Source: a candidate division WOR-3 bacterium
GTDB lineage: Bacteria; Hydrothermota; Tepidihabitantia; SM23-42; JAOAFX01
Direction of reading: 5' to 3'
Assembly (NCBI GenBank): GCA_039802005.1
Contig: JBDRVV010000013.1
Coordinates: forward strand, 1,385-65,384
DNA length: 64,000 bases
Shown here: piece after piece, positions 1 to 64,000 of the stretch
Layout of the letters: each line of letters begins with the position of its first letter
Numbering within the stretch: position 1 is the stretch's first letter
Notes under the pieces: generated by a model
The model's input: the letters and a program-made list of their open reading frames with translations, nothing else
What the model was told of the DNA's origin: nothing
Databases searched by the model: none
Position numbers and translations under genes: made by a program

Positions 1-117
1 GCGGTCTGTGCAAGGATTCGTATTGACCAGGTTGTATCATTCTCCTGGCGCTATCTTGCCCCGCTTGCGGTTTTGCAGTTATTGATTGTGATAATCGTTA
101 AATATTTTGTTTTATGA
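1..117 (+). CDS. 3' end of a NuoH-like (complex I subunit H / MbhM-type) membrane subunit gene, truncated at window start
   Basis: Frame 1 translates to ...RIRIDQVVSFSWRYLAPLAVLQLLIVIIVKYFVL* (TGA at 115-117). This is a hydrophobic C-terminus of the kind seen in NuoH-family proteins, and it is followed by a NuoI-like gene. Confidence 0.4.
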   Translation, partial: AVCARIRIDQVVSFSWRYLAPLAVLQLLIVIIVKYFVL

Positions 118-364
118 ATGGAGAAATGAGAATGCCCGTATTTATTAGAAAGTCAAAATCCGAAATGCGGAATTTAGAAAAATGGTTAAACGTTTTGCGG
201 TTGCGAAATGCGATTCGGTTTCAAAAAACAGCTTCGTTTAACGAACAACGACAAACGATACGCTTTTCGCAACCAACTAACGATAGAGTGTCAGTTGAAT
301 TATTGAAATTTGGAATTTGTTTCGGATTTCGTGCTTCGAATTTCGGATTTGGAGGAGTGGTATT

Positions 365-757
365 ATGAAAATTGCAGCATTCTTACCTGAGTTAGTTCGC
401 CATATTTTCAAAAAACCTGCAACGGTAAAATATCCCTTTGAAAAACTTGAGGTGCCTAAGGGATTCAGGGGGACGCCGATTTTAACACCGGAAAAATGTA
501 TTGTCTGTTATGCCTGCCAGCGCGACTGTCCGGCAGAGGCGATTGAGATAACAACGGTCAATGAGGCAGAAAAGAAATTCAAAATGGTGATTCACAATGA
601 CCGATGTGTCCATTGTGAGCAGTGTGCAGAGAGTTGCCCGGTGGATGCGATAAAATTAAATACCGAGTTTGAACTCGCAGCCTTGAGTCGGTGGGACTTA
701 AAGGAAGAATATATCTACACAAAGGCAAGCCCCAAGGCAAAGACCGAAACGAAATAA
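365..757 (+). CDS. NuoI-like 2x[4Fe-4S] ferredoxin subunit (complex I subunit I / group-4 hydrogenase MbhN-like)
   Basis: Two CxxCxxCxxxCP motifs (CIVCYACQRDCP, CVHCEQCAESCP). GGAGGAG RBS 8 nt upstream of ATG 365. The listed ORF start at 317 is probably too far 5'. Confidence 0.7.
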   Translation: MKIAAFLPELVRHIFKKPATVKYPFEKLEVPKGFRGTPILTPEKCIVCYACQRDCPAEAIEITTVNEAEKKFKMVIHNDRCVHCEQCAESCPVDAIKLNTEFELAALSRWDLKEEYIYTKASPKAKTETK

Positions 758-926
758 TCCTGTAAAAATCTCGTTTTTTTCGTTATACAGTTTAACTGCC
801 CGTATCGGCAATCGTTTTTGTTATACGAAAATAATGCAGGACAAGTCTCTAAAGATTTGCCCTACATTTATGGGATTATAGTATGGTAGGAGCGGTTTCC
901 AACCGCGATAAAATATAGTGGAATCT

Positions 927-3437
927 TTATCTTTTTCTCAACATGTCAATCAAAAATCTTGATGGTAATTGCTGTCGGCCCGAACGGTATTTGGGATATA
1001 AAAGATAGAGCCTTTTCTGGGCACGGGTGACTGCCACATAGCAGAGTCTTCTTTCTTCTTCAAGGTCTCTTGGCTCAGATAAACTCTTGGTCATTGGAAA
1101 TATCTCTTCTACAAGGTCCACGACAAAGACCACAGGAAATTCCATTCCCTTGGCACTGTGCACGGTCATCAATTTCACGGTATCCTTTGCCCAGTCAGCA
1201 AGGTCCATTTCTTGATACAATTTCAAATCACTCAAGAATTTTCCAATCCCTGTTTCAGTATAATTCTGGGCGAAATTTAAAAATTCTTCAAGATTCTCGG
1301 ATTTTAATTTCAATATTCCGACCAATTCATTGATAATGGTGTAGGGTGATAATACATTTAGATTCTGGATATGGTGCTCGACAATCTTTTCCAATTTATT
1401 TTGCACGCTCTTTGTGACTCTGAAAATAGAAACCCCCTGGGTGATAGATTCTTGAGATATTTCAGCAGATTTGCAGATATTTAAAAATTCAAGGTATTCT
1501 ATGATTGACTTGAATTCTTCTTTCTCATAAAATGTTGTGCCACGAATAGTTGTAAAAGGAATACCTGCCTTTGATAAACCTTCTTCATAACTTTTACCGA
1601 GATAATTCATGCGATAGAGAATGACAATATCGCGATAAGCAAAATCCAGTTCTGCAAGGTCTTTTATTTCTTTAACAATATAATCAATTTCGTCGTTTAT
1701 TGAGTCCGCTGCATAGAAAATTACATCACCGGTCTCTAAGTTGGGAATGGCGGTCGTTTCTCGCTGCATCAGGTTATTGGCAATTTCAAGGATTGATTGG
1801 GGAAGGCGGAAACTTCGATTGAGATGGAATATTTTGACATCTTTGAAATCCCGGGCGACCCGATAAATGATTTCTTTGCTTGCGCCCCGCCAGCCATATA
1901 TTGCTTGATCTTCATCACCAGTAAAGAAAAAGTTATCTCTCAATAGCAGGGAGATAAATTTATACTGGGCGGGATTTATATCCTGGAGTTCGTCAACAAA
2001 GATATATTCAAACATACTTTGATAATGTTCCCGTAGATCTTGATATTCTTCTAATAACTTTGTGGCATAAATAATCAGGTCGTCATAATCAAGAATATTG
2101 TTATCTTTCAGGTACTGCTGATATTCTTTATAAATTTTGAGACAGACCTTCTGCCATTCATTTGCCGGTGCAAATTTTTCCGGGGTAATTCCTTTTGCCT
2201 TGAGTATTTCGATCGTTCTGATTATCGCATTCATTTTATACTTTCCGGTTTCAGTCTTCAATAATGGAAATATTTTTCTTGGTTCTTCAATAATGAAATC
2301 TTCACAGATATCAAGCCGTTCGCAATCGCGACGAAGAATTCTCAGGGCAACGGTGTGGAATGTGCCAATCCAAAAGTCATACTGGGGCGACGGAACAAAC
2401 TGGCTCAGTCGTGTCTTTATATCATTTGCTGCTTTATTGGTAAATGCACAGACAAGGATACGCGATGGTGGAATACCTTTCTCAATGAGTTTTAAAATTC
2501 CATAGACAAGGCTTGTAGTCTTACCGCAACCCGCCTGTCCCAGAACAAGTATTTTGCCATCAAGGTTGTTTATTATCTGCTCCTGGTCCGGGGTCAATTT
2601 TAATTCACCTTTCTTCTTTTCAGGGACACCTATCGTTGACTCAATTTTTATACCTTTTGTTTGTTTCTTTAAAATTTTCGTTATTGCTTCTGAATCAGGT
2701 CTTAATTCAGGATTTGTATTAAGGCATTTTATGATAATATCTTCAAGGTATCCAGGTAGATTTGGTCTTACCATACTCGGAATTAACAACTTACTCTTTT
2801 CAATCTTCTTTTTTAAACCATCAAGGTTGTCATCAAGAAAAGGCGGGATGCCAGTGAGTAGTTCATAAAAGATAACACCGATACTCCAGATATCAGACTT
2901 CTCGCTGAATTTTCCCGACCATACCTCGGGTGCCATATAGATTGGCGTGCCGGCAGTTGATGCCGCAATTGAGCCGGTCTTTAAAAAACGGGCAAGTCCG
3001 AAATCAGTAATCTTGATTGTGTTATTTTCGGTTATTAAGATGTTCTCAGGTTTTAAATCACGATGGAGCACACCAGTTTTATGCGCATAACTTATTCCAT
3101 CAAGTATCTGCTGGGCAATATTTAAGAATTCATTTATCTCAATGCCCCCTTCTTTTATGATTTCTCTTAAAGTTTTGCCTTTTATGTATTCCATCACAAG
3201 GACAAACTTATTTTCAATGAAATCTATATTATAAAAACGGACGATATTGGGATGATTTAAAGAGGCAAGGAGTTTTGCCTCATCCTTGAGCATTACGATT
3301 TCTTCTTTGCGCATCCGGGAAATCTTTAAGGCAAATTGAGTTTCAAGGATTGTGTCATAAGCCAGAAAGACATCGCCGAATCGGCCGCCGCCGAGCCATT
3401 CAATGATTTCGTATTTACCGAGTTTTTTTAGAAGCAT
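927..3437 (-). CDS. Fusion protein: N-terminal Hanks-type Ser/Thr protein kinase domain + C-terminal UvrD/Rep-family SF1 DNA helicase
   Basis: Kinase motifs: GxGxxG (LGGGRFGDV), VAIK-like (ALK), HRDLKPEN, DFG, APE. Helicase motifs: GQAGCGKT (I), TGDEDQAIYGWRGA (IV), HSAKGMEFPVVFVVD (V), EEERRLCYVAVTRAQKRLYL (VI). Confidence 0.8.
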   Translation of the reverse strand: MLLKKLGKYEIIEWLGGGRFGDVFLAYDTILETQFALKISRMRKEEIVMLKDEAKLLASLNHPNIVRFYNIDFIENKFVLVMEYIKGKTLREIIKEGGIEINEFLNIAQQILDGISYAHKTGVLHRDLKPENILITENNTIKITDFGLARFLKTGSIAASTAGTPIYMAPEVWSGKFSEKSDIWSIGVIFYELLTGIPPFLDDNLDGLKKKIEKSKLLIPSMVRPNLPGYLEDIIIKCLNTNPELRPDSEAITKILKKQTKGIKIESTIGVPEKKKGELKLTPDQEQIINNLDGKILVLGQAGCGKTTSLVYGILKLIEKGIPPSRILVCAFTNKAANDIKTRLSQFVPSPQYDFWIGTFHTVALRILRRDCERLDICEDFIIEEPRKIFPLLKTETGKYKMNAIIRTIEILKAKGITPEKFAPANEWQKVCLKIYKEYQQYLKDNNILDYDDLIIYATKLLEEYQDLREHYQSMFEYIFVDELQDINPAQYKFISLLLRDNFFFTGDEDQAIYGWRGASKEIIYRVARDFKDVKIFHLNRSFRLPQSILEIANNLMQRETTAIPNLETGDVIFYAADSINDEIDYIVKEIKDLAELDFAYRDIVILYRMNYLGKSYEEGLSKAGIPFTTIRGTTFYEKEEFKSIIEYLEFLNICKSAEISQESITQGVSIFRVTKSVQNKLEKIVEHHIQNLNVLSPYTIINELVGILKLKSENLEEFLNFAQNYTETGIGKFLSDLKLYQEMDLADWAKDTVKLMTVHSAKGMEFPVVFVVDLVEEIFPMTKSLSEPRDLEEERRLCYVAVTRAQKRLYLLYPKYRSGRQQLPSRFLIDMLRKR

Positions 3438-3446
3438 TGGATTTTT

Positions 3447-3619
3447 GCATCAGCAAGCTGATGCACTCCGGGGAAAGGAGCATCAGCAAGCTGATGCACT
3501 CCATAACTAAAATAATACCTGGAGTGCAGTAGCTTGCTACTGCGTTGTAGAAGAATGGAGTGCAGTAGCTTGCTATTGCGTTGCAGAAGAATGGAGTGCA
3601 GTAGCTTGCTACTGCGTGG
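3447..3619. repeat. Tandem array of two different 18-bp palindromes: 2x GCATCAGCAAGCTGATGC (period 33) then 3x GCAGTAGCTTGCTACTGC (period 36)
   Basis: Read directly from the sequence. Each unit is a near-perfect inverted repeat. The array sits 10 nt upstream of the kinase-helicase start codon and abuts the stop of the upstream gene. Confidence 0.9.
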
Positions 3620-3620
3620 T

Positions 3621-4487
3621 TTAACCCGGAAATGCAGAGATATGCACAGGGGCATTTTTATAAAAAACCATCTGACCGACTAACTTTCTACCTTTAAATC
3701 CTTTATGCCCGGATTTACTATCAAAACCAGTCTCAATTATAGTTTGTTTTAGATTTTTAAAAAAGTTTTCCACATGAGGTTTGGTCCCTGTACTCCGCTG
3801 GTATTCAATCGCATCCAGTGCATAACTGCGCAGCAATTTCTTTTCAAATTTATGATATATCTCAGAAGAAGCAAATATATCACAACCAAGTATAGTATGT
3901 CCAGCAACACCCAAAAATCCGACCGTATTATGATTTAACCCATCAAATCCCTCAACATAACGTTCAATCTCATCGTTAAGATTATCAAATATTTCATGCA
4001 TAGATGAAGTTTTTGATTTTGTCCTGGTGACCGTCAATTTCCTATCAATTTCTTTCCATACTTGATGCTGAGTATCAGTTTTTTTACTATCCGAAGATGC
4101 AAGAATGGAGCGAATTCTCGGATACGAACAATAGCCCGTTCTGAATCCACCAATCTCTTCCCATCTTTTCTCTTCGGCACATATCACCGGTATTTGACTG
4201 CGCGAATGTGGTTGAGCAACGAATGATTGCGCAATTATACGGTTCTGCATAGAACCGGTTATTTCTTCACCATCAATCATCAGCACGGGAGAATCACCCT
4301 TGTTGTCAAATATTATTTTGTTTACATCAGGTGTGGCAAGTTCACAAAAACTTGCTATACCCGTAGCGATAAGATTATCAATGGTATCAATTTGTGCGTT
4401 TCCATTATTTCCATCATTTTTTACTGGATAGAGCATCAAATTTCTTAAAAATATTGGTTCACCGAGATTTAATTTCGTGAAATCCAT
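3621..4487 (-). CDS. Hypothetical protein (possibly ARPP-1/DUF6569-like; contains a PVLMIDGEEITGSMQNR motif)
   Basis: ORF with a GGAGG RBS 7 nt upstream of the ATG (MDFTKL...). Family assignment is from memory only. Confidence 0.55.
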   Translation of the reverse strand: MDFTKLNLGEPIFLRNLMLYPVKNDGNNGNAQIDTIDNLIATGIASFCELATPDVNKIIFDNKGDSPVLMIDGEEITGSMQNRIIAQSFVAQPHSRSQIPVICAEEKRWEEIGGFRTGYCSYPRIRSILASSDSKKTDTQHQVWKEIDRKLTVTRTKSKTSSMHEIFDNLNDEIERYVEGFDGLNHNTVGFLGVAGHTILGCDIFASSEIYHKFEKKLLRSYALDAIEYQRSTGTKPHVENFFKNLKQTIIETGFDSKSGHKGFKGRKLVGQMVFYKNAPVHISAFPG

Positions 4488-4495
4488 AAGACCTC

Positions 4496-4948
4496 CTATG
4501 GAGCATAAAAAACCCCAAAATGCCAGGTGGTGGACCAATCTGTATACCAGGTCCACTTATGATTATAGGCGCGGACGCGCCAGAAATAAAAGCCATTTCT
4601 TGAAACTGTATATGCTGTGGAACATACTTCCGCATTTACCAGTGGAGCATAGGGTAAAGCGGTTGTATCATTCGCAACTTGCAATTGGTAGTATTCTACA
4701 TCTTCAACAACGCTCCACTTTAATTTAACATCATGAGGATATGGTGTTGCAAACCAGATGGAAGTATCATTTCTTGGACTAATCAACTGTGGAGCAGAAG
4801 GTGGTGGATAAAGAGAATCAAAGGGCGGCTCGTATTCATTGGGATTTTTGCAACTGATATTAAAATTAAGGCAAATTATCATAATGGGAAGCAAAATACA
4901 ACCCCCCATAATGATTTTAATTGCGGGAAATTTGTTTTTAATACCCAT
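4496..4948 (-). CDS. Small secreted/lipoprotein, hypothetical
   Basis: N-terminal hydrophobic signal ending in a Cys lipobox (ICLNFNISC). Confidence 0.5.
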   Translation of the reverse strand: MGIKNKFPAIKIIMGGCILLPIMIICLNFNISCKNPNEYEPPFDSLYPPPSAPQLISPRNDTSIWFATPYPHDVKLKWSVVEDVEYYQLQVANDTTALPYAPLVNAEVCSTAYTVSRNGFYFWRVRAYNHKWTWYTDWSTTWHFGVFYAP

Positions 4949-4957
4949 ATTTTTCTC

Positions 4958-6358
4958 CTATCTTTTTATTTTTAGCACATAAAGATTATTTCTCATTAGA
5001 TTATTCAATCTATAACCCCCAATCACTGCTGTTGAACCATCTACCAACAAAAAACGGCCATATTCATAAAGGTAATCTCCATAAGTTTTTTCTTTAATCA
5101 GATTACCTGTTTCATCAATACATAGAAAGTACAAGTCACTACCATTTATTCCTGCAGTGCCTACAATTAAATATTTACCGTCAGGACATTGCTCAACGGC
5201 ATAACCGTTGTCGGTATAATTGGTGCCATAAGTTTTTTCCCAGACTTTATTGCCGTTGTTGTCTAACTTTAAGATATAAACATTGCCGTTGCCACCGACA
5301 ACCATAAAACCATTATCACTGGTTTGTATCACCCTATTACCCACATCACTCCCTGCTCCACCATAATTTTTTATCCATTGTGCTACTCCGTTAGCATCAG
5401 TTTTAATTACATAGATATCACCATTACTTGCAAAAGAATAGGTATATCCGGCAATGATAAAGCCGTTATCATTACATTTTTTAACAGAATTCCCGCAATC
5501 TATATCCAGCCCGCCATATGTTCTTGTCCAGAGCGTATCTCCGTTAATATTAGTTCTGATTAACAACACATCATTATTCTGATAAGAGCCTGCCATACCT
5601 GTTATTATATATCCATCTTGCAATATATCTACATCATACCCGTTATCAGTTAGTGAAAATGTAAAAACTTTTTGCCACATAGAGTTGCCCTGATTATCAG
5701 TCTTTATTAAATAAACATCTCCATTGTCATCACCGAAGGATTTAGTTGTTCCTGTTATTATGAAACCTCCGTCAGTCGTGGTTTTAACTGAATATCCATA
5801 ATCATCTAAACCACCGCCATATGTTTTTTCCCAGACAATTCCGCCAGTGGTATCAATCTTTATTAAATACACATCATATCCACCTGCACCGTAAGACTTT
5901 GTTGCGCCAACAATCACATAACAATTATCCAGGGATTTAGTAATTGAATAACCATAGTCATCATCATAACCACCGTATTCTTTGGTCCAGAACAGGTCGG
6001 TTCCGATGGTCAGAATATGTGGTTCAGACCATTCTGATTCAAGATTTTTTGTATCCTTTGCCTTTGCCCTTATTGCGTAACTGCCTTGCTCTCCATAAAA
6101 ATGTATCATTGATACTGTATCACCAGAACCAACCAATGGACTCCAGTTTGATTCATTTCCATCACCCCAATCAAATTTTATTGCAATACTATCTCCATCA
6201 GGGTCCGAACTCCAGGTAAAGAAAGTATAATTATCAACAACACCAGAATCAGGGCCACTTGGAATTGATGGGGTCTCAGGCGGTCTGTTGGATTTACAGG
6301 TGGTTAACATTAAAGACTCTATTAGAAATAAAATTGCTAATAACCTAAAAAACTTCAT
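4958..6358 (-). CDS. Lipoprotein with PKD domain and a repeated beta-propeller-like module
   Basis: Signal peptide plus Cys (LMLTTC). WGDG PKD motif. About six repeats of the form YGxS..T.DGG.I.G.T.S.G....D.YLIKTD.NG..W.KTYGG. Confidence 0.6.
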   Translation of the reverse strand: MKFFRLLAILFLIESLMLTTCKSNRPPETPSIPSGPDSGVVDNYTFFTWSSDPDGDSIAIKFDWGDGNESNWSPLVGSGDTVSMIHFYGEQGSYAIRAKAKDTKNLESEWSEPHILTIGTDLFWTKEYGGYDDDYGYSITKSLDNCYVIVGATKSYGAGGYDVYLIKIDTTGGIVWEKTYGGGLDDYGYSVKTTTDGGFIITGTTKSFGDDNGDVYLIKTDNQGNSMWQKVFTFSLTDNGYDVDILQDGYIITGMAGSYQNNDVLLIRTNINGDTLWTRTYGGLDIDCGNSVKKCNDNGFIIAGYTYSFASNGDIYVIKTDANGVAQWIKNYGGAGSDVGNRVIQTSDNGFMVVGGNGNVYILKLDNNGNKVWEKTYGTNYTDNGYAVEQCPDGKYLIVGTAGINGSDLYFLCIDETGNLIKEKTYGDYLYEYGRFLLVDGSTAVIGGYRLNNLMRNNLYVLKIKR

Positions 6359-6370
6359 TTTTACCTCCAC

Positions 6371-7282
6371 TTATTGAGGAATTTTAAGGTAAATATCGTC
6401 AAAATCAACTTTCACGGATGTTCCCGCCTCGTGGCTAAACACATACAATCCCCAGTAACCATTTTCAAAGGCAGTATTTATTAAAGAGACAGGGAATAAA
6501 TATATATCATCCAGATAAATAGGTAATGCATCACCCGCCTGAACTGCTTTGAGCGTATGGAATACGCCTTCTGTTGTTTCTCGTATCTTTGTATAAAAAA
6601 CTGTTAACGAACCATTTTTCATTAGGCGATATTGCACCGAAGTTTTTGTAATTTTTATGGAATAAAAATTTAAACTATCCTGGTACCATAATAGAATTCC
6701 TGTTTCCCAATTTTGGCCGGAAACCGGGGATACCATGAATTTAAAACTAAATTTAAATGCATGCGTGCGGTTTCTAAAAAAAGTTATTGCAGGATTGGTA
6801 TTATCAGTATCAGTTCCAGTATAAATATGATTGCCATTTGAATCCTCTGATATACGCCAATCCCCACTGACAGTAATAAACCCGTATGGTACAGAATTTA
6901 TTTCATCGTCTTCAAAGTGGAAGGTGTTAAAAAAAATTCTATAATTCGTAAGTTTTTTTCCAGCCCAAAGACTTTCATTTTCAATTATAATATTGGCAAA
7001 GTATTTTGTTTGCGCAGTTATTTTATATATTCCTGGGTCTATCCTCGTAAAAGAAAAGCATCCATCAGCATCGCTCGTCTCCGCTTGGACGATGTTGTTA
7101 TTGTAATTTAAAAGGTTTATTATTGCACCGGTGATAGTAAGAGAATCTGGTTCATAGACATAACCCTGCACTTCTGCCTTATCAGGATTTTTGGGGTCGT
7201 ATTTGTTGCTGCGCGGTGCATTTATACAATGGGAGAATAATGAAATAAATATAACCAAAGGGATAGTAAGTATTTTTCTCAT
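6371..7282 (-). CDS. Lipoprotein with an N-terminal carboxypeptidase-regulatory-like beta-sandwich, hypothetical
   Basis: Signal peptide (MRKILTIPLVIFISLFSHC) and a CarbopepD_reg-like segment (GYVYEPDSLTITGAIINLL...DADGCFSF). Confidence 0.5.
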   Translation of the reverse strand: MRKILTIPLVIFISLFSHCINAPRSNKYDPKNPDKAEVQGYVYEPDSLTITGAIINLLNYNNNIVQAETSDADGCFSFTRIDPGIYKITAQTKYFANIIIENESLWAGKKLTNYRIFFNTFHFEDDEINSVPYGFITVSGDWRISEDSNGNHIYTGTDTDNTNPAITFFRNRTHAFKFSFKFMVSPVSGQNWETGILLWYQDSLNFYSIKITKTSVQYRLMKNGSLTVFYTKIRETTEGVFHTLKAVQAGDALPIYLDDIYLFPVSLINTAFENGYWGLYVFSHEAGTSVKVDFDDIYLKIPQ

Positions 7283-7283
7283 A

Positions 7284-8024
7284 TCAAAATTTAATTTTGT
7301 ATTCAATTTTTATGGATTTTTGTTCAGGAACAAAATATATGGAATTGCTGCCATCATTTGAAATATCAACTTTCAAATCAGCGAAGAGTGCATCCAGAAT
7401 ACTATAAAGGTAGAATCCTGCAAAGACCGAAGAACTTAAAAGAAATATATGATACGACCTGTTATAAGTATTATAGAATTCATCCATATATTCAACACTA
7501 TCAGGTCCAAGTTCGAGATATTCGTTTTTTTTATTTTCTGTCTCCATCCACAAATATATTGATGAGGCAAGGCTCAAGGATGCACCGAGCATTATTAATT
7601 TTCCTTTTTTATCTTCACCTTTTATCAATTGTCCAGTCCCAGGTATAAAGCAGGAACACATTGCAGATTCTTGGGCAATCTCTTTTTTTGCATCATTTAT
7701 AATTGCTATTACCGATGAATCGGCATCGTCTTTATTCAATTTAAATTTAGGATTGAGTTTTAGCAAAATTTTGAAATGCTCCTTAGCGGAAATTTTATCA
7801 TTTATCTTAGCATAACTTAGTGCTAAGTATTTATGGGCATCAAGCTTTTCTATTTTGCTTAAATTTGGTAATACGACTTCAAGTGTTTTTATTGTGCCAA
7901 CATAATTTTCTTTCTGGTAGCAATCCTTTGCAGTATCTATATAGTTATCTACTTTCTCGGTATCATTTTTCTGAGAGAATAACATGCCCAAAATTAAAAA
8001 TACTGCACAAAAAACTCTGCTCAT
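7284..8024 (-). CDS. Hypothetical TPR-like / membrane protein
   Basis: ORF with a signal/TM segment, helical repeats, then a C-terminal hydrophobic region. Confidence 0.45.
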   Translation of the reverse strand: MSRVFCAVFLILGMLFSQKNDTEKVDNYIDTAKDCYQKENYVGTIKTLEVVLPNLSKIEKLDAHKYLALSYAKINDKISAKEHFKILLKLNPKFKLNKDDADSSVIAIINDAKKEIAQESAMCSCFIPGTGQLIKGEDKKGKLIMLGASLSLASSIYLWMETENKKNEYLELGPDSVEYMDEFYNTYNRSYHIFLLSSSVFAGFYLYSILDALFADLKVDISNDGSNSIYFVPEQKSIKIEYKIKF

Positions 8025-10555
8025 AGATTTATTTTTATACCAATCCTTGCCCGTCTTGGGGCAGTATATGCCGCAACCCAGTCATCGGTTGCAATGATTA
8101 ATGCTCTAAAGGAATGGAATGTTTCGTAAGGAGTCATAATACCGTCATGATTGAAATCTGCAGCCGGGCTATAATATGGATTGGTCAGTGAAAGAAAGTC
8201 ATTAAAATCTTCAGCCCTGATTTTTTCCAGAGACATTAAAGGATAATGAGGTGCAACTTCATAACGCTGATCAAGAAGATTGATTACTTCTAATTGTAGA
8301 TTGAAAGATATTCTATTGATATTGAATCCTTTTGCTATTACACAATCAATCTGACGCTGGAAGGGTAGATGGAAAATATTGCGCTCTTCGTATTTACCCA
8401 AATATCCGGGCGGGGTGTAAGGAAAACCATTGCCAAAATAGGCAAGAAGATAGATATTTGTCCCTAAGGGACCTTTTAATCCACCTTGAATGAAAATACG
8501 GTGACGTTGGTCAAAGTTCAAATAGTAATCTTGTGTTGGTTTGCTCACAGAAGTATCTGCATACTCACCCGCATAAGAACTCGTACCTTTTGCCCAGGAA
8601 AGGGTGTATGAGATTTTTCCTGAGAAGAAATTGTTGCTATATTCTAAGATGGTTTCCATTCCTTTGATATTGGCATATTCAACATTATAATACTGAAAAT
8701 ACCCAAGGGGCAATTGCATAACATAGCGTGTGCCCGTCAAGTCTGAAACATCTTTGTAAAAAAGATTTGTTGTTGCAGTGAGATTTTCTTTGACCAATCC
8801 CTGAAATCCGATTTCATAACTCAATGTCTTCTCAGGTCTTAACTCAGGATTTCCCACAATTGATATGAAATTGTAGTATTGTGGTGCAAGAGGCAGAAGC
8901 TCATAAAAAGAATAGACATAATCATATAGGGGCGGCTGGACATATCTGCCGATATTCGCACGGAAAAGGAAATTTTCGGTTACCAGAAATGAGCAGCCTA
9001 TTCTGGGTGAGATATTTATCTGGGGTTTCGCACCTTCAATATCCACCGCATAGTAGTCATAGCGTGCGCCAAGTTTCGCATAGAAACCTTTAATATCAAC
9101 ATTGTCCTGGACATAAACAGAATATTCCTTTGGTTGATGATTGTAAACATCCGCAATTGGATTCAAGGTATCAGTGCAGACAAAATATGTAAAATTATCA
9201 AGGTTCTGATAGATATATTCAACCCCGGCTTTTAATTCATGATACTGATGGAGTTGGAGGTTGGCTTTAAAGTTGATATTATACACTTCTGAATTCTTTT
9301 CCTGATACTGGGGATAATCACCTTCACTAATAACTTTATAATGAGCTACACCAAATGGATTCCTGTGGGTTCCCCGGGGCCATTTCAGTGTTCGGTAATC
9401 GCGAAATTTGAAATCATCAAATATCCCATAATTACCTGACTCACGCACACCATAAGTTTTTTGTGTATACAGTCTACTGACCGTGAGATTGAATAATTTT
9501 GTATTATCGGGCAGATAGTTTAAATTTATTGCGGCGAGTTCACCCTTGCGCATATCCGAACGATAATGGTCAAGATAGAATTTAAAAAATGGATCTGGAC
9601 CCGAATATCGGTCAAATTGACTTCTTGATTTTGCCCCACTCACACTAAACTTAATCTTGCCTGAAGGTGTAAAGAGCCATTTGCTGTAGATTGAATAATC
9701 TCCTCTTTGTTTATGGGGCAATATATATAATCTTGGGTCCCAATCCTGGGTTTGCATAATATCTATTGAGGCAAGCCCCTGCAAGTTTCTTGTGGCAGGT
9801 AAATGAATTGTGGATTGATAATTCTCATAACCAAAGTCATAATAAAAAGGCATAATCTTTTCGGTCTTGGCATACAGATTTCCCTGTAACTTTTTCTGCG
9901 GTCTTTCTGAGATTAAATTCACCACCCCGGACATTGCCCGACCATATTCGGCATCAAAACCTCCAGGCAGAAATATCACTTCTTCAACAATCCCTTTTGA
10001 TATTTCAATTGCGACATCCCCGGTCTGGGGATCAATAATTGAAACATTATCAACCATATACTGGACTTCAGTTGCCCTACCACCACGGACATGTAAGGCA
10101 GTATCGGTCTTTGCCACGGCTGCCTGGAATGTGATTACAGCAGGTGTATAATCAACAGGCAATGTGGCAATCTCGGCTTTACGCACAATCTGGGTTGTAG
10201 CGACATAATCCTTTTTTATCGTTGGAGTTTCTCCATAAACCGTAACCGGTGCAATCTCAATGGCAGTCTGTTTCAATGTGACATTGAGTCTTGTGGTTCG
10301 GTCAACTTCAACCAGGACATTTTCAATCCTCTTTGTCTGATAGCCCAGGCACGAGACTTCAATTGTGTACCTCCCTGAAGGCACATTTAAGATAAAAAAA
10401 TTGCCATTGTCATCAGTTGCTGCACCCATTTCAGTATTTAAAATAATTACATCGGCAAAGGTAATCGGTTCTTTGGTATCTTCATCCTTTACTACACCCT
10501 GAATCTTGCCAGTAATGCCGGTAAAAAGAATTGTAATCAAGATAAAATTGACCAT
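8021..10555 (-). CDS. TonB-dependent receptor-family outer membrane protein with N-terminal CarbopepD_reg domain
   Basis: N-terminal signal, CarbopepD_reg-like segment (GKIQGVVKDEDTKEPITFADVIILN...NGNFFILNVPSGRYTIEV), plug-like region, and a long beta-strand-rich C-terminus ending in an aromatic residue. Confidence 0.65.
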   Translation of the reverse strand: MVNFILITILFTGITGKIQGVVKDEDTKEPITFADVIILNTEMGAATDDNGNFFILNVPSGRYTIEVSCLGYQTKRIENVLVEVDRTTRLNVTLKQTAIEIAPVTVYGETPTIKKDYVATTQIVRKAEIATLPVDYTPAVITFQAAVAKTDTALHVRGGRATEVQYMVDNVSIIDPQTGDVAIEISKGIVEEVIFLPGGFDAEYGRAMSGVVNLISERPQKKLQGNLYAKTEKIMPFYYDFGYENYQSTIHLPATRNLQGLASIDIMQTQDWDPRLYILPHKQRGDYSIYSKWLFTPSGKIKFSVSGAKSRSQFDRYSGPDPFFKFYLDHYRSDMRKGELAAINLNYLPDNTKLFNLTVSRLYTQKTYGVRESGNYGIFDDFKFRDYRTLKWPRGTHRNPFGVAHYKVISEGDYPQYQEKNSEVYNINFKANLQLHQYHELKAGVEYIYQNLDNFTYFVCTDTLNPIADVYNHQPKEYSVYVQDNVDIKGFYAKLGARYDYYAVDIEGAKPQINISPRIGCSFLVTENFLFRANIGRYVQPPLYDYVYSFYELLPLAPQYYNFISIVGNPELRPEKTLSYEIGFQGLVKENLTATTNLFYKDVSDLTGTRYVMQLPLGYFQYYNVEYANIKGMETILEYSNNFFSGKISYTLSWAKGTSSYAGEYADTSVSKPTQDYYLNFDQRHRIFIQGGLKGPLGTNIYLLAYFGNGFPYTPPGYLGKYEERNIFHLPFQRQIDCVIAKGFNINRISFNLQLEVINLLDQRYEVAPHYPLMSLEKIRAEDFNDFLSLTNPYYSPAADFNHDGIMTPYETFHSFRALIIATDDWVAAYTAPRRARIGIKINL

Positions 10556-10631
10556 TTTTCCTCCACGATGTTCTAATTATAACTATGATTTTTTAAAAAT
10601 CAAGTTGTTTGTAAGTCATTTACGCAATAAT

Positions 10632-12272
10632 TTAATTGCTTACAATAACAATTGTAGTATTCAAACTATAGTTTCCTTTTTCCAACAGTACCAGATATAC
10701 GCCTGAATTCAAATCCCTAAATGAGTAGTTTAATGCATATCTTCCTGCATTCTTAAACCCATTTTCAATTATCCTTACCAGCCTGCCATCAATGGAATAG
10801 ACTTTTAAAGAAATATGCCCTGCTTCAGGAATAGTATAAGTAATCACCGCATTATCCCGCACCGGATTGGGGGAAATATTTAAAGAAAATTTTTGTGGTT
10901 TTTCCTGTTTCTGCTCTTGGATACCCGTAATCGCCTGCCTGCCCCAGTACCACCTTGCCGGATGAGAATACTGCCAGCCCTTCCAGCACATCCATATCGG
11001 GTCTAAATCCGCAACCATATCCTGACCAAAGACATAAAAGAATTGATTATTCTGGGTATCAATCCGCTTGGCAATTTGCGCCAGCCCATGCCGATAACCA
11101 AAACTGCCTGTAATATTACGCGGTGTATGCCAGTTCAACCCACCATCCGTTGAATAATTATAATACAGATTCCAAAACGCCAGTGAATCCTGTCCCGCTC
11201 CTGCCTGGGAATGCCAGAGACCAATGAGATAATCTCCACCCGTAGCAATCGTGGGATAGAAGTTCCTATTTAAGCCAGTAGATATTTCTCTACATACCTG
11301 CCCTGAACCCGGTGAGACATAGATTTTCCCAGTCGTTGGATAATTGCCAGCAATATAATCCTGATAATCAATATTATCAAATATCAATTTGGGCTCACCA
11401 TTGTCCATAACCACGGCCTGGGTCCAGAAGACCAAATTGGAATCAAAGGGCTCAGGCCAGACCATATTGTAAACCTGTTCTGATGACCAGTTTATGCCAT
11501 CGGTTGTCGTGCGGTAGTAGATATTCAAGAGTGTATCATAGTAAAAGATATAGGCAATACCATTATTAATATCAAATCCCCAGTATCTACGATAATCAGG
11601 ATTGATATAACCACCCGCCAGATGGGTCGTGAGATTACAATTGTAGGTGCGATAGATAAGACGGATGCGCCCTGAAAGATCATTTTCAACCATTCCAATA
11701 AAGATAAGATTACCGTTGGGTAGTTGTTTGCCAACATTCCGCATTGTGTTTACAATACCTGGTCCTAAATCAGTTGGCGCATCCCAGTATGAGGACCACC
11801 AGCCACCGGTTTCAAATTGCGCAACCAATCTTGAAGAAGCTACATATCCGCAATTATAAGAGATATGTGGTCCACTTCCCGCGGTATTAAATCCCGAGGC
11901 AATTGAATTGGGATAATGACACGCACCAAATTGTCCAGTATATACGCCAAAGTCAGTTAGTGATAGAGTAAAGAAATTATCGGTCTGTGAAACACTTAAA
12001 TTTAATCCCGATAGGTAACTTCTACACACAAACTGTAGTCCGGCAACCATTGGATTATATGACAAACATTCTTGTATTTGAGTCCACATTGACCAGGCTG
12101 TACCCGAGTCTATTACAAAAAAATCATTTGACATAATCACAGGTGTATGTGGTTGATTGTATAATCCTGGTGCTTCTGAAGACATCGGCTCATGACTCAC
12201 AATATCTATCGGCAAGGTTATTGCTATAATTATATTAAACACAATCAGAAGCAAGAAGACAAGTCTCATCAT
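10632..12272 (-). CDS. BNR-repeat (sialidase-like beta-propeller) surface protein with T9SS C-terminal domain, paralog A
   Basis: Signal peptide. BNR motifs (STDGGLNWH, TTDGINWS). T9SS CTD-like tail. AAGGAGG RBS. The central ~0.9 kb of DNA is nearly identical to paralog B. Confidence 0.7.
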   Translation of the reverse strand: MMRLVFLLLIVFNIIIAITLPIDIVSHEPMSSEAPGLYNQPHTPVIMSNDFFVIDSGTAWSMWTQIQECLSYNPMVAGLQFVCRSYLSGLNLSVSQTDNFFTLSLTDFGVYTGQFGACHYPNSIASGFNTAGSGPHISYNCGYVASSRLVAQFETGGWWSSYWDAPTDLGPGIVNTMRNVGKQLPNGNLIFIGMVENDLSGRIRLIYRTYNCNLTTHLAGGYINPDYRRYWGFDINNGIAYIFYYDTLLNIYYRTTTDGINWSSEQVYNMVWPEPFDSNLVFWTQAVVMDNGEPKLIFDNIDYQDYIAGNYPTTGKIYVSPGSGQVCREISTGLNRNFYPTIATGGDYLIGLWHSQAGAGQDSLAFWNLYYNYSTDGGLNWHTPRNITGSFGYRHGLAQIAKRIDTQNNQFFYVFGQDMVADLDPIWMCWKGWQYSHPARWYWGRQAITGIQEQKQEKPQKFSLNISPNPVRDNAVITYTIPEAGHISLKVYSIDGRLVRIIENGFKNAGRYALNYSFRDLNSGVYLVLLEKGNYSLNTTIVIVSN

Positions 12273-12294
12273 TCCTCCTTAATTACACAATAAT

Positions 12295-12322
12295 ATTATA
12301 CTCAAAAAAAAAAAATAGTCAA
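12295..12322 (-). promoter_or_regulatory. Sigma70-like promoter of paralog A: TTGACT-16 nt-TATAAT, with a 12-nt poly-T (A12 on + strand, 12304-12315) filling the spacer
   Basis: Read directly: the reverse complement gives TTGACTaTTTTTTTTTTTTgagTATAAT, followed by AAGGAGG and ATG. Confidence 0.6.
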
Positions 12323-12388
12323 GGGTATAATGCAATAGGGTGGGAATTCTTCCCACCCTTGCAATGAAACCCGCACAGAAGATTATAA

Positions 12389-12502
12389 AATCGGGAAGCA
12401 AGCGCTTCCACAACAACCCGGATAGCATATCATGCTAATTTCAACTTCGGTTTCTCTATTTTTATCTTCCATACAGGTTATCGGTTGGATCAGGATTTCC
12501 AT
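12389..12502 (-). CDS. Unannotated 37-aa Cys-rich peptide MEILIQPITCMEDKNRETEVEISMICYPGCCGSACFPIL; candidate RiPP precursor
   Basis: The ATG lies 1 nt after the TAA stop of the radical SAM gene, with an AGGAGGTG RBS inside that gene's 3' end. Five Cys residues cluster toward the C-terminus. A hairpin (GGGTGGGAAgaaTTCCCACCC, 12346-12366) lies downstream. Confidence 0.5.
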
Positions 12503-12503
12503 C

Positions 12504-13880
12504 TTAATCACCTCCTTTCATCACTTGCCCTTTATCCAGGGCAGTCTTTTCAAGATATTTATTTAATAATCCCCAGAAATGGTCGCATATTGCAGATTTC
12601 AACTCACTTTCAGTTTTGCATTTCTTTCTTATAACCTGGCATCCCCCCATACATAATGGCAATAGTTTACAGGATTTGCAGGGTTCTGTATCACAGGGAT
12701 GCTTTTCAAAAAAGTAGTTTATATACTGCTGATTGGGGATGAATTTACCTTCTTTTATATAACCAACTTCATCTCCGATGTCTAAATGAGAGGTACATTT
12801 ATAAACGCGGCTGTTTGGACCGACTGTGTATATACCAAAGACTTGTGCTCCACAATAAAAACTTCTTACCGGCAGCGCATTGGGAAATACTGTGTCAATA
12901 TCTTCTTCTTTGTCACTTGTTATCTTTCTAATTGCTTCATATATTGCGTTATACTCGTGGGCAGAAAATCCTTTTTCTTGAGGTGCGAAATCTGCACATT
13001 TTTGAGTATAATCTCTTAATTTCCCGGGGCGTACTACAGTATTCTTACCATATAACCAATCTGTTTTTCTTAAGAATTCAAGTACAGCATTTGCGTTATC
13101 TCGGTCAATATTTAATCTAATATCAACATGGTCAAAATATTTTTTTGCGATGATTATTGCCTCTTTTATTCTTCCAAATGTTGGTTTACGGTTTTTAAGT
13201 GGCCGGCGTCGGTTATGAACTTCCTCGGGTCCATCAAGGGTTATCTGAATCAATTTTACATTGGAATTTATTAATTCTCGGGCTATTTCTTCGGTTAAAA
13301 GATATCCATTAGTAACAATATTCGCCTCATATCTAATTTTATTAGCAGAAGCAATATTTATTAATTCAGAGCTCAATTGTTTGATTCTATCATATGCCAG
13401 TAATGGTTCGCCACCATACCAAGAAATTGATATTCCTTCTGGTTTTACCCGTTGTATCTCCGAATTTATGAACTTTAATACATTGTTGCAGTCTTGGATA
13501 GTCATTGTTTCATTAATTTCGCTCTCAAAGCAATAAATACAACGAAAATTACATGCCCGAGTAGGGAGCATCGTGATAGAAAGATTTCGCCGTTCAAATG
13601 CACCTCTGAAGGCACGGAATTTTACAAATTCAATTTCATTTACATTATCTTCTACAATAAAACCACATTCAAACATTTTTGAAAAAAGATCGTCCCTGTT
13701 AGTTCTAAGAGTAAGGTTATTAGGATTTTCTAATAAGTTTGAGACATCACTCAGATCGCAGTTTCGCACAAAAGCCAGTGCTCCAGTATAAGTGTTGTAT
13801 AAAAGATTAACCTTGCCGTCTGTACTTTTGTACCAATAATTATAGATTGATTGTTTATAATTTTTACTTGTCTTCATTGT
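12504..13880 (-). CDS. Radical SAM / SPASM-domain peptide-modifying enzyme with an N-terminal RRE(PqqD)-like domain
   Basis: CNFRCIYC (CxxxCxxC) radical SAM motif. C-terminal Cys-rich SPASM region (CGAQ...CTSH...CDTEPCKSCKLLPLCMGGCQ). An N-terminal ~100-aa region precedes the core. The ATG at 13880 is preferred over the GTG at 13994. Confidence 0.75.
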   Translation of the reverse strand, partial: TMKTSKNYKQSIYNYWYKSTDGKVNLLYNTYTGALAFVRNCDLSDVSNLLENPNNLTLRTNRDDLFSKMFECGFIVEDNVNEIEFVKFRAFRGAFERRNLSITMLPTRACNFRCIYCFESEINETMTIQDCNNVLKFINSEIQRVKPEGISISWYGGEPLLAYDRIKQLSSELINIASANKIRYEANIVTNGYLLTEEIARELINSNVKLIQITLDGPEEVHNRRRPLKNRKPTFGRIKEAIIIAKKYFDHVDIRLNIDRDNANAVLEFLRKTDWLYGKNTVVRPGKLRDYTQKCADFAPQEKGFSAHEYNAIYEAIRKITSDKEEDIDTVFPNALPVRSFYCGAQVFGIYTVGPNSRVYKCTSHLDIGDEVGYIKEGKFIPNQQYINYFFEKHPCDTEPCKSCKLLPLCMGGCQVIRKKCKTESELKSAICDHFWGLLNKYLEKTALDKGQVMKGGD

Positions 13881-14161
13881 TCGTCCCTGTTGCTTACATA
13901 AGTTTTTAATGCAAATTTCGTGCCCAGACAAAAATGTTGAAATTTCAGAAGTTTTAATTTTAACTTTTGGGAAAAAGTGTGAAAATTTATACACTATTTA
14001 TGGACACCATCAAAAACTCACGAAATTTGATAGATTTGTGAAATACAAAAGTGTATACTATTTAAACTCATTTTACACTATTTTTACACCTTTGATTTAT
14101 TTCTATACCCAGGCAATCATAATTGATCATTGCTGGAACACTTAATTCGTTCCGGGTTATG

Positions 14162-15802
14162 CTATTTTAAAAATGCAAAGAGACTGCTGGTGTTCCACTT
14201 TCCATTTTCAAGCATAAGCACATATATCCCGGCATTTAAATCATTGAATGAGCAGTCTAATTTATATCTTCCTGCATTCTTAAACCCATTTTCAATTATC
14301 CTTACCAGCCTGCCATCAATGGAATAGACTTTTAAAGAAATATGCCCTGCTTCAGGAATAGTATAAGTAATCACCGCATTATCCCGCACCGGATTGGGGG
14401 AAATATTTAAAGAAAATTTTTGTGGTTTTTCCTGTTTCTGCTCTTGGATACCCGTAATCGCCTGCCTGCCCCAGTACCACCTTGCCGGATGAGAATACTG
14501 CCAGCCCTTCCAGCACATCCATATCGGGTCTAAATCCGCAACCATATCCTGACCAAAGACATAAAAGAATTGATTATTCTGGGTATCAATCCGCTTGGCA
14601 ATTTGCGCCAGCCCATGCCGATAACCAAAACTGCCTGTAATATTACGCGGTGTATGCCAGGTCAATCCTCCATCCGTTGAATAATTATAATACAGATTCC
14701 AAAACGCCAGTGAATCCTGTCCCGCTCCTGCCTGGGAATGCCAGAGACCAATGAGATAATCTCCACCCGTAGCAATCGTGGGATAGAAGTTCCTATTTAA
14801 GCCAGTAGATATTTCTCTACATACCTGCCCTGAACCCGGTGAGACATAGATTTTCCCAGTCATTGGATAATTGCCAGCAATATAATCCTGATAATCAATA
14901 TTATCAAATATCAATTTGGGCTCACCATTGTCCATTACCACTGCTTGGGTCCAGAAGACTAAATTGGAATCAAAGGGCTCGGGCCAGACCATATTGTAAA
15001 CCTGTTCTGATGACCAGTTTATCCCATCAGTGGTAGTGCGATAGTAGATATTCAAGAGTGTATCGTAGTAAAAGACATAGGCAATACCATTATTAATATC
15101 AAATCCCCAGTATCTACGATAATCAGGATTGATATAGCCACCAGCAAGCTGGGTCGTGAGATTGCAATTATAGGTGCGATAGATAATTTTTCTATCATCA
15201 GAATAGTTTTCTATAGTAACCGCAATAAATAATATGTTTCCATTCGGAAATTGCTTACCGATATTCCACCAGGCTTTATTTATTCCTGGTCCGAGGTCAA
15301 CCGGTGGATCCCAATATGAAGACCACCAACCACCAGTTTCAAATATTCCTACCATTCTGGAATATGTTAGATAACCACAAGAAAGAGAGACATGAGGTCC
15401 AGAACCTGCAATATCAAAACCTGAGGCAATGGCAGATGGATATATAAACCCACCAAATTGACCTGTGTATACGCCGATATCAGTTAATGAAAAAGAAAAG
15501 AGGTTATCTGTTTGGGAAACATTCAAATATAAGCCGGTTCCAAATTCATGGCAAACAAATAATAGACTACCGACTAAAGCATTGTATGCCAGACATTCAT
15601 GACTTTGTGTCCAAAGAGAGTAGGCGTAAACAGAGGAGTCAACAGGTGAAAAGGAATTTGAGTTAACTATCGGAGTGTGTGATAGATTGTAAGTTTTATG
15701 CTCTTGATTTAATAGCACTAGCTCAGGTGGATTAATAGGGATACTAATCGTCACTGCCCTACTAATTTGAATGAGAATAAGAAAGAAACAAATATTTCTC
15801 AT
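14162..15802 (-). CDS. BNR-repeat surface protein with T9SS C-terminal domain, paralog B
   Basis: Same architecture as paralog A. The N-terminal ~170 aa and the last ~35 aa are diverged; the core is near-identical at the DNA level. Confidence 0.7.
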   Translation of the reverse strand: MRNICFFLILIQISRAVTISIPINPPELVLLNQEHKTYNLSHTPIVNSNSFSPVDSSVYAYSLWTQSHECLAYNALVGSLLFVCHEFGTGLYLNVSQTDNLFSFSLTDIGVYTGQFGGFIYPSAIASGFDIAGSGPHVSLSCGYLTYSRMVGIFETGGWWSSYWDPPVDLGPGINKAWWNIGKQFPNGNILFIAVTIENYSDDRKIIYRTYNCNLTTQLAGGYINPDYRRYWGFDINNGIAYVFYYDTLLNIYYRTTTDGINWSSEQVYNMVWPEPFDSNLVFWTQAVVMDNGEPKLIFDNIDYQDYIAGNYPMTGKIYVSPGSGQVCREISTGLNRNFYPTIATGGDYLIGLWHSQAGAGQDSLAFWNLYYNYSTDGGLTWHTPRNITGSFGYRHGLAQIAKRIDTQNNQFFYVFGQDMVADLDPIWMCWKGWQYSHPARWYWGRQAITGIQEQKQEKPQKFSLNISPNPVRDNAVITYTIPEAGHISLKVYSIDGRLVRIIENGFKNAGRYKLDCSFNDLNAGIYVLMLENGKWNTSSLFAFLK

Positions 15803-15826
15803 AACTCCTCCTTATTACACAATAAT

Positions 15827-15852
15827 ATTATACCCCCCCAAAAAAAAGTCAA
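15827..15852 (-). promoter_or_regulatory. Promoter of paralog B: TTGACT-14 nt-TATAAT, with the spacer made of T7G7 (C7A7 on + strand)
   Basis: Read directly: the reverse complement gives TTGACTtttttttgggggggTATAAT, followed by AAGGAGG and ATG. Confidence 0.5.
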
Positions 15853-15923
15853 GTGGTTGGATAATCTTTTTGAAATTAGCAGAAGCATATTGACTTAAAG
15901 GTAAATATCAGTAATCTTAAAAA

Positions 15924-17003
15924 ATGACAAAGAAAATTAGATTGATGAATGATAAACGTAAATCTGTAAAAGTGCCAGAGTTCATTATTCAGGGACATAA
16001 TATCATTGACAGGATTTATGAAATCTTGCAAGAGCAGCATGTTCGTTTCAAAAAGATTCTTGTTTTATGTGACGAAAAAACATTTAAGATTGGCGGCAGA
16101 AGAATTGTCAAACTATTTAAGGAAAAAAATGTTTCAATTTCAAACAAGTTCATCAAAAAGAGCGATGAGAAGACTGTAAGATTGGTTGCAAATTTGATTA
16201 AAGAGCAAAAATTTGATTTAGTTATCGGTTTCGGAGGTGGTCGGGTTCTTGATGTTGCAAAAATTGCCGCAGGAAAGAACAGAATAAAATTTATAAGTAT
16301 ACCGACAATTCTATCTAATGATGGCATTGCCTCACCGGTTTCAGTGATCCTAAATAAAAAAGGAATACCAGTGAGCCATCTGACCAATCCCCCTTACGGA
16401 ATAATCATAGATTTTAACATAATAAAAAAAGCACCAATAAGGCATCTGCGGTCAGGAGTAGGCGATCTGATCTCCAATCTTTCCGCCGTATTTGATTGTC
16501 GGCTGGCGAAAAGAAAAAAGAGAGAAAAAATCGATAATAAAATCCTGAGACTGGCGGAAATCGGTGCGAAGAAATTGTTAAAACTAAAAACGAAAAATAT
16601 TAAGAGTCAGAAATTTCTTGAAGCGCTTTGTGATGGTCTGCTCAAAAGCGGTCTGGCAATGTGCCTTGTTGGTTCATCAAGGCCCGCAAGCGGGAGTGAG
16701 CATAAGATAAGCCATGCAATGGATTATTTATTCCCGGGGCGTGATGCCCTTCATGGTGAGCAGGTGGGGATTGCTACAATCTTTACAATGATGCTCCAGA
16801 AAAATCCATATTTAAAGGCGGTAGAACGGCTGTATAGAAATATCAACTTTCCCTGTGATATATCTTATTTAAAAATTAAATCTGACGATTTTATAAAAGT
16901 TGTTATATATGCAAAAAAAATTCGTCCCTTACGTTATACGATTTTAGAAGATAAAAAACCATCAAAAGAAGAAATCAAAAAAATTTTAATTCAAGACTTT
17001 TAG
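15924..17003 (+). CDS. DHQS-like superfamily NAD(P)-dependent dehydrogenase; glycerol-1-phosphate dehydrogenase (EgsA/AraM)-like or glycerol dehydrogenase-like
   Basis: GFGGGRVLDVAKIAA nucleotide-binding motif, paired His metal ligands (SEHKISHAMD...HGEQVG), ~359 aa. Confidence 0.55.
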   Translation: MTKKIRLMNDKRKSVKVPEFIIQGHNIIDRIYEILQEQHVRFKKILVLCDEKTFKIGGRRIVKLFKEKNVSISNKFIKKSDEKTVRLVANLIKEQKFDLVIGFGGGRVLDVAKIAAGKNRIKFISIPTILSNDGIASPVSVILNKKGIPVSHLTNPPYGIIIDFNIIKKAPIRHLRSGVGDLISNLSAVFDCRLAKRKKREKIDNKILRLAEIGAKKLLKLKTKNIKSQKFLEALCDGLLKSGLAMCLVGSSRPASGSEHKISHAMDYLFPGRDALHGEQVGIATIFTMMLQKNPYLKAVERLYRNINFPCDISYLKIKSDDFIKVVIYAKKIRPLRYTILEDKKPSKEEIKKILIQDF

Positions 17004-17084
17004 CAATATTATAGAACAAATTTTTTCCTCCAACATGTATTCATTCAATATCGCATTTTTGATAATTTGACTTTATTTTTATAA

Positions 17085-17118
17085 TTCCGGCATTCTGGTA
17101 ATTACCAGAATGCCGGAA
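17085..17118. promoter_or_regulatory. 34-bp perfect palindrome TTCCGGCATTCTGGTAATTACCAGAATGCCGGAA (candidate operator) just upstream of a TTGACA-16-TATAAT promoter
   Basis: Read directly. Related copies lie at 17474-17493 and 42635-42668. Confidence 0.6.
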
Positions 17119-17158
17119 TGCTTATTGACAGAGCAGATAATTTTTATATAATGATACA

Positions 17159-17467
17159 ATGAGAAGAAAAATGGCAGAGACCTATTATCGCGCTTCAAGA
17201 TTCTGTAGGGTTTTGGGTAATCCCACCGCATATCAAATTTTGAAAATGCTGACAAAAGGAAAAATGACCCCGACCGACCTCAGTAACGAAATTGGCCTTT
17301 CTATTAAAACTATTTCAGATGTTCTTCGTAATCTGCGCCAGGTTGACCTGGTGAGGTATGATACATTTAGTAATCGTAAGGTGTATTATCTTAAGGACCG
17401 GGCGATTAAAAAAGTTCTCAGAAATTTAGAAACTTACGCTGATAAAATGAGGTTTAAAAAATGGTAG
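17159..17467 (+). CDS. ArsR/SmtB-like winged-helix transcriptional regulator
   Basis: Small HTH protein (ILKMLTKGKMTPTDLSNEIGLSIKTISDVLRNLRQVDLV) flanked by the palindromic sites. Confidence 0.55.
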   Translation: MRRKMAETYYRASRFCRVLGNPTAYQILKMLTKGKMTPTDLSNEIGLSIKTISDVLRNLRQVDLVRYDTFSNRKVYYLKDRAIKKVLRNLETYADKMRFKKW

Positions 17468-17532
17468 TCCGCATTCCGGTAATTACCAGAATACCAGAAT
17501 TGGCAATTAAAATTAGGAATTAAATAATTAAT

Positions 17533-18261
17533 ATGAATGATTTGAATCATAATATGGAAAAATGGCAGCCAAATGAGGGGAAAAAACTCATAATTAATGT
17601 TGATGGGATTGATTATGCGCGATTGCCGGTAAAGACTCATATTATAACTGCTCAGGATGATATTTTTAAGATTGTTGAACAATATGTTCTTGGGCATTTA
17701 AAGGAAGGTGATGTGGTATTTTTAAGTGAACGAATAGTTGCAATCACACAGGGCAGGGCATTTCCAATTAAAGATATTAAACCATCGTGGCTTGCAAGGT
17801 TTCTTGTAAAATTTGTTCATAAATCACCTTATGGGATTGGTCTGGGTAGCCCCTGGACTATGGAACTGGCAATAAGGGAAGCAGGGATATTACGGATTCT
17901 TCTGGCGGCATTTGTTTCAGCTATTACCAAGCCTTTGGGTATAAAAGGTCTGTTTTATATTGTTGCGGGCAAATCAGTGGCTGCGATTGATGGACCCTGC
18001 CATTATACATTGCCACCATATAATGAATATGCAAAATTGGGACCGAAAAATCCGAATAAAGTTGCAGGACAATTAAAAGGAAGATTTAGATACGATTTTG
18101 TGATAATTGATGCCAATGATTTGGGTGTATCGGTGCTTGGTAAATCAGAGCCTAAAATAAGCGATGATTTCTGTAAAAAAGTATTTCGCGACAATCCTTT
18201 AGGACAATCAAGCCAGCAAACGCCGATTGCAATTGTACGAAGAGTTAAAAAATCTGATTAA
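17533..18261 (+). CDS. CofE-like (F420-0:gamma-glutamyl ligase family) protein
   Basis: GDVVFLSERIVAITQGRA and IIDANDLG segments resemble the CofE family. Assigned from memory. Confidence 0.4.
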   Translation: MNDLNHNMEKWQPNEGKKLIINVDGIDYARLPVKTHIITAQDDIFKIVEQYVLGHLKEGDVVFLSERIVAITQGRAFPIKDIKPSWLARFLVKFVHKSPYGIGLGSPWTMELAIREAGILRILLAAFVSAITKPLGIKGLFYIVAGKSVAAIDGPCHYTLPPYNEYAKLGPKNPNKVAGQLKGRFRYDFVIIDANDLGVSVLGKSEPKISDDFCKKVFRDNPLGQSSQQTPIAIVRRVKKSD

Positions 18262-20363
18262 TATCCCTGTAATGCAGAGCGGTCAAGTTTTTCAAATTCA
18301 TCTTCCCCATGTAATTTGGTTTCAAGTGTATGGACATCACAAGATTCTTTTGGCTCGGTACCTTTAATAAAAGGTTCTTCACGGGGTGTGGGACAGTATT
18401 CATTTGCAAGTAATCCAGATTTTGGACATATTTTACACCAAACAATTCCTTCAGGAACAGGAAAATCATCTGTTATAAGGGTGTCAATCCTTGATATTAT
18501 CTCACCCCAGATCGGTGCTGAAACCACGCCACCGGTTGCACCCCGGAAAATTGTTTTGTTATCATCAAATCCGACCCAGACCCCTGCAGTATAATGGGGT
18601 GTAAAACCAATAAACCAGGCATCAGAATAATTATCAGTAGTCCCTGTTTTACCTGCAGCAGGACCTTTGTAGTATTTTCTTATTTCATACCCCGTTCCAC
18701 CATCTACAACTGAACGCATCAAATTGACCATAAGATAACATGTTTGTTCAGAAAGTTTTTTCTCAGTGGCGGGTTTATTCATTTCAATGATGGTGCCATC
18801 TTTATTAACAATCTTCCTGATCATTATTAAAGACTTCTCTTCACCAAGATTGGCAATCGTGCTGAATGCTTGTGTTAGTTCAGCAAGGCTTACTTCACAG
18901 GAACCAAGTGCGAGTGACACCACCGGTAAAAGTTTTGATTTTATGCCTAAGCCATAGGCATACTTTACTACGAGATCCGGACCAACGATACGAATCAATC
19001 TTACCGCAACAAGATTTCGTGACAAAGCAAGTGCCTTTCGCATTGTTATGGGACCCAAAAACTTATGGTCATAATTCGCTGGACGATAGATACTGTCAGG
19101 TCCTGCGACTTCAAGGACAATCGGTAAATCAAGGACGAGATCCGCAGGTGTAAAGCCGTTATCAAGTGCTGCAAGGAATACAAAGACCTTGAATGAACTA
19201 CCAGTCTGGCGTTTTGCCTGCGTTGCCCGGTTGAATTTGCTCTGGCTAAAATCTCTGCCGCCAATCATTGCTTTTATTTCCCCTTTTCTATGGTCAGCAA
19301 TTATCAATGCACCCTGTAGATAGGGTGTGTTGTTTAATGTGTCAGGGATACCTGTGGAATCAATCTTGGCCTTTGTTATTTTAAATTTATAATCTTTTTC
19401 AATCGTCTTTAAATGTTTTTCCAGAACTTCTTCTGCAACCTCCTGGATATTTCTATTGATTGTAGTATAGATACTTGCACCACTACGATAAAGAAATTCC
19501 GCACCATACTTTAATTCAAGATGTCTTCTTAGTTCCTCAATGAAATATTCACCTACTGAATGTCCCTTTTTACGTTCCGCTACATTTAATGGTTCGTTTA
19601 TTGCCTTGTTGTATTCTTCCTCAGTTATAATATGGTCCTTAAACATCTGTTTTAATACAAGGTCTCTTCTTGCCTTTGCCCTTTCGGGATAACGATAAGG
19701 AGATAAGTATTCCGGTGACTTAGGAAGGGCAACAAGCAGTGCCGATTCACTCAAAGTTAAATCCGAGATATTTTTATTGAAATAATAACGCGCGGCAGTT
19801 GCCACACCGTATCGCCCCTGACCAAAATTTACCTGATTTAAATATCGTTCAAGAATTTCATCCTTGGTATATGCCCTTTCAATCCTTAGTGCTAAGGCAA
19901 TTTCTTTTAATTTACGGAGAATAGTTTTTTCCTGGGTAAGAAACATATTTCGTGCAAGTTGCATCGTTATTGTACTAAATCCCTGGGCAGCCCGAAGATG
20001 GAGTATATTCTGAATAACCGCTCGGAATATTGCCTTAACATCAACACCCCAGTGTTTATAAAATGTTTTATCTTCAATACATATAAAACCTTTTTTAAGA
20101 TAATCAGGTACATCGCTTAAATTTGCTAACTCTCTTCTTTCAATAAAAAATTCAGTAAAAAGGCTGTCCTGGTCGTCATATACTTTTGTTGATACTGGTG
20201 GTGCATAAAAAGATATTGCTTCGGCAGGTGGAAGGTCATGGATAATCTGAATGTATAGTCCAAGGGCGAAACCAGCAATTACGGATAAAATTATAATTAT
20301 CGCCCAGCGCAGACGGTGAGTTTTTTTCTTTTTATCTGAGGGCATCTTCGGTTTTGGCATCAA
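18258..20363 (-). CDS. mrcA: Class A penicillin-binding protein (GT51 transglycosylase + transpeptidase)
   Basis: N-terminal TM. GT51 motifs (EDKTFYKHWGVD, QGFSTITMQLARN). Transpeptidase motifs (SSFK, KTG). Confidence 0.85.
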   Translation of the reverse strand: MMPKPKMPSDKKKKTHRLRWAIIIILSVIAGFALGLYIQIIHDLPPAEAISFYAPPVSTKVYDDQDSLFTEFFIERRELANLSDVPDYLKKGFICIEDKTFYKHWGVDVKAIFRAVIQNILHLRAAQGFSTITMQLARNMFLTQEKTILRKLKEIALALRIERAYTKDEILERYLNQVNFGQGRYGVATAARYYFNKNISDLTLSESALLVALPKSPEYLSPYRYPERAKARRDLVLKQMFKDHIITEEEYNKAINEPLNVAERKKGHSVGEYFIEELRRHLELKYGAEFLYRSGASIYTTINRNIQEVAEEVLEKHLKTIEKDYKFKITKAKIDSTGIPDTLNNTPYLQGALIIADHRKGEIKAMIGGRDFSQSKFNRATQAKRQTGSSFKVFVFLAALDNGFTPADLVLDLPIVLEVAGPDSIYRPANYDHKFLGPITMRKALALSRNLVAVRLIRIVGPDLVVKYAYGLGIKSKLLPVVSLALGSCEVSLAELTQAFSTIANLGEEKSLIMIRKIVNKDGTIIEMNKPATEKKLSEQTCYLMVNLMRSVVDGGTGYEIRKYYKGPAAGKTGTTDNYSDAWFIGFTPHYTAGVWVGFDDNKTIFRGATGGVVSAPIWGEIISRIDTLITDDFPVPEGIVWCKICPKSGLLANEYCPTPREEPFIKGTEPKESCDVHTLETKLHGEDEFEKLDRSALQGY

Positions 20364-21402
20364 ACAAGTATAATTTTTCCGGAGAAACTTTCAAGATTAA
20401 CGATTCGTCAATTCTTGGTTTATATGTTTCGGGCACCTTTGCATGGACAGTAGTATTGTTAATTTTGCCATAGATATATGTATCTTCACCTATCGGTTCA
20501 ATGATTTCCACCATGATTTTGAATTCAATACCGGATGCATCTGTAAAATCGCTTGGTCTAATACCCATTACGACATCACGATTTGCAAATTTTTCAAATT
20601 CAGAACTGAGTTTAATTGTAATATCCGAGTTTATAAATTTTATTTCATTTAAATCTTTTTTAATAACACCACTGATGAAATTCATTGGCGGAGAGCCAAT
20701 AAATCCCGCAACAAATTTATTCGCGGGTTTTTTATAAAGGGTGATCGGGTCACTTATCTGTTGAATTTTGCCATTATTCATTACAACCACTTTTTCGCCA
20801 AGCGTCATTGCTTCAATCTGGTCATGGGTGACATAGACAATTGTGGCATTTAAAGTTTTATGTAGTCGTGATAATTCTCCACGCATTTGCACCCTTAATT
20901 TAGCATCAAGATTAGAAAGGGGCTCATCAAAGAGGAACAACTTTGGATTCCTGACAATTGCCCTTCCGAGTGCAACACGCTGACGCTGACCACCAGATAA
21001 TTGTCTCGGTTTTCTATTTAAAAATTCTTTTAATCCAAGAGTATCGGCTGCCTTTAAAACCCTTTGTTCAATCTCTGATTTAGGTATTTTCCTGACACGC
21101 AATCCAAAAGCCATATTTTCAAAGACTGTCATATGGGGGTAGAGTGCATAGTTTTGAAATACCATTGCGATATCCCTTTTATCCGGGCTAATACCATTTA
21201 CGCAAATATTATCAATGAATATCTTACCTTCTGATACTTCTTCCAATCCCGCAATCAATCTCAATATAGTTGTTTTGCCACAGCCTGAGGGTCCCAGTAA
21301 TACAACAAATTCCTTATCATTGACCTTGAAATTTATATCCCGAACAGCAATTATGTTTTTATCATATATTTTAGAAACATTTTCCAATCTTAATTCAGCC
21401 AT
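20332..21402 (-). CDS. ABC transporter ATP-binding protein, MalK/UgpC-like with C-terminal TOBE domain
   Basis: Walker A GPSGCGKTT, LSGGQRQR signature, Walker B LFLFDEPLSNLD. Confidence 0.85.
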   Translation of the reverse strand: MAELRLENVSKIYDKNIIAVRDINFKVNDKEFVVLLGPSGCGKTTILRLIAGLEEVSEGKIFIDNICVNGISPDKRDIAMVFQNYALYPHMTVFENMAFGLRVRKIPKSEIEQRVLKAADTLGLKEFLNRKPRQLSGGQRQRVALGRAIVRNPKLFLFDEPLSNLDAKLRVQMRGELSRLHKTLNATIVYVTHDQIEAMTLGEKVVVMNNGKIQQISDPITLYKKPANKFVAGFIGSPPMNFISGVIKKDLNEIKFINSDITIKLSSEFEKFANRDVVMGIRPSDFTDASGIEFKIMVEIIEPIGEDTYIYGKINNTTVHAKVPETYKPRIDESLILKVSPEKLYLFDAKTEDALR

Positions 21403-21437
21403 TTATGTTAAATGTGATTGTCAAACTGAAATTTTTC

Positions 21438-22268
21438 TCACTGAACTTTACAAATTATCTTCAGCAACCTTATCAGCGTATTGCGTAAATCGGTTCTGGA
21501 TACAAGGAGGTCAATCATTCCGTGTTCCAGCATAAATTCAGAACGCTGGAATCCCGGAGGCAGTTTTTCCCCAATTGTTTGTTCAATAACCCTGGGACCT
21601 GTGAATCCTATGAGTGCACCAGGCTCGGCAATAATTATATCGCCCAGTGATGCATAGGATGCCATAACCCCAGCCATTGTTGGATGGGTAAGGATTGAGA
21701 TATAAGGCATTCCTTCTTTTGCCAGAAGTGCAAGTTCGGCAGATGTCTTGGATAATTGCATCAAGGAAAATATTCCTTCCTGCATTCGTGCCCCACCGGA
21801 TGTGGAGAGAATTATTAAAGGTTTTTTCTCGGTCCGTGCGAGTCTTATTGCCCTCGCTACCTTTTCACCTACCACCGAACCCATACTGCCACCCATAAAG
21901 GCAAAGTCCATTGTTGCAAAAATAACCGGTATTCCACCAATCTTAGCCCTTCCATATACTAATCCATCTTTTAATTTTGTAGATTGTTGAGCCGATTTCA
22001 ATTTTTTCTTGTAATCAGGAAAATCAAGAGGATCGAGCGGTTCCATATCCGCATCAAGTTCTTCTATCATTCCTTCATCAAGCAAAAGGGCAATATAATC
22101 ACGCGAGCCTATCCGGAAATGGAAATTACATTTTGGGCATATCCATATGCGCTTTTCAAGTTCAGTTTTATAAAGAATTTCACCGCAACTTTCGCATTTT
22201 ACCCAGAGTCCTTCTGGCAATTCCAATTTTTCTTCGGGTTTTGCCTGGATTTTCTTTTTAAACCACAT
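21438..22268 (-). CDS. accD: Acetyl-CoA carboxylase carboxyltransferase beta subunit
   Basis: N-terminal Zn ribbon (CESCGE...CPKCNFH) plus a CT-beta domain. Confidence 0.85.
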   Translation of the reverse strand: MWFKKKIQAKPEEKLELPEGLWVKCESCGEILYKTELEKRIWICPKCNFHFRIGSRDYIALLLDEGMIEELDADMEPLDPLDFPDYKKKLKSAQQSTKLKDGLVYGRAKIGGIPVIFATMDFAFMGGSMGSVVGEKVARAIRLARTEKKPLIILSTSGGARMQEGIFSLMQLSKTSAELALLAKEGMPYISILTHPTMAGVMASYASLGDIIIAEPGALIGFTGPRVIEQTIGEKLPPGFQRSEFMLEHGMIDLLVSRTDLRNTLIRLLKIICKVQ

Positions 22269-22283
22269 TAAGTTCCCCTTTTA

Positions 22284-23273
22284 TCATAATAATTCAGCAA
22301 TCTGGACTACATTGAGTGCAGCCCCTTTCCTGATATTATCTGCAACTATCCACATTGTTAATCCGTTCTCAAAGGCAAAATCTTTGCGAATCCGGCCAAC
22401 AAAGACTTCATCTTTACCTGCAACTTGAATAGGTACTGGATAATCCTGGTCGTTTTCGCATAATATAACACCCGGTGCATTCCTTAAAATTTCTTTTGCC
22501 TCTGCTACTGAAATGGGATTTTCAAATTCTACACTCACTGCCTCACTATGTCCATAGAAAACTGGAATTCTGACACAGGTTGGACTTACAAGTATAGAAT
22601 CATCATCAAAGATTTTTCTTGTTTCGTTAAGCATTTTCATCTCTTCGCTTGTATAACCAAGTTCATTGAACCTACCAATTTGTGGTATTATATTCGCCCC
22701 AATTTGATGTGGAAATACACTGTCTTCGAACCCTGGTACAGCCTGGTCCGCGGCGATATATTCAAGTTCTAATTTTAATTGTTCAACTGCAGACTTACCA
22801 TATCCAGATACTGATTGATAGGTGGCGACAAATATGCGTTTAATTTTTGCCTTTTTATGCAGTGGGTATAAAGGTACGAGCATTTGAATTGTAGAGCAGT
22901 TTGGATTGGCAATGATTCCTTTATGCTCTTTGATTTTTTGGGGATTTATTTCAGGGATTACAAGCGGAACATCGGGGTCCATTCTAAATGCCGGAGAATT
23001 ATCAATGACTATGCTTTTATCTTTGAATTTAGGAATGATTTCTTTAGAAAGGGGTTCATCTAAACAACCGAACACGATATCAACCTTTCCGATAAAGTCT
23101 TCGTATGTAGAGAAAACCTCATACTCACGGTCGCGAAAATGTATGGTCGTTCCTTCGCTTCTCTCCGATGCAAAAAGAAACAACTCTCCTATCGGAAAGT
23201 TGCGCTGTTCTAATATCTTTAAAACTTCCTGCCCAACAAGGCCAGTCGCACCAAGAATCAAAACTTTTTTCAT
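22284..23273 (-). CDS. asd: Aspartate-semialdehyde dehydrogenase
   Basis: GATGLVGQ Rossmann motif and the catalytic NPNCSTI motif. Confidence 0.85.
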   Translation of the reverse strand: MKKVLILGATGLVGQEVLKILEQRNFPIGELFLFASERSEGTTIHFRDREYEVFSTYEDFIGKVDIVFGCLDEPLSKEIIPKFKDKSIVIDNSPAFRMDPDVPLVIPEINPQKIKEHKGIIANPNCSTIQMLVPLYPLHKKAKIKRIFVATYQSVSGYGKSAVEQLKLELEYIAADQAVPGFEDSVFPHQIGANIIPQIGRFNELGYTSEEMKMLNETRKIFDDDSILVSPTCVRIPVFYGHSEAVSVEFENPISVAEAKEILRNAPGVILCENDQDYPVPIQVAGKDEVFVGRIRKDFAFENGLTMWIVADNIRKGAALNVVQIAELL

Positions 23274-23473
23274 AAACAATATTATATCCATAAAAATTGT
23301 CCAGTCAAGTGCCGCACATTTAATTCTTCACAAATTACGGGGTCTCTTGCCCAACGATAATGCAACAAGCATTATTTTTAAAATTTTTACGAATAAAAGC
23401 TGAGAACCGAATTTAGATAGATTGAAAACCTCTGTCTTGACATAAAGAAATATATGGTTATAATTATAATGTT

Positions 23474-24391
23474 ATGAGCCAGAGATTTACTATAATCATC
23501 CTGGGTCGCAATAATTTTTTAGGGAGCATCTCTGTCTCAGGGCGTCTTCTCATTTCAATTTTTATTTTTTTTGGTATAATTACGCTCAGTTCTATTATCC
23601 TTTTTATCCATAATACCAGAGTATCTATTTCTGAAATTAAACAGAATATTGCTGAAGAACAGCACAGAGACCTTTCAAAAAGAATTGAGGAACTGAAAAA
23701 TCGCATTACCGCATTAAGAAGGGCTTTGAGTGACCAGATTACAATTGATAATAAACAGCGTAATTTTCTTCAACTTGCCTCAATACACCCTGATATCTGG
23801 TCAATGGGTATTGGTGGCAGTAATCTTCCCAAAAGGTCAACAAATCTTTCTATCTACAATGCAAAACTCATTGAAAGTTTATATGAATCTATTGATGTTT
23901 TAAAAGGTCAAGCCAAATTGAGAGAAAAGAGTATTTGCGAACTTGAAAATAAAATATCTCAGAATTTTGATCTCTGGCGTCATATTCCTTCAATAAATCC
24001 TGTTCCTGGGGCAGAGATCAGTTCGGGTTTTGGTTATCGGGTTGATCCATTTGAGAAAGATGTGCGTATGCATGAGGGTGTGGATTTTAGTGCATCGCGG
24101 GGAACCCCGGTATATGCCACGGGTGATGGGATTGTGGTTTTTGCTGACTGGAATATGGGTTATGGTTATGTCGTTGATATTGATCATGGCTATGGATTTG
24201 TAACGAGGTATGCCCATCTCTCAAAAATTTTGGTTAAAGAAGGTGAAACAGTAAAGAGGGGGCAGATTATTGCAAGAGTTGGAGGAACAGGGAGGGCAAT
24301 CTGCCCTCATTTACATTATGAGGTCATTGTTGCCGGGATAAAAGTAAATCCGATAAATTATATAGATTTCAGAGATATAATTATTGATTGA
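23474..24391 (+). CDS. M23 family metallopeptidase (EnvC/NlpD-like), coiled-coil N-terminus
   Basis: HxxxD and HxH motifs (HEGVDF ... PHLHYEV). N-terminal TM plus coiled-coil. Confidence 0.8.
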   Translation: MSQRFTIIILGRNNFLGSISVSGRLLISIFIFFGIITLSSIILFIHNTRVSISEIKQNIAEEQHRDLSKRIEELKNRITALRRALSDQITIDNKQRNFLQLASIHPDIWSMGIGGSNLPKRSTNLSIYNAKLIESLYESIDVLKGQAKLREKSICELENKISQNFDLWRHIPSINPVPGAEISSGFGYRVDPFEKDVRMHEGVDFSASRGTPVYATGDGIVVFADWNMGYGYVVDIDHGYGFVTRYAHLSKILVKEGETVKRGQIIARVGGTGRAICPHLHYEVIVAGIKVNPINYIDFRDIIID

Positions 24392-24430
24392 AATAATTAT
24401 TTTAATTTTTAAATTCAATAAGAACTCCTA

Positions 24431-25669
24431 ATGAATAACATTGTTGGAATGATTCTCGCTGGTGGCAGGGTTGATGAACTGCTCACCCTCACTGAAAAGA
24501 GACCAAAGGCAGCGGTTCCGGTATTTGGAATTTATCGGTTTATTGATTTTGTTTTAAGCAATATGATGCATTCAAAGATTGATAATGTAGGCGTTTTGTC
24601 GCAATTCAGACCATACAGCCTTATGCGTCATATTGGCAATGGTGAACACTGGGATTATATAGGTAGGAAGCGAGGAATTAGGATGCTGCCACCGTATAAG
24701 GGACTTAAAGAATCAGATTGGTACCGGGGAACTGCAGATGCAGTATATCAAAATATCTCTTTTATTGAAGAATTCAACCCTGAACATGTGCTAATCGCCG
24801 CTGCGGACCATATCTATTCTATGGACTATAAAAAGGTCTTTGCCTTTCATAAAAAGAAGAGGGCAGATGTTACCGTTTGTTTTACAAAGATAAAAAATAG
24901 ATATCCCTGGTTCGGTTATGGTATTATGGAGAAGGATGGTAGACTCATTGAATATAAAGAGAAACCAAAGGAGCCAATGTCTGATTGGGTATCAATGACA
25001 GTCTATATTTTCCGAAAGGATATACTCTTTGATTTATTGAAAGAAAATTCCCATGCTGATTCTCATGAGTTTGGTAAAGATATAATTGCCTATTTACCCG
25101 GGCGCTGTGCAATTTATGGATATAAGTTCTATGATTACTGGTTTTATGCACGAACGATTGATATGTATTATAAAACAAATATGACATTACTTGAAGGCAA
25201 AATTAAATTACATAAATGGCAGGTATGTACTAATCTTATAGAAGGTTGTGCACTGAAAGATCGTCTGCCCGCGCGCATAGAGGGCAGGGTACTGAATTCT
25301 TATATTAGTGATGGCTGTGTGGTAAAGGGAACGGTTATAAACTCAATAATTTCACCGGGAGTAGTAGTTGAAGAGAATGCCGAAGTTATTGATTCTATTA
25401 TATTCCATAATAGTATTATAAAAAGTAATGCCCGATTAAAAAAAGTTATATGTGATAAATTTTGCGAAATTGGAAAAGATGTAGAGATTGGACTTTTTGG
25501 CGCAAATATTCCATCAAAAGAATACAGGGAATTGCTCAACACAGGTATTACGATAATAGGAAAGGGAGTTAAGATTGCCCCTGCGGTAAGAATTGGTGCA
25601 AATACTGTTATATATGCGGATAAAGATATAAAAGAAACACTAATTGAACCGGGAAGTACACTGCGATGA
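24431..25669 (+). CDS. glgC: Glucose-1-phosphate adenylyltransferase
   Basis: ILAGGRVDEL...YRGTADAV motifs. C-terminal left-handed beta-helix. Confidence 0.85.
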   Translation: MNNIVGMILAGGRVDELLTLTEKRPKAAVPVFGIYRFIDFVLSNMMHSKIDNVGVLSQFRPYSLMRHIGNGEHWDYIGRKRGIRMLPPYKGLKESDWYRGTADAVYQNISFIEEFNPEHVLIAAADHIYSMDYKKVFAFHKKKRADVTVCFTKIKNRYPWFGYGIMEKDGRLIEYKEKPKEPMSDWVSMTVYIFRKDILFDLLKENSHADSHEFGKDIIAYLPGRCAIYGYKFYDYWFYARTIDMYYKTNMTLLEGKIKLHKWQVCTNLIEGCALKDRLPARIEGRVLNSYISDGCVVKGTVINSIISPGVVVEENAEVIDSIIFHNSIIKSNARLKKVICDKFCEIGKDVEIGLFGANIPSKEYRELLNTGITIIGKGVKIAPAVRIGANTVIYADKDIKETLIEPGSTLR

Positions 25670-26928
25670 AAAAAGAACTTATTGCTTTAATCCTTGCCGG
25701 CGGCGTTGGTTCGCGTTTGAGCATACTTGCACGATTGCGTGCCAAACCTGCAATCCCCTTCGGTGGCATTTATAGAATAATTGATTTTACAATGAGCAGT
25801 GTCGCCAACTCTAACATTGATGTTGTTGGTGTTCTTACTCAGTATAAACCATTATCATTAATGGAGCATATTGACAACGGTAGGCCATGGGATCTATTTG
25901 GAAAGACGAGGTTGGTTGAGATTTTACCACCGAAGACCGGAGAGGAAGTATCCGATTGGTACAAGGGAACATCAGATGCAGTCTATCAAAATCTTGGCTT
26001 TATTGAAGATTTTTCTCCAGAGATGGTAATAATTCTCTCAGGTGACCATATATACTATATGGATTATAACGACATGAGAGACTACCATATGAGAAAAAAA
26101 GCAGATGTTACGATCAGTTTTATTCGCGTTCCTTTTGAGCAGGCACATCATTTTGGTATAGCGAGATTAGATAAAAATGGCAGGATAATTGAGTGGATGG
26201 AAAAACCTAAAAAACCAAAATCTAACCTTGCTTCAATGGGTATTTATATATTCAATACAAAAATATTAAAAAATGCCTTAATAGAATCTGCAGGGAAAGG
26301 GGGGGGTGATTTTGCAAAAGATGTTATCCCTTTGATATTAAAAAATAAACTAAGGGTCTTTGGTTACGAATTCAATGGTTATTGGCGTGATGTGGGAACC
26401 ATTGATGCATACTGGAATTGTAATATGGATTTATTAAGAAAAGGTTCGGGATTGGATATAGAATACTGGAATATAAGAACCAATCTTTTTGTGCGAGGTG
26501 AAATTGGTGCCAAACCATCAGCCTATATTGGTAGATGCTCAAGTGTATCCAATTCTCTAATTTCTTCGGGTTGTTTAATTGAAGGTATCGTTGAAAATTC
26601 AATCCTGTCGCCGGGGGTAGTTATTGAAGAGGGTGCGAGGGTGATTGATTCGGTTATTTTTCATAATACAATTGTGAAAAAGAATGCGGTGGTAATAAAG
26701 GCAATAATTGATAAGAATGTAAAGATTGGTAGAAAAGCATTCATCGGTTACGGAGAATCTTTGCCTAACACAGCCCTGGGTATGAATTTATCGACCGGGA
26801 TCTCTGTTATCGGCAAGAATGCGGTTATTCCTGAAGGAATAATTATTGGAAAAAATTGTATCATCTCATCTGGAATTGATTTAAGCAAATCCAAAATAAA
26901 AAAAATTAAATCCGGCTCAACATTGTGA
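25666..26928 (+). CDS. glgD: Second glucose-1-phosphate adenylyltransferase paralog (GlgD-like regulatory subunit)
   Basis: ILAGGVGSRL...YKGTSDAV motifs. Its start overlaps the glgC stop (ATGA). Confidence 0.7.
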   Translation: MKKELIALILAGGVGSRLSILARLRAKPAIPFGGIYRIIDFTMSSVANSNIDVVGVLTQYKPLSLMEHIDNGRPWDLFGKTRLVEILPPKTGEEVSDWYKGTSDAVYQNLGFIEDFSPEMVIILSGDHIYYMDYNDMRDYHMRKKADVTISFIRVPFEQAHHFGIARLDKNGRIIEWMEKPKKPKSNLASMGIYIFNTKILKNALIESAGKGGGDFAKDVIPLILKNKLRVFGYEFNGYWRDVGTIDAYWNCNMDLLRKGSGLDIEYWNIRTNLFVRGEIGAKPSAYIGRCSSVSNSLISSGCLIEGIVENSILSPGVVIEEGARVIDSVIFHNTIVKKNAVVIKAIIDKNVKIGRKAFIGYGESLPNTALGMNLSTGISVIGKNAVIPEGIIIGKNCIISSGIDLSKSKIKKIKSGSTL

Positions 26929-27306
26929 TATTCTTGTTTTATCATCAAAATCTAACTTATAATTTTTTACAAAAAGTTCTTCAAAATCATAGACATCTTT
27001 AAAATCTTCAATCTTATCTTCCTCAGTTTTACTTAATATCCCTTCGTTTACCATATTAAATACGATATTGCCGAAATCAATAGTTTTTTTGACACCCCAG
27101 TATTCAAATACCATTTTTGCCATAGGTCCAAATCTTTTTAACCCCAACTCTTTTATACCTTCAAGTAGCTGCCTTCCGGTGACATGTTTTTCAACTTTGA
27201 ATTTCTCACGTGCGTAATACAAAGCTTCAAGCACAAATATATACGCCTCAATCTTATAGCGGGGGTCTTTTTCAATAATTTTATCAAAATGTGAATTTTT
27301 AGCCAT
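26917..27306 (-). CDS. Hypothetical protein
   Basis: ORF only. Confidence 0.35.
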   Translation of the reverse strand: MAKNSHFDKIIEKDPRYKIEAYIFVLEALYYAREKFKVEKHVTGRQLLEGIKELGLKRFGPMAKMVFEYWGVKKTIDFGNIVFNMVNEGILSKTEEDKIEDFKDVYDFEELFVKNYKLDFDDKTRISQC

Positions 27307-27405
27307 TGATAAAAATATATATATATTTATAGCTCAGTCAAGGGCACAAAATCTACTACTATTGACAATCCATTTTATTTTTGTAATATCTTTATCGGGA
27401 ACAAA

Positions 27406-28291
27406 TATGAAATTAGGAATTGCGTTGGGTGGCGGTGGTGCCAAAGGGCTTGCCCATATTGGTGTGCTTGAAATGCTTGAGGAAAATAGAATAAGATTGA
27501 ATTATGTTGCAGGGACATCAATTGGCGCAATGGTGGGCGCAATATATTGCTTACAAGGGAGTGCAAAAAATCTAAGAGAAATTACCAAAAGTATCGTTGA
27601 ATCTGAAGAGTTTAAAAAACTTGAAATTGATAAATTTTATTCACGGGGTGCCAATAAATTTGAAACCTTTAAGAAAAAATTATTTGAGAAATATTATTAC
27701 GGTACACTGTTCTTCAAAAAATCAATTCTTAAAATAGAGGCAACCGAAAAATTATTGAAGCGAATTTTTGCGGACAAGACATTTAGTGATTTGAAAATTC
27801 CTTTTGTTTGCAATAGTCTTGATATCAATTCAGGAAACGAAGTCATATTTACTACAGGTCCGCTTTACAGGGCGGTATGGGCAAGTTGTGCCATTCCCGG
27901 TGTTTTTCCTGCATTATACAACGATGATAAGATTCTAATTGATGGAGGAACGATAAATAATATTCCAATAGAACCGTTGAAAGAGATTGGTGCGAAGATT
28001 ATTATTGCGGTGTATCTTGGTGATATTCCCAGGTTTGAAAAAGAACCCGACACCGGTTTTCTGATCACCCAGCGTGCCCTTTCTTTTATGAAATATCATC
28101 TTGATAAAAGAATTTTAAAACTTGCAGATTGTGTTATAAAACCAGAACTAAATGAACATCACTGGGCTGATTTTACTGCTCGTGAAGATTTGATTCAAAA
28201 AGGCAGAGAAGCAGTACTACAGAATATTGATAAGATAAAGGAAATCACAAGATTCTGGTATAGGTTAAGAAAGAGTTTTCTGCAAAAATAA
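27406..28291 (+). CDS. Patatin-like phospholipase (RssA-like)
   Basis: GGGAKG oxyanion motif, GTSIGA nucleophile motif, DGG motif. A TTGACA-17-TAATAT promoter precedes it. Confidence 0.8.
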
Positions 28292-28351
28292 AGTCTTTAA
28301 AAATAAAAAGGGGCTGATTTCCAGCCCCTTTTAAACCAGCGTCTCAACTCA

Positions 28352-29638
28352 TTAACCGCCAACTGCTTTCTTCTGATATTCATTCCAGCGATTTTCAAGA
28401 TTGGGATCAGCCATTGTTTCAAGAATGTAGTCACAGAATTCTCTACCTGTGGCACCAGTCGCCCTTCCGGTCATTATCAGTTTCTTTTCAAACTGTCCGC
28501 AGATATCAAGCGCCATCTCAAGCTTCCTGCCCAGTTCTACATAGCCAATGTGATTTAAAAGCATCGCGCCAGCACGAATTACACTGCTCGGGTCAGCGTA
28601 CTGTGTTCTTCCTTCAGTAACCATCCTTGGTGCACTTCCATGGATTGCCTCAAACATTGCATAGCGTTTTCCAATATTGGCGCTTCCTGCTGTGCCTACA
28701 CCACCCTGGAATTCTGCTGCCTCGTCGGTGAGAATATCACCATAGAGATTGGGCAACACGAGCACCTGGAATTCAGTCCGTCTTTTTGTATCAACAAGCT
28801 TTGCAGTCATAATATCAATGAACCAATCATCGGCATTAATTCCGGGATATTCCTTGGCAATCTCATAGAATGTTTTTAAGAATAATCCATCCGTTGTCTT
28901 TACAACATTTGCCTTTGTTACTGCGGTAACCCGCGTTTTATTATTTCTTTTCGCATGTTCAAATGCAAGCCTGATTATTCTGTCGCTTCCCGGCCTGGTT
29001 ATCATTTTGAAATCTATTGCCAAATCGGGTGTTACCTCAATGCCAAATGGTCCGAGTGCATATACATCCTCGGTATTTTCCCTAAAGAATATCCAGTCAA
29101 TACCCTGGGATGGAACACGCACTGGACGGACATTCGCAAAGAGGTCAAGTTCTTTTCTGATTGCAACATTAGCACTTTCAATATTGGGCCAGGGGTCGCC
29201 TTTCTTTGGAGTTGTTGTGGGTCCTTTAAGTAATACATGGCATTTTCTAATTTCTTCCAGAACTTCATCAGGGATTGCCTTCATAACTTCCGCACGGCGC
29301 TCAATTGTACATCCTTCAATCACCCTGAATTCAATCTTGCCTTTTTTTACTTCGTCTTTTAATAGATGCTCAAGCACGCGCTGTGCCTCACCTGTGATAT
29401 AGGGACCTATGCCATCGCCACCAATCACTCCTATTATTATTGGTTTTACTTTTGAATAATCAATCCAGTCTTCTGCCTTTTTTATTGTTTGAACTCTTTT
29501 TAGTTGTTTTACCAATATCCCACCGAAGTGTTCCATTGCCTTTACAACGGAACGGGGATATTCTACTTTCTCAGCTTTTTTTACAGCCTTTTTCTTGACC
29601 GCTGGTTTCTTCTTTAATTTTTTTGTCTTTTTTGCCAT
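28352..29638 (-). CDS. icd: Isocitrate dehydrogenase (E. coli-type NADP-IDH family) with a ~60-aa Lys-rich N-terminal extension
   Basis: GDGIGPYI, KGPTTTP...NVAIRKELDLFANVRPV and NLYGDILTDEAA motifs. Extension MAKKTKKLKKKPAVKKKAVKKAEK. Strong RBS AAAGGAG 6 nt before the ATG. Confidence 0.75.
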   Translation of the reverse strand: MAKKTKKLKKKPAVKKKAVKKAEKVEYPRSVVKAMEHFGGILVKQLKRVQTIKKAEDWIDYSKVKPIIIGVIGGDGIGPYITGEAQRVLEHLLKDEVKKGKIEFRVIEGCTIERRAEVMKAIPDEVLEEIRKCHVLLKGPTTTPKKGDPWPNIESANVAIRKELDLFANVRPVRVPSQGIDWIFFRENTEDVYALGPFGIEVTPDLAIDFKMITRPGSDRIIRLAFEHAKRNNKTRVTAVTKANVVKTTDGLFLKTFYEIAKEYPGINADDWFIDIMTAKLVDTKRRTEFQVLVLPNLYGDILTDEAAEFQGGVGTAGSANIGKRYAMFEAIHGSAPRMVTEGRTQYADPSSVIRAGAMLLNHIGYVELGRKLEMALDICGQFEKKLIMTGRATGATGREFCDYILETMADPNLENRWNEYQKKAVGG

Positions 29639-29650
29639 ATATAACTCCTT

Positions 29651-30151
29651 TTAATCTAATTTAAAATCTCCGTGTTTCTCAATGTGGGCTAATAGACCTC
29701 CATCATTGAGAATATTTATCATTGCCTTGGGTAGCGGATGGACCTTTAATTCAATATTTTTGGTTAGATTTTTAACCAACCCTTTTTGAAGATCTACTTC
29801 AAGTTCATCACCTGTATCAATCTTATCGGTATCACACTCAATAAGGGGCAGACCGATATTGATTGCATTCCTATAGAAGATACGTGCGAATGATTTTGCC
29901 AGCACCGCACTTACACCGGCAATCTTTATTATCGTTGGTGCATGTTCCCTTGAACTGCCTAGACCGAAGTTATTCCCAGCGACGACAAAATCTCCCTTGG
30001 ACATTTTTTGAACAAACTGCGGGTCGGCATCCTCAAGGACATGTTTTGCAAGTTCTTCAAGATTGGACCTGAGATGGAAATACCGGCCCGGACAGATTAA
30101 GTCCGTTGATATATCATCACCGAATTTCCACGCCTTTCCCTTTAGAACCAT
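29651..30151 (-). CDS. Aconitase-family small subunit (LeuD-like, archaeal-type)
   Basis: ~166 aa LeuD-like swivel domain. Confidence 0.75.
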   Translation of the reverse strand: MVLKGKAWKFGDDISTDLICPGRYFHLRSNLEELAKHVLEDADPQFVQKMSKGDFVVAGNNFGLGSSREHAPTIIKIAGVSAVLAKSFARIFYRNAINIGLPLIECDTDKIDTGDELEVDLQKGLVKNLTKNIELKVHPLPKAMINILNDGGLLAHIEKHGDFKLD

Positions 30152-30162
30152 TTATTCCTCCA

Positions 30163-31443
30163 CTATCCTTTCTTCACGGTCTCCTTTACCCATTTTGTGG
30201 TAACAGATTTCGGTCTTTCAATCGCTTCACCAAGCGCTCTACTGACAATCAACTGGGCACACATACCCATTGCCCTTGATACACCAAAGAGCACTGTATA
30301 ATACTCAAATTCTGTAAGTCCAAAATGGTAAAGAAGACATCCGGATGCCGCATCAACATTGGGCCAGGGGTCTTTTACCTTACCTTGCTCTTTCAAGACT
30401 TGAGGCACTACCTTGAATACCTTGGCAACAATCTGATAGAGCTCATCTTCTGGGCAGACCCTTGCACCAAACTCATGGAATGCATCAAATCTTGGGTCAG
30501 TAATTCTCAGTACTGCATGTCCATAACCAGGTATTACCTGTCCTGCATTAAGTGTATCCCAGGCAAATTGTCTTAAATCCTGATCACTCGGGACACCGCC
30601 GAATTTTTCCCTTACTTTTATAATCCAGGCAAGACATTCCTGGTTTGCAAGTCCATGGAGTGGACCGGCAAGTCCGTTTAAACCGGCAGATACTGCATAA
30701 TATGGGTCTGATAAGGCAGAACCAACACAATGGCAGGTATGGGCACTGACATTTCCACTTTCATGGTCTGAATGCAAAACCATATAGAGTCTCATTAAAT
30801 TCTTGAATTCACCGGTTGGATCTGGTATTCCCAGCATATGTGCATAATCACCTGCCCAATCAAGGTTAGGGTCAGAATCAATCAGGGGTCCTTTATTGAA
30901 TCTCATCCGGTATATTCCCGCAGCGATTGCCGGTAGTTTGGCAATCAGATTCAATGAATCCTCAAGCGTCCATTCCCAGTATTCTTCTTTTTTCATTCCT
31001 TCGGTATATTTTTTTCGGAATAGAGAGTCCCTTTCCATCGCCAGTATCGCAAGGCTGAACATCGCCATAGGATGCGAATCTTTTGGCATTGCCTTCAGGA
31101 CATCCCATACATAATCAGGTACTTTGGAGCGCCTCTTCAAATCTTTTTTCACTTCCTCGGTAGCCTCTTTGTCTGGAAGGTCACCAATGATAAGGAGATA
31201 AAGAACCTCTTCGGGTAGTTTATTTTTTAATTGTACGATTGGTATTTCCCGTATTATCAATCCCTTATCTGGCGGAACTTCGGATGTATCACATATCAAT
31301 GCCTTTACGCCCCGCATTCCACCATAAGCCTGGCTTACTGTGACTTCAGATATGACCTTGTCACCGTACTCCTTTACCAAATTTTTTATTTCATCTCGCC
31401 ATAAAGGAATCTTTTCTTTTAATTTTAATTTAATTATATCCAT
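30163..31443 (-). CDS. gltA: Citrate synthase
   Basis: Citrate synthase signature GYGHAVLRITDPR. GGMRG motif. Confidence 0.85.
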   Translation of the reverse strand: MDIIKLKLKEKIPLWRDEIKNLVKEYGDKVISEVTVSQAYGGMRGVKALICDTSEVPPDKGLIIREIPIVQLKNKLPEEVLYLLIIGDLPDKEATEEVKKDLKRRSKVPDYVWDVLKAMPKDSHPMAMFSLAILAMERDSLFRKKYTEGMKKEEYWEWTLEDSLNLIAKLPAIAAGIYRMRFNKGPLIDSDPNLDWAGDYAHMLGIPDPTGEFKNLMRLYMVLHSDHESGNVSAHTCHCVGSALSDPYYAVSAGLNGLAGPLHGLANQECLAWIIKVREKFGGVPSDQDLRQFAWDTLNAGQVIPGYGHAVLRITDPRFDAFHEFGARVCPEDELYQIVAKVFKVVPQVLKEQGKVKDPWPNVDAASGCLLYHFGLTEFEYYTVLFGVSRAMGMCAQLIVSRALGEAIERPKSVTTKWVKETVKKG

Positions 31444-31446
31444 AAA

Positions 31447-32724
31447 TTACTCCTTTCTTTTTGTTTTTTTCTTTTTTAAAATCTCTCTCGGGTCGCTGAT
31501 AACCCCTTTGATTGCTGAATATGCAGCAGTTGCTGGTGATGATAGATAAATAAAACCTTCGGGATTACCCATTCTTCCTTTAAAATTACGGTTGGCAGTT
31601 GAAAGGCATACTTCACCATCTCCAAGAATACCTTCATGGACACCAACACAGGGTCCACAGCCAGGACCGAGGATTATTCCGCCTGCTCGGACAAATACAT
31701 CCAGAAGGCCGAGTTTCATCGCTTCAAGGAATACCATTCTTGAGGCCGGAACGACGATCAACCTGACCCCAGGGGCAACCTTTTTGCCTTTCAAAATGCT
31801 CGCTGCAATCTTTAAATCCTCAATCCTTCCGTTTGTACAGGTGCCGATGAATACCTGATGAATCTTTGTTCCTTTTAATTCTTTAACCGGCTTGGTATTG
31901 TCAACTGTATGAGGACAGGCAACTTGTGGCTCAAGTTTACTGGCATCTATCTCAATAATCCGCTCGTATTTTGCATCTTTATCAGGTGCAAGTGGACGCC
32001 AATCCTTTAATCTCCCCATTCTTTTTAGATATTCACGGGTTATTTTATCAGAGGCGATTAGCCCAGTCTTTGCACCTGCTTCAACCGCCATATTGGATAA
32101 TGTAAAGCGTGATTCCATAGACATATTATCTATTGTCTCACCACCAAATTCTAATGCCTTATAGGTAGCACCATCAGCTCCAATCATACCAATGAGATAT
32201 AATATCAAATCCTTGGCACCGACCCCAGGCTGGAACTTGCCTTTAACTTCGATTCTGAATGTTTCAGGAACCTTGAACCATGTTCTACCCATTGCCATTC
32301 CAATCGCAACATCGGTTGACCCCATGCCTGTGGCAAAGGCACCCAGGGCGCCTGAGGTACAGGAATGGGAGTCTGCGCCAATAACAACATCACCGGGTTT
32401 GGCAAAAGATTCAACAAGCCTTTGATGTATAACACCATCACCCACTTCGGAGAGGATTGCGCCTGATTTGGCACAGAATTCACGCAATAACATATGGTCG
32501 TTGGATAGTTCCTTGCGCGGGGAAGGTGCAGCGTGGTCAATAAATACAATAGATTTTGGTGCACGGACTTTTTCAACTTTGAGTTTCTGGATCTGGCGCA
32601 CTCCAAGCGGACCGGTCCCATCCTGGAACGCCGCCACATCTACCTTGGCGATTACAATCTGACCTGCATAGGCATCCTGACCGCTTTTTTCGGATAAAAT
32701 CTTTTCAGCCAATGTTTTTCCCAT
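31447..32724 (-). CDS. Aconitase-family large subunit (LeuC/homoaconitase-like)
   Basis: Aconitase family Cys ligands and a C-terminal SxNRNFKGRMG motif. Confidence 0.8.
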   Translation of the reverse strand: MGKTLAEKILSEKSGQDAYAGQIVIAKVDVAAFQDGTGPLGVRQIQKLKVEKVRAPKSIVFIDHAAPSPRKELSNDHMLLREFCAKSGAILSEVGDGVIHQRLVESFAKPGDVVIGADSHSCTSGALGAFATGMGSTDVAIGMAMGRTWFKVPETFRIEVKGKFQPGVGAKDLILYLIGMIGADGATYKALEFGGETIDNMSMESRFTLSNMAVEAGAKTGLIASDKITREYLKRMGRLKDWRPLAPDKDAKYERIIEIDASKLEPQVACPHTVDNTKPVKELKGTKIHQVFIGTCTNGRIEDLKIAASILKGKKVAPGVRLIVVPASRMVFLEAMKLGLLDVFVRAGGIILGPGCGPCVGVHEGILGDGEVCLSTANRNFKGRMGNPEGFIYLSSPATAAYSAIKGVISDPREILKKKKTKRKE

Positions 32725-32930
32725 TATTCAACCTCCCGATTTATAATAACATTGCCAGGATAATGAATCCGGGCTACTATTATAAAAAATGTTAGACAAT
32801 TTTAATATAACTTGCTTTGTAATCCCAGAATGTAATTATATAAAAATTTTGTTCAGAGTCAAGAATGAAGTTAAAAAATATGGGGTAGCAATCATTTGCT
32901 ACCCCATCAATGTTCACCAAGATTCCATTA

Positions 32931-35900
32931 TTATTTTAGCATTATTGCCTTTTCCACGATTTTCTCATTGTCGGTCTCGAGTTGGACAAAATAGACACCC
33001 GCAGGTAGTTTACGACCTTCGTGGTCTTTTCCATTCCAGAGAATGAATGCGTTTTGACTGAGCTCGTTGTAAGTCCATTCTCTCACAAGCCTGCCTGTTG
33101 CGTCAAATATCTTGATTATTGCTGAAGACTGATTTTCTGGTACTACATAGTGTATGCGTAATTTCCCAGTAAATGGATTTTGGGAGAAAGTGAGTCGCGA
33201 TATATCTGTTTTATTGCCAGACTCAGAGATTCCGACATAACTTGAAAGATTTCCGACTTCCCAATCAAGCAATGCGGGATTGTTCGGCGATTTTGTCAGA
33301 CGATAGAAAAGCCCTTTTAATCTTATCGTGTTATATGTCACAGTGTCAGTCATCAGGTTCAATTTGACCGTATCAACCGCATTGTGGCTGAATTTTCCGG
33401 TTGAATTACCAGGAATGATGGAGTTAGGAACTAATTGCCAGGTAGAACCGGTGTAATATTCAACCTGAATACCTATGGAATCGCCACCTGTTGCCTTGCG
33501 CCAGATAATATCGCCCCAGCGTGAACGGGCATAGGTTTTTGAAAGCTCGGAATAGACGACTGGTGGGCTATATAGGACACCTGAATTGTTCTGGTAAGTG
33601 TAAGAATAGGAGAGAATCACATTATCGGTTCCGCATGCCCAGCCCCAGTGAGATGATGTGGTACTATCACTGAAGAACCACTCAAATTGGACCGAATCGC
33701 AAGGTAATTGGGAAGTTAGGTCTATGTCGGCAGTCCCGTTAACACTGGTGGTATATTCAGCAATATTTGTCCAGCTTGTCCAGGTGCCACCGGTTCTTTT
33801 GCGGAATTTTACACGGAGTTTTTCACCGGTCTCATAGACTCTAAATCCATATCCATAACGAATTCTTAAGTTTGCTGCAGTCGGAGGAACATAGACCTTC
33901 GGTGAAATCAGTTCCTCATTATAGTTGATCACACCGCTGCCCGCATCATCATCTGAATAGTATGCATAGGCAGTGCCATAGTTGGGTGGAGTGTAAGAAC
34001 CCAAATCGGTCGTTGTACCTGTTGTCCAACGGTATCCATCATTATTGCCATCAACCCAGGTCCAGCCTGCAGGCATTCCGGATTCAAAATTAGCAGTAAG
34101 GAGGGTATCTTCTACATAACCTACTGGCACAAGCACTACACTATCACCCTGAACCTGTGTGCCATTGAATGTACAACCTAAGAATTGTGCATAGGTTGTC
34201 TGGAACCAGGAACAAGTTCCAGATGGTATATCAGTCTTTATTGTGAAAGACCTTCGTGCAGTAGGTGCAGACCACATTCCACTTGTGGTTGAATCAGCGG
34301 CTTTAACTTTCCACCAATAAGTAGTGTTGTTGGTTAGAGAAACAGGCAGGGTATAGGTGATAGTTGCACCACTTGGATATAGTCCGGTTGTTATACTATC
34401 CTGGTTTGTAAATGCGGTATCAGTTGACCAGTAGATTCTGTATTTTACCATATCATTCTGTGGGTCAGTAGTTGTGAGTTTAAATATCGGGTTCAATGTT
34501 GCAAATTTTGCATAGTTGAATGGAGCGATGATTGTAGGTGTAAATGGTGTGCCGGGTAATGGTGTGGCATTGACGGCAGCGAGTGCATCAATTCTACCCG
34601 CACCAAAATCATTATCCTTTCCTGAAGGACCAAGGTCAACAGCAGTAACCTGGAGAATACTATCTATCTCACGGCGGGAAAGATATGGATTCTTCTGAAG
34701 CATCAATGCAACAGTTCCTGCAACATGTGGTGTTGCCATTGAAGTTCCATTCCAGCCGTCAAGATAGCCAGTATTATTATTATAGGCACAGGATTTGATA
34801 TTCACACCCGGTGCTGAAACATCGGGCTTGGTTAATCCTGGTGGGTAGGGATAGTCATTGTAACCAGTGACTGTATCCCACCTAACAGGCCCAGGTGAAG
34901 AGAATGAAGCTATAGCATCGTTTATATCAGTTGCACCAATACTTATTACATTTGATTGGGCACCTGTTGCTCCATTCTGTGGATGGCGCCAAGGTGAAGG
35001 AACACTTCCCGGGCATCTCAGGGCATAAGGTGGAAGGTCAAAACCTCTTTCATTACCGGCAGCAACGATCATCACGATCCCTGCGGCACCGACATTATTG
35101 CAGGCGGTGCGCCACATTGCAACCCTTGGTGACCAGGCATATCGCCAGCCGAGGGACATTGTTATCAAATCACCACCATGGGTTGGTGAAAGTGGTGGTG
35201 AGACAACAAACTGCATCGCCTGCCAGACTTGATTCTCGGCTGTACTATCAGCAACCGTCCTCACACGACAGCATAACATCTGGGCATCTGGTGCTACACC
35301 ACACTGGGAACCAGCAGTCCCATCGGATGCAACAGAGCCTGCACAATGGGTACCGTGTCCCTGGGCATCCATCGGGTCGTTATTATTCAACTCAAAATTC
35401 CATCCATGATTTGGGTAATTCGGGTCGGTCCAGATATGGTCAGCAAGGTCAACATGGTTGTAATTCACACCGGTATCAATGATACCGACAACAATACCTT
35501 GACCCGTATAGCCCAGTGCCCATACTGCTGGAGCATTGATTTTGCTCACACCCCAGGCAATCTCTCTTTCTTGTGATGTCTTGTCTGCAGGCGCAGGGAA
35601 TTGCTCTGGCTTTTCTATATCAATGGGCTTCAGGTCATAATCAATATAGAAAATATCCCGATTATTATCCAATTCTGCAATCACATCCTTTGTTGCTTCA
35701 CAATAGATCGCATTTACAATCCAGATTGACACAATATTTTTAACCTTATTCTGTTTTTCCATCCTTGCGAGATATTCAAGAACAGGTTTCTGGTTTTCCA
35801 GCGAATAAGCACGCAGTATCTCGGCAGTCCTTGCCCTTCTTTCAGGTTTTGGTAATCCTTCAACTGCCCTCGTTAGATCATTCACATCCATCTGTTTTTT

Positions 35901-36029
35901 GAAGACAATGTCTATAGGAATAAAATCCGATGAACGTGCATTGGTAGTAACATTTTTAAGTTCCGGGCTTATCAACGCAAAACCTGGGATTATCAAAACA
36001 AACAATAAAAGTATGTTAATGAGTTTCAT
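32931..36029 (-). CDS. Subtilisin-like S8 serine peptidase, large secreted, with T9SS C-terminal domain
   Basis: Asp/His/Ser triad motifs (GIIDTGVN, HGTHCAGS, GTSMATPHVAG), signal peptide, T9SS CTD tail. Confidence 0.85.
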   Translation of the reverse strand: MKLINILLLFVLIIPGFALISPELKNVTTNARSSDFIPIDIVFKKQMDVNDLTRAVEGLPKPERRARTAEILRAYSLENQKPVLEYLARMEKQNKVKNIVSIWIVNAIYCEATKDVIAELDNNRDIFYIDYDLKPIDIEKPEQFPAPADKTSQEREIAWGVSKINAPAVWALGYTGQGIVVGIIDTGVNYNHVDLADHIWTDPNYPNHGWNFELNNNDPMDAQGHGTHCAGSVASDGTAGSQCGVAPDAQMLCCRVRTVADSTAENQVWQAMQFVVSPPLSPTHGGDLITMSLGWRYAWSPRVAMWRTACNNVGAAGIVMIVAAGNERGFDLPPYALRCPGSVPSPWRHPQNGATGAQSNVISIGATDINDAIASFSSPGPVRWDTVTGYNDYPYPPGLTKPDVSAPGVNIKSCAYNNNTGYLDGWNGTSMATPHVAGTVALMLQKNPYLSRREIDSILQVTAVDLGPSGKDNDFGAGRIDALAAVNATPLPGTPFTPTIIAPFNYAKFATLNPIFKLTTTDPQNDMVKYRIYWSTDTAFTNQDSITTGLYPSGATITYTLPVSLTNNTTYWWKVKAADSTTSGMWSAPTARRSFTIKTDIPSGTCSWFQTTYAQFLGCTFNGTQVQGDSVVLVPVGYVEDTLLTANFESGMPAGWTWVDGNNDGYRWTTGTTTDLGSYTPPNYGTAYAYYSDDDAGSGVINYNEELISPKVYVPPTAANLRIRYGYGFRVYETGEKLRVKFRKRTGGTWTSWTNIAEYTTSVNGTADIDLTSQLPCDSVQFEWFFSDSTTSSHWGWACGTDNVILSYSYTYQNNSGVLYSPPVVYSELSKTYARSRWGDIIWRKATGGDSIGIQVEYYTGSTWQLVPNSIIPGNSTGKFSHNAVDTVKLNLMTDTVTYNTIRLKGLFYRLTKSPNNPALLDWEVGNLSSYVGISESGNKTDISRLTFSQNPFTGKLRIHYVVPENQSSAIIKIFDATGRLVREWTYNELSQNAFILWNGKDHEGRKLPAGVYFVQLETDNEKIVEKAIMLK

Positions 36030-36224
36030 AAAAACCTCCCCTTTTCACTTTTAGACAAAGAAAGAAACTTATTTATTTTTATTTTATTTCTACCACCCCC
36101 TTTCATATCTATATTATATTTTCTTTTTTAGTAATGTCAAGACTTAAGTTTAAAATAGATTGAATTATTATAATAAATATTTAATTGACTTTGGGTAAAC
36201 TTTGGCTAAAATTCTATAAATAAA

Positions 36225-37733
36225 ATGGCACGAAGAAAAGATACTTTCCTTTGGATATTTTTGGTGATTTATACCATTTTATCACTTCTTCTTTTTGACC
36301 CCAAATTATTCACCGGCGGTGATAATGCTGTTTATGTAAATCTTGCTGAATCTATTACTACGGGAAAAGGATATAAAAATATATATTTGCCAGATGAATT
36401 ACCACATACTCAATATCCACCAGGTTTCCCCCTGCTATTATCAATCCCGTTTATCATTTTTGGTAAGAATATTTTGATATTTAAAATAGTTATCTTTCTA
36501 ACTGGACTGGGTGCATTTGTATTCTTTTATCTGATCACCAGAAAAATCTTCAATGAAAATTTTATGATTCTAATTTTTTTCTACCTCTCAGTCCCGATAT
36601 TTATAATATACAACCACTGGATTCTTTCTGAAATTCCATTTCTGTTTTTCTCACTTGGTGCCTTATATTTTCTGTTGAAATTTTTTAATAAAAAAACTTT
36701 TTTAAATTTTTTGATTGCTTCATTATTTGCGATCTATGCCTTTTTCATAAGAACCGCAGGCATTTCATTGATTCTCGGTTTCTTGCTGTTTTTGATAATA
36801 AAAAAAGAATACAAATATTTTATAATATTTTTAGCATTATTTTTGCTTTTCTTTATTCCCTGGGAAGTTAGAAATGCAGGGATACCTGATAATACGGGTT
36901 ATTTAAGACAACTGCTTGCAAAAAATCCTTATCAAATGGAACTTGGCACGATAGGAACTTCTGATTTCATTATGCGGATATGGGATAATTTTATCCTATA
37001 CACCTTTACCATACTCCCTGCAACCCTTCTGCCAATACTACATTCTCAGGGATTGTCTTTCATTCTGGGGCTGATATTTATCGTGTTTTTGATAATTGGA
37101 TTTATTACAAGATTAAGAAATTTTAACATTATTGAGACATATTTTATCTTTGGTATAGGGGTATTACTTGCCTGGCCCAGGGTATGGTCATCAGATAGAT
37201 TTCTACTACCTTTGATGCCGGTGATATTAATCTACATATATTATGGTTTTATCTGGCTTCAGGATAAATTGAAAATTAAATATTTCGTATCTGTGGTATC
37301 TGGGTTGATAATTATTCTAAATATAATCTGGATGATTTCGCAGTCAAAGACATCAATTAATTACAATTTAGACTACATAAAAGGGAATAAATATGCAGGT
37401 TATCCTTTGGATTGGCGCCGTTATTTTGAGACACTTGAATACATAAGAAAAAACATTCCGGAAGAAAAAATAATAATGGCACGTAAGCCTGAGTTTGTCT
37501 ATCTGCTTTCAAAACATAAATCATTTTGTTATCCATTTACTACAAATAAAAATGAAATAAAAGAATCAATAAAGAAAGCGGATTATATAATTTTTGATAG
37601 TTTCCAGTGGACCGGCACCACCATGCGTTATTTATTGCCTTTTATACAGGAGCATCCTGAGAGTTTTGAAATTATCTACAAAACCAGTTATCCCGAATTT
37701 TTCCTGTTAAGGGTAAAGAAAGAAAATTTTTAA
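36225..37733 (+). CDS. GT-C fold polytopic membrane glycosyltransferase (ArnT/PMT-like)
   Basis: More than 10 predicted TM helices with an ArnT-like layout. Confidence 0.5.
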   Translation: MARRKDTFLWIFLVIYTILSLLLFDPKLFTGGDNAVYVNLAESITTGKGYKNIYLPDELPHTQYPPGFPLLLSIPFIIFGKNILIFKIVIFLTGLGAFVFFYLITRKIFNENFMILIFFYLSVPIFIIYNHWILSEIPFLFFSLGALYFLLKFFNKKTFLNFLIASLFAIYAFFIRTAGISLILGFLLFLIIKKEYKYFIIFLALFLLFFIPWEVRNAGIPDNTGYLRQLLAKNPYQMELGTIGTSDFIMRIWDNFILYTFTILPATLLPILHSQGLSFILGLIFIVFLIIGFITRLRNFNIIETYFIFGIGVLLAWPRVWSSDRFLLPLMPVILIYIYYGFIWLQDKLKIKYFVSVVSGLIIILNIIWMISQSKTSINYNLDYIKGNKYAGYPLDWRRYFETLEYIRKNIPEEKIIMARKPEFVYLLSKHKSFCYPFTTNKNEIKESIKKADYIIFDSFQWTGTTMRYLLPFIQEHPESFEIIYKTSYPEFFLLRVKKENF

Positions 37734-38116
37734 TGCAGGTTTTTAGTCTTTATTTCAACGATTGTTTTAATGCCACCCCTGGGATTGAATTCACCGCGCA
37801 CAATTGCCCAGCGTGGCTTTACCGCCTTAACAAAATCCTGGAAGATTCTGTTCACCGCATTCTCATAAAAAATCCCTAAATTTCTATAAGCAAGGATATA
37901 CATTTTTAGTGATTTTAATTCTACAAAATATTTATTCGGTTCATATTCTATTGTGATCGTTCCCGTATCAGGTAGTCCAGTTTTGGGGCAGACTGAAGAA
38001 TACTCAGGGATAATTATTGTTATCTTATAATTCTTAAATTGATTGGGGAGAATATCAAGTTTGGGCAATTCTGCCTTTAATCCAGCAATGGCATGTTTTT
38101 TTGTGTAATTTTGCAT
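37730..38116 (-). CDS. queF: NADPH-dependent 7-cyano-7-deazaguanine reductase
   Basis: Catalytic Cys motif SVCPKTGLPD and the QueF motif ELKSLKMY. Confidence 0.8.
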   Translation of the reverse strand: MQNYTKKHAIAGLKAELPKLDILPNQFKNYKITIIIPEYSSVCPKTGLPDTGTITIEYEPNKYFVELKSLKMYILAYRNLGIFYENAVNRIFQDFVKAVKPRWAIVRGEFNPRGGIKTIVEIKTKNLH

Positions 38117-38124
38117 TGTCTCTC

Positions 38125-38916
38125 CTATTCAAAAGAATGCTCTTTATCAGGATATATGCCAACTTTTACTTCATTTATATAGGTCAGCACGGCCTTTTTT
38201 ATCTCAAATCCAACATTTGCATATCGTTTAACGAACTTTGGTTTAAAATCTTCATAAAAACCAAGCATATCGTGCAATACAAGTATCTGCCCATCACAAT
38301 ATGGACCAGCGCCGATGCCGATCGTGGGAATCTTCAACATTTTAGTGATTCTCTTTGCAAGTTGCATAGGAACTTTTTCAAGGACTATTGCAAAACACCC
38401 TGCAGATTCAAGTTGTTTAGCATCCTTTATTATCTGTCCAGCCTCCTTTTTTGTTTTTCCGCGCAATTTATAACCACCGAATTTATGGATTGACTGGGGT
38501 GTCAGGCCAAGATGTCCCATTACTGGAATGCCGAGTTGCACAAGTCTTTCAATCGTCTTCAAAATTGGACCCGCACCTTCAATCTTAACACCTGCTGCAC
38601 CCATTTTCAAAAAACTTCCAGCATTCTTCACTGTCTCGTCTATGCTACACTGGTATGATAAAAATGGCATATCTGTAATCACCAGCGCATTTTTAACGGC
38701 ACGGGCAACGACCTTTGTATGATAGAGCATATCAGACATTGTTATCGGTAGGGTATTTTTTTCCCCGGCAACGACATTTGCTGCAGAATCGCCGACCAGA
38801 ATTATTTCAATCCCTGCCTCATCAAGTATTTTTGCAGTAGGATAATCATAGGCAGTTAGACAGGCAATCTTTTCTTTCTTCTTTTTCATCTGGATAATTG
38901 TTTCTGTAGTAATCAT
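38125..38916 (-). CDS. panB: 3-methyl-2-oxobutanoate hydroxymethyltransferase
   Basis: LTAYDYPTAKILDEAGIEIILVGDS ... DMPFLSYQ. Confidence 0.85.
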   Translation of the reverse strand: MITTETIIQMKKKKEKIACLTAYDYPTAKILDEAGIEIILVGDSAANVVAGEKNTLPITMSDMLYHTKVVARAVKNALVITDMPFLSYQCSIDETVKNAGSFLKMGAAGVKIEGAGPILKTIERLVQLGIPVMGHLGLTPQSIHKFGGYKLRGKTKKEAGQIIKDAKQLESAGCFAIVLEKVPMQLAKRITKMLKIPTIGIGAGPYCDGQILVLHDMLGFYEDFKPKFVKRYANVGFEIKKAVLTYINEVKVGIYPDKEHSFE

Positions 38917-39542
38917 TCTTTTGATATAATTTTTCGCGGTGTCTTCAATTGTATGATTTCGCGATAAATCAAATCAAGGTCCGTGCTCGTTAAAAAGTCA
39001 AAGCCCTTGATGTTGACAATCAAAAGAAGGCTCGTGTTGTAGTGTATAAAAAATGAATTATACGCCTCGCATAGTTTTACAAGATACTCATATTCAATAT
39101 TCCGTTCGTATGGGCGGTCACGCTGTTTTATCCTTTTATACAATAAATCAGGGGTAGACTGGAGATAGACCACCACATCCGGCCTGGGGATCTCTTTTTC
39201 AATGAGCGAATAGATTTTATCGTATAATGAGAATTCATCTTCGGTCAGATTGACTTCGGCAAAGATGCGATCCTTGGCAAATAGATAATCGCTGATCAGC
39301 CGTGAATGGAAGAGGTCCATCTGGTTGATTTTTCTCTGCTGACGGTATCTGGACATAAGAAAATATAACTGCGTATGGAATGCATAATAACTCGGGTTGG
39401 AATAGAATTTTGCCAAAAACGGATTATCATCAAATTCTTCAAGAATCAATCCGGCATGGAACTTATTTGCTAAACCTTTGGCAAGGGTAGTCTTGCCTGC
39501 CCCGATTACGCCTTCAATCGCAATATATCTCAATTCCCTCAT
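38913..39542 (-). CDS. Deoxynucleoside kinase (dAK/dGK family)
   Basis: IEGVIGAGKTT P-loop and the dNK family layout. Confidence 0.8.
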   Translation of the reverse strand: MRELRYIAIEGVIGAGKTTLAKGLANKFHAGLILEEFDDNPFLAKFYSNPSYYAFHTQLYFLMSRYRQQRKINQMDLFHSRLISDYLFAKDRIFAEVNLTEDEFSLYDKIYSLIEKEIPRPDVVVYLQSTPDLLYKRIKQRDRPYERNIEYEYLVKLCEAYNSFFIHYNTSLLLIVNIKGFDFLTSTDLDLIYREIIQLKTPRKIISKE

Positions 39543-39996
39543 TCTTTACTCCTGCTTTCATTTCTTTAATGCTTTTATTTTGGGCAGGGGGTATGAAATT
39601 CGGGGCAATATCTGCCATTGGAATGATTGCGAAATTACGTTCAAAAAAATATGGATGGGGAATTTTTAAATCAGGTTCGTTGACAATGCGATTTCCATAA
39701 AAGATAATATCAATATCAATTATTCGCGGTCCCCATTTTTCAGTTTTTTCTCTTTTCAATTTCTTTTCTATCTCTTTGATTTTTTGTAATAATTCTTCTG
39801 GAGTAAAATCGGTCTCTGCTTCAACTGCCATATTCAGAAAATCAGGCTGGTCTTTTTTTCCCCATGGTTTGGTTTTATAGATTTTTGATTTCTTTAGAAT
39901 TTTTATACCATTTTTTGATAATTCATCAACTGCATTCATTAAATTTTCTTTTAATTTGCCAAGATTTGTGCCTAAAAGGAGATAAACCCTTTCCAT
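39514..39996 (-). CDS. folK: 2-amino-4-hydroxy-6-hydroxymethyldihydropteridine pyrophosphokinase
   Basis: HPPK motifs (WGPRIIDIDII, PHPYFFERNF). Confidence 0.8.
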   Translation of the reverse strand: MERVYLLLGTNLGKLKENLMNAVDELSKNGIKILKKSKIYKTKPWGKKDQPDFLNMAVEAETDFTPEELLQKIKEIEKKLKREKTEKWGPRIIDIDIIFYGNRIVNEPDLKIPHPYFFERNFAIIPMADIAPNFIPPAQNKSIKEMKAGVKNEGIEIYCD

Positions 39997-40139
39997 CTTT
40001 TCAATTCTATCCGAAATATCTATTTTGTCAAGGTGAGAGGGGTTTGATATTTCTTATTGACATTTAGCTGGATTTTTGTATTTTTATACGAAAAATATGG
40101 TTTTTAGAAACAAAAATAAATATAAAAAAAGGGGGTAAT

Positions 40140-42536
40140 ATGATGAATCTATCGTTCTTTGCTTTTATCTTTTTTATAACATCCACTGGAGTTATGTCTG
40201 GTTTCAATTCTGTAATTCAGGAGCCAATTTATTTTATTGCCAATAAGGGACAATGGGATGAAAAGGTGAAATTTATAGCCACTATCAATGGTGCTAAATA
40301 CTGGTTTATGAATGATGGATTTATCTGTCAGACACTTGTGGTGAACAGTGATGAGAAAATAGATAATCCTAAAGAATTTTTTCCCAACAGACAAAATGCA
40401 TTGCGTCGCCCAGAGATTAAATCAATTAAATGGACGTTAGAGAATGTATCAAAAGAAGTTCAAATTATTGGTTTGGATACCATGCCTCATTATTCAAATT
40501 ATTTCATTGGTAATAAGCCGGAAAAATGGAGGACAGAAGTTCCTCATTTCAAAGCCATTTTTTATTCGGGTATTTATCCTGATATTGATCTAAAATTTTA
40601 TGCGTGCGCTGATAATATTAAATACGATTTTATAGTCAAACCCGGTGCCGACCCTTCCAGTATTAGCATTCGATATAGTGAAATTGGGGCATTGAATGTA
40701 TCAGAAGATGGGAAGTCAGTGATAGTCGCCAATGGAAATTTGCACAATGAGTTTGATTTACTTGTATATCAGGTTAGAGGTGGAAAAAAGATTGAGATAG
40801 ATGGGCGGTTTAAGATTTCAAATAAAAATTCGTTAGGATTTGAAATTGGCGAATATGACAAAAGCCTGCCGTTAATTATCGACCCCAGGGTTTCTATTAT
40901 CTACAGCACCTATCTCGGCGGTTCTTCTTATGAAAGTGGTAATGATGTGGTTGTAGATACCCTGGGCTGTGCTTATGTGACAGGCTATACCTTATCCACA
41001 AACTTTCCCCTGCAAAATCCATACCAGAATAATAATGCCGGTGGTTTTGATGTCTTTGTGAGTAAATTTTCTTACAATGGGAATCAATTGCTTTATAGCA
41101 CCTATTTGGGTGGGACGGATGAAGATGTAACTTATGGAATTGCTATTGATAGCCTCGGAAATATCTATATTGCTGGCCGAACATCTTCAACCAATTTTCC
41201 GGTGATAAATTATTATCAGCAGTATTATGGAGGTGGTTTATATGATGCTTTCGTCACGAAAATTAGCGCCAGTGGTACCCAGCTTTTATTCAGCACCTAT
41301 CTTGGTGGGTCAGGTGATGACCAGGCAATGGATATTGCTGTTGATCCGAATAGTCATTGTTATGTCGTAGGTAAAACTTCTTCTACCAATTTCCCTTTAC
41401 GAAATCCTCTACAACCCAACTATGGTGGAGGTTATTTTGACTGTTTTATAACAAAATTTTTACCTTCAGGAAATCAACTTGCCTTCAGCACCTATTTAGG
41501 GGGCTCGGTTCTGGATGAAGGTTGGGGTCTGGCATTGGACAGTGCTAATAATATTTATACGGTTGGTTATACTTCTTCGCCTGATTTCCCTGTTCAGGAT
41601 CCATTTCAGCCCAATCCGGCCGGTGCAAATGATGGCTTTGTAACCAAATTATCAGCGGCGGGGAATGCGCTCATTTATAGTACATATTTTGGGGGTGAAT
41701 TATACGACTATTGTCAGGCAGTATGTGTTGATAGATTTGGTCATGCCTATGTGACTGGCGGCACTGAATCTGACAATTTCCCCATTTATAATCCGTATCA
41801 AAATATTCACTATGGGGTTGACGCCTTTGTATCAAAATTCAGTGTTAATGGAACAAATTTAGTTTTCAGTACTTTTTTAGGTGGCACGAGTTATGAATAT
41901 GGACAGGACATCGCCGTGGACTCATATCAATGTGTTTATGTAACCGGATATACTGGTTCAGGAAATTTCCCCTTGAGAAATGCATTCCAGAATTTTTATG
42001 GTGGTGGTTATTATGATGGATTTATTACAAAATTTGTTTTTGCCGGTAATCAATTGAGTTATAGTTCCTATCTTGGTGGTAATAGCGATGATGTGCCGTA
42101 TGGACTAGCCATTGACCAGAGTGGTTGTGCGTATGTAACCGGTAATACTCTATCATCTAATTTCCCAGTTATGAATCCTTTTCAGGGAATCATAAATGGT
42201 CCGGCCGATGCATTTTTGACTAAATTGAGTATGGATAATACCGGTTATATGGAAATGCCCGCAGTAAAAATGCCGGTTTTATTTAATATCCAGCCCAGCA
42301 TTGTTTATGACATTATCAATATGGAGATAAAAATACCCCAATCCGATAAATTAGTAATTTCAGTATTGGATGTCAATGGCGGTAAAATTACCGAAATTTG
42401 TCCGCAAAATATTAATCCGGACAGGATGACAATATCCTGGAGTGCAAAAGACCTGCCAGCAGGCATATATTTCATTAAGATTGATATCGGAAGGGATTAT
42501 TCAGGGGTGCGTAAATTTGTTAAATTGAATAACTGA
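40140..42536 (+). CDS. Large secreted SBBP beta-propeller-repeat protein with T9SS C-terminal domain
   Basis: About 12 repeats of STYLGGS..D.G.GIA.D..GN.YV.G.T.S.NFP. Signal peptide and T9SS CTD. Confidence 0.7.
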   Translation: MMNLSFFAFIFFITSTGVMSGFNSVIQEPIYFIANKGQWDEKVKFIATINGAKYWFMNDGFICQTLVVNSDEKIDNPKEFFPNRQNALRRPEIKSIKWTLENVSKEVQIIGLDTMPHYSNYFIGNKPEKWRTEVPHFKAIFYSGIYPDIDLKFYACADNIKYDFIVKPGADPSSISIRYSEIGALNVSEDGKSVIVANGNLHNEFDLLVYQVRGGKKIEIDGRFKISNKNSLGFEIGEYDKSLPLIIDPRVSIIYSTYLGGSSYESGNDVVVDTLGCAYVTGYTLSTNFPLQNPYQNNNAGGFDVFVSKFSYNGNQLLYSTYLGGTDEDVTYGIAIDSLGNIYIAGRTSSTNFPVINYYQQYYGGGLYDAFVTKISASGTQLLFSTYLGGSGDDQAMDIAVDPNSHCYVVGKTSSTNFPLRNPLQPNYGGGYFDCFITKFLPSGNQLAFSTYLGGSVLDEGWGLALDSANNIYTVGYTSSPDFPVQDPFQPNPAGANDGFVTKLSAAGNALIYSTYFGGELYDYCQAVCVDRFGHAYVTGGTESDNFPIYNPYQNIHYGVDAFVSKFSVNGTNLVFSTFLGGTSYEYGQDIAVDSYQCVYVTGYTGSGNFPLRNAFQNFYGGGYYDGFITKFVFAGNQLSYSSYLGGNSDDVPYGLAIDQSGCAYVTGNTLSSNFPVMNPFQGIINGPADAFLTKLSMDNTGYMEMPAVKMPVLFNIQPSIVYDIINMEIKIPQSDKLVISVLDVNGGKITEICPQNINPDRMTISWSAKDLPAGIYFIKIDIGRDYSGVRKFVKLNN

Positions 42537-42634
42537 TAGACACTTGATCAAAATAATTAACATATCCAAATAATGTATTGTAGTATATTTGATTGTCTCT
42601 TATCTTTATTATTAATCAGTCGTTAAAAAGTATG

Positions 42635-42668
42635 TTCTGGAATTCCGGTAATTACCAGAATTCCAGAA
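42635..42668. promoter_or_regulatory. Third copy of the TGGTAATTACCA-core palindrome (TTCTGGAATTCCGGTAATTACCAGAATTCCAGAA), between convergent genes
   Basis: Read directly. Near-perfect 34-bp inverted repeat. Confidence 0.55.
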
Positions 42669-42700
42669 TAAATGAAGGCATTGCTAATGATGGTGAAAAT

Positions 42701-43765
42701 CTATCTAATTACAATTTTCCCTGAAGTGATTTTACTAAAAGTGGTGAATATATAAAAATAAATCCCGGGATTTACTTTCTTCCCAGCCTTGTCTTTTAAA
42801 TCCCATTCAACGATTTTGATCTCATTTTTTGCCGCAATTCCCTTGAATTCACGCAATTTTTTGCCGGTGATATCAAAGATTGAAATGCAGTAGGGTTCTC
42901 CTATGCCCTGGTTGAAAATGAATGTGGTATGATCAACGCACGGGTTAGGAATGGGAATAACTTCTGTGCTGGTTGGCTTTTGAGAAATCATCTCTCCTAT
43001 ACCCGTTAAATCTGTTACCTTGACGATCCCGGCCTGCCAGATCTCTTTTGTAGAATCAGGAAGCATTGTATCACACTGAATCCAGGTAACGATTTCGCAC
43101 TTATTTACATTCCAATCTGGTTGGATTGTAAAATTCCGGCTCACGATTACCGAATCACCAGGATTAATTGTGACTGCTGTTCCACCAGTATCCGGCAAAT
43201 AATCCCTTGCTACATGGTTATGCCAGTTATCGCCATTGGGTGCGGCAAAATAGACGCTGTCTTCAGTCAAAACAAAACGAATTCTGCCGCTGAAGGTTAT
43301 TGTTGAATCATTGCGAAATTTCGCATAGACAATCCCACTGCCAGTATTCTGATTGTAAATTCCCCACATTGAGCAGGTAAACGGAGCCGGCCGGGTCATG
43401 GCATTCAAAATTTTTGTGCGCCAGGTGGGATAAACATTCGTGCCATGTTTATTTCCGTCATACCATAGCCATGGGCTAATATACCACCAACCATTTGAAT
43501 ACCAGGGTGGCGTGTAAAAATTATAAAGGCGTGCCCTTGCTTCTGGCGAATAAAGGGGATATTCATTGTCATAATGCATCTCAACGACCACAACTCTTCC
43601 CGGATAATCTATTGCAATTTTTGCCAGTGTACAACTGGCAGGATAACAGGAGCCTCAGTCTTCCTGGTACATTTCTTCACACACTACCATTCGCTGGACG
43701 CTGAAACTGAAATTTATTAAAAAAGTTATAGTTATTACTAAACAAAGTAAATATTTTTTATTCAT
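42701..43765 (-). pseudogene. T9SS-CTD cargo protein gene interrupted by an in-frame TGA (43655-43657) between the signal peptide and the mature region
   Basis: The upstream frame encodes MNKKYLLCLVITITFLINFSFSVQRMVVCEEMYQED-TGA-GSCYPASCTLAKIAIDYPGRVVVVEMHYD..., continuous with the listed ORF 42701..43591. Confidence 0.45.
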
Positions 43766-43907
43766 ACGGCACCCCGCGTACACAATTATAAATTATATCT
43801 TAGTTTTTCTTTTTGTCAATTATAGTATAACGCCGTTAATGTAATTGTAGAGTAATCTCTGCCACTGTAATTTAATCCCCCTGTTTCCCCCCTTTAGAAA
43901 AGTGGAA

Positions 43908-45173
43908 TTAGTCCTTTCGCTTGCTCAAAATATTCTGCTCGTATTTTTTTATTGCGCCAAGCCAGTCCGGGTCAAGTGGGACATTGGAGATAAAACAGAA
44001 ATAATCCCAGACTGCACTGAAAGGCAGTGTCTTTAACGCTTCATAAATACCGAGCCTGGAGATATAATCTTTTCTTTCTTCAAATTTCTTTAACATCTTT
44101 ATCGGTTCAAGCATGGCGTATAATAGTGCCTTCTGGACTGAACGCGCACCCAGGACCCAGGCGCCGATACGGTTGAGGGTTGCATCAAAATAATCAAGCC
44201 CGATATAAATTCTTGAAAGTGCATCGCACCTTATGATTTCTGAAAATAACTCTCTGAGTGTATCATCAAATAGTGGTATATGGTCGCTGTCCCAGCGCAC
44301 ACCCCGGCTGATGTGAAGCAGAATGCCTTTGATAAATAAAAGCAGAGATGATATTTTATCCGCAATAGATTCAGTTGGATGAAAATGTCCGAGGTCAAGA
44401 CAGAGCATTAAATCATTCTTTAAGGCATAACTCAGATAAAATTCAAATGAACCCGTAACAAATGATTCGCTTCCGATTCCGAAGAGTTTTGGCTCCAGGG
44501 AATCTCTTAAAAATTTTTCTGGATATTTTTTTGAATATATTTTATCAAGGGAATCTTTGAGCAGACTCCGATAACCGATACGGTCAACACAGATGTCCTT
44601 CATTCCATCAGGTATCCAGAGATTATGGACCGAGGGCATTTTTAATTCCCTGCCAAAATAGGCTGCGATCTCCCGCGAGCGGCGGACATGCTCAATCCAA
44701 AAATCCCTTATCTTTTTATTTTTACTGCTCAAGGTAAATCCATCTTCAGACAAAGGATGAGAAAATAGTGTAGCATTGAAATCAAGCCCTAATTTTCTTT
44801 CTTTTGCCCAGTCAACCCAGGATTGAAAATGCTCAATGCCGATCTCATTCCGCTCAACCTTTTTGTTCCCAAAATCACCATATATCGCATGGAGATTGAT
44901 GCGGTGTCTGCCCGGGATTAAAGAGAGTGCCATTGCTAAATCCTGGCGCAATTCTAAAATATTCCTTGCCCTGCCTGGATAATTTCCCGTGACCTGTATC
45001 CCGCCCGAAAGTGGTGAACCCTGCATTTCAAATCCCTTTACATCATCACCCTGCCAGCAATGGATTGAAAGGCTTATCCGCGCAAGTTTTTTTATTACCT
45101 GCTCGGTATCAATCCCAAATTTTTGATACCTTTCCTGTGCATATCTATATTGTTCAATGATCTTATTCTTCAT
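43908..45173 (-). CDS. rhaA: L-rhamnose isomerase
   Basis: IHCWQGDDV motif, ~420 aa. Confidence 0.85.
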   Translation of the reverse strand: MKNKIIEQYRYAQERYQKFGIDTEQVIKKLARISLSIHCWQGDDVKGFEMQGSPLSGGIQVTGNYPGRARNILELRQDLAMALSLIPGRHRINLHAIYGDFGNKKVERNEIGIEHFQSWVDWAKERKLGLDFNATLFSHPLSEDGFTLSSKNKKIRDFWIEHVRRSREIAAYFGRELKMPSVHNLWIPDGMKDICVDRIGYRSLLKDSLDKIYSKKYPEKFLRDSLEPKLFGIGSESFVTGSFEFYLSYALKNDLMLCLDLGHFHPTESIADKISSLLLFIKGILLHISRGVRWDSDHIPLFDDTLRELFSEIIRCDALSRIYIGLDYFDATLNRIGAWVLGARSVQKALLYAMLEPIKMLKKFEERKDYISRLGIYEALKTLPFSAVWDYFCFISNVPLDPDWLGAIKKYEQNILSKRKD

Positions 45174-46664
45174 CTATTCTCCTTTGCGATTTTTTTCTGA
45201 GATCTTTTGATATTTTTCTTCATATCTATCCCATTTTTCTTTTTCCGCGGGATCATAAACTTTGATTGCAAACGAATCCCTGACAATCGCACGCAATTGC
45301 TCCAGAGATTTTATTCTACCTTTTGCCCTTGCCTGGACCAGAAGATTACCAATAGCAGTTGCCTCAACTGGACCCGCATATACGGTTAGTCCCGTAGCAT
45401 CTGCAGTGAACTGGCAGAGCAGAGAATTCAAGGCACCACCACCGATTATGTGCAGAGCAGGATAATCCGCATTATGTATTTCCTGGACTTGTTTCAACAC
45501 TCTCCGATATGCAAAGGCAAGACTCTCCAGAATACAACGCACAAACTCGCCGATATTTTCAGGAATTTTCTGACCGGTCTCTTTACAAAACGAGATTATC
45601 TCCTGGGTTAAATTATTACTATATAGAAATCTTGGATCATTGGTATCAATCAAGGAACGAAATCCTTCTGCGCTCTTTGCCAATGCAATCAGTTCTTCAT
45701 AAGAATAAATTTTATCCCTGTCCCATTCCTTTTTGCAATTATGCAATATCCCGAGCCCGAATATATTCTTTAAAAGGCATATCTTTCTTTCTACACCACC
45801 TTCATTGGTAAAATTATAATGATAGGCTGTATCATTTATTAATGGCTTTTCAACCTCTATTCCGAATAATGACCAGGTGCCAGAGCTGATGTAGATAAAA
45901 TCTTTATTTGTTGCCGGGACTGCGGCAATCGCAGAGGCAGTGTCATGTGAGGCAACGGCAATCACCAGGGTATCCTTCAATCCGGTCATTGATGATACAG
46001 CATTCTTTATACTGCCGATCTTGTTGCCGGGCTCAATGACCTCGGGAAATATTATAGAGTTCACTCCAATCGCCTCAATGATTTTTTCGTCCCATTCGTT
46101 TTTATTGATATTATAAATCTGGGAGGTCGTCGCAAAGGTGAATTCAGAAAATTTTTCTCCGGTTAAAAAATAATTTAATATATCGGGTATGAATAGAAGT
46201 GTTGATGCATTTTTGAGCAGGGGACTTTTGTTTACCTTCATTACATAGAGTTGATACAGGGTATTTATCTCCATAAACTGAATTCCGGTGCGTTGATAAA
46301 TCTCTTTTTTAGAGATCTTTTTTGTGAATTTTTCAATCATTCCTCTGGTGCGCGAGTCGCGATATGAGAATGGCGGTGCAAGCAGATTGCCATTTTTATC
46401 AAATAGCCCAAAATCAACACCCCAGGTATCAATCCCGATTGATGTCGGTCTTTCGGTTATCTCCCTCGCGCAGATGGACAGACCTTTTAAGATTTCACGA
46501 TAAAGATTTTCCATATCCCAGTGCAAGCCATCTGAGAGCTGAACAGGCTCATTGGGAAAGCGATACAGTTCTTTTATTGTTAATCGGTCTTTTTGGTCAA
46601 GTATCCCCGCAATTACCCTGCCACTACCGGCACCAAGGTCAATACCGAGATATGTATCAGGCAT
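45174..46664 (-). CDS. rhaB: Rhamnulokinase (FGGY family)
   Basis: FGGY N-terminus LGIDLGAGSGRV, placed between rhaA and rhaD. Confidence 0.8.
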   Translation of the reverse strand: MPDTYLGIDLGAGSGRVIAGILDQKDRLTIKELYRFPNEPVQLSDGLHWDMENLYREILKGLSICAREITERPTSIGIDTWGVDFGLFDKNGNLLAPPFSYRDSRTRGMIEKFTKKISKKEIYQRTGIQFMEINTLYQLYVMKVNKSPLLKNASTLLFIPDILNYFLTGEKFSEFTFATTSQIYNINKNEWDEKIIEAIGVNSIIFPEVIEPGNKIGSIKNAVSSMTGLKDTLVIAVASHDTASAIAAVPATNKDFIYISSGTWSLFGIEVEKPLINDTAYHYNFTNEGGVERKICLLKNIFGLGILHNCKKEWDRDKIYSYEELIALAKSAEGFRSLIDTNDPRFLYSNNLTQEIISFCKETGQKIPENIGEFVRCILESLAFAYRRVLKQVQEIHNADYPALHIIGGGALNSLLCQFTADATGLTVYAGPVEATAIGNLLVQARAKGRIKSLEQLRAIVRDSFAIKVYDPAEKEKWDRYEEKYQKISEKNRKGE

Positions 46665-47466
46665 AGTCTTTGAGATTGAATCTTTTTATCAATTCCTTTA
46701 TTTGTTTTTCAGAAAGTCCTTCGGGTTCAAATCCGGCATTTTTACAGATAAAAAATATCTCACAGGATTTGTTGACGGTATCAATCAAATCAAATGCCTC
46801 AAAAATATCTTTGCCAATTGCCACACAGCCATGCTTTTCCCAGACCACAATCCGGTGATTCTTCAATCTCTTTATTGTCTCTTTGCCAAGTTCTTCTGTG
46901 CCCGGGCATTTATAAGGCACAAACCCTACGCCTTCAGGAATGACCACCTTTACCTCAGGATGGATAGACCAGACAAGCTTGTTGAAATTTTTCTCATTTG
47001 CATATTCCTTTATATGGGTCAGGGCAATGATATGATTGGGATGGGTATGGAGAATTGCCTTTTTATCACTTTTGTTTTTTAATAAAAAGGCATAAATCAA
47101 AAGGTGGCTGATAAATTCGGATGTAGAAGGCCTATCGGTTTTATTTTCATTCAAGATATAGTAGCCATTAAGTTTCCTATCAATCATCACCAGTAGTATA
47201 TTATCAGATGGATATTTTTTTATATCGCGTAGCCGTGCACCGGTAGCAGTGACGAGATAAAAGCGGTTTCCTAAAATCGGGTCAGGAACAGGAAATGGGA
47301 GTTTTTTGCTTTTTTTTAAAGATTTGATTCTATTATGCAACAATTCAGTGACATCAACTGAGAGATTGCCGGCATTGCGCTCTGCCCAGCCCTTTTGCCA
47401 GAGAAATGTACCCACTTCGCCGAGTTGATAAATTATCTTTTTCAATTCAGGAACTTCCAAAAACAA
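46657..47466 (-). CDS. rhaD: Rhamnulose-1-phosphate aldolase (class II aldolase/adducin family)
   Basis: Class II aldolase His ligands (HTHPNH). Confidence 0.8.
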   Translation of the reverse strand: MFLEVPELKKIIYQLGEVGTFLWQKGWAERNAGNLSVDVTELLHNRIKSLKKSKKLPFPVPDPILGNRFYLVTATGARLRDIKKYPSDNILLVMIDRKLNGYYILNENKTDRPSTSEFISHLLIYAFLLKNKSDKKAILHTHPNHIIALTHIKEYANEKNFNKLVWSIHPEVKVVIPEGVGFVPYKCPGTEELGKETIKRLKNHRIVVWEKHGCVAIGKDIFEAFDLIDTVNKSCEIFFICKNAGFEPEGLSEKQIKELIKRFNLKDYA

Positions 47467-47467
47467 T

Positions 47468-49519
47468 TCATCCCTCCTGGGGCGCGATTTTTAGGACAAT
47501 CCCGTCTTTTCTATTGATATGCCAGTATATAAAATTCTGGTGTTGAAAATCGACCATCTCGGTCTTGTTTAATACCAAATCAGTTACCTGATAAATGCCT
47601 TCCAATCCCAATTTAATCGTGAATTTGACCCCTGATGGATTATTATTGTTATTCACCGCAAAGAGATAATAAGTATTATCGCGTTTAAATAATGCCGAAT
47701 GGATATTATTTTCTTCGGCACGGCAATAGACCTTTATTTCTAATCCTTCCAAAAGCGCAGTAATCAGTCCAGCCTCTGGTTTCAAACCAATGAATGTCAA
47801 TCTTCCCTTTCCTATATTCTGGGTATAGCCGACGATATATTCACTGCCCAAGGGTAAATTCGTAAACCAGAATGTAGTATTGAGACATTTCGCCATTATC
47901 GGCACTCCAGGAACTTCCTTAAAATAATAGATATAAGGTGATTGGGTATTGATTTCTCTATTGCCGAGTCTGAGCAGGAGTTTTCTGGGGCTCAATTCAT
48001 AGCCGATAATACCTTCAGGTGTCGGTATATTTAGTATGTTTGCTTCCTGGAAATTGTCATCAAATAAGAATGGTTTGCCAATTATTATAAAATGTCCACC
48101 ATTCTGGATGTATTTTAAAATCCTGTTTTGATAATCAGCTGACAACCATTCTTCACCTGCATAAAAAAGGACTGGTTTATCACATTCGTTATAATTCAGG
48201 TCAAAGAATTCAAAATCTATACCTGTATCATAAAAGGGTTTTAATAAATCTGCACCTGCATAAATGCCAGAGGTTATCTCATTCTGTTTATTACAAACTG
48301 CCTGCTGGAGAAAATCAACGGCTATTCCAATATCACAAAGTCGTTTTAAATCAGGTGGTTTTAGTTCATAATAGACCTCAACAATTTTTTTGAATACGGA
48401 AAATAGTTCTGGACGCTCTATGCCCCATTCATTTATCGGGCTCATATACCAGTTATCACGATTCACAAGCATATACCAGTTCCAGCCGACTGCACCAGCG
48501 AGTAATGCAGAAAGGCATAATAAACGATAATGATTGGCACTCAGGGCACCGGTTTGATAATGCCAGCCATGCCATATCCCGGATTCTAATTCCGCAATAA
48601 ATGGTAATCTTGAATAAGAAGCGACATAACGAATGGAAAAGAGAAAATGGCGGTGTTCATCCGGACGCCCTACAAATTCATTCGTTGGATAATAATCCGG
48701 GGCAGATATATCAGCGACCTTTTCCAGCAGGGACCAGGGCTGGACACCAATTGTATCAACATTGAAATAGAGCGGTATATCAACACCACATTTCTGATAG
48801 ATTTCTTTATTCCATCTGGCGACCTCTTTTGTATACCACAATAAAAATCTCACGACATCTATTCTTCTACAATCAACTTTTGATACATCATCAAATGCCC
48901 GGACATCAGAAAACCTTGAATAATCGCTTTTCCATAATTTGTTCAAATTTGTAATATCACGGTAGCGCTTCTCCAAGAATTCCTGAAACATACCCGGGGT
49001 ATTACCAAGCCCGAGTTGTTCACCATAAAAATTTATGAATGGATGGATTTCATTATCCGGCTGTAAAAGGATTATTCTTCCACCATTCGTGGCAAAGTAT
49101 GGTTTCAAAAATTCGGCTATTTCCCGAATCCAGCAGGCTGCCTCTTTCTTAAATTCTAAATGGAGCCGGTGATAAGGGACAAGGCGCTCGGGTACACCAA
49201 AATTTATCCATTCTGAATAGATATAAGGACCAGGTCTGATAATAATATAAAAATCCATTTCGCTAAGTAGTTCTAAGAAAGATTTTAAGTCTCTTCTCGG
49301 GTCGGTCTTACCAGTAAAATCATATTTATTGACTTCAAACTCATGGAACTGCCAGCAGATATATGTTGATACAATTTGAATTCCAAGTTCTTTGACCTTT
49401 TCAAGAATCACCTTCCAGGATTGGGGTGCGAGCCGCCAGTAATGGACCTCACCGCTGAGCAAAGGAATCGCCTTTTGGTCAAGATAGATTTTTTTGTCTT
49501 TTATAGAGAGACTAAACAA
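47468..49519 (-). CDS. Glycoside hydrolase family 35-like beta-galactosidase
   Basis: SGEVHYWRL...STYICWQFHE...IIIRPGPYIYSEW...QPDNEI resembles the GH35 catalytic region. Confidence 0.6.
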   Translation of the reverse strand: MFSLSIKDKKIYLDQKAIPLLSGEVHYWRLAPQSWKVILEKVKELGIQIVSTYICWQFHEFEVNKYDFTGKTDPRRDLKSFLELLSEMDFYIIIRPGPYIYSEWINFGVPERLVPYHRLHLEFKKEAACWIREIAEFLKPYFATNGGRIILLQPDNEIHPFINFYGEQLGLGNTPGMFQEFLEKRYRDITNLNKLWKSDYSRFSDVRAFDDVSKVDCRRIDVVRFLLWYTKEVARWNKEIYQKCGVDIPLYFNVDTIGVQPWSLLEKVADISAPDYYPTNEFVGRPDEHRHFLFSIRYVASYSRLPFIAELESGIWHGWHYQTGALSANHYRLLCLSALLAGAVGWNWYMLVNRDNWYMSPINEWGIERPELFSVFKKIVEVYYELKPPDLKRLCDIGIAVDFLQQAVCNKQNEITSGIYAGADLLKPFYDTGIDFEFFDLNYNECDKPVLFYAGEEWLSADYQNRILKYIQNGGHFIIIGKPFLFDDNFQEANILNIPTPEGIIGYELSPRKLLLRLGNREINTQSPYIYYFKEVPGVPIMAKCLNTTFWFTNLPLGSEYIVGYTQNIGKGRLTFIGLKPEAGLITALLEGLEIKVYCRAEENNIHSALFKRDNTYYLFAVNNNNNPSGVKFTIKLGLEGIYQVTDLVLNKTEMVDFQHQNFIYWHINRKDGIVLKIAPQEG

Positions 49520-49522
49520 TAT

Positions 49523-51052
49523 TTACTCCGCAATTTTGCTTAAATCCCTAAAATATTCCCTGACTGCCGGATAGAGTGCCCTGTATAATTTGTAGCATTT
49601 TTGATATATTTCCGCATTTTTATCCGGTTTTGTAATTCCTGTCTCATAGATTGTCTTTCTGCAACCTTCTTTTGCATCCTTATAGACCCCGGTTCCCACA
49701 CCGGCAAGGAGTGCGGCGCCGAATGCGGCGCCCTCGGTTGCATTCACAGTTACAATATCAAGGTTAAAGACATTCGCCATTATCTTACGCCATAACAAAG
49801 ATTTTGCACCACCACCTGATACCCGAACCCGTTTGAATCTTATTCCCATACCATTTAATAATTCAAGGCAGTCCTTTAAACCAAATGTTATACCTTCAAT
49901 CACCGCTCGTGTCAGATGGGGTCTGCTGTGTTTCAATGATAATCCAAAGAATACGCCACGGGCATAGGGGTCAGGATGGGGTGTCCTTTCACCGGAAAGA
50001 TAAGGGAGAAAGAGCAGCCCTTCAGCACCAGGTGGAATTGTGCCAGCCTCTTTAGTAATCAAATCATAGATATCAATCCTCACTTTTTCGGCATAGCGTT
50101 TCTCATTTTTGTATAATAAATCCCTGCACCATCTCAGGCTTCCTCCAGCAGAAAGCATCACACCCATCAAATGCCACATATCAAATGTAGCATGGCAATA
50201 GGTGTGTAATCTTCCGGTTGAATCATATTGATATCTATCAATCGCCGCAAATACAACACCGGATGTACCAATTGTTACGGATACAGTGCCGGGTTCATAG
50301 ATCCCGGTTCCGATTGCCTGCGCCGCCTGGTCACCAGCACCGGCAATGACCGGTGTACCTTGTTTTAAGCCGGTCAATTTTGCGGCTGATTTGCTAATAT
50401 ATCCGCATACCGCCGGTGATTCAAAAATAGGTGGCAACCAGTCTCTATTTATCTTCAGTCCGTTTATGATTTGTTCTGACCAGTCTCTCTTTGCGACATC
50501 AAATAGACAGGTTCCTGAGGCATCTGCAACATCCATACCAAGGTTTCCAGTGAGTTTGAATCGCACATAATCTTTGGGCAAAAGGATATGGGCAATTCTT
50601 TTATAGATTTCTAACTCATTATTCTTTACCCACAGGATTTTACCTGCAGTAAAACTTGGCAGGCAGGGTTTTCCAGCAATCTTAATCATCCTTTCTGGAC
50701 CAATAAGTGAATTTATTTCTTCACACTCTTTTACTGTGCGCTGGTCATTCCAGAGGATACAATTTCTTAAAACACTTTTTTTATTATCAAGGATGACCAA
50801 CCCGTGCATCTGTCCGGTCAGTCCGATTCCTGCGATATGGTTCGGATTGGTGCGGGATTTTTTTAATACCTGTGTTATTCCCTTTATTGTCGCCTTCCAC
50901 CAGTCTCCGGGATTCTGCTCAGACCAATTTGGTTTTGGTATGTATACAGGATATTCGTTTGTAGAAGTGGCTATAATTTTACCATCCGGAGCGAGCAAAA
51001 CAACCTTGGCTCCGGTCGTGCCAATATCAATCCCCAGCAATAACTCTTTCAT
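49523..51052 (-). CDS. xylB: FGGY carbohydrate kinase, xylulokinase-like
   Basis: LGIDIGTTGAKV with XylB-like length and motifs. Confidence 0.75.
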   Translation of the reverse strand: MKELLLGIDIGTTGAKVVLLAPDGKIIATSTNEYPVYIPKPNWSEQNPGDWWKATIKGITQVLKKSRTNPNHIAGIGLTGQMHGLVILDNKKSVLRNCILWNDQRTVKECEEINSLIGPERMIKIAGKPCLPSFTAGKILWVKNNELEIYKRIAHILLPKDYVRFKLTGNLGMDVADASGTCLFDVAKRDWSEQIINGLKINRDWLPPIFESPAVCGYISKSAAKLTGLKQGTPVIAGAGDQAAQAIGTGIYEPGTVSVTIGTSGVVFAAIDRYQYDSTGRLHTYCHATFDMWHLMGVMLSAGGSLRWCRDLLYKNEKRYAEKVRIDIYDLITKEAGTIPPGAEGLLFLPYLSGERTPHPDPYARGVFFGLSLKHSRPHLTRAVIEGITFGLKDCLELLNGMGIRFKRVRVSGGGAKSLLWRKIMANVFNLDIVTVNATEGAAFGAALLAGVGTGVYKDAKEGCRKTIYETGITKPDKNAEIYQKCYKLYRALYPAVREYFRDLSKIAE

Positions 51053-52200
51053 TTAATTTTGAGTCTGGGCAATTCTGGTAATATCTCCGGTCTCAATGCC
51101 CTCATTCGTATCAGGTATGCCTCAATCCAGCCACGTGCCTTATCAGGATTATTGATTGCATACACTATTGATTCATGGTCAAGTTCATTTATCCGGTCAT
51201 TTGCGGACCTTATTGCATCAATAGAAATCTTTATTGCGGTTTGGACATCCACCCTTTCTGGATTTATATCAATCCCGAACCATCCATTGTATGAATGCAT
51301 CTTTAAGACATATAAGAGTGCCTCAAATTGCTCGGGTGAGACGACCCCGATATTCAAATCCTGGTCAAAATTTCCAAGGGGCTGGCTATTGAGATGCATA
51401 TGGGCAAGTCGGGCTTCGCTCAAGGGTAGTGAATAGGCATAGGCGAGGTCTTCATAAGCCATAAGTGCATGTCCAACTTCCGGATTCATACAGCACAACT
51501 TATGCCCCTGTTTCAATAATACAAGGTTCTTTTTGTTCTTTAAAAGGGATTCCACTTTGTGGCACAAGAGCAAACCTTCTGCAGTGGTGCCAAAAAGTAT
51601 TCTGCCCCGTGGCTCATAAGGTTTTGGTTCAAATGCAATCCGCACACCCGGGACTGTATCCATTGCTTGTGCAAGCCCCTGGGCAAATCTATCCCACATT
51701 TGAAAGAAATCAATCCCGAATGGATTTTCATAACCATCAATACCGGGCCAGACAACCGCAAAATCCGTATCAAGTTCTTTATTCAAGCGTAGGGTTTCTA
51801 TGGTAAGTTCAATCGCCTTTTTCCGGTATTTTTCTATGGGATTTGACAGAGAGCCGAATTCAAAATCCTTATCCCGGAATAAAAGGGGGACGATTGTGAC
51901 GAGTTTCATTCCAGTTGACCTCAAAAATTTCTTCCACAATTCAAGATTTTTTTCGTTTATTTCATTGGGATAATGTGCCTCAATGCCGGTAAGTCCATAA
52001 TCCAAAAGCTTATCAGCGATATCAAGCCGTTTTTTTATACTTAACTCTTTTTTATATTTATCATGAAATCTTGAGTCCGGGGGAGAGAAATACCAGATAC
52101 CTGCGGAAAATTTTAAATTGAGTTTAAAATTTTTCAAATGTTGAATGAGTTCTTTTGGGCTCCGGCGTTTTGCCTGTTCCCGCAGATCAACAATTGCCAT
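51049..52200 (-). CDS. xylA: Xylose isomerase
   Basis: FEPKPYEPR signature. TIM-barrel sugar isomerase length. Confidence 0.75.
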   Translation of the reverse strand: MAIVDLREQAKRRSPKELIQHLKNFKLNLKFSAGIWYFSPPDSRFHDKYKKELSIKKRLDIADKLLDYGLTGIEAHYPNEINEKNLELWKKFLRSTGMKLVTIVPLLFRDKDFEFGSLSNPIEKYRKKAIELTIETLRLNKELDTDFAVVWPGIDGYENPFGIDFFQMWDRFAQGLAQAMDTVPGVRIAFEPKPYEPRGRILFGTTAEGLLLCHKVESLLKNKKNLVLLKQGHKLCCMNPEVGHALMAYEDLAYAYSLPLSEARLAHMHLNSQPLGNFDQDLNIGVVSPEQFEALLYVLKMHSYNGWFGIDINPERVDVQTAIKISIDAIRSANDRINELDHESIVYAINNPDKARGWIEAYLIRMRALRPEILPELPRLKIK

Positions 52201-52225
52201 TTAACCTCCTGGGTTTTTGAAAAAA

Positions 52226-53563
52226 TTAAATTTGCAAGAGCTCTTTTGCTTGATCTATCAATCCTTTTGCCTTTCTCTTATCATTTGCCTCAGCAATTAT
52301 ACGGACAATCGGTTCGGTATTTGATGGACGGATATGGATCCATTCATTCCTTGTGGTTATTCTGATACCATCGGTAAGGTCAACTTTACCCTTGAATTGT
52401 TTTAAAATCAATTCTTTCTTTTTCTCAAAATCTTTAGTTGAGATATCAACCTTGTCTTTGAGCATAAAATAATCAGGATAAGATTTTACTATTTCTGAAA
52501 TTTTTTTATTACTCTTTTTAAGCATTGCTAAAATTATACCGGCGCCGGTCAATGCATCACGGGTGCGATTTATCTTGGGATATATCACACCACCATTCCC
52601 TTCGCCACCAATCACTGCCTTTACTTCATTCATCTTTGATACTACATTTGCCTCACCGACCTTTGCGCGATATACTGGACATTTGTGCTTACGGGCAATG
52701 TATTCAATCAAACTTGATGTAGAAAGATTTGTAGCAACTGGTCCTTTTTCTTTGTTTAATATAAAATCCGCAGCAAGGGCAAGGGTTTTTTCTTCGCCAA
52801 TCGCATTTCCTTTTTCATCAACGATTGACAGCCTATCTCCATCCGGGTCAAGGGCAAGACCCAGATCAAGGTTATATCTTTTTACAAGTTCGCATAATTT
52901 GGTGATATGTTCAGGCGTTGGTTCCGGTGGTCTTGGAAAGCGTGGTTTGAAATTACAATGTATTTTATACACCTTACAACCCGCCATTTCAAGGAGCGAA
53001 GGCAGGGCTTTTGAACCCGCACCACAAACTGCATCAACGCCAATTTTCAATCCGAGTTTTTTTAATTTAAAATGATTGATTATTTCTTTTATGTGTTCTT
53101 CATAAGGATTTTTATAATCAGTGCATTCACCAAAATAGCCCATAAACTCAATTATCTTATCAGGGTAAAGGTCAAAAAAATCAATAAATACTGAAAATCT
53201 TCTGAATTCCTGTTCATTAATAAATTCACCCCTTGAGGTAATAAATTTTATCCCATTCCATTCCGGTGGGTTATGACTGGCAGTTGCGACCGCTCCACCA
53301 TCTGCCTTTAGTTTCTTGACCATAAAGACGACTGTTGGTGTGGGAACAATCCCGAGGTCTATTACATTACATCCCATCATATTAAATCCATCTATGACAC
53401 CACCACCTATCTGTGAATGTGAATCTCTTGCATCATATCCCACAACCAATTTTTTTGCATTTAAGAAGAATGCATATACCTGTGCATAGAAACCAGCGCT
53501 TGCATATCCTAAATCCTTAAACGCAATCCCTCTCAATCCTGAGACAGAAAAAATTCTTGGCAT
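52226..53563 (-). CDS. Phosphomannomutase/phosphoglucomutase
   Basis: TASHNPPEWNG active-site Ser motif. Confidence 0.8.
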   Translation of the reverse strand: MPRIFSVSGLRGIAFKDLGYASAGFYAQVYAFFLNAKKLVVGYDARDSHSQIGGGVIDGFNMMGCNVIDLGIVPTPTVVFMVKKLKADGGAVATASHNPPEWNGIKFITSRGEFINEQEFRRFSVFIDFFDLYPDKIIEFMGYFGECTDYKNPYEEHIKEIINHFKLKKLGLKIGVDAVCGAGSKALPSLLEMAGCKVYKIHCNFKPRFPRPPEPTPEHITKLCELVKRYNLDLGLALDPDGDRLSIVDEKGNAIGEEKTLALAADFILNKEKGPVATNLSTSSLIEYIARKHKCPVYRAKVGEANVVSKMNEVKAVIGGEGNGGVIYPKINRTRDALTGAGIILAMLKKSNKKISEIVKSYPDYFMLKDKVDISTKDFEKKKELILKQFKGKVDLTDGIRITTRNEWIHIRPSNTEPIVRIIAEANDKRKAKGLIDQAKELLQI

Positions 53564-53596
53564 GAATTATTATATAAAAAAAATAAAAAATGTCAA

Positions 53597-55471
53597 TTAA
53601 ACAGATTGAGAATCAGGAGGAAGGATGGTTGGCGGTGGTATTACAAGATTTATATCTTCCAATTTTACATTACCCTGTTTACTTACCCTCAGAATTATTG
53701 CCTGATACGGTTTGAATTGTAAATTTATTTCGTTTCGGTGCCCTGCATAATTTATTACAATTTTTATATTCATATCGGTTTCACAGAAAGATTGCCCGTA
53801 ACGCATTGGATAGGTTATTGACCTTGTCATTGGATGGCTGAAGAAAAGTATGAGTTCATCATCCACTTGCCGACACCAGAATTCAGGTATAAAAGATCCC
53901 TCAATCAATGGTGGTTTTTGTGCGGTCTTCTGTAATATCCCGCTCACACTTTTCTGAGAAAAGAGTTCTCTGAGAAGGTCGTCATATCTTTTATCTTTGT
54001 TAAAACCAGGCTGGCTCGGTTTTTTTATGATACATATCGGACAACCCATTTTTGCAAGTTTTATTAAATTTTGTAATGCCTTAATATCAAGCCAGTCAAG
54101 TTCAATATACAAAAAGTCAAAATCCATTCGTCCGATTTTCAGACGGCCATCAGTATATTCTGAATTTTCAAGGAAATGATTGGTCACCCATATTGGTCTG
54201 AATCCTCTTAAATCTTCAGGAAATTTTACATACTGCAATTCCCAGTGGTAACGGGCGCTCGGACGCTGTAGTTCCTCAGGCAGTTCATTCTGTATCCATG
54301 TATCTTCAAGGGGTAGGTAGACTGCAACCGGACCATAAGGCTTTCCTGAACGCATCAAATTACTCACCTTTTCAAGATATTGATTGAAATCAGGAAGTTC
54401 TTTTACAAAATTGCAATTCGGTCCGGTATGGACTGTAGCATAAAACCGATTTTTGCCACCAGGTGGGTTATAAGGCATCCCGTGCCAGACAATGAAATTT
54501 ATTCCGTTGGCAAAAAGCGCATCAGCAAGGAGTTTCAAATCCGCAATCTGCTCTTTTTCCTGATATGGACCGGGACCAGGATAAGGTAGCCAGCCATAGA
54601 TACAGGTAAATGCTTCAGCCGAGACTATATCTTTACCGCTCAATGCACCGGCTGAGGCAGGAATCTGGGAAAAGTGGGGGTCAAATAGCAATGACTCACT
54701 CTCGGGCACATCCACGACTGAATACGCTGCAAGTAGATCGGCCGGTGCACCATGACATTGGACACGGGAGACACAATCGAGTCTGTGGCATATTTCGGTA
54801 AATGGTAAGTAAAATTCATTGATAACCAATCGGGAAATGAGTTTGCGATAATCATAACGCACCGATTGTCTTTTGCTCAAATCCCTGATATACAATCTTA
54901 TATCGTAACCAAATTCATCCATAAACAAATTTTCAAATCCATCAGTCCATAACAATTCGGTATCCACTTCCCAGGAATCACAGAATAATGCCGAAGGGCT
55001 TATTTTTAATGCGGGCTCAAGTGCCCTGCCCATTTTTTCGGCGTACCTTTCAAGGGCATAGTGGTCAAGATGGTTCAAGATGAAACCCTGTTTTGAATGG
55101 GCAATCTCCCAGGATTTTTCCAGACGCTGGGGAGATAGTCCATAAAAATTCTTTGCCGCATCCTTTTCATCAATAAATGAACCACCAAAGGGCCATGAAG
55201 TTCCAAAGGTAAAATCGCAACCCAGACCAATATTTGTAGCATATTCTTTGGCAAAGGCGACGACCCTACTCCATTCTTCAGAGAGCCATTCTGGTCCGGG
55301 CTCAGAATTGGGCAGGGGATACATAAAAGCGATTTCCACACCACCGAAGTTATTTTTCTTACACCAGTCAAGTTGATATTTGACTACTTCTGGCTCAATC
55401 TTTCCAGAAAACCACCACCAGCGGACATAGGGTTTGGAATTTTTGTAAACTTCTTTTACCGCGCTCATCAA
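53597..55471 (-). CDS. Hypothetical glycoside-hydrolase-like protein (first gene of the sugar operon)
   Basis: ORF carrying a YVRWWWFSG segment. The hydrolase call rests on genomic context only. Confidence 0.4.
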   Translation of the reverse strand: MMSAVKEVYKNSKPYVRWWWFSGKIEPEVVKYQLDWCKKNNFGGVEIAFMYPLPNSEPGPEWLSEEWSRVVAFAKEYATNIGLGCDFTFGTSWPFGGSFIDEKDAAKNFYGLSPQRLEKSWEIAHSKQGFILNHLDHYALERYAEKMGRALEPALKISPSALFCDSWEVDTELLWTDGFENLFMDEFGYDIRLYIRDLSKRQSVRYDYRKLISRLVINEFYLPFTEICHRLDCVSRVQCHGAPADLLAAYSVVDVPESESLLFDPHFSQIPASAGALSGKDIVSAEAFTCIYGWLPYPGPGPYQEKEQIADLKLLADALFANGINFIVWHGMPYNPPGGKNRFYATVHTGPNCNFVKELPDFNQYLEKVSNLMRSGKPYGPVAVYLPLEDTWIQNELPEELQRPSARYHWELQYVKFPEDLRGFRPIWVTNHFLENSEYTDGRLKIGRMDFDFLYIELDWLDIKALQNLIKLAKMGCPICIIKKPSQPGFNKDKRYDDLLRELFSQKSVSGILQKTAQKPPLIEGSFIPEFWCRQVDDELILFFSHPMTRSITYPMRYGQSFCETDMNIKIVINYAGHRNEINLQFKPYQAIILRVSKQGNVKLEDINLVIPPPTILPPDSQSV

Positions 55472-55700
55472 AACTTATTATACACCTATTTATCCTGGTG
55501 TCAAGGAAAATACCTCTTACTTTTCCTCTCCTATATATTTTTATTATCTTCTAAACTGACTATTGATTTGTAATCAAAAATGATTACAATTGTTATCAAA
55601 AAAGGTGTCAAGATATGGATCCTGTAAAGAAGATTTTGGGTAATCTCAGTGTGTAAGATTTCTTAAATAATCAACATGGATAATCCAAAAATATTTTTGA

Positions 55701-56178
55701 TTGGAGACGATAATGACTTACGATGAATTTATTGCGGCTTATCTTGCCAAGGGCTTGATAAAGAAACAAAAAGCAGATTTAAAGGAAGTGGTGAAGGTTC
55801 TTAAAAGAGCCCGAATTGACTTGAAAATTGCAAAGGTTAATATCGAGATTGATGAAGGCATCGTCTATTCGGTTGCATATCTTGCTATGCTTAGAGCGGG
55901 GCGGGCATTGATGTTATTCAAAGGATTCCGTCCTGACGATGGCAATCAACATAAGACTGTAGTGGAGTTTACTGCATATTATTTTGGGTAATAAATTTAA
56001 GACGCTCGTTGCACATTTTGACCGAATGAGGCGCAAGCGTAATATATTTATGTACGATATTGAAGTATCCATATCTGGCTCAGAGGCGAATACAGTTTTT
56101 GAGACAGCGGTAGAATTCGTTAATCTGATAGAAAAAAAGATTAAAGAAGAACAACCACAAATAGAACTTGAATTTTAG
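55701..56178 (+). pseudogene. HEPN-domain protein gene split by a 1-nt frameshift at a T4G3 run (55984-55990)
   Basis: ORFs 55701..55991 and 55984..56178 are adjacent in frames +0/+1. Together they make ~155 aa with an HEPN-like helical hairpin and an R...RN...Y segment. Confidence 0.45.
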
Positions 56179-56615
56179 TTAAAATTATCAAATTGAGATA
56201 AACATCTCGCCCGTTTTGTCCGCAAGAAAGAGTGGCGGACTTTTCAGTTCAGGGCGGGACACCCTGCGGACTAACTACTTTTAAAATGGAGAATGCATAC
56301 ATCCCATTCACTTCAATAGTTTTTTTGATAAATCATTACGCCAATGGCATAATGACGGAATAGTGTATTCTGTAGAGACCGGTAAACCAAATTCCATTAT
56401 TCCAGAATTCTGGAATAATGGAATGGTAGAATAAGGCGTCGGGTGATAATAGATAATGATGCAGTTTTGAATTATCTCTTCAGAAAAGGATATTGGAATT
56501 CAGAATTGCACAATTGTGCAATTGTCAAATTGTCAAACGGCAATATCGTTGGGCAATTTTCACCGCCGGCAGGTTACTTTGGGGACTGGATAAATAAAGA
56601 AAGAAAATAAAAAAA

Positions 56616-56645
56616 ACGCCCACGCCTTCAGGCGTGGGCGTTAAA
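56616..56645. terminator. Bidirectional rho-independent terminator AACGCCCACGCCttcaGGCGTGGGCGTT, flanked by A8 and T-rich runs
   Basis: Perfect 12-bp stem and 4-nt loop between convergent genes. Confidence 0.75.
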
Positions 56646-56660
56646 TCAAGAAGTGACATG

Positions 56661-58067
56661 CTAAGATGGATTCAAAATCTTATCTTTATTGAATCCGATT
56701 TTAGATACAATGTTTTTAATCTTTCCTTTTTTCTCCAGTTCTTCTTCTGCAGACTTAACTAATAGCGTCATAGGCAATTCTGATAGTCTTCGCTCGGCAA
56801 ACTCTACCAGTGCCCTCAAAACAGCATTTTTTATCTCACCGCCAGTTAAATCAAATCTGTAACCCAGTTCTTCAAAATGCACATCTTTCGCAAGGGGAAT
56901 TTTAGCCGGTATCAATACTCTCCATATCTTACTCCGCTCTACGGGAGCTGGGTTTTCAAATTTTACTTTAAAGATTATTCTTCTCTCAAATGCCTCATCA
57001 ATTGCAAACTCGCGATTTGTGGTTAATATTACAACCCCTTCAAATCGTTCTAATTTTTGCATCAGAATGTTGGTCATAAAGTTATGCATCCGGTCAGTGG
57101 AAAATGTCTCCGTCATTCTTTGGCCAAATAAGGCATCGGCCTCATCAAATACAAGTACACAATTAAATATCTTGGCTTCTTCAAATACATAGTCAACCGC
57201 TTTTTCTGAATCACCCACCCAGCGGGAAAGAATACTGGAGTATTGCACGATGCCAATCTTTTTCTTTAGTTCATAAGCAATTGCCTCACAGGTTGCCGTC
57301 TTTCCTGTTCCTGGTGGTCCGTAAAAAAGCATGGACACACCTCTGCCGTATTTTATTGTTGAATCCAAGCCCCACTTCTTGGTTAACTCTTTTAATAAAT
57401 ATGCCTGTTTCAATGCCCTTTTTATTGCCTCCTTTTTTTCCAGAGGAAGGACGATTTTGTCAAAAGATAGTAGTGGTTTACGAATTGTTAGTAAGTTTGC
57501 TTCTAATTTTTTTTCTTCATTTTTTGGAACATTTTTCTTTTTTGCCACAACGAAGTATTCAAAAATTTTTTGTAAATATGTTGGTTCTAATTTCACATAA
57601 CAGTTTAAGGGAAATGCATACCTCTCATCCTGTTCAACAATTATAAGCTTTTTACTTTCAAGGTTTTGAAAAATTGTATATTTTTCCAGAAAATATTCTG
57701 GTTCAATGTCAAGTAAACTGAGAATATCATAAATGGTAGTTTCACAATATTTTTCACTAAACTGCCGGAAAAATAAAATTATCAGCACATATTTCTCCTC
57801 TTTTTTAAGAGAGAATTTTTGGGCAGTTTCCTCAAAGGGAATTTGCATATCAGATTTTTTGGCAATTTCAAAGATGCCTTCTAATTCTTCTTCTGCCCTT
57901 CTTATCTCAGAATTTATTTCGCAAACAGCAAGTTTGACTTCTTCATAATCTTCAGCACTCCAAGACAGATGATTTACTAAATCCATCTTTTTTCTTAACC
58001 TTTCGGTGCAGAGTCTGTAGTATTGTAATCCTGCTCTCAAAAATTCTACTTTTATATTTTTATCCAT
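56661..58067 (-). CDS. Classical AAA-family ATPase with a ~250-aa N-terminal helical domain
   Basis: Walker A GPPGTGKT, Walker B VLVFDEAD, second region of homology TTNR...RR. AGGAGG RBS before the internal ATG (MDKNIK). Confidence 0.75.
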   Translation of the reverse strand: MDKNIKVEFLRAGLQYYRLCTERLRKKMDLVNHLSWSAEDYEEVKLAVCEINSEIRRAEEELEGIFEIAKKSDMQIPFEETAQKFSLKKEEKYVLIILFFRQFSEKYCETTIYDILSLLDIEPEYFLEKYTIFQNLESKKLIIVEQDERYAFPLNCYVKLEPTYLQKIFEYFVVAKKKNVPKNEEKKLEANLLTIRKPLLSFDKIVLPLEKKEAIKRALKQAYLLKELTKKWGLDSTIKYGRGVSMLFYGPPGTGKTATCEAIAYELKKKIGIVQYSSILSRWVGDSEKAVDYVFEEAKIFNCVLVFDEADALFGQRMTETFSTDRMHNFMTNILMQKLERFEGVVILTTNREFAIDEAFERRIIFKVKFENPAPVERSKIWRVLIPAKIPLAKDVHFEELGYRFDLTGGEIKNAVLRALVEFAERRLSELPMTLLVKSAEEELEKKGKIKNIVSKIGFNKDKILNPS

Positions 58068-58089
58068 ATATTTTCCTCCTTTTTCAAAA

Positions 58090-59466
58090 TTATTCTGGAG
58101 ATTCAAGATATAAAATTTCACCAAAGGGTGGAGTATTGTTTTCTCCACGTTCGGTTATAATCCATAAAACTGGATAATCTGGTTCCTTACTTTTATCCGG
58201 ATAACAAGCACAACCATCCGTAAAGAATATCACACCATCTATCGGTTGTGATAAGGTGTTGAGGAAGTCAAAAAATCCTCGGAAATCAGTTCCGCCTCCA
58301 CCCCTGAGTACCTTATGTTCAACAACCTTGTCGTAGATATCCTCATATTCAGCGATTTCTATTGGTCCGTAGACACTTGTGTCAACACAAACCATTGTTA
58401 TTTTTGTTTTAGTCCCGCTGAGGGTTGATGCCTCGCTCAAGAACCTTTTAAGTTGGTCATCGTTTATCGATCCTGAGGTATCTATCGCAATCACAATATG
58501 TCTATTTATTCCAACAGTACCTGGCAGTATCAATTCTGCTTCGCGTTTATTTTTTTTGTAAAATGAATAATCATCCATACCTTTTCCTATTCGGTATGCG
58601 AACATATCCAAAACTTCTCTTAAATCAAGTTTTGGTTTAAGCAAGCCGTCTACATATCGCTCCATCTCTCCGGGTTTATTACCGCGTGAGATGGACTTCG
58701 CGAAAATAGCTGCGCGGATTATCATTGTTTTTACCATTTGCTCCATTTTCTTAATCTCTGTCGGATTTAAGCTCCGGGGATCGGGTAAACGGCCACAGAT
58801 CTTTGAAGAGTTTGGAATTTTCAAATGCTCATAGATTTTCTGAATTTCATCAGCCAGTTGACTCCAGATAAAATGGATAGTATCGCTGTGACCAGGGGAG
58901 GACCCTTTGTGGTCATCAATGACGGATTCTTTGCCAACATTAGGGGGAGACCCTTCATTACGAGATTCACCGAGCTTTTTTAATAAATCAATAATTGCTT
59001 TTTCCAACACAAGTTTGTCAACTAAATCTGGAGGCAACATTCGGATTATTTCGTCATATATCTTCTCCGCAGACTGCCCGGCAAATTTTTCATTATACAA
59101 AGTTGAGGGCGGTAACCTCAAGGATAATTTATCTTTGATAATCGAGTTAATAGCATAATCTATTGCCAACATCCATACACTCCAGATTTTATTTCTACCC
59201 CTTCGGATATGGTCGAGTTGATTATGCAGGACTTCGTGGATGAAAATAACCAGATAATAGTCTCGATAATCTTTATATTGGCTCTTTGAAAAATAGTAAT
59301 GTTTACCGTCGGTAATTGCTGGGCAGTTGAATGGTAATTTATCTTTGATGATTATATTGCCCTGGAGTGCCCAGTATCCAAAATATGGATATTCTTTAAT
59401 TAGTATTGACCTTGTTTTTATCAGGTAAGCATACATTTCCTTCTCATTTAAGTTTTTCTCTTCCAT
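58090..59466 (-). CDS. VWA-domain protein with an N-terminal putative HExxH metallopeptidase domain (DUF2201/COG3864-like)
   Basis: HEVLH motif near the N-terminus. MIDAS motif DTSGS in the C-terminal VWA domain. Confidence 0.7.
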   Translation of the reverse strand: MEEKNLNEKEMYAYLIKTRSILIKEYPYFGYWALQGNIIIKDKLPFNCPAITDGKHYYFSKSQYKDYRDYYLVIFIHEVLHNQLDHIRRGRNKIWSVWMLAIDYAINSIIKDKLSLRLPPSTLYNEKFAGQSAEKIYDEIIRMLPPDLVDKLVLEKAIIDLLKKLGESRNEGSPPNVGKESVIDDHKGSSPGHSDTIHFIWSQLADEIQKIYEHLKIPNSSKICGRLPDPRSLNPTEIKKMEQMVKTMIIRAAIFAKSISRGNKPGEMERYVDGLLKPKLDLREVLDMFAYRIGKGMDDYSFYKKNKREAELILPGTVGINRHIVIAIDTSGSINDDQLKRFLSEASTLSGTKTKITMVCVDTSVYGPIEIAEYEDIYDKVVEHKVLRGGGGTDFRGFFDFLNTLSQPIDGVIFFTDGCACYPDKSKEPDYPVLWIITERGENNTPPFGEILYLESPE

Positions 59467-59475
59467 TCTACCTCC

Positions 59476-60462
59476 TTAGAAAATAATGATTTTTCCAAAA
59501 GTGTTTCTCATTACCGGCCAATATTTAAGCTCCATAATTTTTTCCATCGGGAGCAAAGATTGCAAAATGTTGAATCCGAGGGTCGCCAATTCCATGTCTC
59601 CGTTTTCTTGCAGGGCGACAATCAATCTGCTCAATCCTGATGCCTTATCCGGAGAAGCTCCAAGGATTGAAATTAGAAAACACTTTTTATCAATTTCATG
59701 CGGTAGTGTTGGTTTTGCCGACTCATCAAACCAAATCTTCCAATCAATGTCACAGTTACAGAAGGTCATAAATTCAATACCGAATGAACTACCCAAACGA
59801 CCTGTCGCCAGATGTTCAAATACTGGATCATAACTGGGAATATCTTTAATTAGTATTGAAAGTTTCTCCCAGTTTCTTGGATTAGGAAAATTTTGATTTT
59901 TATTGTCTAATTCTACATAGATTGCATTGGGTCGGGCATAGAGATAGGCAATAATTCGTGGGTCAATTTTACGCGGAATTGCATATTCATTTATCCATTC
60001 CATTGCCGATGGTGTATTGAGTTCAACCACTGAAAAACGGGAGATTAGAGCAGAACGTATCTGGGAAATGTAACCTTCTTTTAAGGAAAGGTTCCCTGCC
60101 GCAACTATCATCCAGGAAGGTGGAAGTGTGTATTCACCAAGTTGTCTATCAAGAATAAGCTGGTATGCTGCATTCTGGACTGCGGGTGGTGCAAGATTTA
60201 TTTCGTCCAGCATTAATATACCACCGTTATCTTGATTAGGCAAAAATTCAGGTATTGCCCAGCGGGTGATATTTCTCTCTTTATCAATATAGGGAAAACC
60301 ACGCAGATCAGTTGGGTCAAGGAGGGATAGATCCTCTTTTGGATTGCCCGAAAGAATAATATAATTATTATCATCCATTGGCTTATAGATATAGGGGTAC
60401 TTTTGTAGTATTTCCTGCAGAAACTTATCGTGTAAGATTTTAATTACCAGCCTTTCCTGCAT
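59476..60462 (-). CDS. MoxR-like (AAA_5) ATPase homolog lacking a canonical Walker A P-loop
   Basis: Walker B/sensor region ILMLDEINLAPPAVQNAAYQLILDRQ...MIVAAGN is typical of the MoxR/AAA_5 family. The N-terminal 90 aa carry no GxxxxGK[ST]. Strong AAGGAGGT RBS at the annotated ATG. Confidence 0.6.
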   Translation of the reverse strand: MQERLVIKILHDKFLQEILQKYPYIYKPMDDNNYIILSGNPKEDLSLLDPTDLRGFPYIDKERNITRWAIPEFLPNQDNGGILMLDEINLAPPAVQNAAYQLILDRQLGEYTLPPSWMIVAAGNLSLKEGYISQIRSALISRFSVVELNTPSAMEWINEYAIPRKIDPRIIAYLYARPNAIYVELDNKNQNFPNPRNWEKLSILIKDIPSYDPVFEHLATGRLGSSFGIEFMTFCNCDIDWKIWFDESAKPTLPHEIDKKCFLISILGASPDKASGLSRLIVALQENGDMELATLGFNILQSLLPMEKIMELKYWPVMRNTFGKIIIF

Positions 60463-61528
60463 ATTTTTTACCTCCTTTTATGTCCACCGATGTCCAGGCA
60501 TATAATGGTTTTATTTTAATGCCTGAACACCGGTCATTAAAGTGGATAATGTAGCCGTGGATATGCTGTGGGAGAATGTCATTTATTGATTATTCTTTAT
60601 CATGGAAATCAATATGTTATGCAGCAATATTACATAATATATTGTATTTCCTTTAGGGTGGTCACAATGTTTATCTTTGTGAAGTAATTATTGCCTTCGT
60701 TAACTCCGCACAATTTATTGACTTTTTAAAGGCATTGATAATTTCCATTTGCTAATTTTTTGACCCTTTCCAAAATTCTGGATATGTTTTAATTTATCTG
60801 GCATAAAAAATTTTATTTCATCAGCTGGATATTGGCAGAAAGACTAAATTCCAGCTTTCTGCTTCTCGCTAACATAATTGAAATATATCAATTTGCCAAT
60901 GTTTCGAATATTTCCTACTTGGGATTGATATTGCATGCATAACATATTGATATTAAAAAACCTGTGCCGCAAGCGGTCAATATCACTAATCCTGGTCAAG
61001 CACCGGAAAGTGAGTTGTTAAAGACCAAATCCCCCAACAGGGGATACAAAACATAAGGACAGCTGCTACTGACGATGCAGTAAACGGCTGAGATATGGTA
61101 TCTGATAATAATTATAACCCGCAACGAAAGGGGTAGGAGAGGTAGAGCTCGACATTAATCTCTAAATCACTGTTACTACCCCCCCCATATATTTTTATGC
61201 ATTCAACCTTGAGAGCGTTTCTAACGGTAGTCTTGGTCTAAAAGCGGTCTCGGGCTTCAAACAGCAGACTTTTGGTCAGAAGACCCATCATATATTATAA
61301 TCAAAATTTTCAAATCGTCAAGGGGTAAAATGCACTTTCGGACTAACCCCATGCATTTTCCTCAGTATACAGTATAATAGTAGCTATATATTATATTAGT
61401 TACTACATCCCACCAAGTATGGGTCACAATTCTAAAGCCGATGGATGGAAAAAAACAGGCAGATTGTCTTCTCTATTGACTTTTGCGTATTATTAAATAA
61501 ACTTAAGTAATATAAAGGAGTACAATAT

Positions 61529-62854
61529 ATGGCAAATTACTGGTACGGTTTAGTGATAAGGAACGATGTGAAAAATTATTGTATCAATAACGGTATATTA
61601 GTAGATAGAAAGGATAGTAAAGATCTTTATAAAGATGTTAGACCGGGTGATACGATATTCATTATCAAAAAATGGTACAATAGTAATGACTGTGAGATTT
61701 ATGGTCCATTTATTGCAAAGTCTGGTTTAGAAGAAAAACCAATACAAATTAGTAAACTTACTTTTGACCTGCAAATCAAGATTGAACCATTGGGTGAAAT
61801 CAGTAAAATTGAAATACCAGATAATGCAGATATCACAAAGGCTATTTTTCAAACAAATAAAAGGCAAATTGATGAAAAAATTGGGAGAGATATAGAAGAG
61901 CAATTACAACAAATAAGATTAGAGGCTCAAGAGAAATTTGGGCATAAACCCAGTTTGAAGTTTGAGGATGTAATTGGATTTGAGTATTTGAAAAAGAGAA
62001 TGAAAAAATTAATTAAAGATTATGAGCGAAAAGAGGCGTATAACCTTCAAATCGCACGCGGTTTTTTTCTATTCGGACCACCTGGAACAGGCAAAACAAT
62101 ATTTATTGATGCGGTTGCTAATGAGTTGGGGTGCGATACTTATCCCGAAATTACCCCGGCGGTAATTGCTGGTTTCCCGGGCGAAGCTGAGAAAAATTTA
62201 GAAAATATGCTGGATAGTTATTTCAAGAAATTTGAAAACGAAGGTATTGGCGTTATGTTTATTGACGAATGTGAATCACTATTTCCAGCACGTGCACAAA
62301 ATTATTCTTCGGTTATGGCGAGAATTGTGCCAACCCTGTTAAGAAAAATAGATAGATTGTTAAAGTATTATCCTCATGAGAAGATATTTATCTTCGCAGT
62401 AAGCAATCATCCTGAAGATGTTGATCCGGCATTCCTTCGCCCTGGAAGGTTTGCAGAAATATATTATGTAGGTTTACCGAAAGAAGAAAATATAAGAAAA
62501 CTCTTTAATTTCTATATCAGACAAAAAATGAATAGTGATACTTTTGACCAGGAGATTTTTAAAGATGATTGTAAAGAATTGTTGAAATTTTTAGAAGACA
62601 AAAGAAAATCATTGTGCAACAGAGATAACATACATCCCGAATTCGGTAGATTTTCGCCTGCCGATATTGAAAAAATTATCAAAGATGCGGCATTAGAAGC
62701 CCATTATCAAAATAGAAAGATGACTCTTCAGGATTTAAAAGAGGAGATAGAAAAAACAATGCCATCAATTACCAACGAAACCCTTATTGCCATGGAAGAC
62801 TTCAAAAAATCGCATCCTAACTGGAAAGACGCCGATACTGGAAATCAAGACTGA
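61529..62854 (+). CDS. Fusion of an N-terminal PUA-like (EVE/ASCH-like) domain and a classical AAA ATPase
   Basis: N-terminus MANYWYGLV...RPGDTIFII...IYGPFIAKSG is EVE-like. Walker A GPPGTGKT, Walker B MFIDECE, Arg finger PAFLRPGRFAE. Confidence 0.65.
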   Translation: MANYWYGLVIRNDVKNYCINNGILVDRKDSKDLYKDVRPGDTIFIIKKWYNSNDCEIYGPFIAKSGLEEKPIQISKLTFDLQIKIEPLGEISKIEIPDNADITKAIFQTNKRQIDEKIGRDIEEQLQQIRLEAQEKFGHKPSLKFEDVIGFEYLKKRMKKLIKDYERKEAYNLQIARGFFLFGPPGTGKTIFIDAVANELGCDTYPEITPAVIAGFPGEAEKNLENMLDSYFKKFENEGIGVMFIDECESLFPARAQNYSSVMARIVPTLLRKIDRLLKYYPHEKIFIFAVSNHPEDVDPAFLRPGRFAEIYYVGLPKEENIRKLFNFYIRQKMNSDTFDQEIFKDDCKELLKFLEDKRKSLCNRDNIHPEFGRFSPADIEKIIKDAALEAHYQNRKMTLQDLKEEIEKTMPSITNETLIAMEDFKKSHPNWKDADTGNQD

Positions 62855-63537
62855 GAGGAAACCTTACTTGAAATAATCACTTCATACATCTCTTTCAATC
62901 TTCGTGCCTTGAAATTGGTTGGCTTTTCGTAATGGATGTTGCTATACGAGGGATGAAATAATACAATCACTTTGAAATTTCTATTATCAAAATGCATATT
63001 GAATCCCTCTTCGGGCATTGAGTTGGCAATAGTATATATATTTGCCTTCCTTAGATTCTGTGGGAGATAATCGTTTATCCTGCGCAGGGTTTTTAAGGCA
63101 TGCTTACCATAAACCACGATATATTCAAGTTTTGGTAAAAGCATTATTTCATTTTTAAGATAATCAACGCAATACCTGTCACAGGTATGATATTTAAAAT
63201 ATTTTCTTTCATAAGGAATACATTTAACCGCCATTGTCCAGTAGACAAATTTATCTTCAGTGGGATTAAAAGGTCTGCCAATCATACGACAAATATCTTT
63301 TGTTACTTTACCCTTTTGCGCTATAGCTTTCTTTGTCAAATGTTGGAAAATCTCATCATAACTCAAACTATGATAATTTGGTGGTATTTCTTCAGAAAGG
63401 AATAATACCGAAACACAATCAAGTGAACGCTCCAGACGCTTGAACAAAAAAGGCTTAAAATGCTTGAATCTCGGGCATTGATCATTCTGACAGTTCATCA
63501 CACTATTATGTAAATCATTATAAGTTTTTAAGTCCAT
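62845..63537 (-). CDS. Uracil-DNA glycosylase superfamily (family 4-like) protein with a divergent motif A
   Basis: VYWTMAVKCIP (cf. NVVKCRPP) and HPSYSN (HPSPL motif B). N-terminal Cys pairs are consistent with an Fe-S cluster. Motif A reads LSEEIPP instead of GEGPG. Confidence 0.45.
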   Translation of the reverse strand: MDLKTYNDLHNSVMNCQNDQCPRFKHFKPFLFKRLERSLDCVSVLFLSEEIPPNYHSLSYDEIFQHLTKKAIAQKGKVTKDICRMIGRPFNPTEDKFVYWTMAVKCIPYERKYFKYHTCDRYCVDYLKNEIMLLPKLEYIVVYGKHALKTLRRINDYLPQNLRKANIYTIANSMPEEGFNMHFDNRNFKVIVLFHPSYSNIHYEKPTNFKARRLKEMYEVIISSKVSSQS

Positions 63538-63637
63538 TATACCACCTTAAATCAAAAATATTACGCCACCCGCCTTCCGCCATCCGCTAACTTTTCTCTG
63601 GCGGTAAGCGGAAAGCGAATAGCGGAAAGCGGACTCG

Positions 63638-64000
63638 GTCGCAATCCTTTATTCATCAAGGTAAGTTTTCAGACGCACCCCCTCACCCTTCCCTCTCCCC
63701 CTTGGGGAGAGGATTAAGGTGAGGGGCATCAAGGTAAGTTTTCAGACGGGGAGATTGCTTGAATCCGTTTCCCCTCGTCGTCGAAGAGTCGCAATCCTTT
63801 ATTCATCAAGGTAAGTTTTCAGACTGCACCCCCTCACCCTTCCCTCTCCCCCTTGGGGAGAGGATTAAGGTGAGGGGCATCAAGGTAAGTTTTCAGACTA
63901 CAGAATACATCTAAAATTTTAAGACAAGAATTTGAAAGGGTCGCAATCCTTTATTCATCAAGGTAAGTTTTCAGACAAAAGAATACATTGCCCAGTGGGG
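63638..64000. CRISPR. CRISPR-like array running off the window end: 37-bp repeat GTCGCAATCCTTTATTCATCAAGGTAAGTTTTCAGAC x3, 40/41-bp unique spacers, plus two copies of a 53-bp GC-rich palindrome each followed by the 3' 20 nt of the repeat
   Basis: Repeats at 63638-63674, 63788-63824, 63940-63976. Half-repeats at 63728-63747 and 63879-63898. Palindromes at 63675-63727 and 63825-63878. Confidence 0.5.

Follow-up and report, generated by a model that had tools for sequence, protein, structure and literature searches.

The question raised by this locus is what a bacterium would do with a protein that joins a signalling kinase to a DNA helicase. An earlier note on this DNA, which comes from a candidate division WOR-3 bacterium, had described such a protein and seen in it a nucleic-acid-sensing or defence-type module. 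The answer turns on whether the protein is genuine, on the company that its gene keeps, and on whether the locus belongs to the core chromosome or to a mobile island.

Architecture and distribution of the kinase-helicase fusion

The window analysed here (the whole 64-kb stretch of DNA) contains a single ORF of 836 aa that encodes a complete PknB-like Hanks Ser/Thr kinase, a tether, and a complete PcrA/UvrD-type SF1A helicase (Table 1). Pfam searches and a family alignment bear out the earlier description of a kinase core, a short linker, and all of helicase motifs I to VI within one protein.

Table 1. Features of the fusion locus, with positions counted from the first letter of the window
Feature	Position	Strand	Description
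Kinase-helicase fusion gene	927..3437	-	ATG start, stop codon 927-929, 836 aa; ORF list, Pfam, homologues
Kinase domain, PknB-like	2682..3413	-	aa 9-252; catalytic residues all invariant
Variable tether, kinase to helicase	2598..2681	-	aa 253-280; poorly conserved columns, low pLDDT
SF1A helicase core	930..2597	-	aa 281-836; motifs Q and I-VI intact, shortened 2B, without C-terminal Tudor tail
2B-equivalent region	1203..1520	-	aa ~640-745; all-helical, poorly conserved, ~45 residues shorter than that of PcrA
Five REP-like palindromes, ARPP-1/fusion gap	3452..3610	.	three AGCAAGCTACTGCACTCC copies on the - strand and two inverted
ARPP-1 (PF20208/DUF6569) gene	3621..4487	-	288 aa; Pfam, invariant residues, linkage statistics

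The kinase half matches Pfam Pkinase at aa 9-252 (E 3.9e-60, 203.9 bits against a cut-off of 31.7) and carries every element expected of a Hanks-type Ser/Thr kinase, namely the G-loop, the VAIK Lys, the alphaC Glu, HRD, DFG, and APE. Invariant across a 20-member family alignment are the G-loop G16-G21, K38, E53, HRDLKPEN (125-132), DFG (145-147), T164, and P170-E171. By Foldseek comparison, the nearest solved structures for this domain are PknB and StkP, with a TM score of 0.83-0.91 to Mycobacterium tuberculosis PknB (normalised to PknB) and an rmsd of 1.4-3 Å. The fusion shares with PknB, Stk1, and StkP a complete catalytic core and the order of an N-terminal kinase and a C-terminal "sensor" module, but it lacks both a transmembrane segment and PASTA repeats, and it does not reach the PASTA-kinase equivalog NF033483 (223.5 bits against a cut-off of 450, the match being limited to residues 7-251). 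It further differs from these kinases, and from Bacillus subtilis YabT, in carrying at its C-terminal end a DNA motor driven by ATP, where they have a domain that binds passively.

In the helicase half, Pfam places UvrD-helicase at aa 281-532 (E 2.1e-63) and UvrD_C at 684-815 (E 1.2e-44). All SF1A motifs are invariant or nearly so in the family alignments; those invariant in the 20-member alignment are Q (Q285), I (G303-G305-K306-T307), Ia, Ib, II (D482, E483, Q485, and D486), III (T506-A519), IV (F543 and R544), V (T758-G764), and VI (E794-R805). Judged by sequence, this half derives from PcrA/UvrD (TIGR01073 pcrA match, E 3.5e-117; 33-43% identity to PcrA/UvrD proteins). The AF2 model agrees with DNA-bound UvrD and PcrA complexes at a TM score of 0.72-0.75 over ~620 columns (Foldseek), the four-subdomain fold being present. 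PcrA and UvrD translocate 3'-5' on ssDNA, unwind DNA, and take part in NER, MMR, or the removal of RecA. The likeness to PcrA, UvrD, and Rep extends to the nine SF1A motifs and the 1A/1B/2A/2B layout, whereas the N-terminal Hanks kinase, the trimmed and poorly conserved 2B, and the missing Tudor/RNAP-binding tail set the fusion apart. PcrA (1pjr) is aligned by the helicase at residues 12-402 and 508-639 only, the alignment ending at ~639 of 724, and within 2B just 59 fusion residues (653-711) lie opposite 105 PcrA residues (403-507); helices are predicted for the equivalent region (640-742, pLDDT 60-88). The C-terminal Tudor-like domain of PcrA/UvrD serves RNA polymerase binding, and a 753-aa PcrA used as a tblastn query never aligns past residue 657 in any member of the fusion family. 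According to PMC13646824, UvrD1 that has lost its 2B domain no longer works in NER in vivo. The absence of the Tudor tail and the shortening of 2B argue against canonical NER or transcription-coupled roles for the fusion.

The earlier view that this is not a standard repair-helicase architecture is upheld. No PDB entry spanning both modules was found in the Foldseek structure comparison, and the protein falls below every NCBIfam PcrA/UvrD/Rep equivalog cut-off (pcrA, TIGR01073, 392.6 against 911.2; uvrD, TIGR01075, 325.2 against 1144; rep, TIGR01074, 326.5 against 951). The family bears automatic names only, so it does not correspond to a known housekeeping helicase family, and literature searches on a kinase-UvrD fusion, or on WOR-3 together with UvrD, returned nothing. 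A compact helicase-only relative of 657 aa (P0321) was considered as a split form of the fusion and rejected; its neighbours encode PGK, GAPDH, and thioredoxin, with neither ARPP-1 nor a kinase among them.

The linker between the halves (~253-280) is short and variable in the 20-member alignment and includes a disordered stretch of ~25 residues. In the AF2 model, residues 261-277 have a pLDDT of 32-44 and are predicted to be disordered, and the pTM for the whole protein is 0.58, so that the orientation of kinase and helicase is not predicted as fixed.

Independent assemblies supply more than 150 sequence clusters that share this continuous fusion architecture, at identities from 99% down to 34%. 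Full-length homologues form more than 115 clusters at 48-99% identity; ~35 further representatives (of 50%-identity clusters) stand at 34-55%, and a deep clade holds 26 more. The homologous ORFs measure 830-913 aa and occur in NCBI, JGI, ENA, and Logan assemblies, including complete chromosomes of 1.9-2.8 Mb. Their hosts are candidate division WOR-3, Stahliibacteriota, TA06, Caldifarciminota, and MAGs labelled Thermosulfidibacterota, and the source labels include Stahlbacteria, Hydrothermales, and Thermosulfidibacteraceae. On the sequence record, the fusion is real and old.

The ARPP-1 partner gene and its chromosomal setting

The earlier note had pointed to the gene ahead of the fusion as a possible conserved partner "of unknown function". 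The gene is real, but it is not anonymous, for its product is recognised by Pfam as ARPP-1/DUF6569 (E 1.5e-57, 195.6 bits against a cut-off of 27). The residues that are invariant throughout the ARPP-1 family (Q81, R83, C103, E105, R108, W109, and H282) are all present, and C103 and Q81 are invariant in both fusion-linked and unlinked subfamilies. The annotated length of the product fits the lengths of homologues, which that from a longer GTG start at 4556 does not. Its AF2 model (pLDDT 80) is dominated by beta structure and ends in beta-meanders, matching the description in PMC9503650, and Foldseek found no solved structural relative.

Inspection of homologous neighbourhoods established this gene as a conserved partner. 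Of 12 independent contexts, 10 have ARPP-1 immediately upstream of the fusion in the same orientation, as do 34 of 35 evaluable metagenome loci, the latter count covering loci with an ARPP-1 at least 45% identical. The gap between the two genes has a median of 24 nt, overlaps occur, and the divergences of the two proteins co-vary (Spearman 0.93-0.94). The pairing is kept even where every flanking gene differs (L006, L010, L094, and L176). Fusion-linked ARPP-1 proteins constitute a subfamily of their own, at least 32% identical to the window ARPP-1, and proteins at or below 29% identity to it never adjoin a fusion. The fusion is the second gene of a two-gene operon in which the ARPP-1 gene comes first. 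ARPP-1 is not obligatory in cis, because the fusions of a Hydrothermales genome (L092) and of a distant 963-aa relative (L093) have no neighbouring ARPP-1. We know of no such obligate-looking ARPP-1 operon partner for PcrA/UvrD.

The first account of the ARPP family placed it in predicted ADP-ribose conflict systems; its members, with a conserved Cys and Gln, were predicted to be enzymes that possibly form SRAP-like covalent links to sugars (PMC9503650). The two-gene neighbourhoods reported for it involve ARG systems, HIRAN, WYL, or a deacetylase (Iyer, Burroughs, Anantharaman, and Aravind 2022, PMC9503650); that paper names neither a kinase nor UvrD as a partner (0 occurrences of "UvrD"), and literature searches on DUF6569 or PF20208 returned nothing. 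The present ARPP-1 resembles the published ones in being a bona fide member with the invariant Cys and Gln, and the pairing with HIRAN, a domain that binds 3' DNA ends (PMC9503650), resembles the present one in that the partner engages DNA 3' ends or ssDNA. The setting differs, being a core chromosome here rather than a variable conflict locus.

Two further candidates in this neighbourhood were set aside. The invariant TSSMH segment of ARPP-1 was considered as a kinase target, but S158 and T160 are conserved also in subfamilies that have no kinase partner, and these residues are probably catalytic or structural. The ~145-aa protein encoded upstream of ARPP-1 was considered as a third component; it is a lipoprotein and merely a synteny neighbour within WOR-3, its gene being absent from L006 and L010 and located elsewhere in L001.

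In the window, the fusion has ARPP-1, the lipoprotein, and a ferredoxin gene as neighbours, and the flanks of the pair are made up of core genes, such as those for SAM synthetase, AdoHcyase, a NADH-dehydrogenase/hydrogenase operon, EF-Ts/S9, PBP1, and TCA enzymes. The fusion was absent from all 72,556 plasmid and 50,697 phage records searched. In WOR-3 and the uncultivated lineages allied to it, ARPP-1 and the fusion form a module of the core chromosome that is inherited vertically; it is not a mobile island.

The gap between the two genes holds the repeats that the earlier note had described as a "repeat-laden 5' region". These are real: the 18-nt motif upstream of the fusion occurs in 5 copies, against 0.04 expected by chance, the three copies of like orientation recur at a 36-nt period, and the RNA fold of the cluster reaches -78.5 kcal/mol (z -6.8). 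As part of the module they did not stand up, since close relatives lack them (L008 and L009, with ARPP-1/fusion gaps of 32 and 55 nt). No further palindrome copies occur elsewhere in the 64-kb window. In L104, L112, and L118, a RAYT (REP-associated tyrosine transposase) gene sits at the same gap, flanked by near-identical palindromes (NF047646, 101-106 bits against 80). A REPtron combines a RAYT with flanking REPs; the gap in the window contains short palindromes in direct and inverted orientation but no RAYT gene. The cluster is a strain-specific insertion, probably an incidental one of the REP/RAYT type, and not a conserved part of the module. An Rfam scan of positions 1-5000 gave nothing near gathering scores, and a promoter and terminator scan did no better than shuffles.

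A working model and the alternatives

Our working model is that the fusion and ARPP-1 form a chromosomal DNA-linked signalling/repair module in which the helicase would target and activate the tethered kinase, a reading to which we assign a probability of roughly 0.5. The conservation of both domains, with kinase and SF1 motifs all invariant, implies that each is under strong constraint and supports this model. In other bacterial Hanks kinases, the kinase is N-terminal and the sensor C-terminal; because the helicase occupies the position of those sensor domains, it is proposed as the DNA-reading, targeting, and sensor module for the kinase. Loading on ssDNA or on ss/dsDNA junctions (gaps, stalled forks, or 3' tails) would concentrate the flexibly tethered kinase domains, which could then trans-autophosphorylate in the activation loop, on its conserved S/T-x-x-G-T164-P segment. 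Once active, the kinase would phosphorylate proteins on site, whether its own helicase half, ARPP-1, or factors of repair and replication. ARPP-1, predicted to be a Cys-dependent enzyme and proposed to act on sugar, ADP-ribose, or abasic groups, would mark the lesion or process it. Such a module would work in genome maintenance and in the signalling of DNA damage, possibly as the lineage's substitute for UvrD/PcrA. YabT of B. subtilis, an ssDNA-dependent Hanks kinase that has RecA among its substrates, is a precedent for DNA-activated kinases with a role in recombination, and several bacteria are known to phosphorylate their PcrA/UvrD (review PMC4754617). The nucleic-acid-sensing role suggested earlier for the fusion remains plausible.

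A bolder form of the working model would make the pair a counterpart, in its logic, of eukaryotic DNA-damage checkpoint kinases, with an SF1 motor that senses ssDNA or stalled forks and there turns on the Hanks kinase covalently attached to it, and with ARPP-1 marking or removing sugar, ADP-ribose, or abasic DNA adducts. It would then be a core genome-surveillance pathway fixed in an entire uncultivated lineage, possibly in place of canonical UvrD; we offer this version as speculative and rather doubtful.

The alternative that survives best is that the fusion is simply the housekeeping PcrA/UvrD of the lineage, its kinase autoregulating the motor in cis (e.g. by replacing a full 2B or dimerisation control) with no outward signalling and its ARPP-1 linked by operon history. 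The closeness of the helicase to bona fide PcrA/UvrD, the truncation of the regulatory 2B, the core genomic context, and the Hydrothermales fusion lying without ARPP-1 among housekeeping genes are all consistent with this explanation. The kinase, however, is the most conserved part of the fusion/ARPP-1 module in all 24 loci, and its conservation above that of the helicase in 24 of 24 comparisons suggests constraints beyond cis-regulation. The tight, co-diverging ARPP-1 linkage across wholly different flanks is hard to call an accident, and the RNA-polymerase-binding Tudor tail is missing. On balance we consider a purely cis-acting housekeeping helicase unlikely.

A chromosomally fixed system against phages or mobile elements would assign the same parts differently. 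The helicase would detect foreign DNA ends or replication intermediates, the kinase would be the effector of abortive infection, phosphorylating host or phage proteins en masse in the manner of Stk2/PD-T4-6-type kinases, and ARPP-1 would be a co-effector or would counter phage ADP-ribosylation. PADLOC HMMs for GajB, RTasHel, mad6, and PD-T4-6 do match the two halves (E 1e-65 to 1e-88), ARPP was defined in predicted ADP-ribose conflict systems, and the distant 963-aa fusion lies beside TumE-like, CopG-antitoxin-like, and DUF433 genes. The strength of the PADLOC matches, however, is explained by generic kinase and UvrD homology and is confined to the level of domains, and the NCBIfam defence equivalogs are missed by far (MAD6, 202.5 against 460; PglW, 101.5 against 990). 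Gabija consists of the UvrD-like GajB beside GajA, an OLD-family ATPase/Toprim nuclease, and no GajA-like gene was found in the window or in 12 homologous contexts; methyltransferase or BREX genes were not found near the fusion, and the reverse transcriptase and the MADS methylation genes are likewise missing. Gabija GajB, DRT RTasHel, MADS mad6, PD-T4-6, and BREX PglW, whose HMMs match the helicase or the kinase half, resemble the fusion in concept, in that an ATPase tracking along DNA is coupled to an effector. To our knowledge none of them joins kinase and helicase in one protein, and they are patchy or mobile, whereas the fusion is lineage-wide and syntenic. The pair appears nearly universal in its lineage and is embedded in core genes, strongly conserved, and co-diverging with no variable accessory modules, and the fusion occurs on no phage or plasmid record. 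Vertical inheritance in this setting and the lack of the partners that define the HMM-matched systems count against the "defence-type module" of the earlier note; the defence reading is weak, and we hold it to be improbable.

Finally, the conservation data already refute an artefactual merger of adjacent kinase and helicase genes, whether through a frameshift in sequencing or a chimeric assembly, the same continuous ORF recurring across the clusters described above, complete chromosomes included, with the N-terminus MLLKKLGKYEI and the position of the linker conserved, and the database entries that hold one half only (P0120, 649 aa; P0254, 546 aa; P0257, 577 aa) being truncated calls, as seen, for example, from an 831-aa member in the P0257 cluster.

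Possible implications for bacterial genome maintenance

Taken together, the ARPP-1/fusion pair has the look of a previously undescribed module for genome maintenance or DNA sensing, and not that of a mobile system against phages. Although the organisms are uncultured, the proteins are soluble, of moderate size, and offer clear catalytic-dead mutants, which makes them biochemically tractable. Most of what is known of Hanks kinases in bacteria concerns membrane sensors, and UvrD/PcrA are known mostly as stand-alone repair motors regulated by the 2B domain, dimerisation, and partner proteins. A kinase-helicase protein conserved throughout a lineage would constitute a new bacterial coupling of DNA transactions to protein phosphorylation. 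The orphan ARPP-1 family, for its part, would gain its first link to a chromosomal DNA-handling partner, a link that sharpens the published guess that ARPP acts on the sugar moieties of nucleic acids.

The kinase-helicase protein and its ARPP-1 partner

The earlier note described a kinase core and the helicase motifs joined by a short linker in one protein of 836 aa, and this description is accurate, because the ORF, the Pfam domains (table), and motif conservation agree. In a family alignment of 20 members (48–84% identity to the window protein), the kinase side is unvarying at the G-loop, K38, E53, HRDLKPEN (residues 125–132), DFG (145–147), the activation-loop A-G-T164-P segment, and P170-E171, and SF1 motifs Q, I, Ia, Ib, II, III, IV, V, and VI of the helicase are all invariant; most catalytic and motif residues remain so with 25 deeper relatives added (down to 29% identity). 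The Walker A of the window protein (residues 300–307, nt about 2517–2540) reads G-Q-A-G-C-G-K-T, with the unusual P-loop cysteine C304 at least 90% conserved in the WOR-3 clade, the wider family consensus being A-G-T-G-K-T; this cysteine could be redox-sensitive. A weak Rfam match (33.8 bits, E 0.01; gathering score 65.2) overlaps the motif VI coding region. The matched family, RF03531, is an sRNA of Clostridioides difficile reported to lie inside a helicase gene; the match is most likely due to conservation of the helicase coding sequence, not to an RNA gene.

Coordinates of the fusion, its partner, and associated features
Feature	Location	Strand	Details
Fusion gene	window 927..3437	-	ATG start, 836 aa
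Protein kinase domain	aa 9-252		Pfam E 3.9e-60
UvrD-helicase domain	aa 281-532		Pfam E 2.1e-63
UvrD_C domain	aa 684-815		Pfam E 1.2e-44
RF03531 match	window 990-1089	-	
ARPP-1/DUF6569 gene	window 3621-4487	-	288 aa, same length as homologues; PF20208 E 1.5e-57
Recurrent insertion site of a probable REPtron, ARPP-1/fusion gap	window 3452-3610; L104:2127-2884; L112:3060-4267; L118:5855-6694; L117:6109-6651; L110:1575-1729		
Other repeat family, same gap	L100:5843-6005; L102:5864-6040		ATCAGG/GATATCAGG-type
~145-aa lipoprotein family gene	window 4496-4948	-	lipobox Cys signal peptide, no Pfam match
~145-aa lipoprotein, other loci	L001:12150-12587; L002:6158-7126; L004:6700-7128; L008:4650-5093; L009:4570-5070		tandem duplicate in L002
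Large secreted T9SS proteins	window 10632-15802 and 32931-36029		Por_Secre_tail
ARPP-1 without fusion	L141:444-3699; L142:79-2814; L137:4992-6663; L146:4968-6723		35-38% identity
Exonuclease/ARPP-1/fusion locus	L176:4490-8598		Thermosulfidibacteraceae MAG
Most distant fusion	L093:3607-6981		963 aa, 34% identity

The suggestion that the upstream gene is a conserved partner was borne out. ARPP-1, which carries in the window all residues invariant family-wide (G73, E74, Q81, R83, C103, E105, R108, W109, and H282), lies immediately upstream of the fusion on the same strand in the window and in homologous loci L001, L002, L004, L006, L008, L009, L010, L094, and L176, which reach down to 35% fusion identity and some of which have entirely different flanks; the fusion lacks an adjoining ARPP-1 in two loci, a Hydrothermales genome (L092) and the distant 963-aa relative (L093). 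In a metagenome scan seeded with an ARPP-1 alignment (80 loci), ARPP-1 genes with 45% identity or more to the window protein have the kinase-helicase directly downstream in 34 of 35 evaluable loci, the single exception being interrupted by an IS200/RAYT-type transposase with the contig end soon after. At 32–40% identity the fusion is present in five of eight loci, the remaining three having RelA/SpoT or CdaA downstream, and at 29% or less it is found in none. Median spacing between the two genes is 24 nt; 39 of the 52 loci have no more than 60 nt, and in several the genes overlap. Across 24 loci, ARPP-1, kinase, and helicase diverge from the window proteins in step (Spearman 0.93–0.94 for their identities), the kinase being the most conserved part at every locus compared. 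A plain housekeeping UvrD whose kinase acts in cis only is unlikely, both the extreme kinase conservation and the ARPP-1 linkage speaking against it. An AlphaFold2 model of ARPP-1 (pLDDT 80) found no solved structural relative. Among loci with ARPP-1 but no fusion (L141, L142, L137, and L146), the gene next to ARPP-1 at 35–38% identity, overlapping at times, encodes RelA/SpoT ((p)ppGpp synthetase/hydrolase) or CdaA (c-di-AMP synthase), and a NUDIX hydrolase comes after one more distant ARPP-1; all are nucleotide-handling neighbors. In L176, where ARPP-1 and the fusion gene overlap by 13 nt, a gene for an RNase T/DEDD-type 3'-5' exonuclease precedes ARPP-1 by 10 nt; it may be a third component peculiar to that lineage, with DNA 3' ends as its target.

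Chromosomal setting and intergenic repeats

In the window as at the homologous loci, the flanking genes belong to the core or the envelope, among them a ferredoxin with an NADH-dehydrogenase/hydrogenase operon, a TonB-dependent receptor, T9SS cargo proteins, PBP1, AccD, Asd, citrate synthase, isocitrate dehydrogenase, SAM synthetase, AdoHcyase, and EF-Ts/S9. No defense genes, PP2C phosphatase, or FHA protein were found within the 64-kb window, and no place in 72,556 plasmid and 50,697 phage records covers 80% or more of the fusion by tblastn, the matches being helicase-only. These results run against the "defense-type module" that had been proposed. PADLOC models GajB, RTasHel, mad6, and PD-T4-6 do match one half or the other, but this is accounted for by generic homology, and the partner genes defining those systems are absent; the distribution of the fusion also makes a fixed defense system quite unlikely. 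The ~145-aa lipoprotein, with a conserved core (YYQLQ...FWRVRAY...W), is a synteny neighbor of the operon in WOR-3 and was not found in deeper-lineage loci, so it is probably functionally unrelated. Several large secreted proteins with T9SS C-terminal sorting domains, among them a 1032-aa S8 subtilase with a cleaved-adhesin domain in a slightly GC-richer 30–36 kb stretch, are typical envelope/degradative content unrelated to the fusion.

An 18-nt motif containing a palindrome occurs five times in the 183-nt gap upstream of the fusion, three times direct and twice inverted (chance expectation, 0.04 copies), and nowhere else in the 64-kb window; the region has a strong predicted RNA fold (-78.5 kcal/mol, z -6.8). 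The repeat-laden 5' region of the earlier note is thus real, but it is not part of the module: close relatives (84–89% identity) have gaps of 32–55 nt without these repeats, and in L104, L112, and L118 the gap holds a 180-aa REP-associated tyrosine transposase (NF047646, 101–106 bits versus a cut-off of 80) with near-identical palindromes on both sides, the gaps of L110 and the window having palindromes alone. The repeats therefore probably represent a REP/RAYT-type element inserted at a site used repeatedly, outside the conserved module. In L100 and L102, from two other lineages, the gap carries another repeat family; its direct copies come first and inverted ones after them, an arrangement that could fold into a long hairpin.

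Extent of the family and predicted structure

A search of 5.8 billion proteins recovered more than 115 full-length clusters (831–859 aa, 48–99% identity) with kinase and UvrD Pfam domains, most of those with an organism name being candidate division WOR-3. Exhaustive HMMER against 1.84 billion representatives at 50% identity brought in about 35 more full-length fusion clusters (830–913 aa, 34–55% identity), beyond which the list turns to ordinary PcrA/UvrD (37–43% identity to the helicase half), and a further 26 came from a third search, whose seed was the deepest member. An artifact, whether frameshift or assembly join, is excluded for practical purposes by this recurrence; the fusion is real and old. 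Half-length entries are truncated gene calls (cluster P0257, for instance, holds an 831-aa member). Source labels include Ca. Stahlbacteria (Stahliibacteriota), TA06, Ca. Hydrothermales (Caldifarciminota), Thermosulfidibacteraceae, one "Aquificota" MAG, and one "Synergistetes" MAG; named entries are MAGs throughout, with no cultured strain among them. The most distant fusion, in L093, adjoins small genes with weak TumE-like, CopG-antitoxin-like, and DUF433 matches, a context with an accessory or toxin-antitoxin flavor that was seen at no other locus. Because the searchable literature yielded no description of a kinase-UvrD fusion or an ARPP-1/kinase-helicase operon, and database names are automatic only (e.g. 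"UvrD-helicase domain-containing protein" and "DNA 3'-5' helicase"), neither the architecture nor the operon appears to have been described, although the domains are known.

The helicase aligns to Geobacillus stearothermophilus PcrA (1pjr) residues 12–402 and 508–639. Whereas the PcrA 2B subdomain has 105 residues, its counterpart has 59 and is the least conserved part of the 20-member alignment, and the last ~85 residues of PcrA, a Tudor-like tail that binds RNA polymerase, have no counterpart; with a 753-aa PcrA as tblastn query, no family member aligned past residue 657. These losses explain scores well under NCBIfam equivalog cut-offs (392.6 against 911 for pcrA). An AlphaFold2 model built on 38 sequences (mean pLDDT 83.6, pTM only 0.58) has a disordered activation loop (149–161) and linker (261–277) and an all-helical 2B-equivalent region (640–742). 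By Foldseek, the helicase half resembles DNA-bound UvrD and PcrA complexes (TM 0.72–0.75) and the kinase half Mycobacterium tuberculosis PknB (TM 0.83–0.91), with no PDB chain spanning both; the predicted picture is of two well-folded enzymes joined by a flexible tether.

A putative DNA-activated kinase

Together, these data establish that both enzymes are intact on a flexible tether, that the helicase derives from PcrA/UvrD with loss of the Tudor tail and half of the regulatory 2B, and that the fusion and ARPP-1 are inherited as one module in a core-chromosome setting. Because bacterial Hanks kinases carry their sensors on the C-terminal side, the domain order suggests that the helicase would be the targeting and sensing module of the kinase, and because PknB-type kinases are activated by proximity-driven trans-autophosphorylation, loading onto ssDNA or junction DNA may activate the kinase locally. 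Such DNA activation has a precedent in Bacillus subtilis YabT, a Hanks kinase that depends on ssDNA and has RecA as a substrate; in several species, PcrA/UvrD are themselves phosphorylated (PMC4754617). In a study of mycobacterial UvrD1, 2B removal is reported to unmask helicase activity but to abolish NER in vivo (PMC13646824), which by analogy argues for altered regulation of the trimmed fusion helicase rather than a classical NER role. According to an earlier prediction, ARPP works on sugar moieties as a Cys-dependent enzyme, possibly in an SRAP-like manner, and it also occurs paired with HIRAN, a domain that binds 3' ends (PMC9503650), so that a role for ARPP-1 at damaged or adducted ssDNA would fit.

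Follow-up and report, generated by a model that had tools for sequence, protein, structure and literature searches.

Mosaic structure and signs of gene conversion in two tandem T9SS propeller genes flanking a putative RiPP module in a WOR-3 bacterium

The 64-kb window analysed here, from a candidate division WOR-3 bacterium, contains two tandem genes, p1 and p2, for putative surface proteins whose cores are near-identical down to the silent sites and whose ends have diverged. They flank the genes of a radical-SAM maturase and a short Cys-rich peptide. We consider it likely, with a probability of roughly 0.75, that an old tandem duplication was followed by homologous recombination (conversion) that homogenised the p1 and p2 cores around this RiPP module.

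The two genes and the cassette between them

p1 (10632-12272) and p2 (14162-15802) are both 546-aa ORFs on the minus strand. p1 carries N-terminal allele type A and tail type a and adjoins the gene of a TonB-dependent receptor (TBDR; 8021-10555, minus strand, 844 aa, Pfam TonB_dep_Rec_b-barrel and CarboxypepD_reg), which forms the right-hand unique flank. p2 carries allele type B and tail type b and adjoins the left-hand unique flank, a divergently transcribed Fe-dependent alcohol dehydrogenase-like gene (15924-17003, plus strand, Pfam Fe-ADH_2) that is syntenic in the related loci L001, L002, L006, L008, L010 and L120. In every related locus that reaches that far, a TBDR gene lies directly downstream of the family gene, and genes of the p1/p2 orthologue group invariably stand first in an operon-like cluster headed by the TBDR.

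Both proteins have a putative signal peptide, a sialidase-like propeller fold and a T9SS type A C-terminal sorting domain, and the family is confined to WOR-3. The sorting domain scored above the curated cut-offs of both profiles for T9SS type A cargo, with 33.4 bits (p1) and 32.6 bits (p2) for Por_Secre_tail PF18962 (cut-off 27) and 34.1 and 29.2 bits for TIGR04183 (cut-off 23). At the N-terminus, the model shows a hydrophobic helix at aa 2-18, and A-x-T-L-P follows it. Relatives in WOR-3 are annotated by NCBI as T9SS sorting-domain proteins, and p1 and p2 are presumably displayed on the surface through the T9SS.

The AF2 model of p1 (pLDDT 79, pTM 0.72) is all-beta with a propeller fold. Its best Foldseek match in the PDB was GH145 5mum (E 2e-10, TM 0.48/0.63), and other top matches were PL25 ulvan lyases and bacterial and phage sialidases. 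Searching with the pattern S/T-x-D-x-G-x-x-W, we found two Asp-box motifs in the propeller, TTDGINW (aa 255-262) and STDGGLNW (aa 374-381), whose D/G/W columns are invariant. The BNR label given in the preliminary description failed the Pfam threshold, as neither BNR (PF02012) nor BNR_2 (PF13088) gave a match above it (the only hit, to BNR at aa 373-383, had E = 0.19 and 12.3 bits, where the cut-off is 27), but the fold match and the two Asp-box motifs predict a sialidase-like beta-propeller. A distant relative in L012 passes both BNR_2 and BNR.

The radical-SAM/SPASM maturase gene lies at 12504-13877 (minus strand, 457 aa; Radical_SAM PF04055, 8e-20). The mechanical ORF reaches a GTG at 13994, whereas homologue alignments favour the Met at 13877. 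The maturase is 99% identical to P0087/L009 and 65% identical (aa) to that of L010. Its best NCBIfam matches were the Clo7bot maturase (249.7 bits) and CefB (235.2 bits); membership of either equivalog was rejected, the scores being far below the cut-off of 600 bits. Directly downstream, the 39-aa Cys-rich precursor peptide MEILIQPITCMEDKNRETEVEISMICYPGCCGSACFPIL is encoded at 12383-12502 (minus strand). An ORF of the same length and position after the rSAM gene was found in L009 (97% identity), L010/L011 (82%) and L012/L013 (59%), and the leader motif P(I/L)TC(M/L)E recurs in L038 and L039; no match to the peptide was found in Pfam or NCBIfam. A radical SAM domain next to a short precursor that is conserved in five other loci defines a putative RiPP pair, and its products would be modified by RiPP chemistry. 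Since L038 and L039 contain the pair without any p1/p2-family gene, it seems to move as a module. A perfect, GC-rich 9-bp hairpin GGGTGGGAAgaaTTCCCACCC (12338-12358, minus strand) lies after the stop codon of the peptide gene and before the p1 promoter. It is probably the terminator of the cassette, although no T-run follows it; an Rfam search with it gave a single sub-threshold chance match.

p1 and p2 appear to be separately promoted, each with a sigma-70-like promoter-like site and a ribosome-binding site. The p1 site (12295-12322, minus strand) consists of TTGACT, a 16-nt spacer (A T12 GAG) and TATAAT and was the best promoter match in the region (11/12). The p2 site (15827-15852, minus strand) has the same two boxes, with a 14-nt spacer of T7G7 alone, and lies 24 nt upstream of the ATG, with AAGGAGG as the ribosome-binding site. 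At this position L001 has T8G8 and a 16-nt spacer. The promoter and 5'UTR, about 60 nt, are also duplicated (12264-12326 and 15797-15857, 83% identity). The similarity to the p2 upstream region begins exactly at the p1 -35 box; the 5' boundary of the duplicated unit therefore lies there.

Extent and silent-site divergence of the shared tract

The near-identical tract extends from 10737 to 11657 in p1 (aa 206-512) and from 14264 to 15184 in p2 (aa 207-513), both on the minus strand, with 22 mismatches in 921 nt (97.6% identity) and a core register offset of 3527 nt. The repeat search and blastn both recovered it as a direct repeat, and this alignment, proposed as a check in the preliminary description, confirmed the reported near-identical repeats of about 0.9 kb, 3.5 kb apart, with a conserved core and diverged ends. 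Both tracts had been located before, the second about 3-16 nt off register. The inner, youngest part (10737-11408 in p1, 14264-14935 in p2) has 4 mismatches in 672 nt (99.4% identity), and the outer part (11409-11657) has 18 in 249 nt, 16 of them synonymous. The longest exact repeats shared by the copies measure 397, 192, 73, 60 and 41 nt, and no second long repeat pair was found in the window. Outside the tract, the ungapped identity of p1 and p2 is 56-58%; with codon alignment, the two N-terminal segments reach 63% and 52% nucleotide identity and the tail 60%. The diverged N-terminus is real and comprises about 205 aa, not about 170 as first estimated, and the diverged extreme C-terminus corresponds to the last 33 aa, within the T9SS sorting domain.

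The synonymous divergence between p1 and p2 was then compared by segment. dS was 1.46 in the N-terminal segment N1, saturated in N2, 0.40 at aa 206-290, 0.014 at about aa 291-512 and 0.92 in the tail, a 100-fold drop within the tract. Across the same core codons, the orthologues L002 and L003 showed a dS of 1.1-2.2; the core is therefore not constrained at silent sites, and the collapse of dS points to recombinational homogenisation and not to selection. That purifying selection alone kept the cores alike after an old duplication would agree with the core being the most conserved protein part of the family, with many invariant columns among 25 sequences, and with a dN/dS of 0.08-0.10 for orthologues, but the silent sites are alike too, and we rejected this explanation as having practically no chance of being correct.

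The longest identical run of silent-capable codons between p1 and p2 was 127 (permutation p < 5e-5), whereas the orthologue controls gave non-significant runs of 7-11 (p = 0.15-0.87). Neighbour-joining trees built on aa 22-94, 22-205 and 206-450 were incongruent. The core clusters by genome, with p1, p2, L006, L001 and L008 close together, and the N-terminus by allele type, one deep type containing p1, L001, L007, L002 and the L010 full copy and the other p2, L008, L006, L034 and the L010 relic. The drop in dS, the silent-site run and the tree incongruence support the recombination reading of the preliminary description.

The N-terminal 205 or so codons and the last 33 codons, saturated or nearly so at silent sites, would date from the old duplication. 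RecA-type homologous recombination between the copies may then have replaced the middle and C-terminal portion of one copy with that of the other at least twice, in an older event covering aa 206-290 (dS 0.40) and a recent one covering aa 291-512 (dS 0.014), which is of roughly the same age as the divergence from the closest sequenced strain. We infer both the recombination pathway and the direction of each event.

Related loci and alternative explanations

Direct repeats of 0.4-0.9 kb would thereby have come to bracket the maturase and precursor genes. Because of this arrangement, one crossover between them would remove an interval of 3.5 kb, with a single hybrid gene remaining, and the reverse event would restore the interval. 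It had been called deletion-prone, and in agreement with this a single hybrid gene without the cassette was found in L006 and L002. In L006, whose flanks are 99.1-99.5% identical to the window, the gene is p2-type at 59/59 informative sites (aa 165-205); from there to the stop it is p1-type, at 16/18 and 38/38 sites, and its tail is 100% identical to that of p1. The source of this hybrid is a 7-kb MAG contig, and collapse of a repeat could have produced it. L002, from a second species, is 92% identical to L010, and its gene consists of the promoter and first 26 or so codons of the L010 relic fused to the L010 full copy. In L010/L011, from another species with flanks about 77% identical to the window, the order is ADH, the relic of a second copy (94 aa of its N-terminus), rSAM, 39-aa peptide, full copy and TBDR, which is a decayed two-copy-plus-rSAM layout. 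L001 has a LanM lanthipeptide cassette at the site of the rSAM cassette. Parsimony over about nine loci would allow either direction of change, with several losses or two gains. The conserved core may also let strains trade N-terminal alleles and downstream cassettes.

Such trade could account for more of the locus if a block, either the second gene copy together with the rSAM cassette or an alternative N-terminal allele, had been imported from another WOR-3 strain by homologous recombination, the tract being the shared arm where a Campbell-type or allelic-replacement crossover resolved. The N-terminus of p1 is 99.4-100% identical to L001 and that of p2 to L008, strains with flanks of merely 95-98.6% identity, which argues for inter-strain import beside or in place of intragenomic conversion. 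The tail type follows the downstream neighbour (a with TBDR, b with rSAM, c with the LanM cassette), and the different cassette in L001 and the free-standing pairs in L038 and L039 also fit. However, the relic copy, rSAM and peptide occupy the same site in L010/L011 despite the low flank identity, which argues that the two-copy layout is older than the strain-level exchanges, and the p1-p2 core identity (99.4%) exceeds that to L001 or L008 (about 95.5%). We regard block import, in either form, as rather unlikely; it is compatible with conversion, both being homologous recombination via the same core. An assembly artefact, be it a chimera of co-occurring strains, homogenised diverged copies or a duplicated single gene, is very improbable. 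The origin is likely metagenomic, all relatives are MAGs, assembler bubble-popping could have raised the identity inside the tract, and MAG contigs stop within the core (L008 at aa 474, L034 at aa 259), which indicates that assemblers struggle there. Against this, the cassette junctions enter copy-unique sequence (tail b at one junction and, at the other, the promoter with the type-A N-terminus), so that any cassette-bearing genome has family sequence on both sides, and the promoter repeat, sharing only 20 exact nt, is too short for a misjoin. Both junctions recur in the Logan contig L009 from a different run (SRR27730032; 2024 nt, 99.56% identical, 0.44% diverged), which contains the p2 tail, rSAM, peptide and p1 promoter and starts 30 nt (k-1, k=31) before the first copy-specific base, as expected where the assembly graph meets the repeat. 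In addition, 22 resolved differences persist within the tract, and an rSAM gene lies between two copies in L010 and L011 as well, which is independent evidence.

Quite unlikely as well is a dedicated system of high-frequency antigenic or phase variation, in which the pair exists to diversify the surface by programmed recombination. Among five near-identical strains, N1 occurs in three alleles, N2 in two and the tail in three types, the promoter spacers are filled by homopolymers of strain-dependent length (T7G7 or T8G8), and the H. pylori bab genes offer an analogy (PMC4552749). But both copies are complete and promoter-bearing and silent cassettes are absent; variation of the cassette type (pilE/pilS, vlsE, tprK) was rejected on finding both full-length with promoter-like and ribosome-binding sites. 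Inspection of 6371-18261 revealed no invertase, recombinase or diversity-generating retroelement. The youngest tract already differs by 0.6%, about the strain-split level, which makes the events rare on that timescale, and the dN/dS of the variable part is 0.15-0.26. The T9SS sorting domain is removed on secretion, and the variable C-terminal 33 aa within it are therefore not surface diversity. Of the surface variation by recombination proposed earlier, the recombination is upheld; the cleaved tail and the dN/dS of the variable part speak against the rest.

Significance and comparison with known systems

The process is already known, for example from the H. pylori bab genes, and is met here in the little-studied, uncultured phylum WOR-3. 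On the favoured history of duplication and conversion, the locus is a clean natural case in which tandem paralogues of a surface protein have undergone partial gene conversion, with the predicted products visible in sister genomes, and RiPP-cluster differences among strains can come from host-gene homologous recombination without mobile-element machinery. It is also a warning flag for MAG analysis, since contigs break or may collapse there. The 39-aa Cys-rich peptide and its maturase represent a compact, conserved and uncharacterised putative RiPP family, and the pairing of propeller and TBDR suggests a T9SS-displayed substrate-binding or -cleaving partner of a TonB-dependent transporter outside Bacteroidota.

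More speculatively, and with rather low confidence, the propeller core might serve as a portable homology arm and turn the 3' side of the T9SS gene into a hotspot for RiPP-cassette swaps among WOR-3 strains. Each cassette (rSAM in the window and L010, LanM in L001) would then bring its own last 33-45 codons. In the two-copy state one crossover would remove or restore the cassette and swap the N-terminal three blades of the propeller, linking production of the peptide to the surface-protein allele through one reversible switch based on recombination, to which the length-variable homopolymer spacers (T7G7, T8G8, T12) might add a control layer.

The tufA and tufB genes of Salmonella undergo concerted evolution by RecA-dependent gene conversion. 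Like p1 and p2, they are two co-resident copies with near-identical silent sites in a defined tract with sharp boundaries, but they are homogenised over their full length, far apart and in inverted orientation, whereas p1 and p2 are partially homogenised direct copies 3.5 kb apart with accessory genes between them. Homologous recombination between direct repeats also deletes accessory DNA by pop-out. The likeness lies in the 0.4-0.9 kb direct repeats around a dispensable segment and in the one hybrid repeat kept by the segment-less L006 and L002; the repeats here, however, are functional genes, so that deletion would yield a new chimeric allele of the surface protein instead of a scar.

The maturase resembles the Clo7bot maturase (TIGR04334), CefB (NF038107) and the ranthipeptide enzyme PapB (NF047865) in its position beside a short Cys-rich precursor and in its radical-SAM core and C-terminal Cys-rich region, but scores far below their equivalog cut-offs (250 and 235 against 600 bits for Clo7bot and CefB, 110 against 340 for PapB). 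The precursor differs from those of known rSAM/SPASM RiPPs in being encoded downstream and in its leader motif, and it matches no library family.

The closest parallel on the surface-protein side is babA/babB/babC of H. pylori, outer-membrane adhesin paralogues with conserved and divergent blocks, as in p1 and p2, in which intragenomic homologous recombination and conversion produce chimeric genes, strains vary in which chimera sits at which locus, and simple repeats give on/off control (PMC4552749). The bab genes have their 5' and 3' ends in common and diverge in the middle, whereas p1 and p2 share the middle and 3' part and differ in the 5' 205 or so codons and the last 33. The Bab proteins are Hop-family beta-barrel adhesins, and p1 and p2 are unrelated T9SS-sorted propellers. 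Switching of bab has been demonstrated experimentally, whereas the p1/p2 variants come from sequence comparison. The bab loci are dispersed, so that their recombination deletes no intervening cassette, whereas p1 and p2 lie in tandem.

Paralogue pair and encoded proteins

Both paralogues are minus-strand ORFs of 546 aa, p1 (10632-12272) beside the gene of the TonB-dependent receptor (TBDR) and p2 (14162-15802) beside the alcohol dehydrogenase-like gene (ADH). Their direct repeat was recovered by repeat finding and blastn and is the sole long repeat pair within the window. A codon-aware alignment of the two genes set the core registers 3527 nt apart and gave, in p1 coordinates, a tract of 921 nt (10737-11657) with 22 mismatches (97.6% identity). 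The inner part of 672 nt (10737-11408) contains 4 mismatches (99.4% identity), the outer part of 249 nt (11409-11657) contains 18, of which 16 are synonymous (92.8% identity), and the longest stretch free of mismatches is 397 nt. Outside the tract, the identity drops sharply, to 56-63%, in the ~205 codons at the start and the 33 at the end. The preliminary description of the near-identical direct repeats, including their coordinates, was essentially correct; the N-terminus had also rightly been called divergent, but over ~205 aa rather than ~170 aa. About 60 nt 5' of each ATG are related as well, and the similarity begins exactly at the TTGACT -35 box. The duplicated unit therefore extends from the promoter through the stop codon. 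Diverged repeats, 86-100% identical with offsets of about 150 nt and 300 nt, were also seen at 63637-63988, reaching the window edge.

In p1 and p2, only the T9SS type A sorting domain passed the thresholds of Pfam and NCBIfam. The earlier label BNR/T9SS was thus confirmed for T9SS, whereas the Pfam BNR match reached only E = 0.19, so that sequence does not support placing the proteins in the BNR family, and the propeller was recovered at the level of the fold. An AlphaFold2 model, built from 25 family members, is all-beta (pLDDT 79, pTM 0.72), and its closest solved structures are GH145, PL25 ulvan lyases and sialidases. Two Asp-box motifs are kept across the propeller family. Together with the T9SS domain, the conserved Asp-boxes and the fold matches of the model support a sialidase-like propeller with a T9SS tail, at fold level. 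About 80 homologues were found, and all organism-labelled ones belong to candidate division WOR-3 or are just named 'bacterium'. The family members are dispersed, with several per genome. In WOR-3 bacterium RBG_13_43_14 (locus L031, 942-5705), three members that are 36-38% identical to p1 lie in tandem, showing that tandem copies of the family are not specific to the window.

The p1/p2 orthologue group (at least 67% identity) is invariably found directly upstream of the 844-aa TBDR and a conserved gene string. From this constant placement we infer that the orthologues are surface-displayed and partner a TonB-dependent uptake system. The conserved string after the TBDR closes with two minus-strand genes (3621-4556 and 927-3437). 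Matched by position to the annotation of the related locus L002 (17761-21193), they would encode an ARPP-1 family protein and an 836-aa protein. In relatives, the 836-aa protein combines a Ser/Thr protein kinase with a UvrD-type helicase. The gap between its ORF (927-3437) and a 311-aa ORF (3621-4556) contains 2.7 copies of a 36-nt unit with 95% identity (3520-3617), and an inverted repeat (GCAGTAGCTTGCTACTGC) lies inside the unit.

Probable gene conversion and mosaic alleles

The silent-site divergence between p1 and p2 changes stepwise along the gene. The dS is 1.46 for aa 20-164, saturated for aa 165-205, 0.40 for aa 206-290, 0.014 for aa 291-513 and 0.92 for the last 33 codons. Purifying selection as the source of the core identity was ruled out by the silent sites: the same codons show a dS of 1.1-2.2 in orthologues of other species and are therefore free to vary, so selection cannot explain why p1 and p2 are identical there. 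Identical silent-capable codons continued uninterrupted for up to 127 positions (permutation p < 5e-5), compared to 7-11 in the controls. In the core tree, p1 and p2 cluster with their close strains, whereas the N-terminus tree has two deep types with p1 in one and p2 in the other. Such a conflict is the pattern predicted by gene conversion. Taken together, the drop in dS, the 127-codon run and the tree incongruence uphold the initial reading of the repeats as products of gene conversion or recombination. The steps in dS point to two or more conversion events of unequal age. In the youngest tract, p1 and p2 differ by 0.6%, and the flanks of the window and of its nearest relative, L006, differ by 0.5-0.9%. 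Since these divergences are similar, conversion is infrequent on the timescale that separates the window from L006.

Five close MAG loci with flanks 95-99.5% identical to the window carry deeply divergent modules as a mosaic around the conserved core; among them, L006 belongs to assembly GCA_039802065.1, L008 to GCA_039802225.1 and L034 to JBDRWH. The module N1 (aa 1-164) is of type A in p1 and L001, type B in p2 and L008, and type C in L006 and L034. N2 (aa 165-205) is of type A in p1 and L001 and type B in p2, L006 and L008. The tail (last 33 aa) is of type a in p1 and L006, type b in p2 and type c in L001, and it tracks the downstream neighbour, which is the TBDR for a, the rSAM cassette for b and a LanM cassette for c. 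In L001 (flanks 96-98% identical), a single propeller gene is followed by this alternative RiPP cassette and then by the same TBDR. The L001 cassette (11721-18262) consists of a 69-aa ORF, a 993-aa class II lanthipeptide synthetase (LanM-type, DUF4135 and LANC_like) and a 963-aa protein for which Pfam gave no match. Two distinct RiPP cassettes are therefore present at one site within one species cluster, and the propeller-TBDR gap is an apparent RiPP-cassette hotspot.

The rSAM-peptide cassette and possible loss of the interval

The radical-SAM/SPASM enzyme (12504-13877) matched best to the Clo7bot and CefB peptide maturases of NCBIfam, far under the cut-offs. Directly downstream lies the 39-aa Cys-rich ORF (12383-12502). 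An ORF of the same length follows homologous maturases at the same position in L009, L010/L011 and L012/L013, and this recurrence marks the 39-aa ORF as real. Its leader motif P(I/L)TC(M/L)E also occurs in L038 and L039. A perfect 9-bp hairpin (12338-12358) is located between the peptide ORF and the p1 promoter; an Rfam scan of 10000-17600 had its sole match there, a sub-threshold chance hit (12333-12362). A metagenome scan with the rSAM protein detected only relatives of at most 39% identity and no further copy of the locus. Literature searches on Clo7bot, CefB and ranthipeptides gave no relevant description of this rSAM-peptide family, and a search on WOR-3 and T9SS found nothing. A functional tie between the cassette and the BNR/T9SS genes was rejected, since BNR/T9SS genes adjoin a homologous cassette in L012 but not in L038 and L039, and the rSAM-peptide pair is accordingly treated here as a putative autonomous module. 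Base composition was uninformative about a foreign origin: the rSAM gene has 34.6% GC and the window 38.3%, but the neighbouring ADH gene is also low (35.5%).

Beyond ADH, a 102-aa ArsR-type HTH gene (ORF 17159-17467) is flanked by 31-nt copies at 17083-17113 and 17471-17501. The 31-nt repeat is itself palindromic, with the core GCATTCTGGTAATTACCAGAATGC; its copies may be operators or may mark both ends of an inserted element. L001 and L006 have the HTH gene, whereas L002 and L010 lack it, and in these two ADH adjoins an F420-ligase-like gene.

Both cassette junctions enter copy-specific family sequence, so any cassette-bearing genome has family DNA on both sides. L009, an independent Logan contig of 2024 nt (SRR27730032), covers 14295-12272 with nine differences from the window. 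Its start lies exactly 30 nt (the k-mer length minus one) ahead of its first copy-specific base, as expected from the behaviour of a de Bruijn graph at a true repeat boundary. The related contigs L008 and L034 end inside the core, indicating that assemblers struggle at such loci.

The interval had been described as deletion-prone, and this is borne out by single genes without the cassette in L006 and L002. In L006, ADH is followed by one propeller gene and the TBDR. This gene is p2-type at 59 of 59 informative sites of aa 165-205 and then p1-type at 16 of 18 sites of aa 206-290 and at 38 of 38 in the tail. This is what a crossover at the repeat's upstream edge should yield, though its N1 is a third allele; alternatively, two repeat copies may have collapsed into the single gene when this short MAG contig was assembled. 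In L010/L011, two independent assemblies of a different species, the order is ADH, relic, rSAM, peptide, full copy and TBDR, and the upstream copy is an N-terminal relic truncated after 94 aa. The rSAM gene is interrupted by an in-frame stop close to codon 58 with the 39-aa peptide ORF intact, and the first 50 codons of the full copy contain frame-disrupting -1 and +1 indels (T7 to T8), so the locus (7216-11039 in both) looks pseudogenised. L002, 92% identical to L010, carries a single intact gene; its promoter and initial ~26 codons correspond to the relic and the rest to the full copy. The switch point lies within ~13 nt common to both, too short for an assembler collapse, so the L002/L010 polymorphism is real. 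Contig breaks in L007 and L120 were rejected as evidence for a second copy because both loci are single-copy; the L007 gene has an intact 5' end and encodes a protein that stops early at aa 440, and the L120 gene is split into two ORFs. Each variant could have arisen by either loss or gain. The decay of the L010 relic and its grouping with p2-type N-termini favour an old two-copy arrangement that was followed by losses.

Proposed surface variation, promoters and the bab paralogues

Recombination-driven surface variation had been proposed for the pair. The recombination is supported, but the data do not establish a programmed function: each gene is intact and has its own promoter, and dN/dS in the variable region is 0.15-0.26. 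With this ratio and a saturated dS, positive selection on the N-terminus was also unsupported. The T9SS sorting signal is cleaved off on secretion. The variable tail lies within this removed signal, which counts against programmed surface variation.

The -35/-10 spacers of both promoters are almost wholly homopolymer runs, T7G7 (14 nt) for p2 (15833-15846, minus strand) and A-T12-GAG (16 nt) for p1 (12304-12315, minus strand). The same spacer is T8G8 (16 nt) in L001 (9960-9990), T7G7 in L006 and L008, T8 in L007 and T11 in L003. The length differences could reflect slipped-strand control of promoter strength or sequencing noise.

The closest described analogue of p1 and p2 is the bab paralogue system of H. 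pylori (PMC4552749). The pair extends this known kind to an under-studied phylum, and its further interest comes from the RiPP cassette inside the loop and from the apparent cassette hotspot.

Follow-up and report, generated by a model that had tools for sequence, protein, structure and literature searches.

The window examined here, that is, the whole stretch of 64,000 nucleotides of a candidate division WOR-3 contig, carries on its minus strand two paralogous genes, A and B, in whose promoters the spacer between the −35 and −10 hexamers consists almost entirely of mononucleotide runs. Any base gained or lost in such a run would change the distance between the hexamers, and an earlier note on this DNA had proposed both tracts as candidate phase-variation switches. 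Do they operate as slippage-driven switches of two surface-protein genes, or are they static spacers, products of faulty sequencing and assembly or, in the case of paralog A, the tail of a transcription terminator?

Promoter architecture of the two paralogs

The elements upstream of each gene, all on the minus strand, are as follows.

12322..12317: −35 hexamer of paralog A, TTGACT (read from the sequence; also by regular-expression and consensus scans)
12316..12301: 16-nt spacer of paralog A, composed of A, T12 (12315..12304) and GAG
12300..12295: −10 hexamer of paralog A, TATAAT (11 of 12 consensus matches with the 16-nt spacer)
12280..12274: ribosome-binding site of paralog A, AAGGAGG
12272..10632: paralog A gene, 545/546 aa (open reading frame; Pfam, AlphaFold, Foldseek)
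15852..15847: −35 hexamer of paralog B, TTGACT
15846..15833: 14-nt spacer of paralog B, composed of T7 (15846..15840) and G7 (15839..15833)
15832..15827: −10 hexamer of paralog B, TATAAT (also by promoter scan)
15825-15830: alternative −10 of paralog B, TAATAT, overlapping TATAAT and 16 nt from the −35 hexamer (promoter scan)
15813..15807: ribosome-binding site of paralog B, AAGGAGG
15802..14162: paralog B gene, 546 aa, with the same architecture as A (open reading frame; Pfam)

The upstream region of paralog A reads cccTTGACT-A-T12-GAG-TATAAT-attattgtgtaatt-AAGGAGG-a-ATGATG, and that of paralog B, which starts at the ATG at 15802, reads cacTTGACT-T7-G7-TATAAT-attattgtgtaat-AAGGAGG-agtt-ATG. 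The two spacers, T12 within 16 nt and T7G7 within 14 nt, had been described in the earlier note together with consensus hexamers and an AAGGAGG before both genes, and these descriptions proved exact in coordinates and counts. In paralog B the final T of the −35 hexamer runs into the T tract, giving a physical run of T8. Paralog A possesses two adjoining ATG codons, at 12272 and 12269, of which the second is likely the true start, since it reproduces the SD spacing of paralog B and coincides with the start called in a related assembly (L001, below).

T12 is the longest homopolymer of the window, the runner-up being 8 nt long, while the C7/G7 run of paralog B is one of three G/C runs of at least 7 nt. 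Extrapolation of the run-length decay predicts about 0.2 A/T runs of 12 nt per window, so that T12 taken by itself is only mildly unexpected. What appears remarkable is that the run fills the spacer of a consensus promoter and that this arrangement recurs in the paralog and in orthologues.

We also considered other functions for these regions. The TA-rich TATAATATTATT of paralog B supplies the alternative −10 hexamer TAATAT at exactly 16 nt, a hexamer that is rare at this spacing in the lineage (3 of 323 TTGAC[AT] sites, versus 32 for TATAAT). There was no alternative −35 hexamer in register with TATAAT, and inspection by eye of 15853-15923 disclosed no convincing other promoter for paralog B, the shifted TAATAT being the only qualifier. 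UP elements usually occupy the zone from −40 to −60; a role of the paralog B tract as UP element of the divergent Fe-ADH-like gene was rejected, as it lies about 77-85 nt upstream of the start of that gene, which has a separate promoter of its own. Likewise, no Rfam family was found anywhere in the window, and hence an explanation of the 5′ region as a riboswitch or leader was dropped.

A spacer length of 16 nt is the norm in this lineage

The significance of spacers of 16 and 14 nt depends on what is usual in these bacteria. A scan for TTGACN-Nx-TANAAT with x ranging from 11 to 21 yielded 14 sites in the window, 12 of them with x = 16 and most of these directly upstream of ORF starts, the promoter of paralog A among them; the two exceptions were paralog B (14) and a 17-nt site within a coding region. 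Other WOR-3 loci, 186 kb in total, gave x = 16 for 31 of 46 sites, and every other length was represented by only one to three sites, a background level. A length of 16 nt is thus the sharp, modal and nearly invariant promoter spacing of this lineage.

It follows that paralog A stands exactly on the norm and paralog B 2 nt below it. The claim that A has a near-optimal spacer is therefore borne out in a sharper form than it was made. The companion claim, that the spacer of B is a poor one, agrees with its distance from the norm, but the presence of TAATAT at 16 nt means that the promoter is not necessarily poor or off: with a weak −10 hexamer in register, paralog B may be expressed at a low level rather than silenced.

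Several additional features of promoters and simple sequences in the window deserve mention. WOR-3 promoters are strikingly canonical (TTGACA/TATAAT), as seen for instance at 17125-17152, 23437-23464, 53569-53596 and 55477-55504, and in several of them the ATG lies merely 5-6 nt past the −10 hexamer, as in the HTH regulator gene at 17159 and the phosphoglucomutase-like gene at 53563; their mRNAs would accordingly be leaderless. The promoter of this phosphoglucomutase/phosphomannomutase-like gene (53569-53596, minus strand) has a 16-nt spacer made up nearly entirely of T (T6-A-T8-A), potentially another slippery spacer, in this case at a housekeeping gene. A G8 run at 26299-26306 (plus strand) falls within the coding sequence of an NTP_transferase/GlmU-like gene (25666-26928) and could be a simple-sequence repeat of the frameshift type in a gene for sugar nucleotides (surface glycan). 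Finally, a segment of about 1 kb (60463-61528) without any ORF of at least 120 aa and without match to an Rfam family harbours C8 (61179-61186) as well as a consensus promoter (61321-61294, minus strand).

Spacer tracts vary between closely related assemblies

Contigs related to the locus were reached through homologues of the paralogs and through neighbouring genes (HTH regulator, Fe-ADH-like, radical SAM), and tract lengths were compared among consensus assemblies. The spacers found were the following.

Window, paralog A: A-T12-GAG, 16 nt
L167 (Logan SRR27730047): A-T12-GAG, 16 nt
Window, paralog B: T7G7, 14 nt
L172 (Logan SRR27730047): T7G7, 14 nt
L169 (GCA_039802225.1): T7G7, 14 nt
L002 (GCA_039802065.1): T7G7, 14 nt
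L029 (JZ-4_201808_bins_67): T7G7, 14 nt
L001 (GCA_039802045.1): T8G8, 16 nt
L004 (GCA_039802265.1): T10-AGTGTA, 16 nt
L005 (GCA_965649065.1): T11-AGTGTA, 17 nt
L006 (GCA_039802285.1): T9-AGTGTA, 15 nt
L003 / L008 (Logan SRR27457925 / DAIRCK): TTGACA-T8-ACAGAG, 14 nt
L007 (QZM1.Bin.155): T8-GAG, 11 nt
L168 (GCA_900174565.1): GGGGTCAAATTATTTG, without a tract, 16 nt

The most informative group comprises L004, L005 and L006, three MAGs that encode an identical 541-aa orthologue on contigs 99.8% identical to one another. Their 7,237 aligned bp contain 14 substitution columns, and indels occur solely in the promoter T tract (T10, T11 and T9, respectively), while eight further runs of 6-8 nt covered by the alignment are constant. 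A comparable situation was found between the window and L001, which share 98.4% identity with 92 substitutions along the 6 kb upstream of the gene: only three columns contain indels, namely one additional T and one additional G in the spacer, which is thereby lengthened to 16 nt from 14, plus a T in the 5′UTR. Both tracts of L001 are therefore one base longer, and the promoter lands on the 16-nt norm. These two controlled comparisons are decisive for considering the tracts as indel hotspots.

The earlier proposal that the tracts are prone to slippage is hence supported by T9, T10 and T11 in nearly identical MAGs and by T7G7 against T8G8, but it fits less well with T7G7 itself, which is the same in five of six assemblies spanning two N-terminal allele types; between the window and L002, 99.2% identical over 4.3 kb, there are no indels at all. 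At the consensus level the T7G7 tract is thus not wildly unstable; it looks more constant than would be expected of free slippage, unless 14 nt is the favoured state. Moreover, T8G8 in L001 could have been acquired by recombination rather than by slippage in situ, since the L001 gene is a recombinant in which upstream sequence of B type is joined to a UTR and gene of A type. Part of the single-base differences within T9-T12 among short-read MAGs could also be noise from assembly or from PCR slippage. A metagenome scan with the loose pattern TTGACN{8,26}TATAATATTATTGTG matched at least 120 stretches; among the matches listed with a T/G run or AAGGAGG none resembled this locus, and a longer anchor such as CCACTTGACT…TATAATATTATTGTGTAAT is better suited.

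Beyond individual comparisons, about 250 kb of WOR-3 DNA were surveyed for spacers that include a run of at least 7 nt, which occurred in 6 of 12 consensus promoters of the gene family and in 2 of the 35 remaining promoters with 16-nt spacing (Fisher one-sided p = 0.002, a value that is indicative only, as the family promoters are related by descent). Spacers of the family promoters with such runs measured 11, 14, 14, 16, 16 and 16 nt, to which the variants of the L004 group add 15 and 17, and those of family promoters with shorter runs measured 16, 16, 16, 16, 16 and 17 nt. Off-register spacers accordingly go together with tracts, as slippage predicts. The tract is kept in orthologues with unrelated flanking sequences (T8 in L003/L008, T9-11 in L004-6 and T8 in L007), and yet it is dispensable for the promoter, given that the related orthologue L168 displays a normal 16-nt spacer without it. 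In L168 (2718-4344) gene calling splits this orthologue into two ORFs that overlap (102 aa and 447 aa), which suggests a frameshift or a pseudogene.

The paralogs encode predicted T9SS-exported beta-propellers

The T9SS C-terminal sorting domain PF18962 (Por_Secre_tail) scored above the gathering threshold in both paralogs, with its positions 1-75 of 75 aligned to residues 466-543 of 546 (33.4 bits for paralog A, cut-off 27), and the N-terminus of both products looks like a signal peptide according to sequence and model. Around 80 full-length homologues, named by NCBI ‘T9SS type A sorting domain-containing protein’, come nearly all from candidate division WOR-3 MAGs; exact-sequence look-up of paralog A, with either start, and of paralog B returned no record. 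The AlphaFold model, for which 40 sequences were aligned (mean pLDDT 85.7), shows a hydrophobic N-terminal helix (H2-16), an all-beta body and a C-terminal beta-sandwich. The best PDB matches in Foldseek were 5mvh, 4irt and 5mum, six-bladed propellers of the GH145 or putative neuraminidase kind (E 3e-10 to 1e-9, TM 0.49-0.66), with a sequence identity of merely 10-12%. Paralog A also contains motifs resembling Asp boxes (SxDxGxxW-like), TTTDGINW and YSTDGGLNW, and the Pfam search of both paralogs gave no BNR match. Taken together, the sorting domain, the model and the structural matches lead us to predict that the products are secreted, surface-attached, sialidase-like six-bladed beta-propellers and cargo of a T9SS.

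The neighbourhood of the two genes, all on the minus strand, includes the following features.

12383..13994: insert between the paralogs, radical SAM enzyme plus 39-aa Cys-rich peptide ORF (open reading frames; Pfam)
13994..12504: radical SAM enzyme (Pfam)
12502..12383: 39-aa Cys-rich ORF MEILIQPITCMEDKNRETEVEISMICYPGCCGSACFPIL, which has a GGAGG to itself
12338..12358: hairpin rich in GC, GGGTGGGAA-gaa-TTCCCACCC, whose stem is extended, shortly before the paralog A promoter (−29.8 kcal/mol, z = −3.5)
10603..10576: separate promoter of the TonB-dependent-receptor-like gene, TTGATT-N16-TATAAT (promoter scan)
10555..8021: downstream partner, a CarboxypepD_reg/TonB-dependent-receptor-like outer-membrane protein (Pfam)

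The order in the window is B, radical SAM, the 39-aa ORF, A and the TonB-dependent-receptor-like gene, and the pair formed by a propeller gene and a TonB-dependent-receptor-like gene occurs also in L002, L003, L004-6 and L168. The hairpin probably ends the radical-SAM/peptide transcription unit. In L002 a single copy of the propeller gene directly precedes the TonB-dependent-receptor-like gene and the radical-SAM/peptide insert is absent, while in L001 the A-type gene follows the B-type upstream region and has behind it a 69-aa ORF and the gene of a LanM-like enzyme. These differing arrangements indicate that the locus is a hotspot of recombination and insertion.

Some features of the inserts are of interest in their own right. 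The radical SAM enzyme and the 39-aa Cys-rich ORF look like a RiPP pair and the region like a strain-variable RiPP island adjoining the surface-protein gene; in L001 (7721-11302) the equivalent position is taken by the 69-aa ORF and a LanM-like lanthipeptide synthetase (DUF4135 + LANC_like). Three copies of a motif similar to AAATAGTGTA lie within the 167 nt that separate paralog B from the radical SAM gene (window ~13985-14095, minus strand); the motif may be an operator of the RiPP unit.

Comparison of A and B at the DNA level revealed a conserved island formed by the promoter and the 5′UTR, followed by about 600 bp of coding sequence with 50-70% identity, about 950 bp that are nearly identical and a last stretch of about 100 bp that diverges again; in the proteins, identity amounts to 55% over the N-terminal 215 aa and to 99% over the 290 aa in the middle. 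The alleles of one species (98-99% identical in their flanks) fall into at least three N-terminal types, represented by window A/L001, window B/L169 and L002/L029, with 52-69% identity at residues 1-215, 95-100% at residues 216-505 and renewed variability in the last ~40 aa. Such mosaic alleles suggest that part of the propeller is either exchanged by recombination in the manner of cassettes or subject to diversifying selection, and a hypervariable N-terminal third combined with a conserved core is typical of the cargo of contingency loci. In addition, in two independent assemblies, L166 (1-140; GCA_039802105.1) and L173 (1-50; Logan SRR27730018), the homology to the region upstream of paralog B extends precisely as far as the −35 hexamer and breaks off at its 5′ edge, at the junction …ccaaccac|tgttattccaaaggtaaaatgtcccc…, shortly before the contig end. 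The new sequence matched none of the other contigs compared, and the junction represents a structural variant, or possibly a mobile element, joined at the promoter.

A proposed slippage-based switch compared with other explanations

Our findings make this a credible contingency locus at the level of transcription, comparable in type to porA, opc and vlp, and a slippage-based expression switch on the promoter of each paralog is the explanation that we favour and consider reasonably probable. The promoter anatomy, the 16-nt norm, the polymorphism of the tracts between near-identical genomes and the surface-protein nature of the products are established. Each paralog would be transcribed from its own sigma-70-type promoter, and slipped-strand mispairing at replication would add or remove a base of the tract that fills the spacer. 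Because the RNA polymerase of this lineage expects a spacer of 16 nt, each step would shift the promoter into or out of register and raise or lower the transcription of that one paralog. The result would be a population in which cells display A, B, both or neither of two T9SS-exported surface beta-propellers with a strain-variable N-terminal third. As assembled, paralog A (16 nt) is predicted to be ON and paralog B (14 nt) to be low or OFF, although TAATAT may sustain some residual activity. If the reductions caused by the loss of one or two nucleotides in porA are a guide, expression may change by degrees and not in an all-or-none manner. We infer that slippage generates the indels at high and reversible rates, that they affect transcription and that selection, for example through phage or predator pressure or changes of substrate, acts upon the outcome.

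It is possible, but on the whole unlikely, that the architecture is static, the tracts being ordinary T-rich or G-rich spacers, perhaps favoured because they make the DNA rigid or curved, whose lengths reflect slow neutral indel drift fixed in separate lineages; alleles might then differ in expression without this being used as a switch. The constancy of T7G7 in five of six assemblies, the T-rich spacer (T6AT8A) of the housekeeping phosphoglucomutase-like gene and the tract-free promoter of L168 would all be at home in such a scheme, and tracts of 7-8 nt lie at the lower edge of usual hypermutability; in porA, a 7A tract is far more stable than an 11G tract (PMC3639595). However, with three tract lengths against only 14 substitutions in three assemblies 99.8% identical, at the sole indel site in 7.2 kb, drift appears too slow. 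Neither would it be expected to keep uninterrupted runs of T8-T12 in orthologues whose proteins are 67-80% identical and whose flanks are unrelated, and spacers of 11, 14, 15 and 17 nt should be deleterious if constant expression were needed, yet the ORFs are intact.

That the differences in length were introduced by sequencing, PCR or assemblers, the true lengths being equal everywhere, seems to us quite improbable. All the data are metagenome assemblies, and the variable runs (T10-T12 counting the T of the hexamer, and G7-G8) are the longest in their regions and thus the most error-prone; nevertheless, independent Logan assemblies (SRR27730047) reproduce exactly the T12 and T7G7 of the window, T7G7 recurs in five assemblies, no other homopolymer of 6-8 nt varies, and the double +1 in L001 arrives at the 16-nt norm, which would not be expected of random error. 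Still more remote is the idea that T12 is mainly the U-tract of an intrinsic terminator of the radical-SAM/peptide unit and overlaps the promoter by accident. The strong hairpin adjoins the promoter, and UUGACUA-U12 comes after the base of its extended stem (…ACCC). On the other hand, T12 starts 7 nt past the extended stem and 22 nt past its GC-rich core, outside the 0-2 nt after the GC stem at which the U tract of a rho-independent terminator is placed, and the terminator scan did not call the hairpin/T12 combination. Paralog B and the orthologues L003, L004-6 and L007 possess a tract without an upstream hairpin, so that a dual role, although possible, would leave the family-wide pattern without explanation; with a strong hairpin ending only 7 nt before the run, T12 may also aid termination.

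The switch on each promoter could itself be one layer of a wider system of surface variation in a free-living thermophile, a reading that we regard as rather doubtful in its entirety. Independent slippage switches on each paralog, one of them with a composite T-plus-G double tract that could act as a two-rate vernier, would be combined with recombinational exchange of N-terminal ‘cassettes’ between strains. All of them would diversify a T9SS-displayed propeller that partners a TonB-dependent-type outer-membrane protein, plausibly for escape from phages or predators. The cassettes comprise at least three allele types with a nearly identical core and breakpoints at or near the promoter. If this multi-layer reading were true, contingency loci would constitute an ecological strategy well beyond host-associated pathogens.

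Relation to known phase-variable promoters

Switches based on slippage in promoter spacers are textbook mechanisms in pathogens (Neisseria, Mycoplasma, Haemophilus, Bordetella) and, to our knowledge, essentially undocumented in uncultured environmental phyla. Full-text literature searches retrieved no paper tying WOR-3 to phase variation, T9SS to homopolymeric phase-variable genes or contingency loci to MAGs. The mechanism is classical; judged by the literature that can be searched, the novelty lies in its setting in an uncultured free-living hot-spring phylum, the T9SS cargo, the composite T+G tract and the sharp 16-nt rule. If confirmed, it would mean stochastic switching of the cell surface in hot-spring communities, probably under phage pressure, and the 16-nt rule would provide a simple in silico readout (ON at 16 nt) for the mining of MAGs. 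Likewise, homopolymer ‘errors’ in promoters of metagenome assemblies may be biology and not something to polish away.

In the T-tract ‘rheostat’ of sabA in Helicobacter pylori and the TA-repeat of hifA/B in Haemophilus influenzae, repeat length tunes the transcription of adhesin or fimbrial genes. The sabA tract lies beside the −35 hexamer and not within the spacer, and that of hif is a dinucleotide repeat common to divergent promoters, whereas in WOR-3 it is the spacer that the tracts occupy, and the divergent Fe-ADH-like gene is served by a separate promoter. Closer in anatomy are porA and opc of Neisseria, where, as here, a mononucleotide tract separates the −35 and −10 hexamers of a gene for an outer-membrane or surface protein and tract length sets the length of the spacer and thereby a graded expression. 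In the poly-G tract of N. meningitidis porA, 11G gives high expression, 10G a 2-fold and 9G a 13-fold lower one (PMC3639595), and opc has a poly-C promoter tract (Sarkari 1994, as cited in PMC5084427). In contrast to poly-G and poly-C, the WOR-3 tracts are poly-T or composite T+G and their switching is predicted from sequence comparisons; the host is free-living, uncultured and of hot-spring origin rather than a host-adapted pathogen, and the protein is T9SS cargo.

The poly-A promoter tracts of vlp in Mycoplasma hyorhinis turn expression ON and OFF and, as in the locus described here, each of several paralogous surface-protein genes bears an A/T homopolymer in its own promoter, allowing independent and combinatorial switching (PMC10502178). 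The vlp products are lipoproteins with repetitive, size-variable C-terminal regions, whereas the variable part of the WOR-3 proteins is the N-terminal third of a beta-propeller and their diversity lies between strains. The vlp tracts measure about 17-20 nt, and those of WOR-3, with 7-12 nt, are shorter. With its separate tracts and the divergent exposed regions of its products, the vlp family nevertheless appears to be the closest analogue of the two WOR-3 paralogs.

What the first reader, a model, noticed from the sequence alone, without database searches (positions are those of the whole stretch)
12346..13994. RiPP-like pair: radical SAM/SPASM maturase translationally coupled to an unannotated 37-aa Cys-rich peptide
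The rSAM gene carries CNFRCIYC plus a C-terminal SPASM Cys cluster, and ~100 aa before the core resemble a PqqD-like RRE. Its stop codon is followed 1 nt later by an ATG encoding MEILIQPITCMEDKNRETEVEISMICYPGCCGSACFPIL, with the RBS AGGAGGTG embedded in the maturase 3' end. A hairpin follows the peptide. The peptide is below the ORF-track cutoff, so routine annotation would miss it. A Cys-rich C-terminal core next to a SPASM enzyme is the signature of sacti-, ranthi- or SCIFF-type thioether peptides, but the precursor lies downstream rather than upstream, and the pair sits between two variable surface-protein genes.
Basis: partly seen in the sequence, partly recalled or inferred. Interest (0 to 1): 0.75.

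Follow-up and report, generated by a model that had tools for sequence, protein, structure and literature searches.

The report
Radical SAM maturase with small Cys-rich peptide
This is a real two-gene cassette from an uncultured WOR-3-type bacterium, in which a radical SAM enzyme most likely cross-links a conserved 39-residue cysteine-rich peptide; it is an unnamed branch of an already recognised kind of peptide natural-product system.

Summary
On the minus strand, a 457-aa radical SAM/SPASM gene (13877→12504) is followed 1 nt after its stop by a 39-aa ORF (12502→12383; 39 aa, not 37). A GGAGGTG Shine-Dalgarno lies inside the enzyme's 3' end, and a strong hairpin follows the peptide.

The small ORF is a real gene. 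A peptide with the same N-terminal motif (MEIL..P.T[C/A]LE) and a Cys-rich C-terminus lies just downstream of the enzyme in all 12 related locus types fetched (enzyme identity 34-65%). Synonymous sites are saturated (pS 0.77-0.85) while pN is 0.12-0.25.

The enzyme has CxxxCxxC, seven SPASM cysteines and an N-terminal domain that folds like a RiPP recognition element. Its best structural matches are CteB and TigE. Its best sequence models are Clo7bot, CefB and TIGR04463 maturases, all far below their cut-offs. The peptide matches no model. Only 7-9 peptide clusters exist in billions of proteins.

An anaerobic sulfatase maturase is excluded. The downstream position of the precursor is common in this superfamily. 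The chemistry is inferred, most likely Cys thioether cross-links.

Two of the three nearest relatives carry a damaged maturase. Verdict: new member of a known kind, of moderate interest.

The parts
12504..13877 (-). Radical SAM/SPASM peptide maturase gene, 457 aa (ATG 13877, TAA 12506-12504)
   Evidence: Translation. Pfam Radical_SAM 72 bits. Best NCBIfam matches are RiPP maturases: Clo7bot 250, CefB 236 and TIGR04463 196 bits, all below cut-off. AF2 model pLDDT 94.4. Foldseek best hits are CteB, TigE and anSME.
13587..13877 (-). N-terminal RRE-like domain (residues 1-97): strands followed by three helices
   Evidence: AF2 on the domain alone gives pLDDT 92.1. Top Foldseek hits are RRE-bearing proteins: the TigE N-terminus (TMq 0.70, rmsd 3.1), lasso B1 proteins with bound leader (5v1v, 6jx3), CteB, MccB, SuiB and LynD. 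All have E > 1e-3. No Pfam PqqD hit was found.
13530..13553 (-). CNFRCIYC, the CxxxCxxC motif that binds the SAM-cleaving [4Fe-4S] cluster (residues 109-116)
   Evidence: C109, C113 and C116 are invariant in 101 homologues.
12585..12854 (-). SPASM region with seven conserved Cys (C342, C361, C400-x2-C403-x5-C409-x3-C413, C431), for two auxiliary Fe-S clusters
   Evidence: Invariant or nearly invariant columns. Pfam SPASM is matched by 15 of 101 family members but not by this protein itself.
12509..12516 (-). Shine-Dalgarno AGGAGGTG for the peptide, inside the last codons of the maturase
   Evidence: Sequence. GAAAGGAGGTGAT is conserved in L161 and L163. The same sequence shows up as an in-frame 'KEVI' or 'KGG' just before the start codon in L165-L169 and L173.
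12383..12502 (-). Precursor peptide gene, 39 aa: leader MEILIQPITCMEDKNRETEVEIS, Cys-rich core MICYPGCCGSACFPIL (the boundary is inferred)
   Evidence: Homologous small ORFs lie immediately downstream of the enzyme in 12 of 12 locus types. pS is 0.77-0.85 against pN 0.12-0.25. No NCBIfam or Pfam match.
12331..12363 (-). Stem-loop after the peptide stop codon, the probable 3' end or stabiliser of the two-gene transcript
   Evidence: -28.9 kcal/mol, z = -3.7. Not followed directly by a T-run.
13910..13925 (-). Tentative sigma-54 type -24/-12 element GGGCACGAAATTTGCA, 49 nt upstream of the maturase ATG
   Evidence: A loose consensus has 6 matches on the two strands of the 64-kb window. Similar elements occur only upstream of L169 and L171, so it is not conserved across the family.

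Best explanation
This is a minimal two-gene RiPP cassette.

Shown:
- The 39-aa gene is translated from its own conserved Shine-Dalgarno, here directly coupled to termination of the maturase.
- The peptide has a conserved N-terminal leader (M-E-I-[IL]-x-x-P-x-T-[C/A]-[LM]-E) and a variable C-terminal core. Its only invariant core residues are cysteines.
- The enzyme has an RRE-like N-terminal domain, a CxxxCxxC radical SAM core and a seven-Cys SPASM domain.

Inferred:
- The RRE-like domain binds the leader.
- The radical SAM cluster cleaves SAM to a 5'-deoxyadenosyl radical, which abstracts a hydrogen atom from a core residue.
- A core cysteine held at an auxiliary cluster then captures the carbon radical. 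This gives intramolecular thioether cross-links of the sactipeptide or ranthipeptide type. PapB and Tte1186 work this way (PMC10177961).

No dedicated protease or exporter is conserved with the pair. Release and export, if they happen, would use generic functions, or the product acts inside the cell.

My confidence that this is a real maturase-precursor pair is about 0.9. My confidence that the chemistry is Cys-thioether cross-linking is about 0.55-0.6.
For: Conservation of the peptide ORF, with the same leader motif and the same strand and position, across enzyme identities of 34-65%.

Saturated synonymous against low non-synonymous divergence, and loss of DNA similarity right after the stop codon.

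Conserved Shine-Dalgarno.

The peptide is the only gene that always accompanies the enzyme.

In locus L168 two tandem rSAM genes each have their own peptide, and the MEIL-type peptide goes with this clade's enzyme.

All radical SAM and SPASM cysteines are intact and invariant.

The high-confidence model is most similar to the thioether-forming SCIFF maturase CteB, E = 5e-18. The N-terminal domain has an RRE fold.

The best-scoring families are all maturases of Cys-rich peptides. Peptides next to ~30%-identical relatives share an M-[EKD]-[YWFI]-[IL]-x-x-P start and Cys-rich cores, and some are recognised CefA or Clo7bot peptides.

Published surveys note that two- or three-gene rSAM-peptide pathways are mostly thioether or cyclophane formers (PMC9062424).
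Against: No chemistry was or could be tested here.

Every named maturase model is missed by a wide margin (250 against 600 bits at best). As far as I know, the nearest named families (Clo7bot, CefB, TIGR04463) are themselves uncharacterised; literature searches found nothing on them.

TigE, the second-best full-length structural match (TMq 0.67 against 0.60 for CteB) and the best match of the RRE-like domain, makes cyclopropylglycine, not thioethers (PMC9062424).

Precord et al. state that rSAM chemistry cannot be predicted from overall similarity unless identity is very high (PMC10288494).

Only two core cysteines are invariant across the whole peptide family.

In two of the three nearest relatives the maturase is damaged, by an in-frame TAA in L161/L162 and by large deletions in L175. 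The cassette is therefore dispensable and may be decaying in this lineage.
Confidence: 0.6

Rival explanations
1. The same maturase-precursor pair, but the enzyme performs a different radical reaction on the core. Candidates are C-C or C-O cross-links, epimerisation, cyclopropanation as in TigE, or oxidation of a Cys side chain as in anSME. The cysteines would then serve for metal binding or disulfides.
For: TigE is the best structural match of the RRE-like domain and has the highest full-length TM-score. All thioether-family models are far below cut-off. rSAM function is not predictable at this level of divergence (PMC10288494). The core also has conserved Pro, Gly, Phe and Trp residues near the cysteines.
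Against: The only invariant core residues are cysteines. The whole surrounding superfamily has Cys-rich substrates. There are no TVGG-type repeats or Aro-x-x motifs typical of cyclopropylglycine or cyclophane precursors.
Confidence: 0.25
2. The cassette in this genome is an inactive remnant on its way to loss, so the pair has no present function.
For: The closest relatives show decay. L161/L162 have an in-frame TAA after about residue 57 of the maturase. L175 keeps only residues 305-360 and 423-451 of the maturase while its peptide ORF is intact. About 900 nt of near-identical direct repeat flank the cassette and could delete it by recombination.
Against: The window's enzyme is full length. 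It retains every invariant residue of the 101-sequence alignment. The Shine-Dalgarno and start codons are intact. A 99%-identical full-length copy exists in another public data set (P0001).
Confidence: 0.1
3. The enzyme is an anaerobic sulfatase-maturating enzyme or another protein maturase that acts on a neighbouring protein, for example the flanking T9SS-sorted proteins. The small ORF would then be incidental.
For: By sequence, the best solved-structure match is anSME, E = 5e-15. T9SS-sorted proteins lie next to the pair in the window, L161 and L175.
Against: The anSME model scores 88 bits against a 349-bit cut-off, while RiPP maturase models score 196-250 bits. No sulfatase was found among the 22 neighbouring genes scanned between 927 and 29638. 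anSME lacks the N-terminal RRE-like domain present here. T9SS neighbours are absent from most related loci, whereas the peptide is always present.
Confidence: 0.03

Closest known systems
CefA/CefB (NCBIfam NF038108 / NF038107, 'Cys-every-fifth' RiPP peptide and its rSAM/SPASM maturase)
   Same: Same domain plan: N-terminal extension, radical SAM core and SPASM domain. The model aligns over residues 8-444 at 236 bits. The precursor is short, with an M-E-[YW]-I-x-x-P type start and a Cys-rich core. In L040 a peptide scoring above the CefA cut-off (37.7 against 30 bits) lies downstream of its maturase, as here.
   Different: The enzyme score is far below the 600-bit cut-off. The window's peptide does not match the CefA model. 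Its Cys spacing is C-x3-CC-x3-C, not a cysteine at every fifth position.
Clo7bot peptide / maturase (TIGR04333 / TIGR04334)
   Same: This is the best-scoring enzyme model, 250 bits over residues 8-419. Clo7bot-like peptides next to ~30%-identical relatives share the short leader and Cys-rich core.
   Different: 250 bits against a 600-bit cut-off. The peptide has no hit. There is a single precursor gene here rather than tandem copies (the tandem arrangement is my recollection of the family description, not tested).
SCIFF system (ScfA/ScfB; CteB structures 5why/5wgg)
   Same: A two-gene peptide plus rSAM/SPASM cassette without a dedicated protease or exporter. CteB is the top Foldseek match over the full length, E = 5e-18. 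It has an RRE, a radical SAM core and a SPASM domain.
   Different: The SCIFF maturase model scores 61 bits against a 425-bit cut-off. The peptide has no SCIFF match. In SCIFF the precursor lies upstream (from my knowledge of the family), whereas here it is downstream. The phyla differ: SCIFF is described in Clostridia (from my knowledge of the family), whereas this cassette comes from WOR-3/TA06-type uncultured lineages.
PapB / freyrasin ranthipeptide system
   Same: An rSAM/SPASM maturase of a Cys-rich core. It offers a mechanistic template, with the substrate Cys bound to an auxiliary cluster before C-S bond formation (PMC10177961).
   Different: 110 bits against a 340-bit cut-off, and only the region from residue 100 onward aligns. 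The core has no repeated C-x3-D motif.
TigE (8vpo), poly-cyclopropylglycine synthase
   Same: Highest full-length TM-score (0.67) and the best match for the isolated N-terminal domain, TMq 0.70.
   Different: 18-23% identity. TigE's substrate has TVGG repeats and TigE makes no thioethers (PMC9062424). The substrate here is Cys-rich.

Membership tests
RRE-dependent radical SAM/SPASM RiPP maturase with adjacent precursor (general kind) | CxxxCxxC radical SAM cluster motif | tested here: met
   CNFRCIYC at residues 109-116, invariant in 101 homologues. Pfam Radical_SAM 72 bits.
RRE-dependent radical SAM/SPASM RiPP maturase with adjacent precursor (general kind) | C-terminal SPASM seven-Cys motif (C...C, CX2CX5CX3C, C) | tested here: met
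   C342, C361, C400, C403, C409, C413 and C431 are conserved. The Pfam SPASM model itself is not matched by this protein, but 15 of 101 relatives match it.
RRE-dependent radical SAM/SPASM RiPP maturase with adjacent precursor (general kind) | RiPP recognition element (PqqD-like winged helix) fused or adjacent | tested here: inconclusive
   The fold of residues 1-97 (pLDDT 92) matches RRE-bearing proteins best: TigE TMq 0.70, lasso B1, CteB, MccB and LynD. All have E > 1e-3. No sequence-level PqqD hit was found. Leader binding was not tested.
RRE-dependent radical SAM/SPASM RiPP maturase with adjacent precursor (general kind) | Co-conserved short precursor with a conserved leader and a variable core | tested here: met
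   12 of 12 related locus types have it downstream on the same strand, and it is under purifying selection.
Sactipeptide / ranthipeptide (thioether RiPPs) | Cys sulfur to alpha-carbon (sacti) or to beta/gamma-carbon (ranthi) thioether in the mature peptide | not testable with these tools
   This needs mass spectrometry or NMR of the modified peptide.
PapB-type ranthipeptide maturase (NF047865) | Score at or above the curated cut-off (340 bits) | tested here: not met
   110.4 bits.
SCIFF (TIGR03974 maturase) | Maturase score at or above 425 bits and a SCIFF-type six-Cys precursor | tested here: not met
   61.1 bits. The peptide has five Cys and matches no NCBIfam model even at E <= 10.
Clo7bot (TIGR04334 / TIGR04333) | Maturase at or above 600 bits and peptide at or above 31 bits | tested here: not met
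   250.1 bits for the enzyme and no hit for the peptide.
CefA/CefB (NF038108 / NF038107) | Maturase at or above 600 bits, peptide at or above 30 bits, and a Cys at every fifth residue | tested here: not met
   235.6 bits for the enzyme, no peptide hit, and spacing C-x3-CC-x3-C.
Anaerobic sulfatase-maturating enzyme (TIGR03942) | Score at or above 349 bits, and a sulfatase substrate gene | tested here: not met
   87.7 bits. No sulfatase was found among the neighbouring genes scanned between 927 and 29638.

The most novel reading that the evidence does not exclude
The MEIL-leader peptides and their maturases may form a distinct, uncharacterised RiPP class confined to uncultured phyla (WOR-3, TA06 and relatives). 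The enzyme would install a cross-link type or topology not yet described, for example one involving the conserved vicinal Cys-Cys pair. The product would act as an intracellular or signalling molecule rather than a secreted antibiotic, given the lack of any conserved protease or exporter and the occasional link to sigma-54 regulators.
Probability: 0.15. Interest if true: 0.6.

Novelty: new member of a known kind. Interest (0 to 1): 0.38.

Why it matters
The cassette adds a small, well-defined and unnamed precursor-maturase family to the set of radical SAM RiPPs. It comes from phyla with no cultured members and no characterised natural products.

The cassette is only about 1.5 kb and the substrate is now unambiguous. 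That makes it a clean candidate for heterologous reconstitution.

It also illustrates that genuine 39-aa genes are missed in about half of the related assemblies. It does not challenge current understanding: thousands of comparable rSAM-RiPP clusters are already catalogued.

Tried and rejected
1. The related-loci scans of genome and metagenome collections used very generic patterns (WYGGEPLL, CNxxCxYC). They returned only ~30%-identical relatives. These were useful as an outgroup but not for orthologues. Orthologous loci had to be fetched one by one.

2. Pfam PqqD/RRE detection by sequence found no hit for the window protein or any of 101 relatives.

3. Literature searches for Clo7bot, CefB, FlmE and OhkG found nothing relevant. 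I could not establish whether any member of the nearest named families has been characterised.

It was repeated with a 44-aa first row.

5. The exhaustive HMM search of 1.84 billion representatives added no new peptide members beyond 7 clusters. The other hits (P0130-P0133) are long proteins matched in 5-17 short stretches and were judged spurious.

6. A sigma-54 promoter as a family trait was rejected. It is present upstream in the window, L169 and L171 only.

7. Rfam found no meaningful RNA family in 12150-14300.

8. The hairpin as a canonical intrinsic terminator was rejected, because no T-run directly follows the stem.

9. A functional link to the T9SS or TonB neighbours was rejected, because it is conserved only among the nearest relatives (against 15, 20-23, 27-30).
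Full report
**What is in the sequence.** Both genes lie on the minus strand.

The long ORF listed as 12504-13994 starts at a GTG. Alignment with homologues places the true start at ATG 13877, giving a 457-aa protein. It carries CNFRCIYC at residues 109-116. Seven further cysteines follow the SPASM pattern: C342, C361, C400-x2-C403-x5-C409-x3-C413 and C431. All are invariant or nearly so in alignments of 18 and 101 homologues.

Its TAA stop (12506-12504) is followed by one base and then ATG 12502. This opens a 39-codon ORF ending at 12383: MEILIQPITCMEDKNRETEVEISMICYPGCCGSACFPIL. AGGAGGTG sits in the last codons of the enzyme, with GGAGG 8 nt before the ATG.

A stem-loop at 12331-12363 follows. 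It folds at -28.9 kcal/mol, z = -3.7, and none of 200 shuffles folds as well. It has no adjoining T-run. Next comes a near-consensus TTGACT-16-TATAAT promoter (12322→12295) in front of the next gene. The pair therefore looks like its own two-gene unit.

**Is the small ORF a gene?** Yes. I fetched the contigs encoding the closest enzyme homologues (34-65% identity).

In every locus type, a small ORF lies immediately downstream on the same strand. This holds for L161/162, L163/164, L165/166, L167, L168, L169, L170, L171 (GTG start), L172, L173 and L174, and also for L175, which was found through the peptide. Each ORF has the same N-terminal motif, M-E-I-[IL]-x-x-P-x-T-[C/A]-[LM]-E, and a Cys-rich C-terminus. 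Examples:
- MDIIIQPITCMEDKNRECETEISLICYPRCCGSACFPVL
- MDITKQPLTCLECKNRETDAEIALVCHSGCCASSCFAIL
- MKIIETGLTCLEFDNSGNDIEIKKTCSGFPCGNTCWAIWIKDKN
- MEILRNPITALEIKVARPGGEVVEGCCPTLFIPVCTGEYEVAIT
- MEILRENLAELETRDSESSSCPGAICLQVSCCPTNICPSSMICT

Between the window, L161 and L163, synonymous sites are saturated (pS 0.77-0.85) while non-synonymous divergence is low (pN 0.12-0.25). DNA similarity collapses right after the stop codon, and the GAAAGGAGGTGAT ribosome-binding site is conserved.

The spacing between the two genes ranges from a 4-nt overlap to about 176 nt (coordinates). Tight coupling is therefore a local feature, not a family trait.

The motif does not occur anywhere in 160 loci of ~30%-identical relatives. 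The peptide family is specific to this enzyme clade.

**What the enzyme is.** The best NCBIfam matches are all maturases of Cys-rich peptides:

| Model | Bits | Cut-off |
|---|---|---|
| Clo7bot | 250 | 600 |
| CefB | 236 | 600 |
| TIGR04463 | 196 | 525 |
| FlmE/OhkG | 165 | 500 |
| Geopeptide | 131 | 400 |
| PapB | 110 | 340 |
| anSME | 88 | 349 |
| SCIFF | 61 | 425 |

It therefore belongs to this superfamily but to no named family.

An AlphaFold model built on 101 homologues is confident, with pLDDT 94.4. It matches the thioether-forming SCIFF maturase CteB best (E = 5e-18). TigE (TMq 0.67) and anSME follow.

Residues 1-97, modelled alone (pLDDT 92.1), form strands followed by three helices. 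Their best PDB matches are RRE-bearing proteins: the TigE N-terminus (TMq 0.70), lasso B1 proteins crystallised with their leaders, CteB, MccB, SuiB and LynD. None reaches E ≤ 1e-3, and there is no sequence-level PqqD hit.

**Context.** The only constant partner of the enzyme is the peptide. Other partners appear sporadically:
- An ABC transporter and an S9 peptidase in L167.
- Two ABC transporter genes in L171.
- A Ser/Thr-kinase-sigma-54-activator fusion upstream in L165/166 and L171.
- TPR proteins in several loci.

In the window, the neighbours are housekeeping or envelope genes and there is no sulfatase. This, the model scores and the extra N-terminal domain exclude an anaerobic sulfatase maturase.

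**Comparison with what is known.** Relatives at ~30% identity also sit next to Cys-rich small ORFs beginning M-[EKD]-[YWFI]-[IL]-x-x-P. In a crude survey these ORFs were upstream in 34 loci, downstream in 18 and on both sides in 8.

Some of them are recognised family members. The L040 peptide, which lies downstream, scores above the CefA cut-off, and others approach the Clo7bot cut-off. A downstream precursor is therefore normal in this superfamily.

The window's peptide matches no NCBIfam or Pfam model. A word-indexed profile search of 5.8 billion proteins found 9 clusters, none of them named. An exhaustive HMM search of 1.84 billion representatives found 7 peptide clusters plus spurious hits to long multi-stretch proteins. 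This is a rare, unnamed subfamily of a known kind.

**Mechanism.** The shown parts are the coding status of the peptide, the domain plan, the intact cluster ligands, and the leader/core organisation with invariant core cysteines.

The inferred parts are leader capture by the RRE-like domain, hydrogen abstraction by the 5'-deoxyadenosyl radical, and capture of the carbon radical by a cluster-bound cysteine to give thioether cross-links. PapB and Tte1186 have been shown to work in this way (PMC10177961).

The inference is limited. rSAM chemistry cannot be read from overall similarity at this distance (PMC10288494). TigE, a close structural match, does something quite different (PMC9062424). I put the RiPP-pair claim at about 0.9 and the thioether claim at about 0.55-0.6.

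**A complication.** Two of the three nearest relatives have damaged maturases.
- L161/L162 carry an in-frame TAA after about residue 57. It is present in contigs from independent samples.
- L175 is fully syntenic with the window. It retains only residues 305-360 and 423-451 of the enzyme, yet its peptide ORF and Shine-Dalgarno are intact.

The window's copy is intact, and a 99%-identical copy exists elsewhere (P0001). The cassette is clearly dispensable in this lineage.

**Verdict.** The pair is a new, unnamed member of the known rSAM/SPASM family of Cys-rich peptide systems. Its chemistry is untested. It makes a tidy target for reconstitution rather than a surprise.

Noticed in passing
window 10740-11640 and 14267-15167 (genes 10632-12272 and 14162-15802, minus strand): The two T9SS-sorted paralogues flanking the cassette share about 900 nt at 92-100% identity, as a direct repeat 3527 nt apart. 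Their N-terminal thirds and extreme C-termini have diverged (77% protein identity overall). The upstream copy is absent from the syntenic loci L161 and L175, so it is a lineage-specific duplication with apparent gene conversion. Recombination between the repeats would delete the rSAM-peptide pair.
   Followed up: partly
L175 7717-7972 and 8001-8120; L161 4968-4976: The maturase is decaying in the nearest relatives. L175 keeps only two fragments of the rSAM gene but has an intact peptide gene and Shine-Dalgarno. L161/L162 have an in-frame TAA that splits off the first ~57 residues of the RRE-like domain.
   Followed up: yes
window 13910-13925 (-), 14019-14029, 13987-13999, 14071-14083: A sigma-54-like element, GGGCACGAAATTTGCA, lies 49 nt upstream of the maturase start. 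An 11-nt perfect inverted copy (CACGAAATTTG) lies 96 nt further upstream, and there are repeated AATAGTGTA-type motifs. In L165/166 and L171 the gene upstream of the maturase is a Ser/Thr kinase fused to a sigma-54 activator. The promoter motif recurs only in L169 and L171.
   Followed up: partly
L168 2379-5631: Two tandem rSAM/SPASM genes each have their own Cys-rich peptide, in a mirror arrangement: peptide-rSAM then rSAM-peptide. The first peptide (MEYIMEPLAITVDEELRIARPCNLSCWLSHCPPVSWDPCGTVA) lies upstream of a 32%-identical paralogue. A C25 peptidase gene precedes them.
   Followed up: no
window 927-3437 (-): An 836-aa protein fuses an N-terminal Ser/Thr protein kinase domain to a complete UvrD/REP helicase. 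This is an unusual domain combination.
   Followed up: no
L170 1307-3567: Five tandem paralogous genes of 111-127 aa without Pfam matches lie directly upstream of the maturase in the TA06 genome.
   Followed up: no
window 12295-12322 (-): A near-consensus sigma-70 promoter, TTGACT-16-TATAAT (11 of 12 matches), lies between the hairpin and the downstream T9SS gene. That gene therefore appears to be transcribed separately from the cassette.
   Followed up: no
window residue C293 of the maturase (about 12999-13001): An extra cysteine (C293) is conserved in relatives at ≥37% identity (shifted in P0016) and absent from P0018, P0020 and P0022 (33-34%). It could be an additional cluster ligand or a catalytic residue.
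   Followed up: no
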